From Pirellulales bacterium (GTDB lineage: Bacteria > Planctomycetota > Planctomycetia > Pirellulales > UBA7805), in contig JAQWPY010000087.1 of NCBI GenBank assembly GCA_029245145.1, positions 1-42,905 of the forward strand: a DNA stretch of 42,905 nucleotides, in the 5' to 3' direction. The position numbers were made by a program, and so were the translations under genes. The notes under the pieces are model-generated. The model was not told where the DNA came from, did no database searches, and saw nothing but the letters and a program-made list of their open reading frames with translations. Positions 1-42,905 of this stretch are shown piece by piece (position 1 is the stretch's first letter; each line of letters starts with the position of its first letter).

Positions 1-299
1 CCAGCCTCGTGCGCCGCGATGCCCACCGCCGCCAAGGAGCGATTGGCATACACATCACCGCTGAGCCTGAGTACTTTCTGCCGGGGATCGTAATGATCGG
101 ACAGTTGTCCGGGGATCTGTTCGATCGACACACTTTTTAAGCCGGCCGAATCAAGCACATGCCGCGCCGCGGCAGCACCGGTCAGGGGAGCCGGCTGTTT
201 CGATGCCTGGCGATAGGCCGAATGAATGCGGAACTGTGCCCACATGCCAAGGATCATGGCGGGCAGAATCATCAAAAAGTAAAGAGGATCGAATATCAT
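1..299 (-). CDS. Zinc metallopeptidase, YugP/Zn_peptidase_2-like (N-terminal part; gene runs off the window start)
   Basis: Absent from the ORF track because it leaves the window. My minus-strand translation from the ATG at 299-297 reads MIFDPLYFLMILPAMILGMWAQFRIHSAYRQASKQPAPLTGAAAARHVLDSAGLKSVSIEQIPGQLSDHYDPRQKVLRLSGDVYANRSLAAVGIAAHEAG. This gives an N-terminal TM helix, a DHYDP motif and the beginning of an HEAGH zinc site. Confidence 0.6.
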   Translation of the reverse strand, partial: MIFDPLYFLMILPAMILGMWAQFRIHSAYRQASKQPAPLTGAAAARHVLDSAGLKSVSIEQIPGQLSDHYDPRQKVLRLSGDVYANRSLAAVGIAAHEA

Positions 300-553
300 G
301 AAACCCTCGCGCTCCTGGGGGATACGGGCTCCGGAGAGCTCTGCTGCGGGAAAACACCTCAAAACGAGTGTCTCGTACCCCTTCATTTTTGCACATTCCC
401 CTCCGAGGGAAAGGCCAAAAATCCGAGAAGCCCTGATCTGGCGACCTTTTTAGCTGCTGGCATCCGCGACACCTCGATCGAATTTCAATCTGTTCCACCT
501 CAAGTGAGATTGGTATGCTTCGGCTCGCACGTTTAGTACCGGAGAGTCCCTCG

Positions 554-1642
554 ATGCGCTATCGACCGCTTGTCTTGCTCTTGTTGTTTGCCCTCATCGG
601 CTGCAGTACCAGTGCACCGGAAAAGCCGACTGCAACCGAAGATACGCTCTCTGACATCCCGGATGACCAACTACGGAAAATGGTCGACGATGCACTGCGT
701 TACACGTTCAACGAACGGGAACTGAGCCTGGATGTCAACGCCGCATGGCAAATCCTGCACGGTGCCCTACCCTTTGGAATGAATTTTCAGGTGCAAAACG
801 GTGACGCGTCGGTGCCCGCCATGCAGTGGGTGCTGGATGGGAACCAAATGAAAGGTTGGACCCTCCGCCATGGGGCCAAAGATCTTCCGGGAGGAAGACG
901 CGGGCTTAAAATGGTGATGGAACCCGGAACCAAAACGGGGCAGGGACACGAAGATCAGTGGCTAGCCGTGATGAGCCAGTGCGACTTATCGAAGGATCAA
1001 AAAATTGCTTTTCAGGGGCAGGATTACCAACTGTGGGATGTCGTACAACAATCGATGTGGGATGTCTTTCCCGGCAAGGAATGCAGTTGGTCTTTGATTG
1101 CGCTCACCCGCTACCTGGATAACTTTGATCAGAGTTGGCAATCATCGGACGGCGAAACCTGGACGCTCGAAAGAATGCTGCAAATGGAGGCAGATGAGCC
1201 TCTCGAGATGAGCGCCTGCGGAGGCACGCACCGGCTGATTGGCATGACCATGGCGCTCGATGCGTATCAAGAACGAGGTGGTACCGTCGAGGGTCCCTGG
1301 GAAGATGCCGAGAAAAAAATTGTGGGGGCGATCGAAACGGCCCAACAGTTCCAACAGCCCGACGGATCTTTTTCGACAAACTATTTTTCTCGGCCGGGCA
1401 CCTCGGCCGATCTCGCCTTACGCATCAATACCACCGGCCACACACTCGAATTTCTTGCTCTCTCCCTGCCGCCCGAACGACTCTCCGAACCCTGGGTCGA
1501 GCGTGCGGTGGTACAACTTTGCAAACTATTCCAGAAAACCAAGCCTATTCCGCTCGAGTGTGGTTCTCTCTATCACGCGGCCCACGGCTTGATGGAGTAT
1601 CGCGAACGACGATTCGGTCCCTGGACCTATCCGGAACAATGA
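554..1642 (+). CDS. Predicted lipoprotein, function unknown
   Basis: Track ORF 515..1642. The in-frame ATG at 554 is preceded by GGAGAG and gives MRYRPLVLLLLFALIGC-STS, a lipobox-type signal peptide. No family recognised by eye. Confidence 0.55.
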   Translation: MRYRPLVLLLLFALIGCSTSAPEKPTATEDTLSDIPDDQLRKMVDDALRYTFNERELSLDVNAAWQILHGALPFGMNFQVQNGDASVPAMQWVLDGNQMKGWTLRHGAKDLPGGRRGLKMVMEPGTKTGQGHEDQWLAVMSQCDLSKDQKIAFQGQDYQLWDVVQQSMWDVFPGKECSWSLIALTRYLDNFDQSWQSSDGETWTLERMLQMEADEPLEMSACGGTHRLIGMTMALDAYQERGGTVEGPWEDAEKKIVGAIETAQQFQQPDGSFSTNYFSRPGTSADLALRINTTGHTLEFLALSLPPERLSEPWVERAVVQLCKLFQKTKPIPLECGSLYHAAHGLMEYRERRFGPWTYPEQ

Positions 1643-2163
1643 CCATCTCCTGAGCGGGTTGCGCTCAGCATGTCGATATACGCTTCACTCAGAAGGTCCG
1701 CTTGCGTGATCTCGAGTCGTTCCATCCACTCGATTGCAGTCGCTTCACCCTCGCACGCTTTTTGCCCATCCCGGAGCACGACCTCCAATTCGATAAATTC
1801 ACCCAGTCCCTGCACGCGATCAAAGTGAATTCTGGTTTGCTCTGCAAGGAAGAGCGCGCGCTGCTTGATGACTTCGCCGACGACAGGCAGAATTTCCGAG
1901 AGGATCTCCCGCAGCGAATCGGCCGATGTCGTTTTGCTGATCGTATAGTCGGACGCCCGAGGCCCGGAAGCATCTTCGCGATGGTAGTAAATCAACTCAC
2001 CCGCCCCATCGGCAAACGCCCGTACTTTGAGCCGACCTCTCTCTACCGCAAAGAAGGTATCCCTCTGAGTGAATTTTCCTTCGCAACTCGCGGCCGCCTC
2101 GGCGAGCGCCTGTTGCCGAGAAAAATTTCTCGCCCGCGCTTTTATCTCAATGTTTCTTCCCAT
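1627..2163 (-). CDS. CYTH-domain protein / class IV adenylyl cyclase (CyaB-like)
   Basis: 178-aa ORF starting MGRNIEIKARA. The N-terminal ExK motif and overall size match CYTH/CyaB proteins. It lies 1 nt downstream of the SMR gene on the same strand. Its 3' end overlaps the convergent lipoprotein gene by 16 nt. Confidence 0.65.
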   Translation of the reverse strand: MGRNIEIKARARNFSRQQALAEAAASCEGKFTQRDTFFAVERGRLKVRAFADGAGELIYYHREDASGPRASDYTISKTTSADSLREILSEILPVVGEVIKQRALFLAEQTRIHFDRVQGLGEFIELEVVLRDGQKACEGEATAIEWMERLEITQADLLSEAYIDMLSATRSGDGHCSG

Positions 2164-2164
2164 T

Positions 2165-2494
2165 TTAGTGAATGGTTGCTTTGGAAAAGAGTTGCATTAC
2201 AACCACTCCCGCAACGATAAGTGCCAAGCCCACAATCGCTGCCCGATCGAGCGATTCGCCATTAAAGAAGAAACTGATGATGGCGATGAGCACTACGCCC
2301 AGACCACTCCAGATCGCATAGGCGACCCCGGTAGGAATGGTCCGCAGCGTCAAAGAAAGCAGGCCGAGGGAAATGGCATATCCCAGAAGGCTCAGCAATG
2401 TGGGACCGAGTTTGGTGAATCCATCGGATCGTTTCAACAGCGCGGTGGCCACCACCTCTGATACGATCGCTAAACCCAGGTATAGGTAGTGCAT
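2165..2494 (-). CDS. Small multidrug resistance (SMR) efflux transporter, EmrE/Qac-like
   Basis: Track ORF 2165..2530. The likely start is the ATG at 2494, with GAGGTG 4 nt upstream. The product is 109 aa with four TM helices, a membrane Glu in SEVVATALLK and the motif IPTGVAYAIWSGLG. Confidence 0.85.
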   Translation of the reverse strand: MHYLYLGLAIVSEVVATALLKRSDGFTKLGPTLLSLLGYAISLGLLSLTLRTIPTGVAYAIWSGLGVVLIAIISFFFNGESLDRAAIVGLALIVAGVVVMQLFSKATIH

Positions 2495-2548
2495 CGGCAC
2501 CTCAACCAAGAGCCCGAAGGCGGACATCAAACGGAAAACAAAAGTCGA

Positions 2549-3130
2549 TTATGATCCGAGGGTGTACGGCTTTTCCGAAGCGGTGTCGGCCCCGAACATC
2601 TCCCGCATCCGCTTCGCCTCGCCCGCGACCGTTTTGTCGGGACCTGCCAACTTCAAGTACAACACCTTGCCTGCTTTGGTGACTACGATGGCGGCCAAAA
2701 CACGACTTCCGGGTCGACTTTCTGTCTTGCGGAGAATGGGCGGGCCGACTGATTGATTGTAGGTGCCACTGATGTCGGCCAACCAATACCGGCCACCGTC
2801 GATCGTTCCTGCAAAAATTTCCGTCTGACGGCCCTGCGGATCGAACTGCCCGATCCAACGTTCGATGTTTTGATTCACGGTCCCGCCACCACGAAAATTA
2901 AAGACTGCTAGTTCCGCAGGCCGGGAATCTTCCGAAACCGGTGGGATACTGAACTGCAAAGCCCGCATTTTCGATTTTGGCGATTCCTTTTTCCAAGCGG
3001 TCGGCACGCGGAGAACCACATCATCGACCTTCTCTTCCCGAGTTTCTGCAGCCAAGTCCGGAGAAATCCCAAGACCAGGCATCAGCAAGACCACTGAGAT
3101 CAGCAGCGTTTTCCATCGTCTTTCGATCAT
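2549..3130 (-). CDS. Secreted hypothetical protein
   Basis: Track ORF 2549..3232. The internal ATG at 3130 has GAGGA 8 nt upstream and gives MIERRWKTLLISVVLLMPGLG, a signal-peptide-like N-terminus. ATG 3151 is an alternative start. No family recognised. Confidence 0.5.
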   Translation of the reverse strand: MIERRWKTLLISVVLLMPGLGISPDLAAETREEKVDDVVLRVPTAWKKESPKSKMRALQFSIPPVSEDSRPAELAVFNFRGGGTVNQNIERWIGQFDPQGRQTEIFAGTIDGGRYWLADISGTYNQSVGPPILRKTESRPGSRVLAAIVVTKAGKVLYLKLAGPDKTVAGEAKRMREMFGADTASEKPYTLGS

Positions 3131-3235
3131 CGCCTCATTCCTCAATTTCATTCCACGAGCCCGGCGCCCATGATAGCAAGCGGCCGACATGCTTCCAGGC
3201 GTCTCCGCGTACAAAAAAGTCCGGGCAAGCACAGG

Positions 3236-3583
3236 TTACTTCTTTTTCTTTTTTCCGCGTTTGGCGGCCTGAGCCTCTGCCTTCTCTTTTTTCTTGCGGA
3301 GCTTTTCCAGTTTTTTCGCGTCTTTTGCTTCTTTCTGTGCGCGTTTTTTTTCCTTTTTCTTATCCGCCTTCGTCATCGCACCGTCTTGCGCATCCCCAAG
3401 AGAAGCATCGACTCCGAGTGCATCTTCGCCGACCGAAGTCTTAGCATCTGTCTTTTTTTTCGATCTCCATTCAGCGACCAATCCGATCACCATCAACACA
3501 AAACAGATTCCGATAAAACCCAGAAAAAAGTAGGGCGCTGGAGACGTTGCGTCGCTCTGAGCCCATAAGAGAAGTGATGACAT
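3236..3583 (-). CDS. Small membrane-anchored Lys/Glu-rich protein (hypothetical)
   Basis: 115-aa ORF with one TM helix (YFFLGFIGICFVLMVIGLVAEW) followed by an extremely basic tail (KKKEKKRAQKEAKDAKKLEKLRKKKEKAEAQAAKRGKKKKK). The DNA is low-complexity polypurine, so all frames are open and the coding call is tentative. Confidence 0.4.
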   Translation of the reverse strand: MSSLLLWAQSDATSPAPYFFLGFIGICFVLMVIGLVAEWRSKKKTDAKTSVGEDALGVDASLGDAQDGAMTKADKKKEKKRAQKEAKDAKKLEKLRKKKEKAEAQAAKRGKKKKK

Positions 3584-3899
3584 GCCACGAACCGCTTGGT
3601 GTATAAAGTGAATATTCCGGGCCTCATTCTAGCAAATCACCGCGCATCAGGTAGCCTTGCGGCAAAGGATCATTCGATGCCCCACTACCGGCGAATTGGC
3701 ATACGCAGTCCCCTCTCTGTTGACTCTTTGACTGGCTAAGAAGTGGGCATCGCTCGAGGGTAGGACCTGTCAGGTGATCTCGATAGAATGGCAGCACCGT
3801 TCTACTCACTTTCTTGCAAGAATCTCAAAACGCAACTCCCGCATTGACTCGGACGGGGACCGCGTCGGCCGATGAATCCGGTCGCGACAGGAGCTTATC

Positions 3900-4460
3900 A
3901 TGACGATACGTGAACGATGGATTGTCTACCCACTGCTTTTGCTGGCGATCAGCATGAGCTTGAAGGAAAAATTAGAGCCTGAAAAAAATACGATGCAGCT
4001 GAAAAAACTTTCCGTCGATCAGCTTCAGGCTGGTCAAATTATTACCCCCGCCATCCAAGGTGGCACGGCAAACTTCCGCGAAGTTGCAGGCGCTCTCATT
4101 CAGGGACGAGGAGTACAGGTGGTCGATCCCCAAGGTAATCCCAAAGTGGTACTCCACATAACGCCGACTCTCGAGGGCGAACAACCCAATTTCAAAAAAT
4201 CCCAGGGGGCCATCACGATCGTGTCCGGCGAAGGGCAGGAAATGGTCACCATGGGAGGTGGCCGAGGAGGAGGATTTATTGCCGTTCGATCGAACGCGAA
4301 TCCTCAAGATTTTGTTGGTTTCGGTTATCAAGCAGGACGCACGGGAATGTTCTGGCTCGATAAGGATGGCAAACCACAAGGATTCCTCAAACCACAGCCG
4401 ACTGCCGCAGCCAACACCAGTCCATCGAGCGAGACGCAACAAGGGAAAGAGGGCGACTAG
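3900..4460 (+). CDS. Hypothetical membrane-anchored/secreted protein
   Basis: 186-aa ORF with an N-terminal hydrophobic segment (WIVYPLLLLAISMSL) and a Gly-rich middle region. No family recognised. Confidence 0.45.
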   Translation: MTIRERWIVYPLLLLAISMSLKEKLEPEKNTMQLKKLSVDQLQAGQIITPAIQGGTANFREVAGALIQGRGVQVVDPQGNPKVVLHITPTLEGEQPNFKKSQGAITIVSGEGQEMVTMGGGRGGGFIAVRSNANPQDFVGFGYQAGRTGMFWLDKDGKPQGFLKPQPTAAANTSPSSETQQGKEGD

Positions 4461-4477
4461 GCTTTTTATCTTGTAAG

Positions 4478-5692
4478 CTAGTAACCGCGAGGATGCACCC
4501 GACCCTGAACGCGGAGCGGAAGCCCCTGTAAACGCAAGAAGCCCTCCGCATCATCCTGATTGTACGACCCGCCTCCTTCCATGCTTGCAGCACTCTGATC
4601 GTACAAACTCAGCGAACTCTCGCGCTTCTCGACAATCATATTCCCCTTATAAAGTCGCAAGCCTACGTCACCTGTCACCGCCTCACCGGCCTGATCGATA
4701 AATTTCATCAGCGCATCCATTTTGGGACAGTACCAAAAGCCATAGTAGACGAGTTCGGCAACCTCGACTGCCAGTCGATCGCGCAGGTGCAACAAATCCC
4801 GATCAAGGGTTAATTGCTCCAGTTGTCGATGCGCCTCATAGAGAATGGTCATACCGGGCGCCTCGTAAACTCCGCGACTTTTCATTCCCACAAAACGATT
4901 TTCAATCATATCGATCCGGCCGATCCCGTTCCGACCACCGATGCGATTGAGCGTTTCCACCATCTCCAGGGCGGAACATGATTTGCCGTCGATCGCCATG
5001 GGACGCCCCGACTCAAAGGTAATGCTTACACTTTCCGCCTCATCGGGTGCCTCTGCAGGCGATACGGTCATTCCAAAATCGACCAGATCGACGCCACAAG
5101 ATGCCGCATCTTCCAGAGCGCCGGCCTCATAGCTGATGTGCAAACAGTTTTCATCGCTGCTATAGGGTTTTTCGATCGATGCCTTCACGGGAATATTTTT
5201 TTCCTCGCAATATTCGATCATCTCTTTGCGTCCCGGAAACTGTTGACGAAACGCTTCCATTCTCCAAGGCGCAATCATTTCGATATCGGGGCATAGTGCC
5301 TCAGCCGCAAGCTGAAAACGACACTGATCGTTACCCTTGCCGGTCGCCCCATGAGCAAACGCAGTCGCACCGACCTCGCGAGCCACCTGCAGACAGGCCT
5401 TGGAGATGAGCGGGCGGGCAATCGAGGTTCCCAATAAATAGACACCCTCATACCGTGCCTGCCACTTCAGCACAGGAAACGCAAAATCGCTGCATAACTC
5501 CTCGCGTACGTCTACCGACCGAGACGATGCAGCACCGAGTTTTTTTGCTTTATCCAGAATTGCAATCTGGTCTTCGCACGGTTGCCCGAGATCGACGTAA
5601 ACGCAGTGCACCTGGTAGCCCGCATCCATCAGCCATCCGAGGATCACACTCGTATCGAGCCCGCCCGAATATGCAAGTACGCAACTTTTCAT
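4478..5692 (-). CDS. argG: Argininosuccinate synthase
   Basis: 404 aa. It has the N-terminal AYSGGLDTS PP-loop motif and the full-length pattern typical of ArgG. Confidence 0.95.
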   Translation of the reverse strand: MKSCVLAYSGGLDTSVILGWLMDAGYQVHCVYVDLGQPCEDQIAILDKAKKLGAASSRSVDVREELCSDFAFPVLKWQARYEGVYLLGTSIARPLISKACLQVAREVGATAFAHGATGKGNDQCRFQLAAEALCPDIEMIAPWRMEAFRQQFPGRKEMIEYCEEKNIPVKASIEKPYSSDENCLHISYEAGALEDAASCGVDLVDFGMTVSPAEAPDEAESVSITFESGRPMAIDGKSCSALEMVETLNRIGGRNGIGRIDMIENRFVGMKSRGVYEAPGMTILYEAHRQLEQLTLDRDLLHLRDRLAVEVAELVYYGFWYCPKMDALMKFIDQAGEAVTGDVGLRLYKGNMIVEKRESSLSLYDQSAASMEGGGSYNQDDAEGFLRLQGLPLRVQGRVHPRGY

Positions 5693-5771
5693 GACTCTCG
5701 TTCCTACCTCACAGTAATTAATTTCAAATGGGCCGATTTATCGAATCCGATGGCGAAGCACAGAAAAGATT

Positions 5772-6863
5772 CTATAGATATTCGTTCCAGCCTTTTTCTT
5801 CGATCATTTTCACCAACTGACGTATCGATTCCTCGTCGTTTCGATTTGCAACCAGTGTGGCGTCGCGGGTCTGCACCAAGATCATATTCTCCACTCCCAA
5901 GGTAACCAGCAAGTGGCCGTCCTCGGAGCGGACAATAGAATTTGTTGTGCCGATTCCCAAATGCTTTCCCTCAATCGTATTGCCATTTCCATCAGAGCCC
6001 CGCAAGCGGCTGACTGCCGACCAATTCCCGACATCATCCCAATCGAACGGTGCTTCGATAACAACGATCTCCTCGGCATGCTCCATTACCGCATAGTCGA
6101 TCGACACTCCGCGGATTGCTGCAAATTCCTTGGAGAACATTTCAGCAAAATTATCGTTCCCCCAACTTTCGGCGATGGCCCTCAGGTGCCCCATCATCTC
6201 CGGTTCACGTCGCTGCAATTCGTCGAGAATCGTTGCCGCCTTCCAGACAAAAATACCCGAGTTCCAATAAAAATCGCCCGACTGCAAATACTGCTGGGCA
6301 ACATCTGCCTTCGGTTTTTCACGAAATTGCTTCACTCGATACGCAGATACATTTTCTCCTCGGTCCGCCTTCGTCGCGAGCGGTTCACCCCGTTCGATAT
6401 AACCGAAGGTTTCTGCCGGATAGGTCGGACGAATACCAAACGTGACGATACGCCGAGCATTCTCTTCCACAAGATCTGCCGCATTTTGGATCGCGTCGCA
6501 AAACTTATCGTCTTGCTCAATCACGTGATCGGCAGGCATGACAACCATAATCGCTTCAGCATCCTCTGCCACGCATAGCAGCGCCGCTAGGCCGATGCAG
6601 GGCGCGGTGTCGCGACGACACGGCTCGCCTATGATCGATTGGCCGGGGAGCGACGGAAGTTGCTCCCTCATCTTGTTGACCAACCGTTGACCGGTGACGA
6701 TGAGCGTCCGGTCCTGGGGTATCAGGCTCGCAATCCGATCGACCGTACTTTGAATCATTGACCGGTTGCCGGTCAACGTGAGGAGCTGCTTCGGAAAATC
6801 AGCTCGACTCTCCGGCCAGAAACGAGTTCCCGCCCCACCCGCCATGATGACGGCATGGATCAT
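5772..6863 (-). CDS. Mannose-1-phosphate guanylyltransferase (short form, no PMI domain)
   Basis: 363 aa. N-terminal MAGGAGTRFWPESR nucleotidyltransferase signature. Length and C-terminal left-handed helix-like region are as in GDP-mannose pyrophosphorylases. Confidence 0.8.
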   Translation of the reverse strand: MIHAVIMAGGAGTRFWPESRADFPKQLLTLTGNRSMIQSTVDRIASLIPQDRTLIVTGQRLVNKMREQLPSLPGQSIIGEPCRRDTAPCIGLAALLCVAEDAEAIMVVMPADHVIEQDDKFCDAIQNAADLVEENARRIVTFGIRPTYPAETFGYIERGEPLATKADRGENVSAYRVKQFREKPKADVAQQYLQSGDFYWNSGIFVWKAATILDELQRREPEMMGHLRAIAESWGNDNFAEMFSKEFAAIRGVSIDYAVMEHAEEIVVIEAPFDWDDVGNWSAVSRLRGSDGNGNTIEGKHLGIGTTNSIVRSEDGHLLVTLGVENMILVQTRDATLVANRNDEESIRQLVKMIEEKGWNEYL

Positions 6864-6904
6864 ATGATTATCCGCTCCTTCCCGTAAATGCTTTGAGCTC
6901 GTGA

Positions 6905-8305
6905 TTAGTGAAAGTAGGTATCTTTCGTGATTTCCGTCTCTCGCGGAATTTTACTTTTCAACATTTCCGGGGTCATGGCACACCGGGGATTAATCTCTAC
7001 CTGAATCGCATCGTCCACACGAACCCCGGCCTCGCGCAGCATACAACGATGGTAGTGCATGAGTTGTTGCTGTACGTGTTCTGCCGTATCTGTCGCTGAA
7101 CCAGGGCCATTTTTTAATGGGGCAAAGGCCCTCGCCGGGTCCACTTCTACCGTAATCGCTTCCGCTGCGTAAGGCAGTAAATCAAAGATAAACTGTTCAA
7201 ATTTTATCGCATTCGGTTGTTCCGGATCTCTCTGATGACCATCCACATCGACAAACGGAACCTTCTTACGCGCGACGTGTACAGGCAGGCTATTCTCTGA
7301 TTCCGCCATACGACAGAGAAAATCAACATCGAAAATATGCACGGCAATACTGCCCGCCCACAGCTTAAGTGAGCCATCGTCGTTGCGGAGATTTGCAGCC
7401 TCCTCGGGCAAGTCACTGTACTCGATGATCCGCGTCTTGCCTTCCAGTTCAACGACATTCCCGACCTTATCTTCCGGTTGCTGTTTTGCGACCACCTGGA
7501 GCGTGTACTCGCTTGACGCAAGAATATGGTGGCCGATCAAACCCGGATCGCAAACCGTCGCCAACGGATTGTCGACCTGAAAATAAAAGAGGTGCTTGAT
7601 TCCGCGTTGCTGCATATCCTCCAGAGCACCACTTCGCGCAAGCGCAGCGAGCATGCCGCCGTGACCATCAGGGCTTAAAAAAAGTTCTCCCTTGGTGGCC
7701 AGAAGCAACTCACCGGTCACCGCATCGACTGCCGGAAAAGTGCCCTGGCAAAAAAGCTTCACATCTTCCGATGGCATGCCAAAATACTGCGATTCCTCCA
7801 AATAGCGTCTCGTCTCTTCATCCGTCGCGGGACTCGTCATCAAGTACACCGGTATTTGCGCATCGAATATTTGACCGGTCGCCACGACTTTTCCCAGCAG
7901 GATGTCGAAGAGCGAGTCTCCTGAAATCGGCCCGATCGGATACATCCCCTTCGGATGATCGAACCCGAGCCGAGACCCCTGCCCTCCCGCAACCAAAGCG
8001 ACAGCTACCGTCCCTGCGGCCAGTGCTTCTGAGCCCACCCGCTCCGCCTCACTTTCCTGACGATCACCGTCACCGAGCCTGACTGCACTCGGTGGATTTG
8101 CATTGCACGGGTCAATCGACAAGCTTTTCCCCGAGGCACCAAGACGATACAGCTCGGTGATTCTTTCCAGATCGATACTTTCGATTTGAGATACCAACTT
8201 CGCTTGCTGCACCTCATCAAGTTCGTGCCAGAATGCCAGGAGGTGTTCTTGTTGATAGGTCCGCAGGTGCTGGAGCAACTTTTCATTCATTTTTGTTTTG
8301 CGCAA
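6905..8305 (-). CDS. UDPGP-family (UAP1/UGP-like) UDP-sugar pyrophosphorylase
   Basis: 466 aa. LVAGGQGSRLG pyrophosphorylase loop, PDGHGG and NVVE-type motifs, with size characteristic of the UTP-sugar-1-phosphate uridylyltransferase family. Confidence 0.8.
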   Translation of the reverse strand: MRKTKMNEKLLQHLRTYQQEHLLAFWHELDEVQQAKLVSQIESIDLERITELYRLGASGKSLSIDPCNANPPSAVRLGDGDRQESEAERVGSEALAAGTVAVALVAGGQGSRLGFDHPKGMYPIGPISGDSLFDILLGKVVATGQIFDAQIPVYLMTSPATDEETRRYLEESQYFGMPSEDVKLFCQGTFPAVDAVTGELLLATKGELFLSPDGHGGMLAALARSGALEDMQQRGIKHLFYFQVDNPLATVCDPGLIGHHILASSEYTLQVVAKQQPEDKVGNVVELEGKTRIIEYSDLPEEAANLRNDDGSLKLWAGSIAVHIFDVDFLCRMAESENSLPVHVARKKVPFVDVDGHQRDPEQPNAIKFEQFIFDLLPYAAEAITVEVDPARAFAPLKNGPGSATDTAEHVQQQLMHYHRCMLREAGVRVDDAIQVEINPRCAMTPEMLKSKIPRETEITKDTYFH

Positions 8306-8531
8306 TCCCTCGAAACTAGTATCCCCTGACGAAGAGGTAGGCGAGATAGCATAGCAACGGAAAAAAAACGAACATCGTCACATAGGTAAACAATGTCGTC
8401 CACTTGTGACGGGGCCAACGGGCCATGCAAGAAAATCCTCATGATGGGAAGCTGGGAATCGGTCGCGGAAAACGCCATTATTGCGATCCCACGGCGACCC
8501 GCAAAGCCCATCCCTACAAGGCGGAAAATCT

Positions 8532-9377
8532 TTAGTTGACTTCACTCGCCTCGTCGATCGCAGAAAATTCGATCCTCGCGTCGGTCGGCATCGATTCGGT
8601 TCGCGCGAGCCGTACCTCGAGTCGCGCGCCATAAGGCAGGATTTGCGTCGCCTTCACCGATGCGTCGGGGCCTTCGACCTGTTCAAAATGCAAAGTCGGG
8701 ATCACGGCAAAGGGTGGACAGAAGACAATATGAATGGGAGCGGTCCGTTGTCCTGCCTGAAAGGTTGTTCGCACCTGTCCCCAACAAATGTCCTCGCCAC
8801 CCGGTCCTCGCGTCCGCTCGATCCGGCGGAGAACCTCGGCGGGGAAATCCGAAACAAAATCAGCGGCACCCGTCTCTTTTTTCCCTTCGGTGAGAGGTGG
8901 CGGAGACTGTAACGGAACCGGTCGATCAGAAATCGCAGGCGTCGCTTCACGCTGAGGCCGCGCAATCCAAAACAGTTCCTCAGTGCCGAGGATCGCCACG
9001 ATTGCCAAGACTCCAAGAAGAGGACTCCCGGGAACACATATCGAAAAGGCAGAGATCAGCAAGCTGAGCGGAATGACCCCCTGGAGCAGATAGTACTTTA
9101 ATGAGTTTTTGCCCAGAAGCGACTGCGAACCGTAGTGTATCGCAGCTGCCAACGTGGCCAGCAGCAGGCTTACGGCAATCAGGACCGGCACCCCGGGAGC
9201 AGACTGTAAACCGCCCCACACGCGACGGAATGCGACGAGTACCGAGAACGCGAGCAACAGCATTCCGCTACTGGCAGCCAGGGCGATCTTCCAGTCTCGA
9301 GCCCAGAATTCCCCGAACTTCCAAGCGTTCTGCCGTTGCTTGCGGGTGGCCCCCGAAATCGTACCAGATGCATCCAT
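8532..9377 (-). CDS. Hypothetical multi-pass membrane protein
   Basis: 281-aa ORF with about four hydrophobic helices followed by a soluble C-terminal domain. No family recognised. Confidence 0.5.
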   Translation of the reverse strand: MDASGTISGATRKQRQNAWKFGEFWARDWKIALAASSGMLLLAFSVLVAFRRVWGGLQSAPGVPVLIAVSLLLATLAAAIHYGSQSLLGKNSLKYYLLQGVIPLSLLISAFSICVPGSPLLGVLAIVAILGTEELFWIARPQREATPAISDRPVPLQSPPPLTEGKKETGAADFVSDFPAEVLRRIERTRGPGGEDICWGQVRTTFQAGQRTAPIHIVFCPPFAVIPTLHFEQVEGPDASVKATQILPYGARLEVRLARTESMPTDARIEFSAIDEASEVN

Positions 9378-9415
9378 GCCCGGTTTCTCCTCTCACTTAG
9401 TCCCCCTGCGGGGAA

Positions 9416-10600
9416 CTATTTGGCAACTTCGAATGAACCAACTGCCTGAGCGAGGGCCTCTGCACGATCTGTATTTTCCCAGGTGAGATCGGCCTCCGAG
9501 CGTCCAAAATGCCCTCCCGACGTCGTCTGCCTGTAAATCGGCCTGCGCAGATCCAGATATTCGATGATTCCACGGGGTGTTAATTCAAAGTGCTCACGCA
9601 CAAGTTCACAAAGCCGGGCATCATCCACCCTTCCGGTTCCTTGCGTGTCAACATGTACGCTCACCGGTTCCGCAACACCAATCGCATACGCCAATTGCAC
9701 CTCACAACGACTCGCAAGTTGGGCAGCCACAATATTTTTTGCGACATGCCGTGCCATGTACGCAGCGCTTCGATCGACCTTTGTCGGATCTTTCCCACTG
9801 AACGCACCTCCCCCATGACGGCCCCAACCACCATACGTATCGACAATAATTTTACGTCCCGTGAGACCACAGTCACCATGCGGACCACCAATCACAAAAC
9901 GGCCCGTGGGATTAATGTGGAAGATGATGTCGCCTTTGTCGAGTTCCGCAGGCAAGACGGGCTTGATGATTTTTTCTACGACAAAATCCTGTATTTCCTG
10001 CTGACTGACCTCTGGCGCGTGTTGGGTGGAGACAACCACCGTATCGATGCGGATCGGTGAATCGCCTTCGTACTCCACCGTGACCTGACTTTTACTATCG
10101 GGCCGCAACCAATCGACCTCCCCTTCCTGCCGTGCCTTGGTCAAGCGATTCAAAATGCGGTGGGAGAGCGCGATAGGGAGTGGCATCAATTCTTCGGTTT
10201 CGTCACACGCATATCCGAACATCAATCCTTGGTCTCCCGCGCCGACATCTTTTCCTTCGTCCAAATTGTCGTCCACGCCTTGGGCAATATCGGGACTCTG
10301 CTTGTCGATCGATACCATCACCGCGCACGTGTCTGCGTTGATTCCCATTCGGTCATCCGTGTAGCCCACCTCTCGAATGACATCGCGGATCACCTCGGAA
10401 TAATCGATCTCTGCATTGGTCGTAATTTCTCCGGCGACAATGACCATACCGGTGGTGACCATCGTCTCGCAGGCGACTCGACTGTGGGGGTCTTGTTCAA
10501 AGAGGGCATCGAGGACACCGTCGGAGATTCGGTCTGCCAATTTATCGGGATGCCCCATACTCACCGATTCGCTCGTGAACAAATAACTTCCTTCTGACAT
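9416..10600 (-). CDS. metK: S-adenosylmethionine synthetase
   Basis: 394 aa with the motifs [24 protein letters not shown] and [19 protein letters not shown]. Confidence 0.97.
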
Positions 10601-10656
10601 GAACCCATCTCCTTTTTAACCAAAAAGCTCCAGCGCCGAGAACTCGCAAACACAAA

Positions 10657-10680
10657 CCCAAGACGTCCCCCAAGACGTCC
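10657..10680. repeat. Perfect 12-bp tandem duplication (CCCAAGACGTCC x2) in the metK leader
   Basis: Read directly: 10657-10668 equals 10669-10680. Each unit contains the GACGTC palindrome. Confidence 0.9.
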
Positions 10681-10706
10681 TGAGTGCGCCTTGCGGGGTC
10701 GCAAAA

Positions 10707-10736
10707 ATTGTAGCACAGCGGACCGCCGCTCGGCAA
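10707..10736 (-). promoter_or_regulatory. Candidate sigma70-type promoter for metK
   Basis: Minus strand reads TTGCCG (10736-10731), an 18-nt spacer, then TACAAT (10712-10707). This would give a leader of about 100 nt. AAAGGAG lies just upstream of the ATG. Confidence 0.3.
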
Positions 10737-11036
10737 CGCCGCGAAAAGTAGCGCTCGTACGACAACAAGAAACGAGGCAGAATGAAATCCGCCGGCGAAC
10801 GAACCATTGCCACACCATCGGGGTCCGAGCGCGGAAACGTCTGCTCGGTTCGGGCCCGATACTCTCGGTAGCCCAAGGAATTCAGTTCGTGTCATCGGCG
10901 TGAATCGCACACGACGGCGATAACCAAGTCCCGACTCGACAATTGAGGTCCGGCACCCTATGCTCGCATAGAGGTCTTTGGGAGTAATTATCGCTCCACA
11001 TCTCGTCCCGATTACCACACCGATCTATAGTTTGTC

Positions 11037-12257
11037 ATGCAAGATTCGCCCACTGTACCTAATGCTGCCGGTCGCTTTGGAGACTTCGGTGGGCGGTATG
11101 TCCCGGAAACCCTCAATCCGGCACTCGACCAACTGGCCAATGAGTATGCGCAAGCCCGCGAAGATTTGGGATTTCATGATCACTTAAACGATCTGCTTCA
11201 ACATTACGTCGGACGTCCCTCGCCGCTTTATCATGCAAAGCGACTCTCAGCAGAATGCGGCGGCGCACAAATTTTCCTCAAACGAGAGGACCTCAATCAC
11301 ACCGGTGCACACAAAATCAACAACACGCTGGGGCAAGCACTGCTCACGCAGCGGATGGGAAAAACACGGGTGATTGCCGAAACGGGAGCGGGACAACACG
11401 GTGTGGCCACCGCCACCGCTTGCGCCCACTTCGGATTACCTTGCGTCGTCTACATGGGCGAGGAAGATATTCGGAGACAAGCACCCAACGTCTACAGCAT
11501 GAAACTGCTGGGTGCCGAGGTTCGCTCGGTGACGAGCGGTTCTCGAACCCTGCGCGATGCCATTAATGAAGCGATGCGTGACTGGATGGCTTCGGTAAAA
11601 GACACCCATTACATCCTCGGGTCAGTGGTCGGACCGCACCCCTTTCCCATGATTGTGCGCGACTTTCAATCGGTGATCGGTAGGGAAACGATAGAGCAGT
11701 CAAACCGGCAATTTCAGGCACTCCCGGATGTGGTCGTGGCATGCGTGGGTGGTGGAAGTAATGCCGCGGGCATGTTTTACCCGTTTATAGAATCGAGCGA
11801 TGTTGAACTGATAGGCGTCGAAGCGGGTGGGCGGTCGGATCAATCGGGAGATCACGCATCTCCACTCACCTATGGAAAGCCGGGCGTTCTTCACGGCAGC
11901 TACAGCTACGTGATGCAGGACGAAGATGGACAAACGTGCGATGTCCACTCCATTTCTGCGGGACTGGATTATCCCGGGGTCGGCCCAGAACACAGTTACT
12001 GGAAGGCAACCGAGAGAGTTCGCTACGATTGCTGCCGCGATCAAGACGCATTGCAGGGGTTCGACGCGCTGGCGAAAACCGAGGGCATCCTGGCCGCAAT
12101 CGAAACGTCCCACGCGGTGTGGGTGGCAATGCAGATTGCAAAAGAACGGCCCAAGGAGCAACGCGTAGTGGTGTGTCTCTCGGGGAGAGGCGACAAAGAC
12201 ACGGCAGAGATTGCCCGATTGCGAGGGGAAGACGGATCATCGGGGAATGGGACGTAG
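11037..12257 (+). CDS. trpB: Tryptophan synthase beta chain
   Basis: 406 aa with the [12 protein letters not shown]-lysine motif and the GGGSNA loop. Confidence 0.97.
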
Positions 12258-12275
12258 AGACGGAAGGGAACCATC

Positions 12276-13091
12276 ATGTCGGCAGTGGACGACTTGTTCG
12301 CCCAACTCAAGGCGCGGGGAGAAAAGGCTTTCATCCCCTTTATCACGGCAGGCGATCCCAGTCTGGAGACGACCAGTCGGGTACTTCGGAGTCTTGTGAG
12401 TCAGGGCGCCCACATGTGCGAAGTGGGCATTCCCTACAGTGACCCGATCGCCGACGGGCCGGTCATTCAGGCATCCTACACGCGCGTACTGAAAGATGGC
12501 ATTCGGCTGGAACAAATCCTCCAGATGCTCCGTGAGACGACACCGTCGCTAAAGGCCCCGGTTTTGACGATGGTAAGTCACGCGATCGTGTACCGTCGCG
12601 GCATGGTCGATTATGTCGAGGCGGCGAAAGAGGCGGGAGTTGCAGGACTCATCGTCCCAGACCTTCCGGTGGAAGAATCGGGAGAATTACAGACCATCTG
12701 TCGCTCTGCCGACATGAGTCTCATTCAATTGATAACGCCCAACACCCCGCCCGCCAGAACGGAACAGATCATCGCAGCCACCAGCGGATTTATTTACTAT
12801 GTGTCGGTCGTGGGCATCACGGGTGAAAGACAAAGCCTTCCGGATGAACTCGTCAAAAATGTGGAGTTGCTGCGTGCAAAAACAAGCCTGCCGATTTGTA
12901 TCGGCTTCGGCATCAGCACCCCGGAACACATTCGCATGCTCGCTCCCGTTGCGGACGGTATGATTGTCGGAAGCGCGATTGTCAAACGCCTTTCCAAAGC
13001 AAGCCGAAGTGATTCGCAGGACGACTCGAAAGCATTGGAAGAAGTTGAGGCTTACGCCAAAACTCTGACCTCTGCCCTCGCTTCCTGTTGA
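12276..13091 (+). CDS. trpA: Tryptophan synthase alpha chain
   Basis: 271 aa with the motifs ITAGDPS, EVGIPYSDPIADGPVIQ and GFGIS. It starts 18 nt after trpB. Confidence 0.95.
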   Translation: MSAVDDLFAQLKARGEKAFIPFITAGDPSLETTSRVLRSLVSQGAHMCEVGIPYSDPIADGPVIQASYTRVLKDGIRLEQILQMLRETTPSLKAPVLTMVSHAIVYRRGMVDYVEAAKEAGVAGLIVPDLPVEESGELQTICRSADMSLIQLITPNTPPARTEQIIAATSGFIYYVSVVGITGERQSLPDELVKNVELLRAKTSLPICIGFGISTPEHIRMLAPVADGMIVGSAIVKRLSKASRSDSQDDSKALEEVEAYAKTLTSALASC

Positions 13092-13147
13092 TCTGCAGCG
13101 TGTACTTGGCCGATGTACCGCCACTCGCAAGCGATACTGAGAGCAAT

Positions 13148-13183
13148 TTCATCTTTAGCTTCATCTTTAGCTTCATCTTTAGC
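13148..13183. repeat. Perfect 12-bp tandem repeat, three copies (TTCATCTTTAGC x3)
   Basis: Read directly: 13148-13159, 13160-13171 and 13172-13183 are identical. The repeat lies 57 nt downstream of the trpA stop, at the edge of an AT-rich intergenic stretch. Confidence 0.95.
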
Positions 13184-13335
13184 GCCGTCTGCTTTCACTG
13201 CTTCGGGCATTCCTGATCACTCGCAAGGAAAAAAGTTTTTCATTGCAGGCGACGCATGCAAAAAAATAGCCTCTGCACGCAAGTACTTATGGAAAAGCCA
13301 TTTTACAGATTCCAGAGGAAAATTGAATTTTTTTA

Positions 13336-13365
13336 TTGACTCAAAAAAAAGGAAACCGGTAAATT
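13336..13365 (+). promoter_or_regulatory. Candidate sigma70-type promoter
   Basis: TTGACT (13336-13341), an 18-nt spacer containing an A8 run, then TAAATT (13360-13365). It sits about 70 nt upstream of the ATG at 13437. Confidence 0.3.
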
Positions 13366-13436
13366 AATGAAAGAAACAAAGTCTTCGATGACGATTTTGA
13401 AATATATCCTTGGCGGATTCGGGAGGTTGCGTTCGC

Positions 13437-13970
13437 ATGACACCCACGCCTTCACAAACACTCCGGCGATTCTTTACCGGGCTCACGGAACACGCTTTTG
13501 TTTCCCAACTCGGAGTTGTCGATCCACCGCTCGTCGATTACGTCGCGAGTCTCTTGATACGCTTCCTCCGCAACGATACGGTCTATCGCCTCCGTGACCT
13601 CACCGGAAAGCGACTTGAGGAAGTCGCCGGAATGATGCTCGAGGGGCAAGAGAGAATCGGGGAACCACGTCGCGAACTGCACCAGCACGTCGGAGACTTC
13701 ACTCTTTTCTGGACTGGCCTGTATCCGGAATCGCTCCGCCAAATGCAAGACAAAGAACGAAAAGATTATTTTCTCGACTACTGCGAGCAGGGAAAGCGGG
13801 CCTATTATATTGCCAGCACCATCCCCGGCGACGAAGAAGACGGCAAGAACGAGGTACTGCGACGCCTGAGCCACGAATTTGAAATGTGCGTGTACGGTCT
13901 GGGCGAAGTGCGGCGCGAGTGGGAACGCCGGGACGATAATTTCAGCGGCATTCTGCCGATCAATAACTGA
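13437..13970 (+). CDS. Hypothetical protein
   Basis: The track ORF starts at a TTG at 13410. The ATG at 13437 has GGGAGG 10 nt upstream. The 177-aa soluble protein has no family I recognise. Confidence 0.5.
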   Translation: MTPTPSQTLRRFFTGLTEHAFVSQLGVVDPPLVDYVASLLIRFLRNDTVYRLRDLTGKRLEEVAGMMLEGQERIGEPRRELHQHVGDFTLFWTGLYPESLRQMQDKERKDYFLDYCEQGKRAYYIASTIPGDEEDGKNEVLRRLSHEFEMCVYGLGEVRREWERRDDNFSGILPINN

Positions 13971-14100
13971 ATCCCCTGCTCGGCTCCTGGCTCACCGGTG
14001 GAGTTGGCGCGAAAAGCGGTTAGAATAGGGCGCCTGCGAGTTTAATCCGGCATGACACATCGGACGCTTTGAGATTCACCTTCGCATCGATGGAGACCAC

Positions 14101-15072
14101 ATGGAGCAGGAAAACTTTGAAACCCTCGTAGACCGTGCGGTCCAAAATCGCTATGCGGCCGCTGCCGCTGAGAAAGAACCTGCCCTCTGCTGTCCCGTCA
14201 CTTACGACGGCAAGTATCTCGATGTCCTTCCTCAGGAGTTGATCGATCGCGACTACGGTTGTGGAAACCCGGCCGAATATGTCAGCGAGGGGGAAACGGT
14301 TCTCGACCTTGGCTCCGGGGGAGGAAAAATTTGCTACATCCTCTCGCAGGTCGTCGGTCCCGAAGGACAGGTATTCGGCGTCGATCGAAACGACGAAATG
14401 CTGGCTCTCGCTCGGCGCTATCAAACACAAATTGCTGAGGCCATCGGTTGGAACAACACGCACTTCTTGAAGGGAAACATCCAGGATCTCGGACTCGACC
14501 TCGAAGCCCTTGATTCCTTCCTGAGCGATCATCCGGTACACAGCTACGCTGACTGGCAGCGGGTCGACCAATGGATCGAGCAGCAGCGCGAGGCTTCTCC
14601 GATGATCGAAAGCGATTCGATCGATGTGGTCGTCTCAAATTGCGTGCTGAATCTCGTCAATCCAAAACACCGCGAACAACTGTTTTCCGAAATTTTCCGA
14701 ATACTCCGTCCCGGAGGACGGGCCGTTATCAGTGATATTGTCAGCGACCATCCCGTTCCGCTCCATCTGCAAAAAGACCCTCAGCTTTGGAGTGGTTGCA
14801 TCAGCGGAGCATTCATGGAAGGACATTTCCTCAAAGCATTCAAACGTGCTGGTCTGCATCACGTAGAGATTCTCAAAAGACAGGATGAGGCTTGGGCGAT
14901 TGTGGAGGGGATCGAGTTTCGCAGCCTCACGGTGCGGGCCGAAAAACCGACCTCAGCGTCCGCTTGCGAGGGCGAAGAGAATCGCCACGACATCACGCCC
15001 AAGCCCCGCGACATTTCCTTGACGGTCCTTCCCGGCGGCAACCGTTGCAGCCCGGACAGTGACTGCTGCTAA
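14101..15072 (+). CDS. SAM-dependent methyltransferase, arsenite methyltransferase (ArsM)-like
   Basis: 323 aa. VLDLGSGGG SAM-binding motif, upstream CCPVTYDG and DRDYGCGNP cysteine motifs, and a Cys-rich C-terminus (RCSPDSDCC), as in ArsM-type enzymes. Confidence 0.7.
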   Translation: MEQENFETLVDRAVQNRYAAAAAEKEPALCCPVTYDGKYLDVLPQELIDRDYGCGNPAEYVSEGETVLDLGSGGGKICYILSQVVGPEGQVFGVDRNDEMLALARRYQTQIAEAIGWNNTHFLKGNIQDLGLDLEALDSFLSDHPVHSYADWQRVDQWIEQQREASPMIESDSIDVVVSNCVLNLVNPKHREQLFSEIFRILRPGGRAVISDIVSDHPVPLHLQKDPQLWSGCISGAFMEGHFLKAFKRAGLHHVEILKRQDEAWAIVEGIEFRSLTVRAEKPTSASACEGEENRHDITPKPRDISLTVLPGGNRCSPDSDCC

Positions 15073-15097
15073 AGAGAGTGACTGCTGCTCAAAAGAG
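15058..15097. repeat. Near-perfect tandem duplication (19 bp + 21 bp) spanning the methyltransferase stop codon
   Basis: AGTGACTGCTGCTAAAGAG (15058-15076) is followed directly by AGTGACTGCTGCTCAAAAGAG (15077-15097). The 13-bp core is identical in both copies. Confidence 0.9.
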
Positions 15098-15111
15098 CGA
15101 AGTGTCACCAT

Positions 15112-16815
15112 TCAATCTCGACCGACGCAGACCAGGCACATATCGTCGCTTTGCGGGTGCCCTGCAACATGCCGCTTGACGTCCTCTAGAATATGCTCAC
15201 CTAAGTCTGAAATGCTTGTCAAAGGGTCGGCGAACCGTGCCTCGAGTTGCTCGACACCATACAACTCTTCTTCGGCATTCATCGCTTCACTGAAACCATC
15301 GGTGAACGCCGCAAGACTATCACCAGGGGACAGCGTGATGGGGTAGGGTTCGTATTCAAATTCTTCGGTCACACCGATCGGAAGCCCGGCTTTTTCCGAT
15401 CCCGGCATTTCCACCGACTGATCGCCCAACCGAACCAACGGCGGCATGTGCCCTGCATTCACCAACGTGACTTTGCCGCTCACAGGTTCGAGAACCATCA
15501 GAAGCATGGTAACGAATCGATCTTCCCACCCCCCCTGATTGAACACCACATTGAGTTTGGTGACAGCCGCCGCCGGATCGGTTTCAGTCGCCAGACAAAA
15601 CCGCATTTCCGCAGAGAGTTTTGCCGTCAATAGAGCGGCCGATATCCCCTTACCCGACACATCCGCAACGATGATTGCCAATCGACCGTCTGGTAGTTCG
15701 ATGTAATCGTGATAATCTCCGCCCACTTCATAGGCCGAATCGTAGTAATCAAAAAAATGATAACCCGATATTTCGGGCGGGGCAGAGGGCAGAAAACCCA
15801 ACTGAACTCGACGTGCCATTTGAAGATCTCGCTGCAACGCTTGTTGCTTCAACTTATCCTCATGCAACTGCGCATTTTCCACTGCCAACCCCGCAGGTGC
15901 AGCGACCCCTCCCAACACCTCGAGATCATCATCTTGAAATCGAGTCGTTTGATTGAGGGTATCGATTTGAATCACGCCCAATGGGTTCCCTTCACTATCG
16001 AGCAGCGGCGCACACATCATCGAACGAATGCGGAAGTCGGCGATACTTTGACTCATTTGAAAACGGCTGTCGGTTGCCGCATCGGCAGAGAGTACCGCTT
16101 CCTTACTCCTCATCACTTCATCGACGATCGTACGACTAATGCGAATTTCATCGTCGTCGTCAGGTCGGCGGAATTTGACAGCCTTGGGAACCAAGCGGCC
16201 GTCGTCGCCCTCTTTAAGCACAATAAATCCGCGATCCGCCTGAGGGAAAATCGTAAATAAACTGTCGACCACCTTCGGCAAAACTTCGTCGAGTGAGAGA
16301 GATTTGCTCAAACTTCGAGTGATTTCCAAAACCGCTTTAAGCTTCGTGATCGGGTTAGTGTCGAGTCGCATCCGCGCCGTGTCGGACACCTCAATTTTAG
16401 TCATCACCTTGGAACCGCTCGGGGCCTCTCGATCGTCGTCGATTACCACCGACTGAGAGGAGCCGGGATCGATTGCAAAACCGGTATCTCTCGCCGCCGC
16501 CGTCTGCTTCTTAACGAAATCGTGATCTTCGAAACGAAAGCCGACATCACAGATTCTTAAACTATCGGCGTGCCGCAACAATTGCCGTCCATCGATTCGT
16601 TCATCGTTGACGAAGGTTCCGTTCCGACTCTGCAAATCTTCGATGTAAAATTTTCCGTCCGCCGCCGTAATCTGAGCGTGGTGCCGGCTGACTGCTCCCG
16701 CATTGATATGAATCTCGCAGTCCGGATGCCGTCCCATGACCATCGTCGCTTGGTCGATCTCGTATTTTTGCCCCATGTCGGGGCCCACCGTCATAATCAA
16801 ACTTCCACCGGACAT
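15112..16815 (-). CDS. FHA - GAF - PP2C/SpoIIE-type serine phosphatase
   Basis: 567 aa. N-terminal FHA pattern (MGRHPDCEIHINAGAVSRHHAQI...NGTFVN), a central GAF-like region, and a C-terminal SpoIIE/PP2C region (GGDYHDY, VADVSGKGISAALL, DGFSEA). Confidence 0.85.
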   Translation of the reverse strand: MSGGSLIMTVGPDMGQKYEIDQATMVMGRHPDCEIHINAGAVSRHHAQITAADGKFYIEDLQSRNGTFVNDERIDGRQLLRHADSLRICDVGFRFEDHDFVKKQTAAARDTGFAIDPGSSQSVVIDDDREAPSGSKVMTKIEVSDTARMRLDTNPITKLKAVLEITRSLSKSLSLDEVLPKVVDSLFTIFPQADRGFIVLKEGDDGRLVPKAVKFRRPDDDDEIRISRTIVDEVMRSKEAVLSADAATDSRFQMSQSIADFRIRSMMCAPLLDSEGNPLGVIQIDTLNQTTRFQDDDLEVLGGVAAPAGLAVENAQLHEDKLKQQALQRDLQMARRVQLGFLPSAPPEISGYHFFDYYDSAYEVGGDYHDYIELPDGRLAIIVADVSGKGISAALLTAKLSAEMRFCLATETDPAAAVTKLNVVFNQGGWEDRFVTMLLMVLEPVSGKVTLVNAGHMPPLVRLGDQSVEMPGSEKAGLPIGVTEEFEYEPYPITLSPGDSLAAFTDGFSEAMNAEEELYGVEQLEARFADPLTSISDLGEHILEDVKRHVAGHPQSDDMCLVCVGRD

Positions 16816-17182
16816 GTACGACTATCGCCTTTCCAAGAAAGATGGTTACCGAGAGAGTCGACGAAGATTGCCAACTGTACCTGCGTCGCAGAGTGCATTT
16901 TATGGAAGACGCAGCCGGGGGGGAACCAGCCGAAAGGGAAGCTTTAGGGCCCCTAAGTGGGGATCGAAGCAAGATGCGAGGGGCGACCCTTGACTCTCCT
17001 CGGCGCCATATTCTAGGTTTAATTGTATGAGGGGAGACTGCTGCCGGGCCGCGAGGTGTCGGTTTCCGCTTGAGGTGATCGAGCCACGCTATCCGTCACA
17101 GAGGGCGCAGTTGAGGATGGATAGGTCAAAAAAAGATAGAGGTTGCCGGAGAGTTCTGCATATCCGTTCGACCGGAGTGAAC

Positions 17183-17212
17183 TTACTCTGGGGAAATTTA
17201 CTCTGGGGAATA
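17183..17212. repeat. 15-bp tandem duplication that includes the 5' acceptor arm of tRNA-Gln
   Basis: TTACTCTGGGGAAAT (17183-17197) is followed by TTACTCTGGGGAATA (17198-17212). The first 13 nt are identical. Copy 2 contains tRNA positions 1-9. Confidence 0.9.
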
Positions 17213-17274
17213 GTGTAACGGTAGCACGAGTGACTCTGAATCACTTAGTCTAGGTTCAAATCCTAGTTCCCCAG
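17204..17274 (+). tRNA. tRNA-Gln (anticodon CUG)
   Basis: Manual cloverleaf. Acceptor TGGGGAA/TTCCCCA (7 bp); D-arm GTGT/GCAC with an AACGGTA loop; anticodon stem AGTGA/TCACT with loop CT-CTG-AA. Also a 4-nt variable loop, T-arm CTAGG/CCTAG with a TTCAAAT loop, and discriminator G. CCA is not encoded. Confidence 0.88.
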
Positions 17275-17293
17275 CTTGGGGTAAGAAATCACC

Positions 17294-18253
17294 ATGAACA
17301 CAGACGTGATGGAAAAACTGGCCGGCACCGACCGCTGGACTCAGCCCGATCTTCTCGGACTTGAGCATCTCTCTGCCGAAGAAATCACGATCATTCTCGA
17401 TACGGCTCAGCAGCTAAAAGAAATGACTAATGGCTGTGCAGAAAAATTAGATCTGCTCCGCGGTTGCACCGTTGCGAATCTTTTCTTTGAAAATTCTACG
17501 CGTACCCGTACGAGTTTTTCGCTCGCGGCGCGACGACTCGGTGCCGACGTGATTGATTTTTCGTCGTCGGGAAGTAGCCTCTCCAAAGGTGAGACATTCA
17601 TCGATACTGCCAAAAACATTGAGGCAATGAACGTCGATAGTGTTGTGGTGCGGCATCGCACACCGGGCACTCCGCATTTGCTTGCAAAGAATATTCGTTG
17701 CAGCGTGATCAACGCGGGTGACGGTGCCCACGAGCATCCCACTCAGGGGTTGCTCGACATTATGACGATTCGAGAACACCGAAAAAAAATTGCGGGACTC
17801 ACCGTTGCACTTATCGGCGATATCTCGCACAGTCGCACCGCCCGCTCCAATATCTGGGGGCTGAAAAAACTCGGCGCGCACGTTATCGTCTGTGGTCCGT
17901 CGACCCTGGTTTCACGCCGCTGGGAGGAATTGGGGGTTGAGGTTGCCTATAGCCTCGATTCCATTCTGCCGCGATGCGATGTGCTCAATCTTTTGCGCAT
18001 CCAGTTCGAACGTCAGATCACCAGACCATTTCCCTCGGTCAGAGAATATGCCCTGCTCTATGCGATGACCGGTGAGCGGATGGCGCGGGCAAAAGACGAT
18101 ATCCTGATCATGGCCCCCGGTCCCATCAATCGAGGAACGGAGGTCACCCCGGAAGTTGCCGACGGCCCGCATTCAGTCATATTACATCAAGTAACCAACG
18201 GTTTGGCAGTTCGAATGGCAGTCTTGTATCTCACCCACGAGGTGAATCGGTGA
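17294..18253 (+). CDS. pyrB: Aspartate carbamoyltransferase catalytic subunit
   Basis: 319 aa with the STRTRTSF carbamoyl-phosphate motif, HPTQ, and a C-terminal PGP.NRG motif. Confidence 0.95.
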
Positions 18254-18329
18254 CCGAACGGCCAAAGATCAGTTCGCAGCACGACCAATCGAGATTCGAC
18301 CTTTCTCGACTGGCACCGCGGAGGGCGAT

Positions 18330-19625
18330 GTGTCCGGCATCTTAATTACCAACGGTCGGGTCGTCGATCCATCGCAAAGCATGGATCGCGTTACCAATAT
18401 CCTGATCGAGGAAGGTAAGGTCGCCGCGTATGACGTCGCGATCGATGCGGGTTCAACCAACGGTTCGACGATCACCCTCGACGCGTCGGGAAAGATTGTC
18501 GCCCCCGGTTTGATCGACATGCACGCGCACTTGGGTGAACCGGGTGGCGAGGAAGACGAAACGATCGAGTCGGGCACTAAGGCGGCACTCTCCGGGGGAT
18601 TTACCTCGATTGCTTGTGCCCCGAACACGAATCCCCCGATCGATACGCAAGGGACCGTGCAGTTTGTCAAACAACAAGCCGCAGACGCCGATAACTGTAA
18701 CGTCTACCCGATTGCCTGCGTGAGCAAGAATCGATCGGGGGAGGAACTCGCAGAGATGGGCACGTTGGTCGATGCGGGTGCCGTCGCTTTCAGCGATGCA
18801 TGTTCTCCTGTTTCGAATCCCGAACTGATGCGGCGTGCCCTCGAATATCTCCTCATGTTCGACAAGCCGCTTTTGAGCCACCCCGAAGTGCGAGAATTGA
18901 GCGGCGATGGCGTGATGCATGAGGGTCTCGTCTCGACCGTGCTCGCGTTACCGGGAATGCCGGCAGATGCGGAGGCGGTCATGACCAGTCGCGATATATC
19001 GCTGGCGGAATCGACCGGCGGTCGGATTCATATGATGCATATTTCGGCTGCGGGCAGTATTGATCTCATTCGTCGGGCAAAATCGCGGGGTGTTCGCATC
19101 ACCGCCGAGGTCAGTCCCCAACATTTCAGTCTCACCGACGAATCGCTCCGCTCATTCGATTCGAACTGCAAAATCAACCCACCACTCAGAGGTCAGCAGC
19201 ACGTTGATGCCTGTATCGCAGCGCTCAAAGACGGCACTCTTGATGTGATCGCCTCAGACCATCAACCGCAGGCCGTCGAAAAGAAAATGCAGGAACTCGA
19301 TCAGGCTCCTTTCGGCGTCATTGCACTGGAGACCACCCTGGCACTGGTGATCACAAAACTGATCCGCCCGGGACATCTTGATTGGCTCTCTGCACTGGAG
19401 AAACTGACCATTCGGCCGGCACGCGTCTTGGGAATTCCTAAGGGAACGTTGCAAATAGGTGCAGATGCCGATGTCACGATTATTGATCCGGATGAAACCT
19501 GGACCGTCGATCCGGAGCACTTTTTCTCAAAAAGTGAAAATACGCCCTACCGTGGTGAAACGCTCTATGGCCGCGCCAGTACGGTGATCGTATCCGGAGC
19601 GGTCAAATTTGAGCGGAACGCGTGA
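18330..19625 (+). CDS. pyrC: Dihydroorotase (long, allantoinase-like type)
   Basis: 431 aa with a GTG start that has GGAGGG 6 nt upstream. DMHAHL metal-binding motif and a late SDHQP motif. It follows pyrB directly. Confidence 0.9.
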   Translation: MSGILITNGRVVDPSQSMDRVTNILIEEGKVAAYDVAIDAGSTNGSTITLDASGKIVAPGLIDMHAHLGEPGGEEDETIESGTKAALSGGFTSIACAPNTNPPIDTQGTVQFVKQQAADADNCNVYPIACVSKNRSGEELAEMGTLVDAGAVAFSDACSPVSNPELMRRALEYLLMFDKPLLSHPEVRELSGDGVMHEGLVSTVLALPGMPADAEAVMTSRDISLAESTGGRIHMMHISAAGSIDLIRRAKSRGVRITAEVSPQHFSLTDESLRSFDSNCKINPPLRGQQHVDACIAALKDGTLDVIASDHQPQAVEKKMQELDQAPFGVIALETTLALVITKLIRPGHLDWLSALEKLTIRPARVLGIPKGTLQIGADADVTIIDPDETWTVDPEHFFSKSENTPYRGETLYGRASTVIVSGAVKFERNA

Positions 19626-19651
19626 TCGCCTCTCCGTGTCGAGAACAATTG

Positions 19652-20251
19652 ATGGCTTTGATTATCGATGGTTACAACCTGCTCAACGCGGTTGGCATTC
19701 ACGCGCCCCGACATGGGCCACACAATCTTGAGGGAGCACGCGGGGCCCTCTTGCAGTTTCTCGTAGCCACACTCTCCGAGGAAGATCGCGCGAGAACGAC
19801 AGTCGTTTTCGATGCGGGCCCTGAAGCACCCCGGGGGCTACCGAGAAGATTGGTCGATCGGGCAATGACCATTCATTTTGCTGCGCAATACGACGATGCG
19901 GACACACTGATCGAAGAGTTGATCCGCAGCGACTCGGCTCCGCGCAACCTGACGGTCGTCTCGAGCGACCATCGCATTCAGCGGGCCGCGAGACGACGCA
20001 AAGCGGAGGCCATCGACAGTGAAGTCTGGTACGCTCGAGTTTGCCAAAAACAAATCGAACACAACCACGGCGGCGTGGATAAACCCCTTCAGGCTAACTC
20101 CCCGGCAGAAGTCGATTATTGGATAAAGAAGTTTAAGTTAAAAGATTCGGAAGAAAAGATCGACGATTCCCCCATCACGAATCAGGGGGCCGGCCCTTTT
20201 CCTCCGGGTTATGCGGAAGATTTGCTCGAAGAAGAAGATCGCCCATCCTAG
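19652..20251 (+). CDS. NYN-domain (YacP-like) predicted RNA-binding/ribonuclease protein
   Basis: The track ORF starts at a GTG at 19622, overlapping the pyrC stop. The ATG at 19652 gives MALIIDGYNLLNA. VVFDAG and VVSSDHRIQ match the YacP-like NYN pattern. Confidence 0.65.
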   Translation: MALIIDGYNLLNAVGIHAPRHGPHNLEGARGALLQFLVATLSEEDRARTTVVFDAGPEAPRGLPRRLVDRAMTIHFAAQYDDADTLIEELIRSDSAPRNLTVVSSDHRIQRAARRRKAEAIDSEVWYARVCQKQIEHNHGGVDKPLQANSPAEVDYWIKKFKLKDSEEKIDDSPITNQGAGPFPPGYAEDLLEEEDRPS

Positions 20252-20282
20252 GCCTCGTTAGTCCCCCAAAGGAAATTGAAAG

Positions 20283-21227
20283 ATGAAAAATCGTCATCAG
20301 ACACTCTCGTGCATTTTGCTCATCGCGGCGTGGCAGGTGATCCTCGCAACCGGCACTTCCGAGGCGGGCGAGTCGGCGACCTTTCGATTTGAACCCTCCG
20401 ATCATGGAAAAACGCTCTTCACGCCCGACGGCCGTGTCGTATTCCAGTACATGATCCAAAAGCCAGAGAAAACGAATCTTTCCGCCAACAGCACCTGCTG
20501 CCTCTATCCCTTAAACTCACCCAAAGGAACACGTGTGGTTGACCTCGCGCCAGGTGATCATCGCCATCACCGTGGCGTATTTTTAGCCTGGCATGCCATG
20601 CAATTTACGGAGCGGGCCGATTTTTGGGGATGGGGGGAAATGGCTCCCACGGAGAACAGGAAAATCGACAATCTCTCCCTGCGGCTCGTTGAAGCAGGTG
20701 TGGATCGGGCAAAAGTTTCAGCGAAAAACGCTTGGAAAATTGGCGACCGAACGGTCCTGCATGAAGAGTGCCTTCTCACTGTACAAGAAAAAAACGCAAC
20801 ATTCGTTATCGACTTTCACTTTCGACTTACGCCGACAGAAAACATGGTGCTCGACCGTAGTGCATTCGGAGGTTTTTGCATTAAGAGTCGCCAAGATGGC
20901 ACGCGAATATTTTTCGATCCACAGGGAAAGGTAGACCTCTCTCCACCGCACCATCTGAAGCCGGAAACCGACTGGCCAAACGCCCCTTTCTATGACTATA
21001 CCTTCGTGCTTCCCTCCGGGGAAAAGGCGGGGATCATGGTGATGAGTGGACCGGAAAATCCGCCCACACGATGGCACAATCTTCTTTCGATCGCGATGAT
21101 CAATCCGTGCATCGTCGCGGCAGACAGCGTGCAAGTCGAAAAAGAAGAAACGCTCTCGCTCCGGTATCGACTGATCGTTCACGATGGCCCGCGACCGGAA
21201 GCCTTCTCACCCCTGAGTAGAAAGTGA
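20283..21227 (+). CDS. Secreted PmoA-like / DUF6807-family protein
   Basis: 314 aa with an N-terminal signal peptide (LSCILLIAAWQVILA). GDHRHHRGVFLAW followed by ADFWGWGE is as I recall for the Pfam family historically called methane oxygenase PmoA. Confidence 0.55.
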   Translation: MKNRHQTLSCILLIAAWQVILATGTSEAGESATFRFEPSDHGKTLFTPDGRVVFQYMIQKPEKTNLSANSTCCLYPLNSPKGTRVVDLAPGDHRHHRGVFLAWHAMQFTERADFWGWGEMAPTENRKIDNLSLRLVEAGVDRAKVSAKNAWKIGDRTVLHEECLLTVQEKNATFVIDFHFRLTPTENMVLDRSAFGGFCIKSRQDGTRIFFDPQGKVDLSPPHHLKPETDWPNAPFYDYTFVLPSGEKAGIMVMSGPENPPTRWHNLLSIAMINPCIVAADSVQVEKEETLSLRYRLIVHDGPRPEAFSPLSRK

Positions 21228-22505
21228 AAGCGAGCGACGGATGTAGGGCCCGATCGTCAGTCCCTGGACGACGATTGAAAAGACGACAACCACGTACGTC
21301 ATCACCAAGATCAGATTCCTTGCCGGAAATGTGGTTGCCTCGTCAGTGACCTGAATCGTCAGCGGTATCGAGAGGGCAAGCGCAACCGAGATACCTCCCC
21401 GCAAACCACCCCAGGTGAGGATTCGCACGACGCGGGGACTAAACACGCGAAATCGTCGCAAGGCGGTCACCGCCGCGCCCACCGTGACAAACCGCGAGAG
21501 GAGAACGACCGGAATCATCAGAAGACCCACAAATAAGAATTCTCTTCGCCAGGCGAGAATGATGACCTCGAGCCCTAACAAAACAAAGAGAATTGCATTG
21601 AGTATCTCGTCGATCATCTCCCACAGCGCGTCGACCTGTGCGCGGACCGTTTCGCCCATCGCATGCCTTCTCCCCGGATTCCCGAGCAGCAACCCTGCCA
21701 CCACCATCGCGATCGGTCCCGAACAGTGCAAGGCGAGTGCCAAAGGATATCCCCCTGCCACCACTGAAAGTGAAATCAATAATTCCACATGAACACTGTC
21801 CACGGTCCTGTGCAAGTAAAAGGCAACCGCACCGACGAGTAGACCAAGTAAAACTCCACCACCCACTTCGTGCAGGAGCAAAAAACTGACTTGTGCGAAG
21901 GACAAATTCCCCTCTCCCGTCGACGCATTTAAAAGGACGAAGAACACAACGACCCCCACTCCATCGTTAAACAGCGATTCTCCGGAGATCTTGGTCGCCA
22001 AACTCTTGGGAGCCCCAATTTTTTTCATGATACCCAACACGGAGATCGGGTCGGTGGGCGAGATGAGGGCACCAAACAAAAAACAGACCGGCCACGCCAT
22101 CGTGATTCCAAACGCGGCCAAAATATAGTGAGTCAGGATGCCGACCAGCAGCGTCGAACCGATGACGCCAAGCGTCGCGGTGATGGTCACGACCCATTTC
22201 TGTTCGGCCAAGTCACCGAGTTTGACGTGCAGAGCGCCGGCAAACAACAAAAACCCCAACATGCCGTGCATCAGAGTATCGTTAAAATCGATCTGCTCCA
22301 TGAACTCCTGGGCAATCCGCATCATGCTGGGATTCAGAGTGCCGACAAGCACCAGCACGAGCGACAAAATCATCGCGACGACCATCAGGCCGATCGTCTC
22401 TGGAAATTGCAACCATCGCTCATTCGCATAGGCAAACATTGCAGCGAGTGTGATCACAATTCCGGCAGCCACAAGTGGATCAATGGGCGTCATCAATGCC
22501 TCCAA
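21207..22505 (-). CDS. Na+/H+ antiporter, CPA1 (NhaP-type)
   Basis: 432 aa with about 11-12 TM helices. Motifs LFGALISPTDP and SLFNDG are typical of CPA1 exchangers. The 3' end overlaps the convergent gene by 21 nt. Confidence 0.85.
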   Translation of the reverse strand: MEALMTPIDPLVAAGIVITLAAMFAYANERWLQFPETIGLMVVAMILSLVLVLVGTLNPSMMRIAQEFMEQIDFNDTLMHGMLGFLLFAGALHVKLGDLAEQKWVVTITATLGVIGSTLLVGILTHYILAAFGITMAWPVCFLFGALISPTDPISVLGIMKKIGAPKSLATKISGESLFNDGVGVVVFFVLLNASTGEGNLSFAQVSFLLLHEVGGGVLLGLLVGAVAFYLHRTVDSVHVELLISLSVVAGGYPLALALHCSGPIAMVVAGLLLGNPGRRHAMGETVRAQVDALWEMIDEILNAILFVLLGLEVIILAWRREFLFVGLLMIPVVLLSRFVTVGAAVTALRRFRVFSPRVVRILTWGGLRGGISVALALSIPLTIQVTDEATTFPARNLILVMTYVVVVFSIVVQGLTIGPYIRRSLSLSTQG

Positions 22506-22692
22506 AATTGAACAGGGCGATTTTACGGTATTCTAAAGAAAACGTATGACTCGACTGACGGATTAAGAAAAACGCTTATCGCACCGATGGTCAAGGGCAC
22601 CTCAGTCGCCCGGGGCTGATGAGAGGCAAAAACCGAGGCCGGCGACCGGAAGAAAAGCCGTCTGGCAAACCTTTGGGCCTTGTGCCATGATT

Positions 22693-22716
22693 GGATTTTT
22701 CAAATACGAAAAATCC
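22693..22716. promoter_or_regulatory. Perfect 9-bp inverted repeat (possible operator or leader hairpin) upstream of the epimerase gene
   Basis: GGATTTTTC-AAATAC-GAAAAATCC read directly. It lies 55 nt upstream of the ATG at 22771. Confidence 0.3.
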
Positions 22717-22770
22717 GGATACCGTGAACGGGCGGTCTGCCGGTAACGAGGACTCACGAGGGAAAAACCT

Positions 22771-23676
22771 ATGCGGATCGCCGTCACGGGAGCGACCGGA
22801 TTTTTAGGCCGCTACATCGTGCAACAACTGCTTGCCGAAGGCCACACTTGTCGCTGCTGGTGGAGAAAACAAAGTGCATCGGGCGCACGATCCGAGCACC
22901 CCGCGATTGAGTGGATCGAAGGCGACTTGCGCAATCGGGCATCGCATGCCGAATTGGTTTCCGGGTGCGATGCTCTGGTCCACGCGGCACTTTACCGAGT
23001 GCTTGGCTTGGGCACCTTTCGAGGCAGCGAGGGAGACCTCTCAACTTTTGCCGAAATCAACTTACTCGGGAGCCTGCGCCTCTTTGAAACGGCCTTGGAG
23101 GCCGAAAACTGTCGCATTGTTTTTGTCTCCACGTGTGCGGTCCATGAACAGATATTGGAAGATCGCCCACTCGATGAAAACCACCCCACAACTCCCCTAA
23201 CCCACTACGGGGCCCACAAGGCGGCGCTCGAGCAGTTTGTCCAAAGTTTTGGCGGAAGCGGTCATGCAATCTGCGGATTACGGCCTACCGGAATCTATGG
23301 CCTGAACACTCCGCCTGAGAACAGCAAGTGGTTTCCACTGGTTGAAAAAATTACCCGTGGAGAACCGGTCACATGTGAAAAAGGCGGAAAAGAAGTGCAC
23401 GCGGCCGATGTGGCCAAAGCCATTTCTATCCTTCTCACGGCACCCAAAATCAGCGGGCAGATCTACAACTGCTGCGATCGCTACATCTCCGAGTTCGATG
23501 TTGCACAGATGGCGGCCGAGATCGCAGGAAGCACAAGTTCGGTCTCGGGAAAATCGAAGCAACCTCGCCACACGATTGAAACGCAAAAAATCCAAAAGAT
23601 CGGAATGCGATTCGGAGGCGAGACGCTGCTCAGGGAAACGATCAGGCAAATGGTCGACGTGATTGTAAAACAATGA
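22771..23676 (+). CDS. NAD-dependent epimerase/dehydratase family protein
   Basis: 301 aa with an N-terminal VTGATGFLGRY Rossmann motif and YGAHK (the YxxxK catalytic motif). Confidence 0.85.
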   Translation: MRIAVTGATGFLGRYIVQQLLAEGHTCRCWWRKQSASGARSEHPAIEWIEGDLRNRASHAELVSGCDALVHAALYRVLGLGTFRGSEGDLSTFAEINLLGSLRLFETALEAENCRIVFVSTCAVHEQILEDRPLDENHPTTPLTHYGAHKAALEQFVQSFGGSGHAICGLRPTGIYGLNTPPENSKWFPLVEKITRGEPVTCEKGGKEVHAADVAKAISILLTAPKISGQIYNCCDRYISEFDVAQMAAEIAGSTSSVSGKSKQPRHTIETQKIQKIGMRFGGETLLRETIRQMVDVIVKQ

Positions 23677-24377
23677 GTGAGCGGCAACAGATGAATATTG
23701 CGATTGGTGCGAACAAAGCGGTCATCTTCGATATCGACGGGGTACTTATCGATTCATACCGGGGACATTTGCAGAGCTGGCAGCAGGTGGCCCATCGTCA
23801 CGGTCACGAAATGACCGAAGAGGACTTTGCCCGCACCTTCGGTCGAACCAGTCGGGAAATCATCCGCTCTCTGTGGAGCGGTGCCGCGATGAGCGATGCG
23901 GATGTCGAATCGTTCGACTGTGAAAAAGAAGCCGCGTTCCGGGAAATCGTTATCGCCGATTACCCGTGGATGGACGGCGCGTTGGATTTAATATCTTCGT
24001 TGTCCGATTCCGGATATCGTTTGGCGGTCGGTTCATCAGGTCCGCGGGAAAACGTAGAACTGTTGCTGTCCCAACTCAATGAACCCAAATGGATTACCGC
24101 CGCAGTCAGCGGATCGGATGTACTGCAGGGCAAGCCTCACCCTGAGGTGTTTCAAAAGGCCGCCGAGAAACTCGATATCGCGCCCTCGGCTTGTGCGGTG
24201 ATCGAAGATGCAGCCGCCGGGATTGCAGCGTCCAATGCGGCGGGAATGCTCAGCGTGGGCCTGGTGAGTACCGGCCATCGTCGAGAGGAATTTGCCAAAG
24301 CCGCGCAGGTAGTCACTCATCTCTCTGAGCTTTCCCCCGAGATCATCGCGGCTTGGATTAACGAGCATAGCGGCTAA
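23673..24377 (+). CDS. HAD-superfamily hydrolase, beta-phosphoglucomutase-like subfamily
   Basis: 234 aa with the motifs FDIDGVLIDS (DxDG), GSSGPR, and a late EDAAAGI motif. It overlaps the epimerase stop by 4 nt, suggesting translational coupling. Confidence 0.85.
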   Translation: MSERQQMNIAIGANKAVIFDIDGVLIDSYRGHLQSWQQVAHRHGHEMTEEDFARTFGRTSREIIRSLWSGAAMSDADVESFDCEKEAAFREIVIADYPWMDGALDLISSLSDSGYRLAVGSSGPRENVELLLSQLNEPKWITAAVSGSDVLQGKPHPEVFQKAAEKLDIAPSACAVIEDAAAGIAASNAAGMLSVGLVSTGHRREEFAKAAQVVTHLSELSPEIIAAWINEHSG

Positions 24378-24392
24378 GAGTCAGCTCCCACC

Positions 24393-25715
24393 CTACTTGC
24401 CGTCAAACTGCTCGGCCAACAATCGCCCCAACTCCGGACCGCGGGCGTCGAGAGAAATCACTTTCCCTTCCCGATCCACAAGAATCACCGTGGGAATTCC
24501 CGAAATCCCGTAACGGCGCACCAACGGATTGTTGAAACCGGTCTGCCCAGGCTGATCGTTGAAAAGCGTTTTCCATGGTAGCTTTTCCTTCTGGAGGAAT
24601 GCTTCCACAGTTGACTTTTCGTCGTCGATATTCACGCCGATCACATCGAATCCCTGATCGTGATATTTTTCATAATTGGCAATCACATTCGGAAATTCTG
24701 CTCGACAGGGCCCACACCAAGTAGCCCAGAAATCGACCAACACGACCTTCCCGCGGTACGATGCCCAATCCAACGAACTGCCATCGAGAAAGGTGCCCGA
24801 AAGCTCCATCTGATGACCGGGTAATTCCAACCGCCGCGCTGTTCCCTCAAGCCTTGAGGCGAGCTGCTTTATTTGTGGCTGATCGCTGGCAGCAAATTTT
24901 TGAGCAAAAAACTTGCTCAGTTGCACCGCCGCGGATGTCTGTCCCAGTCGTTCGATCTGCGTGAGAACGTCCTCGATCGTTTGCACATCTTGGACCTCGA
25001 TGGTGCGGTCTGCATACTCTTGCTTCAAGAGGCCGACCACGCGGGCCACATCCTCGGGACCCGAACTAGGAGTCAGTTGCAACTGGGACTGCAAGAGCAA
25101 CTGTTTTCCGAGCGCCGCAATCTGGGGTCGCGAATCCTGGCTGACCTCCTCGAGAAAAGGGGTGAGCTTGGCAATCGCATCCGATCCATCAAGTTGACCG
25201 ACGGCCATCATTGACTGCACGGTCACCTGTACTGCCATTCCGGCCGTTTGAAAATCATCTTTGGCCACTTGGCTTGCTCTAAAGAGTTCCTTTGCTTCAG
25301 AGGCAAGCTTTTCAAAAGGGGCCGCCGAGGGCTTCTCCCCGCCAAGTCGCGCCAAGAAAGTCTGAGCCCTGTACTGTGCCGTAAGGGCAATTGCGGCGAA
25401 ATTCAACTCCTTGGCATCTTCGCCCTTGATCGCTTTGTCGTACAGAACTCGGGCAACCTCCAGCATTTCCTCCTGAATCTTGCGGTAGTTACCGAACATT
25501 TCCTCCCGCGTGTTCCCTTTGGGCGTCTTTCGATTCAAATCCATCAATCGCGCGTGCAGGTCCTGCAGCGATTCTTTCTGCAAATCAACATCCCCTTCCG
25601 TCGCAGAGGGCTGCCCAGCATTCGCTTGCTCATCAGCCCAAAGGGTAGACGAGAAGCCCCACAACAAGAGGAAGCTGGAGCAAAAAAGAAAATCGCGGTG
25701 GCGAAACATAGACAT
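24393..25715 (-). CDS. TlpA-like periplasmic thiol:disulfide oxidoreductase with a long N-terminal helical domain
   Basis: Track ORF runs to 25814. The ATG at 25715 gives MSMFRHRDFLFCSSFLLLWG, a signal peptide. The C-terminal thioredoxin fold carries WATWCGPC. Confidence 0.8.
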   Translation of the reverse strand: MSMFRHRDFLFCSSFLLLWGFSSTLWADEQANAGQPSATEGDVDLQKESLQDLHARLMDLNRKTPKGNTREEMFGNYRKIQEEMLEVARVLYDKAIKGEDAKELNFAAIALTAQYRAQTFLARLGGEKPSAAPFEKLASEAKELFRASQVAKDDFQTAGMAVQVTVQSMMAVGQLDGSDAIAKLTPFLEEVSQDSRPQIAALGKQLLLQSQLQLTPSSGPEDVARVVGLLKQEYADRTIEVQDVQTIEDVLTQIERLGQTSAAVQLSKFFAQKFAASDQPQIKQLASRLEGTARRLELPGHQMELSGTFLDGSSLDWASYRGKVVLVDFWATWCGPCRAEFPNVIANYEKYHDQGFDVIGVNIDDEKSTVEAFLQKEKLPWKTLFNDQPGQTGFNNPLVRRYGISGIPTVILVDREGKVISLDARGPELGRLLAEQFDGK

Positions 25716-25852
25716 GACGGAGCCTTTCTCAAGTATCGCTAGGGAGGTTGTCGTTTTTTTAAGATTTTTTTCAGATATTGCTGCCCCTCGTTGCGTGGGA
25801 CACCGGCGTCGCATTCTACTCCAGCGGCCACCTCAGCGACTAGAAGGCAAGC

Positions 25853-26650
25853 TTAAAATCGCCCCCTTTTCCGTTCTTTTGCCGGCAGACTCTCGAGACA
25901 TGTGGTCCACCAACCGGTCATGATCGTCTCCTGGAATTCTTCGGGCAGTCCCTCCGATGCCATCTCGCGGGCAAGGCGTTGAAAATCGTAGGCGACCGGC
26001 ACAAATTGAATTTCCAACGGTTTCTCATCATGCTCTGAGAGGATCGCGTACCACACGCATGTTTGTCCGTCATTCTCCGGACGCCCCAACACGCCCACAT
26101 TGACAAAGCGTTTGTCGCCATTGAGATGACGGCTCCACTTGATCCCCGTATGCGTCGCGCAGAGGCAGTCGACTTCAAGGTCGTCGAGCATGACATTCAA
26201 ATAGTGCGTGCTTGTCGTACTCTCCCAAAGAAACTCGTTCACCTTCGTCGGGCTACCGTGGCAAAGCAAAACCCGGTGCTTTCCCATCTCGAACTGAATT
26301 TTTTCCGGAAGGCCTCGAAGCAGGGTGCGTCCAGCACTCGAAGTATTCTCAAGCGTGTAATCGTAGCTTTTCTGAGCGTAATGGTTATCTCGTGGATCAG
26401 TGTAGCCGCACCGGCAATCGTCGAGAGCATGGCCGACCGAGTGATCATAGTTTCCTTGAATGCTCTGCACATCGTACTGCTGCAAAAGCGGAAAGACCCG
26501 ATCCGGGTAGGGCCCAAACGCCCCCAGATCACCGAGACAATAAATTGCATCGACGCCCGCTTCGCGAATTTGCCGAAGGGCCACCTGCAGCGCAAGATAG
26601 TTGCTGTAAATTCCGCCGAGTAATGCAACCCGTGTCGCAGCGATGCTCAT
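25853..26650 (-). CDS. Metallophosphoesterase-family protein
   Basis: 265 aa with the motifs GDLGAFGP, GNYDH and HTG. An unusual Cys insert DDCRCGY is present. The ATG overlaps the stop of the upstream radical SAM gene (ATGA). Confidence 0.8.
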   Translation of the reverse strand: MSIAATRVALLGGIYSNYLALQVALRQIREAGVDAIYCLGDLGAFGPYPDRVFPLLQQYDVQSIQGNYDHSVGHALDDCRCGYTDPRDNHYAQKSYDYTLENTSSAGRTLLRGLPEKIQFEMGKHRVLLCHGSPTKVNEFLWESTTSTHYLNVMLDDLEVDCLCATHTGIKWSRHLNGDKRFVNVGVLGRPENDGQTCVWYAILSEHDEKPLEIQFVPVAYDFQRLAREMASEGLPEEFQETIMTGWWTTCLESLPAKERKRGRF

Positions 26651-27576
26651 TCTGTCGACTTACTGAAAGAGGGAACGCGATAGCCGGCCGAGGGATTGGA
26701 ACAAATCGCGCCGTGTTGGTAGCAAGTCAGACACGCCCCATGTTTGAGCGCAAAACTCTTATCCGCATCGCCAAGCTTCGCACCGAGAAGTGAATCGGGC
26801 ATTTCGAGTAAAATCGGGCAGACATGCACGCCTCGGTCTGAAACGATGCGACTCTGCTCGCAAATGAATTGAGACGTATCGTACCCCTCGAGCATCGCCT
26901 CGGTCACGCGGTCCGATGCTGCATACGGGGATGACCGCGTCTCTTCAGCGCCGAGCCGGAGCATGGGCAAAATTTTAAGCCGCGGCCTCCGGCAACCGGC
27001 CCCTCGCAACCGGTCGAGAAAGGCGTCGACAACGCGATCCTCCTCCTCAAGACGCCAACTCCGAGCAGCGGTAACGATGGGAAGAAAACCAAATTCATTC
27101 AGAAGTGCGACTCCCTCCATCGCTCGGTCAAACGTACCCTCTCCCCGAATCGGATCGTTCTGCTCTGCACAAAAACCGTCGATCGAGATACGAAACTCGA
27201 GACTGTAGCAACTCGCCTCTTCAGCAGCTGCAAGTTGTTCGAGCCATCGCTCCTTTAGCACGGTTCCGTTGGTTAACACCGTGGCCGGACCATACTCGAG
27301 CGCATCGATAAGAATGGGCACCATCTCCGGGTTGAGAAACGGTTCTCCCCCGGTAAAGTAATATTCCTTGACCCCCACATCAACCGATTCGTCGAGATGC
27401 GTGCGCACTTGCGCACGCGACATGAATCCGAAGGAATCGTTTTTCGGATGACAGCTAATGAAACAATGGTAGCAGTGCAAATTGCAAAGCGTGCCTGACA
27501 CCTGAAACCAGAGGTGCTTAAGCTGCGTGAGCGTAATCTCAGGCGACGATCGATCAGGGGAACAACTCAATTGCAA
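26647..27576 (-). CDS. Radical SAM enzyme with a C-terminal Cys-rich (auxiliary-cluster-like) region
   Basis: 309 aa. CNLHCYHC is a CxxxCxxC site and FTGGEPFLNP a SAM-binding motif. The C-terminus reads CPILL...HGACLTCYQHGAIC (C-x2-C-x6-C). Confidence 0.85.
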   Translation of the reverse strand: MQLSCSPDRSSPEITLTQLKHLWFQVSGTLCNLHCYHCFISCHPKNDSFGFMSRAQVRTHLDESVDVGVKEYYFTGGEPFLNPEMVPILIDALEYGPATVLTNGTVLKERWLEQLAAAEEASCYSLEFRISIDGFCAEQNDPIRGEGTFDRAMEGVALLNEFGFLPIVTAARSWRLEEEDRVVDAFLDRLRGAGCRRPRLKILPMLRLGAEETRSSPYAASDRVTEAMLEGYDTSQFICEQSRIVSDRGVHVCPILLEMPDSLLGAKLGDADKSFALKHGACLTCYQHGAICSNPSAGYRVPSFSKSTE

Positions 27577-27618
27577 TCCCTTTCGCTGCTCATCTGTTCC
27601 GCTGGCCTTGCGCGTAGA

Positions 27619-28896
27619 TCATTCCCTCATTGTACGGTAAAGATCGAGATTCGCATCGCCACGAATGGAGGCAAAGACCTGTCGCACTTGCTCAAGCCCC
27701 ATAGAGATTAAAAAGCGGGAATCCCGCCCATAGCTTTTGTTTCCGATGAGAAAGTAATTTGGCTCTGAAGTGACGAGCAGGTTTCCGGCCGGCACCTCCT
27801 GACCGAGACAATCGGTCGCATTTTGCTCCACCAGATGCATGGCCAACTTCATGGGCGCTTCGCTCACGTGGCAAAGCTGCACCTGCAACTCGGAAAAAAG
27901 AGAGCAATCGGGACGAAAGCCCACGTGAGCCAGAATTGAATCGCAGGTGACCTCGTGGTTTAACTCATCCGACGCTTCTTGCATGTTAAGCAGCTCTACT
28001 TCAAATGCTCCTGAGCCGCGGAGGCGACGCACCGTCTCCACTGTCCGGTGCGGCAAATAGGTAACAACTGCATCCGATCCCATTGCCAGACGGTTTGCCC
28101 GATCGGTCAAGTGGACGCGATCCTGTAGTGGATCCCCCGGGATCTCAAAGAGAGGGGCCCCCTCTTTACCGCGCGGCCTGCGGACCACCCACGAAATGCG
28201 CGTCTCTGGAACCGACTCGGCCAAGGCGGCAAGCGCAACGACGGACGTGGCCGCCGAACAGCCTCCGCCAACGACCAAAGCGTGTCGACCGGCAAAACGG
28301 CAACTACGATCTTTGCCGATCGATGGAAGTTGGTAATCGATGTCGCCGGCAAGTTGACGCTCCCCCCGTGCCGGTACGCCTCCCCTGCCGAGGTAACAAT
28401 GCTGCGAGTAAACCCCCGTTGCATCGATAATCACATCTGCTGTGGCTACCGATTCCTTACCCGTCGAATCGCAAAGCAGTAATCGGAAGGCGGCATCTTT
28501 CCGATCGATCCCGCAGCCATGGTCGCTTTTCGAAAGATTGGCACGACCGATCGAAAGCACTCGAGTCTGCTCATGAACAACCCCGGTGAGTAAATCGGTC
28601 TTTACAAGGGGAAGAAGGAGGCGTTGCAGATACTCTTGCCCGGTGAGCAGCGCCGCATCCTCGGGGGCTTGCCACGCGGCATCCTGAGCCCGAAGGGCGG
28701 CAACCGCCAGTGGGGAGCGATTCATCGCGAAGGGGGTAAACAATTTTACATGCCCCCACTGCTCTACATGATGCCCCACCCTCGCCTGCTCATAAAGCTT
28801 GACATCGTGGCCGAGAAACCGGCCATAGAGGGCCGCCTCGATCCCGATCGGTCCTGCCCCCAAGACGGCAATCGACGGCAACGAGGTTTCCATCAT
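27619..28896 (-). CDS. FAD/NAD(P)-binding oxidoreductase with two dinucleotide-binding domains
   Basis: 425 aa. N-terminal AVLGAGPIGIEAALYG is a FAD GxGxxG site. A second site, VVGGGCSAATS, lies mid-protein. Confidence 0.75.
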   Translation of the reverse strand: MMETSLPSIAVLGAGPIGIEAALYGRFLGHDVKLYEQARVGHHVEQWGHVKLFTPFAMNRSPLAVAALRAQDAAWQAPEDAALLTGQEYLQRLLLPLVKTDLLTGVVHEQTRVLSIGRANLSKSDHGCGIDRKDAAFRLLLCDSTGKESVATADVIIDATGVYSQHCYLGRGGVPARGERQLAGDIDYQLPSIGKDRSCRFAGRHALVVGGGCSAATSVVALAALAESVPETRISWVVRRPRGKEGAPLFEIPGDPLQDRVHLTDRANRLAMGSDAVVTYLPHRTVETVRRLRGSGAFEVELLNMQEASDELNHEVTCDSILAHVGFRPDCSLFSELQVQLCHVSEAPMKLAMHLVEQNATDCLGQEVPAGNLLVTSEPNYFLIGNKSYGRDSRFLISMGLEQVRQVFASIRGDANLDLYRTMRE

Positions 28897-28927
28897 GTTC
28901 TCCCCGGTCCAGCAGAGTGCATCCGCC

Positions 28928-30058
28928 TCACCCTACCGCCGCAGCCGTGCGAGCTATACGAAAGTCGTCGTGGGCAACGGTGGGGGTCTCTCCCTGCATC
29001 AACTCCCGGGCCAGCACGGCGGTCGCCGGCGAGAGAAAGAGTCCCCATCGGTAATGACCTGCCGCGACCCAACCATTGGTGAAACCGGGAACCGCACCGA
29101 TGTAGGGATAGCCATCGGGACTTGCAGGGCGAAATCCGGCCCAGCACCGCTCGACTTCTGCCAACGCAAGCATCGGTACTCTGTTTTGCGCGAATCGAAG
29201 CAACGCACCGATTGCCGAAAGCGTTGTCTTCTTTTCGAATCCCACATCTTCCAAAGTCGACCCCACCAACACGCGTCCATCGGGGCGAGGAACCAGGTAG
29301 TGGCTGCCTTGATGAATGATACGCTCGATTACCAACTGATCGCCCCGCAAAAGTACCATTTGGCCCCGGATCGGTTTCACAGGCAGGGTGAAGCCCAGCA
29401 TTGCGGCCAACGGGGTCGTCCAAGCTCCTGCGGCGAGACAAAAGTGGGCGGCTGAAAAATCGCCAGCCGTCGTCTGCACCGACCTCATCGTTTCACCCCG
29501 GCAATCGAACCCCAACACGTCCGCCCCTTCGGTGATTTGCACCCCTCGTTGCCGGCAAGCTTCCTTCAGTGATCGCAAATAGCGCGGATTGCGGATTTGT
29601 GCCGAATTCGGAGTGTAGTAGACCGCTCCATTCGCAATTTCTTCCTGCGAGACGACGAGATTCGGTTCAATCTGCCCTATGCGGTTGCGATCCATCAACT
29701 CCACCTGGACGCCGCGCGATTCGAGAGCCAGTCGGCCGCGGGAAAGAGGTTCACCGGGAATCTCCTCTTCTTCGAGAAAGAGTTCCCCACAGCGCCGATA
29801 CCCCGTATCGATCCCTGTTTCGTTTCTTAGTTCATCGGCCCACCGCGCATGCAACTCCGCGCTCATCTGAGCGAGTCGTTCATAAGCCCCTGTCGCGGCT
29901 TTGTCGCTCGTTGCCGGCAGAATACCGGCTCCGGCCCACGACGCTTCTTGACCGCATCGATTTTTCTCGACCAACTGAACTTGCCAGTCGTGCCGTGAGA
30001 GTTCATAGGCAATCGAAAGACCGACCGCACCACCACCGATAACCACACAATCATTCAT
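28928..30058 (-). CDS. FAD-dependent oxidoreductase, DAO family (glycine oxidase ThiO-like)
   Basis: 376 aa with N-terminal VVIGGGAVGLSIAYEL followed by EASWAGAGIL. Length and C-terminal pattern match DAO-family amine oxidases. Confidence 0.75.
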   Translation of the reverse strand: MNDCVVIGGGAVGLSIAYELSRHDWQVQLVEKNRCGQEASWAGAGILPATSDKAATGAYERLAQMSAELHARWADELRNETGIDTGYRRCGELFLEEEEIPGEPLSRGRLALESRGVQVELMDRNRIGQIEPNLVVSQEEIANGAVYYTPNSAQIRNPRYLRSLKEACRQRGVQITEGADVLGFDCRGETMRSVQTTAGDFSAAHFCLAAGAWTTPLAAMLGFTLPVKPIRGQMVLLRGDQLVIERIIHQGSHYLVPRPDGRVLVGSTLEDVGFEKKTTLSAIGALLRFAQNRVPMLALAEVERCWAGFRPASPDGYPYIGAVPGFTNGWVAAGHYRWGLFLSPATAVLARELMQGETPTVAHDDFRIARTAAAVG

Positions 30059-30166
30059 ACGTTCAATCTACTCCCGCCGGATAGACTCGCAAGGTGGCCG
30101 TGATGATTGGGGTGAAAAAGCACGAAAAGCACAACGATCGCGAAGCAGTGGTGAACCTATCCACCA

Positions 30167-30910
30167 CTAGTCTTGCGGGTGGCCGATGAACAAGCCCTTG
30201 CAGATTTCATGAATTTGGCCGTAGAGCCAGTTGAGATTCGCATCCTCCGCATCTTGACCGTCTTTCGAATCATTGCGAATCGAAGCCAATTCATTCATCA
30301 GGCGGGAGAGATCTTTTTCGTGATCGATGTCATACCACGAGGGCAATATTTTGGCAGACCAGTTGAGCGTCGAAATTTTTTCGCGGGTCTGCTCCCAGAC
30401 CAAATCACTTCCCCAACGGATGTTGGTTGTGAGAGGTTCCACAGGCCGGGTGGCGCCGATCAAACAATAGCCACCATCCTCGCTCGGAACGAACGCAAGG
30501 TCGTGATGCTCCAGCGCCCGGAAAGCCGCAGCAACGCTCGCGATGGGTAGACTCGGCGCATCGGCACCTACAAGCACTACCCGCTCGCTCCCCGAAGCAA
30601 ATGCTTCTTGAAAATAGTTTGCAATCCGCTCGCCAAGATCTCCCGAGACTTGCGCCAACAGTTTCCAGCGACCGCCCGATATTTTATCAAAGTCGGCCCG
30701 CGTTTGTTCTGGAGTAAAGCTCAGTACGTGGCGATCAGCCACTGAGGAAAATCGGCACAGAGTCGATTCGAGAAATGCACGATGCAGTTGCGCGGATCTC
30801 TGTTCTCCACAGAAATCTGCCAAACGCGTTTTAACCCGTCCCGGCGACCAGTGCTTGGCAAGGATACCGAATTGCGTCGATTCTTTCGAGCGACTGCCTT
30901 CCGTCATCAA
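30167..30910 (-). CDS. DUF2064-family protein (CofC/MobA-like nucleotidyltransferase fold)
   Basis: 247 aa with the motifs PGRVKTRL, GDLGERI, VGADAPSL, EDGGYCLIG and WYDIDHEKDL. All are characteristic of DUF2064 as I remember it. Confidence 0.8.
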   Translation of the reverse strand: MMTEGSRSKESTQFGILAKHWSPGRVKTRLADFCGEQRSAQLHRAFLESTLCRFSSVADRHVLSFTPEQTRADFDKISGGRWKLLAQVSGDLGERIANYFQEAFASGSERVVLVGADAPSLPIASVAAAFRALEHHDLAFVPSEDGGYCLIGATRPVEPLTTNIRWGSDLVWEQTREKISTLNWSAKILPSWYDIDHEKDLSRLMNELASIRNDSKDGQDAEDANLNWLYGQIHEICKGLFIGHPQD

Positions 30911-30985
30911 TCGTCCTTTGCAATGGCCATACGAGCAACTTCAATCGACAAACCGGCAACCCTGTCCACACGGAAAAAAATAAAA

Positions 30986-31255
30986 TCAGGGGAGCAACCG
31001 CCGAAGCAACCTGCGATCGATGCGACCTCGGAATCGAATTTTTCCATCGATCTCGACGACCGGAACACACTCATCGAATTGAATCTGTAAGCGGGGGTCG
31101 TGATCGATATTGATCTCCTTTGGAACCAAACCATGCTCAGACAAAATATCCTTCGCGTCTTCACAAAGATGACAGCCATCGCGGGTGTACAGCACCACGC
31201 GGGGCAAGGATGACGACTGCCGGAGATGGGAAAAAAGCCAACCGAATAATTTCAC
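30986..31255 (-). CDS. Glutaredoxin-like protein (DUF836-type)
   Basis: 89 aa. VVLYTRDGCHLCEDAKDIL is a CxxC site in a thioredoxin-fold context, and VPVVEIDG is also present. Confidence 0.75.
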   Translation of the reverse strand: MKLFGWLFSHLRQSSSLPRVVLYTRDGCHLCEDAKDILSEHGLVPKEINIDHDPRLQIQFDECVPVVEIDGKIRFRGRIDRRLLRRLLP

Positions 31256-31343
31256 TCAAGCCCTCGACGTAAAGTGCACCAAAGTACTCTCCGCAATGGC
31301 GGTCAAAGCGGGTCACCAAACCAACCCCTACTAATCGTTACTC

Positions 31344-31365
31344 CCGGTAGAAGAACGGTAGAAAA
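31344..31365. repeat. Imperfect 11-bp tandem duplication (CGGTAGAAGAA / CGGTAGAAAAC)
   Basis: Read directly, 9/11 identity. It lies in the divergent intergenic region between the glutaredoxin-like gene and the kinase gene. Confidence 0.7.
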
Positions 31366-31544
31366 CATCTCAAATTGTAACAATCCTTTGAGAGAAAACT
31401 AGAATTCTTCTCGACAACGTGCTAGTCTAATGTCTTCAAAGCAAGCGCAACGCCCCAGTTTGGATTGCACCGCAGTCCGACATAAACCACTTCTCGGGAG
31501 CAAGAGCGGCGGCTGATTTGATTCTCTGTCTCCGCAGGCGTGAC

Positions 31545-33200
31545 ATGGCAACTGTCAGCGTAGAAAAACTGCTCGATTTATTAAAGCGGAGTGGGCTGGT
31601 TGAAAATCCCGATCAGATCACAAAAGCACTCGGTGCGCTCAAGGATGAATCGGGGGGACTCCTGCCGGGAGATTCCAAGGTGGTCGCGAATTTTCTGATC
31701 GAAAAGAAAATGATCACCGTCTGGCAAAGTGAAAAACTCCTTGAAGGGCGCTACAAGGGATTCTTTCTTGGCAAATACAAGTTACTAGGCCACCTCGGCA
31801 CGGGTGGCATGAGCAGCGTTTATTTAGCCGATCACGTACTCATGCAGCGGCGGGTTGCGATCAAAGTTCTACCTAAGGGGAAGGTGGAGGAGTCTTCCTA
31901 CCTGGCGCGCTTCAAAAAGGAAGCACAGGCTGCAGCGAGGTTTGATCATCGCAATATCGTACGGGCATACGACATCGACGAGGACAAAGGCACTCACTAT
32001 CTCGTGATGGAATTTATCGATGGAACTGATTTACAAAAATTGGTGAAAGAGACCGGTCCACTCGAATACGAATTGGCAGCACAATACATTGCCCAGGCAG
32101 CCGAGGGGCTGCAGCATGCCCATGAAGCCGATATCGTACACCGAGACATCAAACCGGCCAATCTATTGGTCGATGAAAGTGGCGTTGTCAAAATCCTCGA
32201 CATGGGGCTCGCGCGGCTTGATGACGGAGACGACGAGCAGGCATCGCTCACGGTAATGCATGACGAGAATGTCTTGGGCACAGCCGATTATTTGTCGCCG
32301 GAACAGGCGGTCAACAGTCATTTGGTGGATGGGCGTGCCGACATCTATAGCCTCGGTTGCACATTTTACTACATTCTCACCGGCCACCCACCCTTCCCCG
32401 AAGGCACGCTACCACAACGCATTCTCGCGCATCAAAACAGCACGCCCGAAAGTATCCGGAAAGATCGGGCCGACGTGCCGCCGGAACTGTTGGTCATTTG
32501 CGAGCAGATGATGGAAAAAAAGGAAGAAGATCGGCAACAGACGGCGGCCGAGGTTGCACAGCAGTTAGGCTCCTGGCTGCAAGGCCTCGGAAGCAATTAT
32601 GCGGGCTCAGACAATCCATCGAGTAGCGGCATGTCAGCTGCCCTGACGGCGACCTCTTCCCGACCGATCGGAGGCAGCGGAGATACAAAAAAATCGAAGC
32701 CCCGAGTGCAAGTCACCCGGCGGAAAGGGCAACCTCAGAAAACGCGGCCCTCCGATACCCTCACCGATGCGACCGGAAACACGGTGGCAGACCCTGCCGC
32801 TTCAGCAAAAATAGCCGAATCGAGTAGAGCCACCAAACCGGTTACGAGGCAAAAGAAACAGCCCCAGTCGGCAACCCCTTCGGGCCAGGGCCCCATTGTC
32901 ATCGATACGGAAGGTCCTGCGAAAACAAAAGGCGAAAGCAAATCGGGGCCGACCGAAAAAAAGAGCGACTCACGGAGTGCAAAAAGAAGGTCCGCAAGCA
33001 ATCCGAGAAAGCAGACGCGTCGCAGATTTCCCGATTGGATCTGGTACGTCATCATCGCTCTGGCCGCCGTGGTGCTGCTGATTCTTGTGGTGATGAAGCT
33101 GACCAGTAGCGGACCAGTAGCGGACCACTCAGCTGACGGTACCGCCACATCTCGATGTGTTCTTTGCTTCGAAACGCGCCGAAGTGACGAACTAGGCTAA
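31545..33200 (+). CDS. Ser/Thr protein kinase, C-terminally membrane-anchored
   Basis: The track ORF starts at 31518; the ATG at 31545 gives MATVSVEKLL. Hanks-type kinase motifs GTGGMSSVY, AIKVL, HRDIKPANLL, DMG and GTADYLSPE. A long Pro/Ser/Lys-rich linker is followed by one TM helix (WIWYVIIALAAVVLLILVVM) near the C-terminus. Confidence 0.9.
   Translation: MATVSVEKLLDLLKRSGLVENPDQITKALGALKDESGGLLPGDSKVVANFLIEKKMITVWQSEKLLEGRYKGFFLGKYKLLGHLGTGGMSSVYLADHVLMQRRVAIKVLPKGKVEESSYLARFKKEAQAAARFDHRNIVRAYDIDEDKGTHYLVMEFIDGTDLQKLVKETGPLEYELAAQYIAQAAEGLQHAHEADIVHRDIKPANLLVDESGVVKILDMGLARLDDGDDEQASLTVMHDENVLGTADYLSPEQAVNSHLVDGRADIYSLGCTFYYILTGHPPFPEGTLPQRILAHQNSTPESIRKDRADVPPELLVICEQMMEKKEEDRQQTAAEVAQQLGSWLQGLGSNYAGSDNPSSSGMSAALTATSSRPIGGSGDTKKSKPRVQVTRRKGQPQKTRPSDTLTDATGNTVADPAASAKIAESSRATKPVTRQKKQPQSATPSGQGPIVIDTEGPAKTKGESKSGPTEKKSDSRSAKRRSASNPRKQTRRRFPDWIWYVIIALAAVVLLILVVMKLTSSGPVADHSADGTATSRCVLCFETRRSDELG
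33101..33128. repeat. Perfect 11-bp tandem duplication plus a partial third unit inside the kinase 3' end
   Basis: GACCAGTAGCG (33101-33111) equals GACCAGTAGCG (33112-33122), followed by GACCAC. The unit length is not a multiple of 3. Confidence 0.92.
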
Positions 33201-33680
33201 CAGAAGCAGGAGCCACCCAACCGTCACAGTTCGGGCCGTCCAACCCAAGGTTCGAATCCAGTTACTCGCGATTAGTCCGCGGATCGCCCGCTCGTCTTTC
33301 CCCTCTTCGAGCCTGCGATGCAGCGGCACCTGGATTACGCCCGTTGAAATCCAAAGAATCAGAACAAGTGCGAAACCGACCCACGCCAACACCGACCCGA
33401 TCCCGGAGAGGGGAATTACGAGTAGCCAAATTGATGAGATCGCTTCAAGCAACATGAGGGGACCGACGACTTTTGTAATGCGACGCATGTGCCCGATTTG
33501 GTAATCGACAAAATTTTCTGCCGCCACATGAATCTGCAGCGGGTAGTTGACCAACTGAATCAACCAGATCACGCCGAACATTGCAAAAGTCACTAGCGAT
33601 TGAAGAAGCAGATTGATCTGGAGCTGCGTTTCGTAAGTCATAAAAATAAGCACCGGTATGCCAATCGCTTGGTGGGGCAA
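33192..33680 (-). CDS. DUF1772-like (anthrone-oxygenase-like) membrane protein
   Basis: 162-aa ORF with four TM helices; ATG 33641 is an alternative start. VQVPLHRRL and NWIRT..WT.R resemble DUF1772. The assignment is by memory only. Confidence 0.5.
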   Translation of the reverse strand: MPHQAIGIPVLIFMTYETQLQINLLLQSLVTFAMFGVIWLIQLVNYPLQIHVAAENFVDYQIGHMRRITKVVGPLMLLEAISSIWLLVIPLSGIGSVLAWVGFALVLILWISTGVIQVPLHRRLEEGKDERAIRGLIASNWIRTLGWTARTVTVGWLLLLLA

Positions 33681-33730
33681 GCTGATCTCGTCTGCCCCGC
33701 GTCATAAATCCTCATCGGAGGGCACGTGTT

Positions 33731-33764
33731 CTTTAGCGTTTCAGCGTCTTTAGCGTTTCAGCGA
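33731..33764. repeat. 17-bp tandem duplication spanning the larE stop codon
   Basis: CTTTAGCGTTTCAGCGT (33731-33747) is followed by CTTTAGCGTTTCAGCGA (33748-33764), 16/17 identical. The larE stop occupies 33750-33752. Confidence 0.9.
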
Positions 33765-34577
33765 TAGAGGCAACACCAAATTCTGACTTCCCGAGCGAAA
33801 CCCTTCCAGATCGAGACAGACGTAGCGAAATCCAATTTTGTGAAATTCCGCGATGAGCCGCTCACGAGTTTCCGGATCACCCAACTCTCCCACTCGATCG
33901 CCGGGAACCTCGACCCGCGCCAGGTCGCCCTTGTGATAGCGAACCCGCACCGTACCGTAACCCGCCTTCCGTAGATATTGCTCGGCTCGATCAATCATCG
34001 CGAGACGATCTTCATTTACCTCTTCCCCGTAGGCAATGCGGCTTGAGAGACAGGGGGTTGCCGGTTTATTCCACACCGGCAATTCCCAATATTTTGCCAA
34101 GCGGCGCACGTCCGCTTTGTGCAGCCCACACTCGGCCAACGGACTGCGTACGTTCCAATCGGCGGCCGCTTCAAGCCCCGGACGATAGTCTTCACAGTCA
34201 TCCAGATTTGCCCCGTTGAGCATCACGTCCGTCCGCCAACGCCCCATATTTTTGTGAATCTCGGCATAAAGCTCGTTTTTACAGTGGTAGCATCGGCGGG
34301 GCGAATTGGCACTGTACTCCGGATTCTCAAGCTCACGGGTCTGCAGGATTTCGTGGCGAATGCCAATTATTTTTGCAACCTGACGGGATGTAGACAACTC
34401 TTCCGCCGCGAGACTTGGGCTCACCGCCGTAACCGCCACCGCGCGATCCTTTAGCGCAAGCTGCGCCGCCTTGGCCACAACCGCACTATCGACCCCACCG
34501 CTGAAAGCGACGGCACAACCATCGAACCCCTTGAGAAGGGAAAGGATCCGATCGACGGTTTCTTCAATCTGCGGCAT
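33750..34577 (-). CDS. larE: ATP-dependent sacrificial sulfur transferase LarE-like (PP-loop ATP pyrophosphatase)
   Basis: 275 aa with the AFSGGVDS PP-loop and the PCLSSR motif that carries the sacrificial Cys in LarE. Overall length matches the family. Confidence 0.8.
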   Translation of the reverse strand: MPQIEETVDRILSLLKGFDGCAVAFSGGVDSAVVAKAAQLALKDRAVAVTAVSPSLAAEELSTSRQVAKIIGIRHEILQTRELENPEYSANSPRRCYHCKNELYAEIHKNMGRWRTDVMLNGANLDDCEDYRPGLEAAADWNVRSPLAECGLHKADVRRLAKYWELPVWNKPATPCLSSRIAYGEEVNEDRLAMIDRAEQYLRKAGYGTVRVRYHKGDLARVEVPGDRVGELGDPETRERLIAEFHKIGFRYVCLDLEGFRSGSQNLVLPLSLKR

Positions 34578-34684
34578 CGGAACGTTGAAAAAGACGGGAC
34601 ATAAGAACTGATCGTCTAAAGAAGCTCGCCATCGACCGATTCATATCGGCGCGCTGCCTTCAGCGTAGAGCGATGAAACCGCAG

Positions 34685-34918
34685 CGACAAGAGGACTGCC
34701 GTCGATCGTATGCTACGGGGCCGTAGGCAAGCTCGTTTGTCTTCAAGGGGGTGCCTTGGGTCCTGGTTTCGTGATCCAAACGTTGACTCCGGAGTTTTAC
34801 ACACCGGACGCTGGCTGTACGGCCCCAAATCCCTTTGCTAAGGCTCCCAACGAGCTGATTTAGCGGCTTACCTCATTAAGCGCCGCAGCACACGATCGAT
34901 GGCAGTCTCGTCTTAGCG
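34685..34918 (-). ncRNA. Candidate structured RNA or long imperfect palindrome: rod-like hairpin with a central bubble (6S-like architecture or MITE-like element)
   Basis: Complementarity counted by hand, from the outside in:
- 34694-34712 vs 34889-34907: 17/19.
- 34713-34721 vs 34880-34888: 7/9.
- 34724-34732 vs 34866-34874: 7/9.
- 34747-34760 vs 34837-34850: 9/14.
- Apical hairpin 34787-34795 vs 34801-34809: 7/9, with a 5-nt loop.
About 26 nt is unpaired on each side (34761-34786 and 34810-34835). Three mismatches become G-U wobbles on the minus strand against one on the plus strand, so the strand call is weak. Confidence 0.3.
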
Positions 34919-34920
34919 GT

Positions 34921-34949
34921 ACTCTAGCACGGCCCAGAATAAACAACAA
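34921..34949 (-). promoter_or_regulatory. Candidate extended -10 promoter directly upstream of the palindromic element
   Basis: Minus strand reads TTGTTG (34949-34944), a 17-nt spacer, then TGC-TAGAGT (-10 at 34926-34921). The predicted start falls in the outer arm of the palindrome. Confidence 0.25.
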
Positions 34950-35119
34950 GCAAATGGCGCAAAATGTCGAACAAAAAACCAGAGCAATTCCGGTGCCACT
35001 CGGAACCTGAATTGCGTCACGGGAAATGGGTCGAGCGATCGTGTGAGGCGACTGCACTTCTTCGTGACGCAAAGGCAAAGATTGGCGGACGCGTAAAGAC
35101 GACTGCCGACCACCAGCGA

Positions 35120-36205
35120 TTAACTCTTGATCACGTCCTCGATCGCCCGAACCACTGGTTCGAGAAACTTTGTATTTCGATCGAGTGCCACAACGACCGT
35201 TTTTTGCTCAAGTCCGTCCGCCCGCGTCGACGACATCGGAATCACTTTTCTTCCATCTTCGAGTCGTACGCGTACGGTAAAACTACCATCCTCCCGCAAC
35301 TCAAGCGGTTCGCCGCGAAATACAACGTGCGATCCGGGGGTCGTCTGTCCATAGATGATCAATTCGGAGTCCACTTCAAAGGGGAAATCCTGCTTCTTCG
35401 CTGCGATGGCATCAGCTCCAATGCCATAGCGTGTCACCAGTGGTGAACCCATCGGGCGACGCAACCTCTCTTCGAACAGATCGCGGAGGTAGTCCGCATC
35501 TCCCCCTTCTTCCAGTCCACCACTCATGGCGTAAATTTTGTCGCACTGATGAGCCACGTCCTGCCAATTTTCGTCTAGAACCGCGTTATCCTCTCGCGGT
35601 CGCGTGGTCACGGTATTGCTCGTCGCGAGACAGTGGAAACGTTCCCCGGCCAGAAACCCGATTTTGACGCGGAAGGAGGCGGGCGGATCAGCAACGTCGA
35701 TATACCAGTTGTTCACCTTACCGTGGATCGGAATATCACGAATCACGCGTTCGCTCACTTTCGCCGAGGCCGTTTGACCTGCTTCCACGAGTCTCAGTGT
35801 CGGCTGAGCACGATGCCAATCGCGATCGAGGGCGGCTGCCGCCCGCTCGATACTCTGCCGCTTCAGGTCCCAGGAGGCTTGCAGCCAGTAAGGATCGCGA
35901 ACGAGCAAGACGATCGCGTCCGCTTTGCTCCGGACCGGACGGCGGGACTGACCCTGTTTTATGGCATTGACCAACCGCTGCGCGGACTGAAATTCACCCG
36001 TCTCCGCTTCGCCACGCGCCTTTTTCACGCTCCTCGCTCGCGAGCCATCCAAAGTGCCCTTCCGCCGCGATTTGCGACGGGTCGCCAAAAGAAGAGCACG
36101 TACAAGCTCTTCCTTCCGCATGGCATGCCACCCGGAAACTCCGTCTTTTTTAGCCAATTGAGCCAGATCTTTACACGTGAGTGCACGCAGGGACGCAGCA
36201 GTCAT
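35120..36205 (-). CDS. DUF4912-domain protein with an N-terminal Rho_N/SAP-like helix-hairpin
   Basis: Track ORF runs to 36220. The ATG at 36205 has GAGGGAG 7 nt upstream. N-terminal LTCKDLAQLAKKDGVSGWHAMRKEELVRALL resembles the Rho N-terminal/SAP motif. The remainder resembles DUF4912 proteins as I recall them. Confidence 0.65.
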   Translation of the reverse strand: MTAASLRALTCKDLAQLAKKDGVSGWHAMRKEELVRALLLATRRKSRRKGTLDGSRARSVKKARGEAETGEFQSAQRLVNAIKQGQSRRPVRSKADAIVLLVRDPYWLQASWDLKRQSIERAAAALDRDWHRAQPTLRLVEAGQTASAKVSERVIRDIPIHGKVNNWYIDVADPPASFRVKIGFLAGERFHCLATSNTVTTRPREDNAVLDENWQDVAHQCDKIYAMSGGLEEGGDADYLRDLFEERLRRPMGSPLVTRYGIGADAIAAKKQDFPFEVDSELIIYGQTTPGSHVVFRGEPLELREDGSFTVRVRLEDGRKVIPMSSTRADGLEQKTVVVALDRNTKFLEPVVRAIEDVIKS

Positions 36206-36317
36206 CCGAGTCTCCCTCATTGGGCGTCAAGTTATTTATTCTCCGAAATCCCGGCTGCCAAGGTTCTTTACCGTGCAGACCCTCGACACATGCGGAGAAG
36301 TTGATATGTCTACTCTG

Positions 36318-36346
36318 ATTCTAATTGCCCGGCGGTAAAAAGGCAA
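36318..36346 (-). promoter_or_regulatory. Candidate sigma70-type promoter for the DUF4912 gene
   Basis: Minus strand reads TTGCCT (36346-36341), a 17-nt spacer, then TAGAAT (36323-36318). Confidence 0.3.
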
Positions 36347-36618
36347 AATTTTTATGCTGATTTACTGCCACAACTCCTTCTGCTCTCTACATTTACAAAT
36401 TTTGCTTCCCACTCCTCTGCCCTCTCCGTCTGGTACCCGTGGAGCCGACACCCGACCCGGCCGAAGTCCGCTCCGCCGGTACCGGCCACACCTCACCTCA
36501 CGAGACGAGCGTTCAGTTCGTCAACGGGTCGTTCCGCGGTGAGCGGCTTCCGCTGGGCCGCCCCGAACCGATTCCGAAATCGACTCGTCGCAAATCAAAT
36601 TTTCGGTGAGCCGCTTGG

Positions 36619-36647
36619 TTGACCCTGTTTTACGGTTCGAGTAGATT
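36619..36647 (+). promoter_or_regulatory. Candidate sigma70-type promoter for the atp operon
   Basis: TTGACC (36619-36624), a 17-nt spacer, then TAGATT (36642-36647). It lies about 125 nt upstream of the first atp-associated ORF. Confidence 0.35.
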
Positions 36648-36770
36648 GTCCGACTCGTTGCGGGACCGAGTGAGGCCACCGCTGCGTGAACGTTTCAGAT
36701 TGTTATAAATGATGATTTGGCAATACGTTCCAGCCAATTCTTCAGCCCACTTTCTTGTCTGTGAGCATCA

Positions 36771-37043
36771 GTGATAAAGGTCGCTCCGGATGATGGTCGT
36801 CCGCCCCTTGCCCAAGCGGCCGCTTGGGCCTCTCGGGTGATGACGGTGGCTTTAGAAATGGTCCTGCCAGGTGTGCTGGGAATCTGGATCGATCGTCAAC
36901 TCGGTTACAAAGCTGCCTTTACGCTCGTCGGTTTTGGGATCGGTTTTTCCGTGGCGTTGTGGCATCTTTTGCAACTGACCAAACACAATACCAAGCGACG
37001 AGAGAACACGGGCGAAAATCAAGATCAGATACGAGACGAGTGA
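36771..37043 (+). CDS. AtpZ/ATPase_gene1-like small membrane protein
   Basis: 90 aa with a GTG start and two TM helices (VMTVALEMVLPGVLGIWIDRQLG / FTLVGFGIGFSVALWHL). It occupies the first position of the atp operon. Confidence 0.65.
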   Translation: MIKVAPDDGRPPLAQAAAWASRVMTVALEMVLPGVLGIWIDRQLGYKAAFTLVGFGIGFSVALWHLLQLTKHNTKRRENTGENQDQIRDE

Positions 37044-37054
37044 GCGACCGGTCG

Positions 37055-37474
37055 ATGGAAAGTAAACGAGTGAATCAGGCGAACGGAACGATGGCACATC
37101 GCGCCGACAGGGCTGGGCATTGGTTTGTTGCGGTCCTGTTTCTAGGATTGCTGTGCTTGGCGTGCGATTGGGCGGACTTCGCCGTACCGACTGCCATACT
37201 TCTCGCGATCGTCACGTGTGCGGGTGCCGTCTTTCTCAGTCGTCTGTTCAACCGACTGATCTACGGTGATCGACTCGATCCGATGTACTGCACGCTGATT
37301 GGTATGTTTCTACGAATGGCCCTGCCTCTTGGTCTCTGCATGGCACTCGCCATAAGCCGGAGTACTTTACTGGATGCGGGGTTTGCCTATTATCTCATCG
37401 CCTCCTACCTCGTTGTGTTAGCGATGGATGTGGGAATCACCCTCGCTCAGATCAGAAACAAAGTTGCCTCTTAA
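37055..37474 (+). CDS. ATP synthase protein I-like small membrane protein
   Basis: In-frame ATG at 37055 within track ORF 36824..37474; ATG 37091 is an alternative. It has 3-4 hydrophobic helices and sits between the atpZ-like gene and atpB. Confidence 0.5.
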   Translation: MESKRVNQANGTMAHRADRAGHWFVAVLFLGLLCLACDWADFAVPTAILLAIVTCAGAVFLSRLFNRLIYGDRLDPMYCTLIGMFLRMALPLGLCMALAISRSTLLDAGFAYYLIASYLVVLAMDVGITLAQIRNKVAS

Positions 37475-37485
37475 GGGCGTTTTTC

Positions 37486-38391
37486 ATGTCGTCGGAAACA
37501 GGTCATCATCACGATCCATTGGACCCCGGGCATCTGTTCGGTCATGTGCAGGACGCGCATCACTTTGAACTGCCTCACGCGATCGCAGATGAAGGCAAAT
37601 TACATATCCTGCAACCCTTTGAGCCCTTTATTGACGAAGTATTGGTAAAGGCCGATCCCGATTTCCACATGGCACCCTTTGATTTGCTGGTGTCGAAGTT
37701 CATGGTTCTCGAGGTTGTAGCGGCAATTGTTTTGATCTTTTTCTTTATCGGGCTTGCACGAAAGATATCGGACGGCACACCGGCGCGCGGAAAATGGGCA
37801 AACATGCTCGAATCGATGCTCGTGTTCATCCGGGACGAGGTGGCGCGACCGGCCATCGGAAGAGAGGATGCCGATCGCTTTATGCCATTTCTTTGGACGA
37901 TGTTCTTTTTTGTCCTGATATGCAACTTGATCGGCTTGGTTCCCTGGGCTGGTTCGGCAACCGGCGCACTCGGTACAACATTTACCTTAGCGATGATGAC
38001 CTTCGGCATGGTGCTGACCGCTGGGATACGCAAGATGGGGCTGATCGGTTTCTGGAAATCGCTTGTGCCTCACATGGATTTACCTTTCGTACTCGCCATC
38101 TTTTTGCTCCCGATGATTTTCGTGATCGAAGTGGCGGGGCTACTGATCAAGCACCTTGTACTGGCTGTGCGTCTGCTGGCCAATATGGTAGCTGGCCATC
38201 TAGTACTAGCTGTCCTATTGGCTTTTATTTTAAAGTATGCCGATTCTTATGCATTTTTTGGAGTGGCACCCGTTGCGGTCGCCGGGGCAAGCGCATTGAC
38301 CTTACTTGAGTTACTTGTGGCCTTCCTCCAGGCCTATATTTTCACGTTCCTAAGTGCTCTGTTTATTGGCACTGCTATTCACCCCCACTAG
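37486..38391 (+). CDS. atpB: F0F1 ATP synthase subunit a
   Basis: 301 aa, multi-pass. Contains the conserved LAVRLLANMVAGH arginine motif. Confidence 0.93.
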   Translation: MSSETGHHHDPLDPGHLFGHVQDAHHFELPHAIADEGKLHILQPFEPFIDEVLVKADPDFHMAPFDLLVSKFMVLEVVAAIVLIFFFIGLARKISDGTPARGKWANMLESMLVFIRDEVARPAIGREDADRFMPFLWTMFFFVLICNLIGLVPWAGSATGALGTTFTLAMMTFGMVLTAGIRKMGLIGFWKSLVPHMDLPFVLAIFLLPMIFVIEVAGLLIKHLVLAVRLLANMVAGHLVLAVLLAFILKYADSYAFFGVAPVAVAGASALTLLELLVAFLQAYIFTFLSALFIGTAIHPH

Positions 38392-38450
38392 AGACACAAC
38401 TGGGCGGCGTCTGCCGCAGAGGATTCAAGATTCCCTGAAAATTTTGATAG

Positions 38451-38768
<318 letters not shown>

Positions 38769-38772
38769 GCCC

Positions 38773-38796
38773 AACCGATCCTGGCGGATTGGTTTT
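38773..38796 (+). terminator. Hairpin followed by a short U-run between atpE and atpF (possible intra-operon attenuator)
   Basis: AACCGATCC-TGGC-GGATTGGTT forms 9 bp including one G-U, followed by TT. It lies 5 nt after the atpE stop. Confidence 0.3.
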
Positions 38797-38843
38797 CCAG
38801 TCCGTAGGTGACCATTAGGTTTGAAGGAAAGGATGTGTTAGTG

Positions 38844-39434
38844 ATGATTCACTGCGCGTATAGGTACGTTGTAGTGGGGCTATGCCTGGGAATGCCGACT
38901 GTAGCGATGGCTGCAGGTGGAGCCGGGCCGGACCCACTGCTGTTTGATGTTGATTTAGCTATCTGCACCGCAATTGTCTTCCTCCTGACACTCTTCATTC
39001 TCCGTAAATTTGCCTGGGGACCGATCTCCGCCGGACTTGAAAAGCGAGAACAGTCGATTGCCGACAATATCGCGACAGCGGAAAATGCGGCCGATGAAGC
39101 ACGGAAATTGACGGCACACTACGAAGAGAAACTGGCAGGTGCCGCCGATGAAGTTCGGGCGATCCTTGATGAGGCCCGACGTGATGCGGAACATACCGGT
39201 CAGCAAATCGTGGAAAAAGCGCAGGCGAAGGCAGTCGAAGAGAGCCAGCGGCTACTCCGCGAAGTGGAGCAGGCGAAGCAGTCTGCACTCCGTGAAATTT
39301 CCGACCGCAGCGCCAATCTTGCGATCTCGCTCGCGGGAAAAATTATTGCCAAAGAATTAAAAACTGAAGATCACGCGGCACTGATCCGCAACGATTTGTC
39401 AAAGTTTTCGGAGGCAAATCCCAGCGATAACTGA
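38844..39434 (+). CDS. atpF: F0F1 ATP synthase subunit b
   Basis: The track ORF starts at a GTG at 38808. The ATG at 38844 (or GTG at 38841) lies 9-12 nt after GAAGGAAAGGA. One TM helix is followed by a long charged coiled-coil (EKREQSIADNIATAENAADEARKL). Confidence 0.85.
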   Translation: MIHCAYRYVVVGLCLGMPTVAMAAGGAGPDPLLFDVDLAICTAIVFLLTLFILRKFAWGPISAGLEKREQSIADNIATAENAADEARKLTAHYEEKLAGAADEVRAILDEARRDAEHTGQQIVEKAQAKAVEESQRLLREVEQAKQSALREISDRSANLAISLAGKIIAKELKTEDHAALIRNDLSKFSEANPSDN

Positions 39435-39457
39435 GTTTTCGCTGCGTACACGTACCG

Positions 39458-40069
39458 ATGGTGGCACAAAAAAAAGAAATCGATTTGATTGGTGAAAGGG
39501 TAGCGGCCATTTACGGTCGGGCCCTGTTCGATGCTGCTGTCGCATCGGGAAATCGCGATGCGGTGATCGAGCAAGTCGATTCTCTGATCACGGAGGTACT
39601 CGATCGGTCTCCCCAACTTGAGACGCTCTTTGCCAATCCGATGATCGCCGTGGAGGATAAGAAACGCCTTATCCAATCGATCTTTTCTGCAACGGCGCTA
39701 CCGCTGGTGCTGAGTTTTTTACAGACACTGGCCAACAATGCGCGACTCGGTTACCTGCGGTCCATCGTAAGTCAGGTACATCGGCTCAAGAATGAGGCGT
39801 CGAACGTGCAGCAGATTGGTGCCACGACCGCCGTACCACTGACGGCCGAGTTGGAACAGAACCTCCAGGAGGCGGCTGCCCGTGTACTCGGCTCGCAGGT
39901 AGAACTCGAGACCGATGTAGACCCTTCCATGATCGGGGGCGTGATGCTTCGCATCGGCGATACCGTCTACGACGGATCGATCGCAGCGCGATTAGAGAAG
40001 CTTCGCAAGCAAATGAGCCACGGAGTCGTTGAAGCGATCGAAACGGACCGCAGCAAATTTGAGAACTGA
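39458..40069 (+). CDS. atpH: F0F1 ATP synthase subunit delta (OSCP)
   Basis: 203 aa. It sits between atpF and atpA and carries the C-terminal GGVMLRIGDTVYDGSI motif typical of delta. Confidence 0.85.
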   Translation: MVAQKKEIDLIGERVAAIYGRALFDAAVASGNRDAVIEQVDSLITEVLDRSPQLETLFANPMIAVEDKKRLIQSIFSATALPLVLSFLQTLANNARLGYLRSIVSQVHRLKNEASNVQQIGATTAVPLTAELEQNLQEAAARVLGSQVELETDVDPSMIGGVMLRIGDTVYDGSIAARLEKLRKQMSHGVVEAIETDRSKFEN

Positions 40070-40135
40070 AATACAAGGCGGCAACGCCTTACAAACGAAC
40101 CCTACAGACCACGAATTAATTTCCGGTAACGAAAC

Positions 40136-41650
40136 ATGAAATTCAAAGCTGATGAAATTGCCTCGGTAATCCAAAAAGAAATTGAGGGATTCGAGGCGCA
40201 AATTGATGTGCGTGAGGTCGGCCAAGTACTTGAGGTAGGCGATGGAATTGCACGCGTCTATGGCCTTTCCGGCGTGATGGCCGGAGAAATGGTGGAATTT
40301 CCCGGTGGCATTATCGGCCTCGCCTTCAATCTCGAAGAGGATTCGGTCGGCGTGATCATCCTGGGCGATTACCTGGCCATCAATCAGGGAGATGAGGTTA
40401 AAAGCCTCGGCAAATTGCTCTCGATTCCGGTCGGTGATGCGACTCTCGGTCGGGTGGTCGATCCACTCGGAAACCCCCTCGACGGCAAGGGGCCGATCAC
40501 GACGAGCGATTCACGACCGGTGGAAATCATCGCCCCGGGTGTCTCGGAGCGACAACCGGTTTGTGAACCGATGCAAACCGGCATCAAGGCGGTTGACGCA
40601 ATGACACCCATTGGTCGCGGACAGCGAGAGCTGATTATCGGTGATCGAAAAACGGGAAAAACGGCAATCGCGATAGACGCGATTTTGAATCAGAAAAATA
40701 CGGGCGTGAAGTGCTTCTATGTGGCGGTAGGCCAGAAGGACTCCTCGGTCGCCCAAGTGATTGAAATCCTGCGCGAAAATGGAGCCATGGACTACACGAC
40801 GGTCATCATGGCGGGTGCCAGCGCGCCGGCATCACTGCAATATTTGGCGCCCTATTCGGGAACCGCCATGGCCGAGCATTTCATGTTTGGCGGCGGACAC
40901 GCCCTGGTCGTCTACGACGATCTTTCCAAACAGGCACAAGCGTATCGAGAACTCTCCCTGCTCATGCGGCGGCCCCCTGGCCGAGAAGCGTATCCGGGCG
41001 ACGTGTTCTACTGCCACAGCCGTTTGCTCGAGCGGTCGAGTAAACTTTCCGACGCGCTCGGCGGAGGTTCGCTTACCTCGCTTCCGATTATCGAAACACT
41101 GGAAGGGGAAGTTTCGGCCTATATCCCGACCAACGTGATTTCAATTACCGACGGCCAGATTTATCTGCAGCCCGATCTTTTCTTTGCGGGCCAGCGTCCG
41201 GCGATGAATGCGGGTATTTCCGTCTCTCGTGTAGGTGGCGCCGCGCAGGTTAAAGCGATGAAGAAGGTAGCCGGCGGCTTGCGTCTTGACCTGGCGGCAT
41301 TTCGTGAGCTTGAGGCGTTCGCCCAACTCGGCACCGACCTCGATGCCTCCACGCAGTCACAGCTCGATCGCGGCTACCGGATGGTGGAGTTGCTCAAGCA
41401 AGGGCAATACAAGCCGATGCACGTCGTGGATCAAGTCCTCAGCGTTTATGCCGGAACCCGCGGCTATTTGGATTCTATTCCGGTCGAACAGGTTGCCCGC
41501 TGGGAGGAAGAGTTCCTTCAGTTCATCCGGGAGCAAAAGCGTGAAATCTGGTCGAAGCTGGATGAAACTGGTGAGTTGGACGACGAAACCGACAAAGCGA
41601 TTGAAAGTGCCATCGGGGACTTTCAAAAGCAATTTGATGGAAGTCAATGA
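40136..41650 (+). CDS. atpA: F0F1 ATP synthase subunit alpha
   Basis: 504 aa with the GDRKTGKT P-loop and full-length alpha-subunit pattern. Confidence 0.97.
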
Positions 41651-41725
41651 AACGCTGAAGTTGCAAACCGATATTCGCAAGGCACAGCAAAAGTAAAAAA
41701 GAATAGTTAGTGGCGGGATCAACCG

Positions 41726-42622
41726 ATGGCAAATGCCAGAGCACTCGATAAACGGCGCAAGTCGATCAAAAACATCCGCAAAATAACGCGGACGATGGAA
41801 TTGATCGCGACGGCTCGCTTCAAGCAGGCGATGGATCGTGCGAGCGCGGCGGCCGCCTACACGAACCGAATTACCAGCTTGGTTGCCAATTTGGCCAACA
41901 CGGGCATGGAACTGAGCCATCCGCTGCTCGAATCGCGCGACAATCCCCGCACCTCGCTGCAACTCGTACTCACATCGAATCGGGGTCTCTGCGGAGGCTA
42001 TAACGGTAATGTCCTTCGATTGGCGAACGACAATCATCAGCAACTGGCGGATGAATTCCCCACATCACTTCTTGAGATCTCAGGGAAGCGGGGCGTGACC
42101 TATTTTGAAAATCGTGAGACCGCATTGGCGGAGACTTTCCTTCAATTTGAAGACAAACCGAAGTACGAGGAAGTGGAACAAATTGCAAACCGCTATCTCG
42201 ACGCCTACGCGACCGGGATGATCGATCGCTTGGATGTCTGCTACACAAAATTCTCGAGCATCGCCCGCCAGGAGGCTACCGTCGAAACGCTTTTGCCCCT
42301 TGGCACACTGATTGACGGCCCCGGCGATCTCGAGCAAGGGAGCGAGGGACACGAGGGACAAGGGAAGATTGAATTTTTACCTTCCGCAGAGAGTATCTTG
42401 CAGGAGGTCGTCCCCATGAGCTTCAAAGTAAAGCTCTTTAAATGCTTCCTCGATGCCGCCGTGAGTGAGCAAGTAGCGAGAATGGTGGCCATGAAGTCAG
42501 CCACAGAAAACGCAGACGAACTGATTCGAGAACTTTCGATGACCTACAACCGAGCCCGCCAGGGGCAAATTACGGGTGAGCTGCTCGAAGTGATGGGCGG
42601 CGTTGAAGCTTTGAAAAACTAA
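41726..42622 (+). CDS. atpG: F0F1 ATP synthase subunit gamma
   Basis: 298 aa with N-terminal RKSIKNIRKITRTMELIA and the C-terminal ITGELLEVMGG helix. Confidence 0.93.
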   Translation: MANARALDKRRKSIKNIRKITRTMELIATARFKQAMDRASAAAAYTNRITSLVANLANTGMELSHPLLESRDNPRTSLQLVLTSNRGLCGGYNGNVLRLANDNHQQLADEFPTSLLEISGKRGVTYFENRETALAETFLQFEDKPKYEEVEQIANRYLDAYATGMIDRLDVCYTKFSSIARQEATVETLLPLGTLIDGPGDLEQGSEGHEGQGKIEFLPSAESILQEVVPMSFKVKLFKCFLDAAVSEQVARMVAMKSATENADELIRELSMTYNRARQGQITGELLEVMGGVEALKN

Positions 42623-42667
42623 CATGATGAGAGCGGGGCTCTCGAGATACTGGAGAGGTACAACCTA

Positions 42668-42905
42668 ATGGCAACTGCAACGGAAACCGGTAAAAACGTG
42701 GGGCACATCACCCAAGTTATCGGATCGACATTCGATGTCGAATTCTCGGAAACGCATCTGCCGGCGATTTACAACGCCGTGAAGATCAAATCCTCCCACA
42801 AGGGGATCAGCATCGATTTAAGTGGCGAAGTACAGCAGCACCTCGGGGGTGGTCGTGTCCGCTGCGTTGCCCTGGGCAGCACCGACGGGATGATGCGAGG
42901 CCAGG
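42668..42905 (+). CDS. atpD: F0F1 ATP synthase subunit beta (N-terminal 79 codons; continues past the window end)
   Basis: My translation from the ATG at 42668 reads MATATETGKNVGHITQVIGSTFDVEFSETHLPAIYNAVKI...GGGRVRCVALGSTDGMMRGQ, the typical beta-subunit N-terminal barrel. It follows atpG. Confidence 0.92.
   Translation, partial: MATATETGKNVGHITQVIGSTFDVEFSETHLPAIYNAVKIKSSHKGISIDLSGEVQQHLGGGRVRCVALGSTDGMMRGQ

Follow-up and report, generated by a model that had tools for sequence, protein, structure and literature searches.

An uncharacterized radical SAM gene module strongly conserved in Planctomycetes, and its neighbours in a Pirellulales genome

Do seven closely spaced minus-strand genes of a Pirellulales bacterium, one of them encoding a radical SAM (rSAM) enzyme, belong to a single pathway, or are they separate units that happen to meet here? 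A first-pass annotation had treated them as one cluster within our window, the whole analysed stretch of 42,905 nt on contig JAQWPY010000087.1. An ORF check of the window confirmed all seven genes, together with their starts and motifs. The first three constitute what we term module B: a glutaredoxin-like (Grx-like) protein of DUF836 (89 aa, 30986–31255, GTG start, CHLC motif), a DUF2064 protein (247 aa, 30167–30910, TTG start) and an FAD-dependent glycine oxidase of the ThiO family (376 aa, 28928–30058). Module A follows, with a flavoprotein (425 aa, 27619–28896) in which both the GAGPIG and GGGCSA sites were found, the rSAM enzyme (309 aa, 26647–27576, TTG start) with its CNLHCYHC motif and C-terminal C-x2-C-x6-C, and a metallophosphoesterase-fold (MPE) protein (265 aa, 25853–26650) bearing a DDCRCGY insert. 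As first described, the start codon of the MPE gene and the stop codon of the rSAM gene share the sequence ATGA. The seventh gene encodes a TlpA/ResA-like exported thiol-disulfide oxidoreductase with a WCGPC motif (24393–25715) and belongs to neither conserved module. From the Grx-like gene to the TlpA-like gene, the intergenic gaps are 75, 108, 31, 42, −4 and 137 nt. Beyond this span, a Ser/Thr protein kinase gene (31518–33200, plus strand; PF00069, 175 bits) is divergent from the Grx-like gene. Profile search against Pfam and NCBIfam agreed with the domain calls made by eye and with the view that no named pathway can be assigned; no protein passed the cut-off of a characterized family except the glycine oxidase (ThiO) and the DUF2064 protein (TIGR04282).

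Taken as a whole, the region is best explained, with a probability of about 60%, as two separately conserved gene modules plus one unrelated neighbour. Synteny was counted over 80 related Planctomycetota loci, with denominators that differ per gene. The flavoprotein gene lies directly upstream of the rSAM gene in 57/66 loci and the MPE gene directly downstream in 56/75, with median gaps of 9 and −4 nt, respectively. Conservation of the neighbourhood across Planctomycetota thus holds for this trio and fails for the seven-gene set: module B adjoins module A, as judged by ThiO adjacency, in 22/59 loci, and a TlpA-like gene follows the MPE gene in 7/67. Unbiased ORF clustering gave the same picture, recovering the rSAM in 74 loci, the flavoprotein in 65, the MPE in 52, ThiO in 29, the kinase in 25 and DUF2064 in 24, and all remaining families in 18 or fewer. 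Order, strand and overlapping junctions of the trio are kept even where the other neighbours differ entirely. Moreover, distant homologues of the flavoprotein beyond the clade occur without an rSAM gene, which indicates that the flavoprotein–rSAM pairing is specific. Module A is an uncharacterized rSAM system with strong conservation in Planctomycetes; its genes form a tightly coupled unit that is particular to the Pirellulales/Planctomycetales part of the phylum Planctomycetota.

The loose junction of the run is that between ThiO and the flavoprotein, where the median gap is 109 nt and only 1/23 loci has a gap of 20 nt or less. Module B is inverted or 5–8 kb away in five loci (L015, L060, L021, L034 and L057); in others, such as that of Adhaeretor mobilis (L045), the 10 kb around module A do not contain it, and in one metagenome-assembled genome the two modules lie on different contigs (L052 and L164). 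Nevertheless, module B is found near module A in 15/33 loci with full flanks, against at most 3/33 for any other neighbour, which suggests some functional coupling and argues against full independence. Adjacency of the two modules is scattered across the rSAM tree, and the B-next-to-A arrangement looks ancestral in the clade and broken many times since. The two modules may therefore be functionally linked, although they need not be.

Within module A, the flavoprotein has two dinucleotide-binding domains, for FAD and NAD(P)H, and passes the cut-off of Pfam Pyr_redox_2 alone and of no NCBIfam family. Its AF2 model (pLDDT 93.4) best matched Bdr/YpdA (7a76; E 5e-19, TMt 0.86) in Foldseek, followed by TrxR-type FNRs (6gar, 3ab1 and 3lzw) and TrxRs; the predicted fold is Bdr/YpdA-, FNR- and TrxR-like. 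It shares the two-Rossmann FAD/NAD(P)H fold with Bdr/YpdA and the TrxR-type FNRs and, like the FNRs, lacks the CxxC redox disulfide; indeed, no Cys is invariant among 37 homologues. In contrast to these relatives, to which it is about 16% identical (TIGR04018, 28 bits against a cut-off of 340), it is about 100 residues longer and fixed beside an rSAM gene. Its FAD motif is GAGPIG, whereas that of Bdr carries a Cys.

The MPE protein matched PF12850 (43.7 bits) and no NCBIfam family. Its solved relatives are SapH (3qfm), the Pyrococcus proteins 1nnw and 2gju, and 3rqz, and it forms one subfamily with these SapH/PF1291-type proteins, sharing GN[W/Y][D/E] and a C-terminal LPEE...G region. Its motif I is degenerate, reading GGIYSN instead of SDIHGN, and the Asp/His of SapH are replaced by Gly/Tyr, as in the uncharacterized Pyrococcus proteins. 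Unlike this group, the protein has five invariant Cys residues, C38, C79, C81 (DDCxCGY insert), C130 and C251, and the insert is found in the Planctomycete family only. Mean column identity is 74% over 19 homologues. As the motif-I metal ligands are missing, the protein possibly has no hydrolase function.

The rSAM enzyme carries the CX3CX2C motif (C31, C35 and C38), an additional C42 and a C-terminal five-Cys domain (C239-x13-C253 ... C282-x2-C285-x6-C292). Each of these Cys residues is invariant among 22 homologues, at a mean column identity of 71%. It matched PF04055 with 68 bits, and its best NCBIfam match was the Rv1681 family (93 bits against a cut-off of 380), followed by the peptide maturase families StsB (60), WgkB (53) and MftC (52), by ArsS in fifth place (TIGR04167, 50.4 against 300) and, among lower scores, viperin (41 against 180). 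All NCBIfam matches span the core alone (residues about 10–170), and none comes near a family cut-off. Sequence and Foldseek comparison likewise related the core to BlsE, SkfB, viperin, SuiB and MoaA; confidence in the predicted model is low at either end of the chain (pLDDT 56). At least 586 relatives are present in reference genomes, the best 80 all from Planctomycetota, and by its sequence the enzyme belongs to an unnamed family. The spacing of its C-terminal Cys residues is like that of the auxiliary-cluster domain in SPASM/twitch rSAMs, but Pfam SPASM was not matched at E ≤ 0.01. The five-Cys tail plus C42 is an invariant signature that sets the Planctomycete family apart from BlsE, SkfB, SuiB, MoaA and viperin, for which, furthermore, a flavoprotein and an MPE are not the obligatory partners that they are here.

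Given that the next-best sequence and structure matches (StsB, WgkB, MftC, SkfB and SuiB) are peptide maturases, the substrate might be a protein encoded elsewhere. The rSAM would then be a SPASM/twitch-type maturase served by the flavoprotein as reductase, with the MPE as target or chaperone; it might, for example, act like an anSME on a subset of the sulfatase-like proteins that abound in Planctomycetes. The C-x9-G-x3-C plus C-x2-C-x6-C layout seen in the rSAM resembles the SPASM signature, some family members are labelled AslB-like at JGI, and the degenerate motif and invariant Cys residues of the MPE would be in keeping with either a modified target or an Fe-S protein. However, the core-only matches and the failure to detect SPASM speak against a maturase, and BlsE, viperin and MoaA, which act on nucleotides, match equally well. 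At 309 residues the enzyme is also shorter than anSMEs, with five auxiliary Cys residues against seven or eight. Finally, no complete ORF of at least 12 aa fits either gap flanking the flavoprotein gene and no conserved small ORF lies beside the trio in the 80 related loci, in keeping with the initial impression that a precursor peptide is missing. We consider a maturase unlikely.

Under the two-module reading, the substrate of module A is most likely a small molecule rather than a peptide. As BlsE, viperin and MoaA are among the nearest solved rSAMs and the coupled partner has a phosphoesterase fold, this molecule would bear a nucleotide or phosphate group. In a putative scheme, the rSAM would rely on the CX3CX2C cluster, together with one or two auxiliary Fe-S clusters in the SPASM/twitch-like five-Cys tail, for a 5'-deoxyadenosyl-radical reaction on a phosphorylated, probably nucleotide- or sugar-like substrate. 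The cysteine-free flavoprotein might pass electrons from NAD(P)H on to the clusters of the rSAM, or else to its product. The MPE-fold partner, translationally coupled to the rSAM, may bind or hydrolyse a phosphate ester of the substrate or product, having lost the motif-I Asp/His and gained invariant Cys residues. In module B, DUF2064 would act as a nucleotidyl- or glycosyl-transferase and the oxidase would turn glycine or a related amine into an imine.

Within module B, the median gap between DUF2064 and ThiO is 2.5 nt (24 loci), and ThiO co-occurs with DUF2064 in 26/30 loci. The Grx-like gene (PF05768, 52.5 bits; PF00462, 39.8 bits) is found with DUF2064 in 21 loci, and directly 5' of it also in L085, L088, L148 and L164. 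The kinase gene is a conserved companion of the module: 25/26 kinase-holding loci possess DUF2064, and L164 shows the same kinase–module B arrangement with the rSAM on another contig. That module B moves with the kinase further contradicts a single seven-gene unit. The oxidase, first described as DAO/ThiO-like, scored above the trusted cut-off of ThiO, by a small margin, over its full length (TIGR02352, 263 bits against 250.8; PF01266, 258 bits), and the solved structures closest to it are glycine oxidases without exception (Geobacillus 4ysh, 173 bits; B. subtilis 1ng3, 136 bits). For this gene, a score above the cut-off of a characterized enzyme speaks against the initial cluster proposal, by the terms set in the first-pass annotation itself. 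In contrast to known ThiO proteins, it lies outside a thi operon, with neither thi genes nor a TPP riboswitch found nearby, and is tightly coupled to DUF2064. The DUF2064 protein has a GT-A/nucleotidyltransferase fold (PF09837, 97 bits; CofC, 47.6 bits; solved relative 3cgx, 187 bits) and is a member of TIGR04282 by score (176.3 bits against 134), a family named 'TIGR04282 family arsenosugar biosynthesis glycosyltransferase' or 'rSAM/selenodomain-associated transferase 1'; the first-pass annotation had given the latter label correctly.

This membership raises the possibility that the six cytoplasmic genes of modules A and B constitute one pathway parallel to the ArsS/TIGR04282/TIGR04283 arsenosugar-type system, with non-orthologous parts. 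An acceptor, such as a metalloid, would receive a 5'-deoxyadenosyl group or a relative of it from the rSAM; processing of the adduct would fall to DUF2064, the phosphoesterase and the flavoproteins, with an ArsM-like enzyme (14101–15072) supplying the methylated substrate. Canonical TIGR04282 loci hold a true ArsS rSAM (395 bits against 300) and a pyridine-nucleotide-disulfide flavoprotein (NF004991, 750 against 620), classes of parts similar to those in our window, where a flavoprotein for FAD and NAD(P) accompanies an rSAM of about 300 aa with a CNxxCxHC motif and a Cys-rich tail. Furthermore, the ArsM-like protein has the same NCBIfam score profile as, and is 52.6% identical to, a methyltransferase in L132 whose gene precedes a true ArsS by about 0.7 kb, and module B lies near module A far more often than other neighbours do, over the whole rSAM tree.

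The likeness in layout, once read as a hint of kinship with ArsS, did not extend to the alignment, which covers the generic rSAM core only; in a profile comparison, the C-terminal Cys domain alone gave a probability below 1% (E 0.07–0.14). Together with the TIGR04167 score, this led us to reject the rSAM as an ArsS. No TIGR04283 glycosyltransferase was found in the window or among recurrent neighbours of the rSAM loci. In place of TIGR04283 and ArsS, the partners that normally accompany its family, DUF2064 here has a glycine oxidase and a Grx-like protein. The flavoprotein, of Bdr/FNR fold, has no BLAST-level homology to the MerA-like one of ArsS loci. The ArsM-like gene, first noted as a possible arsenic clue, scored below every ArsM cut-off and is not syntenic with the rSAM gene, being absent within 10 kb in 80/80 related loci. 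Modules A and B are apart in more than half of the loci, and conservation of 60–70% across families in a core-genome setting differs from patchy arsenic-resistance islands. Thus the arsenosugar link is weak, and a joint pathway of this type is distinctly unlikely.

Alternatively, the adjacency could be meaningless, with unrelated housekeeping genes, such as ThiO for thiamin thiazole, a redox flavoprotein and a generic phosphatase, side by side in a core-genome region. Such a reading could draw on the ThiO assignment, on the promoter and terminator scans of the region, which stayed at chance level, and on the remainder of the window, which is housekeeping (argG, metK, trpBA, pyrBC and the atp operon). 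But the conservation of the trio amid otherwise different neighbours and the clade-specific flavoprotein–rSAM pairing make it improbable for module A, and the tight DUF2064–ThiO junction away from any thi gene runs counter to it in module B; overall we give it little credence. An anti-phage defence system around a viperin-like rSAM, prompted by a weak PADLOC pVip match (45 bits) and the viperin structures among the Foldseek matches, is effectively refuted, as the match covers the generic core, the NCBIfam viperin score is far below its cut-off, 0/6 other proteins match PADLOC, and the family is near-universal and vertically conserved (60–70% identity) in a core-genome context with no compositional anomaly seen.

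The TlpA-like gene is a lineage-specific neighbour unrelated to either module. Its product matches the domains Redoxin, AhpC-TSA and Thioredoxin_8 but falls short of equivalog cut-offs; the longest ORF reaches 25814, and the start at 25715 yields a plausible signal peptide.

The seven minus-strand genes at 24393-31255 constitute a mosaic of two modules and an unrelated neighbor. Module A comprises a flavoprotein (27619-28896), a radical SAM (rSAM) enzyme (26647-27576) and a metallophosphoesterase-fold protein (MPE; 25853-26650). Module B, which is separately mobile, comprises a glutaredoxin-like (Grx-like) protein (30986-31255), a DUF2064 protein (30167-30910), a ThiO/DAO-type oxidase (28928-30058) and a divergent Ser/Thr kinase, whereas the TlpA-like gene (24393-25715) belongs to neither. 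All seven ORFs delineated in the first-pass annotation were found in place, as were the motifs quoted there, namely GAGPIG and GGGCSA in the flavoprotein, CNLHCYHC and C-x2-C-x6-C in the rSAM enzyme and DDCRCGY in MPE, together with the ATGA at which the rSAM stop codon overlaps the MPE start. From the Grx-like to the TlpA-like gene, the successive gaps are 75, 108, 31, 42, –4 and 137 nt. The base composition displays no island-like anomaly, the cluster contains no Rfam element, TPP riboswitches included, and a promoter and terminator scan returned counts at chance level.

Scanning one genome per species yielded at least 586 relatives of the rSAM enzyme, of which the best 80 loci were analyzed. 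All 80 belong to Planctomycetota, as do all those bearing an organism name among the 120 best database matches, which are 63%–97% identical. Neighbors were counted by tblastn, the queries being the seven proteins and the genes that flank them, taking as denominators the loci with enough flanking sequence. The proposal of one co-conserved seven-gene unit held for the trio of module A, with the flavoprotein directly upstream of the rSAM gene in 57 of 66 loci and MPE directly downstream in 56 of 75. It failed for the rest: ThiO is adjacent to the trio position in 22 of 59 loci (28 of 59 when counted anywhere in the rSAM locus), DUF2064 is adjacent in 19 of 56 and TlpA lies downstream in 7 of 67. 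The observation behind that proposal was confirmed and its interpretation supported in part. Unbiased clustering of all ORFs recovered the rSAM enzyme in 74 loci, the flavoprotein in 65, MPE in 52, ThiO in 29, the kinase in 25 and DUF2064 in 24, and every other cluster in at most 18; some of these minor clusters resemble, as judged by eye, IspH, prolyl oligopeptidase and MetH. Identity of the trio proteins between distant clade members is 60%–74%. At L001 (CACOUL010000007.1, 86756-107682), from a near-identical genome (96% identity) of a marine Planctomycetaceae assembly labelled as a MAG (isolate AH-324-P18), the gene order of the window is kept and the proteins are 88%–98% identical.

The junctions between genes differ markedly in length. 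The median gaps are 9 nt from the flavoprotein to the rSAM gene, –4 nt from the rSAM gene to MPE and 2.5 nt from DUF2064 to ThiO; that from ThiO to the flavoprotein is 109 nt, and is 20 nt or less in only 1 of 23 cases. By these figures, the two modules meet at the junction of ThiO and the flavoprotein; a single seven-gene operon is rejected on these grounds and on the synteny. ThiO and DUF2064 occur together in 26 of 30 loci, and module B shifts position as one block: it is found inverted at 7–8 kb upstream (L015 and L060), at about 5.5 kb upstream (L021 and L034) or downstream (L057) of module A. Many loci, that of Adhaeretor mobilis (L045) among them, lack it within 10 kb, and the A. mobilis chromosome was not seen among the best 120 of 991 DUF2064 matches. 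In one MAG, the kinase and the divergently oriented Grx-DUF2064 pair reside on one contig (L164) and the flavoprotein-rSAM pair on another (L052). Module B lies near module A in 15 of the 33 loci with full flanks, compared with at most 3 of 33 for any other window neighbor, and the A–B adjacency is scattered across the whole rSAM tree. Given this nearness and spread, the adjacency is probably the ancestral arrangement; some functional coupling of the two modules is conceivable.

The rSAM enzyme matches PF04055 at 68.2 bits against a gathering threshold of 29.5. Its Cys31, Cys35 and Cys38 (CX3CX2C) are invariant in 22 homologs, and so are Cys42 and five C-terminal cysteines. The latter have a SPASM-like spacing, the SPASM signature tested being a seven-cysteine one; the Pfam SPASM model was not reported at E ≤ 0.01, and the pLDDT of the AF2 model in this region is below 50. 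The model is poor at both cluster-binding termini (pLDDT 56), and the solved and structural neighbors of the enzyme, namely BlsE, SkfB, viperin, SuiB and MoaA, all score low. Among NCBIfam models, the "Rv1681 family" ranks first (93 bits, cut-off 380).

The flavoprotein matches Pyr_redox_2 alone and passes no curated cut-off, scoring 28.5 bits against 339.9 for Bdr/YpdA (TIGR04018) and 24.6 bits against 343 for thioredoxin reductase (TIGR01292). Its model is confident (pLDDT 93.4), and the closest structures are Bdr/YpdA (TMt 0.86), followed by thioredoxin reductase-type ferredoxin/flavodoxin-NADP+ reductases and thioredoxin reductases. The likeness to Bdr/YpdA and thioredoxin reductase is confined to the fold: none of the cysteines is invariant among 37 homologs, so that a CxxC disulfide-reductase mechanism is excluded for this family. 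Either an NAD(P)H-dependent electron donor or a substrate reductase would fit the data. Flavoprotein homologs of about 40% identity, one of them from Gemmataceae, have no rSAM neighbor, and the distant homologs of both the flavoprotein and DUF2064 are found in unrelated contexts.

MPE matches PF12850 at 43.7 bits against a gathering threshold of 27 and has no NCBIfam match. The mean column identity of its family is 74%, with five invariant cysteines (Cys38, Cys79, Cys81, Cys130 and Cys251) that include those of the DDCxCGY insert. The canonical metal-ligand set (D-x-H, GD, GNH[D/E], H and GHxH) is incomplete in MPE; the GD, GNYD, CHGSP and THTG motifs are kept, whereas motif I reads GGIYSN compared with SDIHGN in SapH. 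Residue-by-residue comparison against SapH (3qfm) and the Pyrococcus structures 1nnw and 2gju revealed that the Asp and His of motif I are replaced by Gly and Tyr. To judge from these residues, cysteines may serve as ligands in the active site, or MPE may carry an Fe-S cluster in place of the usual dimetal center.

As the most likely working model, we propose that module A acts by radical chemistry, its substrate being a small molecule that is phosphorylated. The dedicated flavoprotein would supply or consume the reducing equivalents for this reaction, and the phosphoesterase-fold partner would handle the phosphate group. The trio ranks with the more strongly conserved uncharacterized gene sets of a large bacterial clade; its rSAM family has no name, and its phosphoesterase-fold protein is atypical and rich in cysteine. 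The level of conservation points to a core function, be it in cofactors, lipids, nucleotides or protein modification, that is undescribed in Planctomycetes, a group whose genetics is increasingly tractable. Literature searches turned up no papers on DUF2064, none on the Rv1681 family of rSAM enzymes and none on a Planctomycete system that pairs an rSAM enzyme with a phosphoesterase; those retrieved on ArsS had no bearing on this rSAM family.

In module B, the Grx-like protein belongs to PF05768. The DAO protein is a ThiO glycine oxidase by family score, at 263 bits against a cut-off of 250.8 for TIGR02352 over residues 5-355 of 376, and all of its top PDB matches are likewise glycine oxidases; no thi genes (thiS, thiG or thiF) are present in the window or among the recurrent neighbors. 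The TIGRFAMs label given for DUF2064 in the first-pass annotation proved right, as TIGR04282 scores 176.3 bits against a cut-off of 134. Relatives in L085 and L088, two loci from a second scan anchored on DUF2064, score 179–181 bits on this model, and 3cgx is a solved relative of DUF2064 (187 bits). The Ser/Thr kinase (31518-33200, plus strand) diverges from the Grx-like gene, and 25 of the 26 kinase-bearing loci contain DUF2064, including L164, in which ThiO and the rSAM gene are absent. Within module B, the most tightly conserved unit may thus be the kinase with the divergent Grx-DUF2064 pair.

Could the two modules nonetheless act in one pathway? Such a pathway, as yet undescribed, would assemble the enzyme classes of the ArsS/TIGR04282 system from non-orthologous parts, sharing with it an rSAM enzyme, a DUF2064 transferase, a flavoprotein and a phosphoesterase. 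It would make a new cofactor or metabolite, derived from a nucleotide or a 5'-deoxyadenosyl group and possibly metalloid-bearing, with MPE as a new cysteine-ligated metal or Fe-S protein. If true, its product would be near-universal in Pirellulales and Planctomycetales. We consider this reading improbable as a whole.

The specific assignment of the locus to arsenosugar synthesis, and of its rSAM enzyme to ArsS, is weak and equally unlikely. TIGR04167, the ArsS model, ranks only fifth for the rSAM enzyme, covering residues 17-164 at 50.4 bits against a cut-off of 300, whereas a true ArsS from L145 reaches 395 bits. Aligned by hhalign over the full length, the rSAM family and ArsS gave a probability of 98% (E 2.6e-14); upon splitting, the N-terminal core alone (E 2e-15) accounts for all of the signal, and the C-terminal 115 residues yield a probability of 0.4%–0.8% (E 0.07–0.14). 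The signal is thus restricted to the core, and the rSAM enzyme is not ArsS; the layout said to be common to the two holds for the cysteine spacing only, the C-terminal cysteine domain being unmatched.

TIGR04283, the second transferase of the arsenosugar set, matches no scanned ORF of the window and is absent from the recurrent neighbors in the 80 loci. The DUF2064 genes of the window and its Planctomycete relatives are flanked by the Grx-like and ThiO genes; TIGR04283 and ArsS accompany only more distant members. The DUF2064-anchored scan recovered only three window-like loci (L085, L088 and L148). Four partners recur in the wider family: the TIGR04283 glycosyltransferase in 25 loci (274 bits against 182), true ArsS in 10 loci (395 against 300), a MerA-like oxidoreductase that contains FAD (750 bits on NF004991, cut-off 620) and a protein without an NCBIfam match that looks DUF547-like by eye. 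These MerA-like and DUF547-like companions recur in the canonical loci L119, L121, L132, L134 and L159 and are absent from the family names. The name "arsenosugar biosynthesis glycosyltransferase" for these DUF2064 genes is unsupported by the genomic context here. The public annotation stems from a family-level HMM, and this automatic name calls for caution, since ArsS and TIGR04283 were found neither at the locus nor among its recurrent neighbors.

The gene at 14101-15072 (plus strand), put forward as an ArsM-like methyltransferase, misses every ArsM cut-off (NF040538, 319 against 500; PRK11873, 185 against 263; NF038099, 103 against 400). Housekeeping genes, pyrB and pyrC among them, stand between it and the cluster, and all 80 Planctomycete loci lack it within 10 kb of the rSAM gene. 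Its product is 52.6% identical to a methyltransferase at L132:802-1611, with the same NCBIfam score profile. At L132, the methyltransferase gene precedes a true ArsS by about 0.7 kb, and a TIGR04283-type GT2 and a DUF2064 gene belong to the locus as well; this likeness keeps a weak form of the arsenosugar idea alive.

A RiPP cluster with an adjacent precursor is out, given that no conserved small ORF accompanies the trio, and the recurrent small-ORF matches are antisense shadows inside ThiO. Anti-phage defence of the viperin type is likewise rejected, the rSAM enzyme scoring 41 bits against 180 on NF038283 and 45 bits on PADLOC pVip through its core only, with no PADLOC match for the other six proteins.

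Outside the cluster, the window consists of core genome, including argG, metK, trpBA, a tRNA, pyrBC, LarE and the atp operon. The LarE-type ATP-dependent sacrificial sulfur transferase (33750-34577, minus strand; 304 bits, cut-off 150) is solitary, as the window has neither LarB nor LarC, and is near the cluster in only 3 of 33 loci. Proteins of the DUF6807 (20283-21227, plus strand), YacP-like NYN (19622-20251, plus strand) and DUF4912 (35120-36220, minus strand) types, none given a function by NCBIfam, are encoded amid housekeeping genes. A 567-residue FHA-GAF-SpoIIE (PP2C-type phosphatase) signaling protein (15112-16815, minus strand) adjoins the ArsM-like gene. The TlpA-like protein has redoxin domains, scoring below equivalog cut-offs, preceded by an N-terminal region of about 300 residues with no Pfam match; its longest ORF (24393-25814, minus strand) reaches 99 nt further upstream than the start codon that yields a signal peptide.
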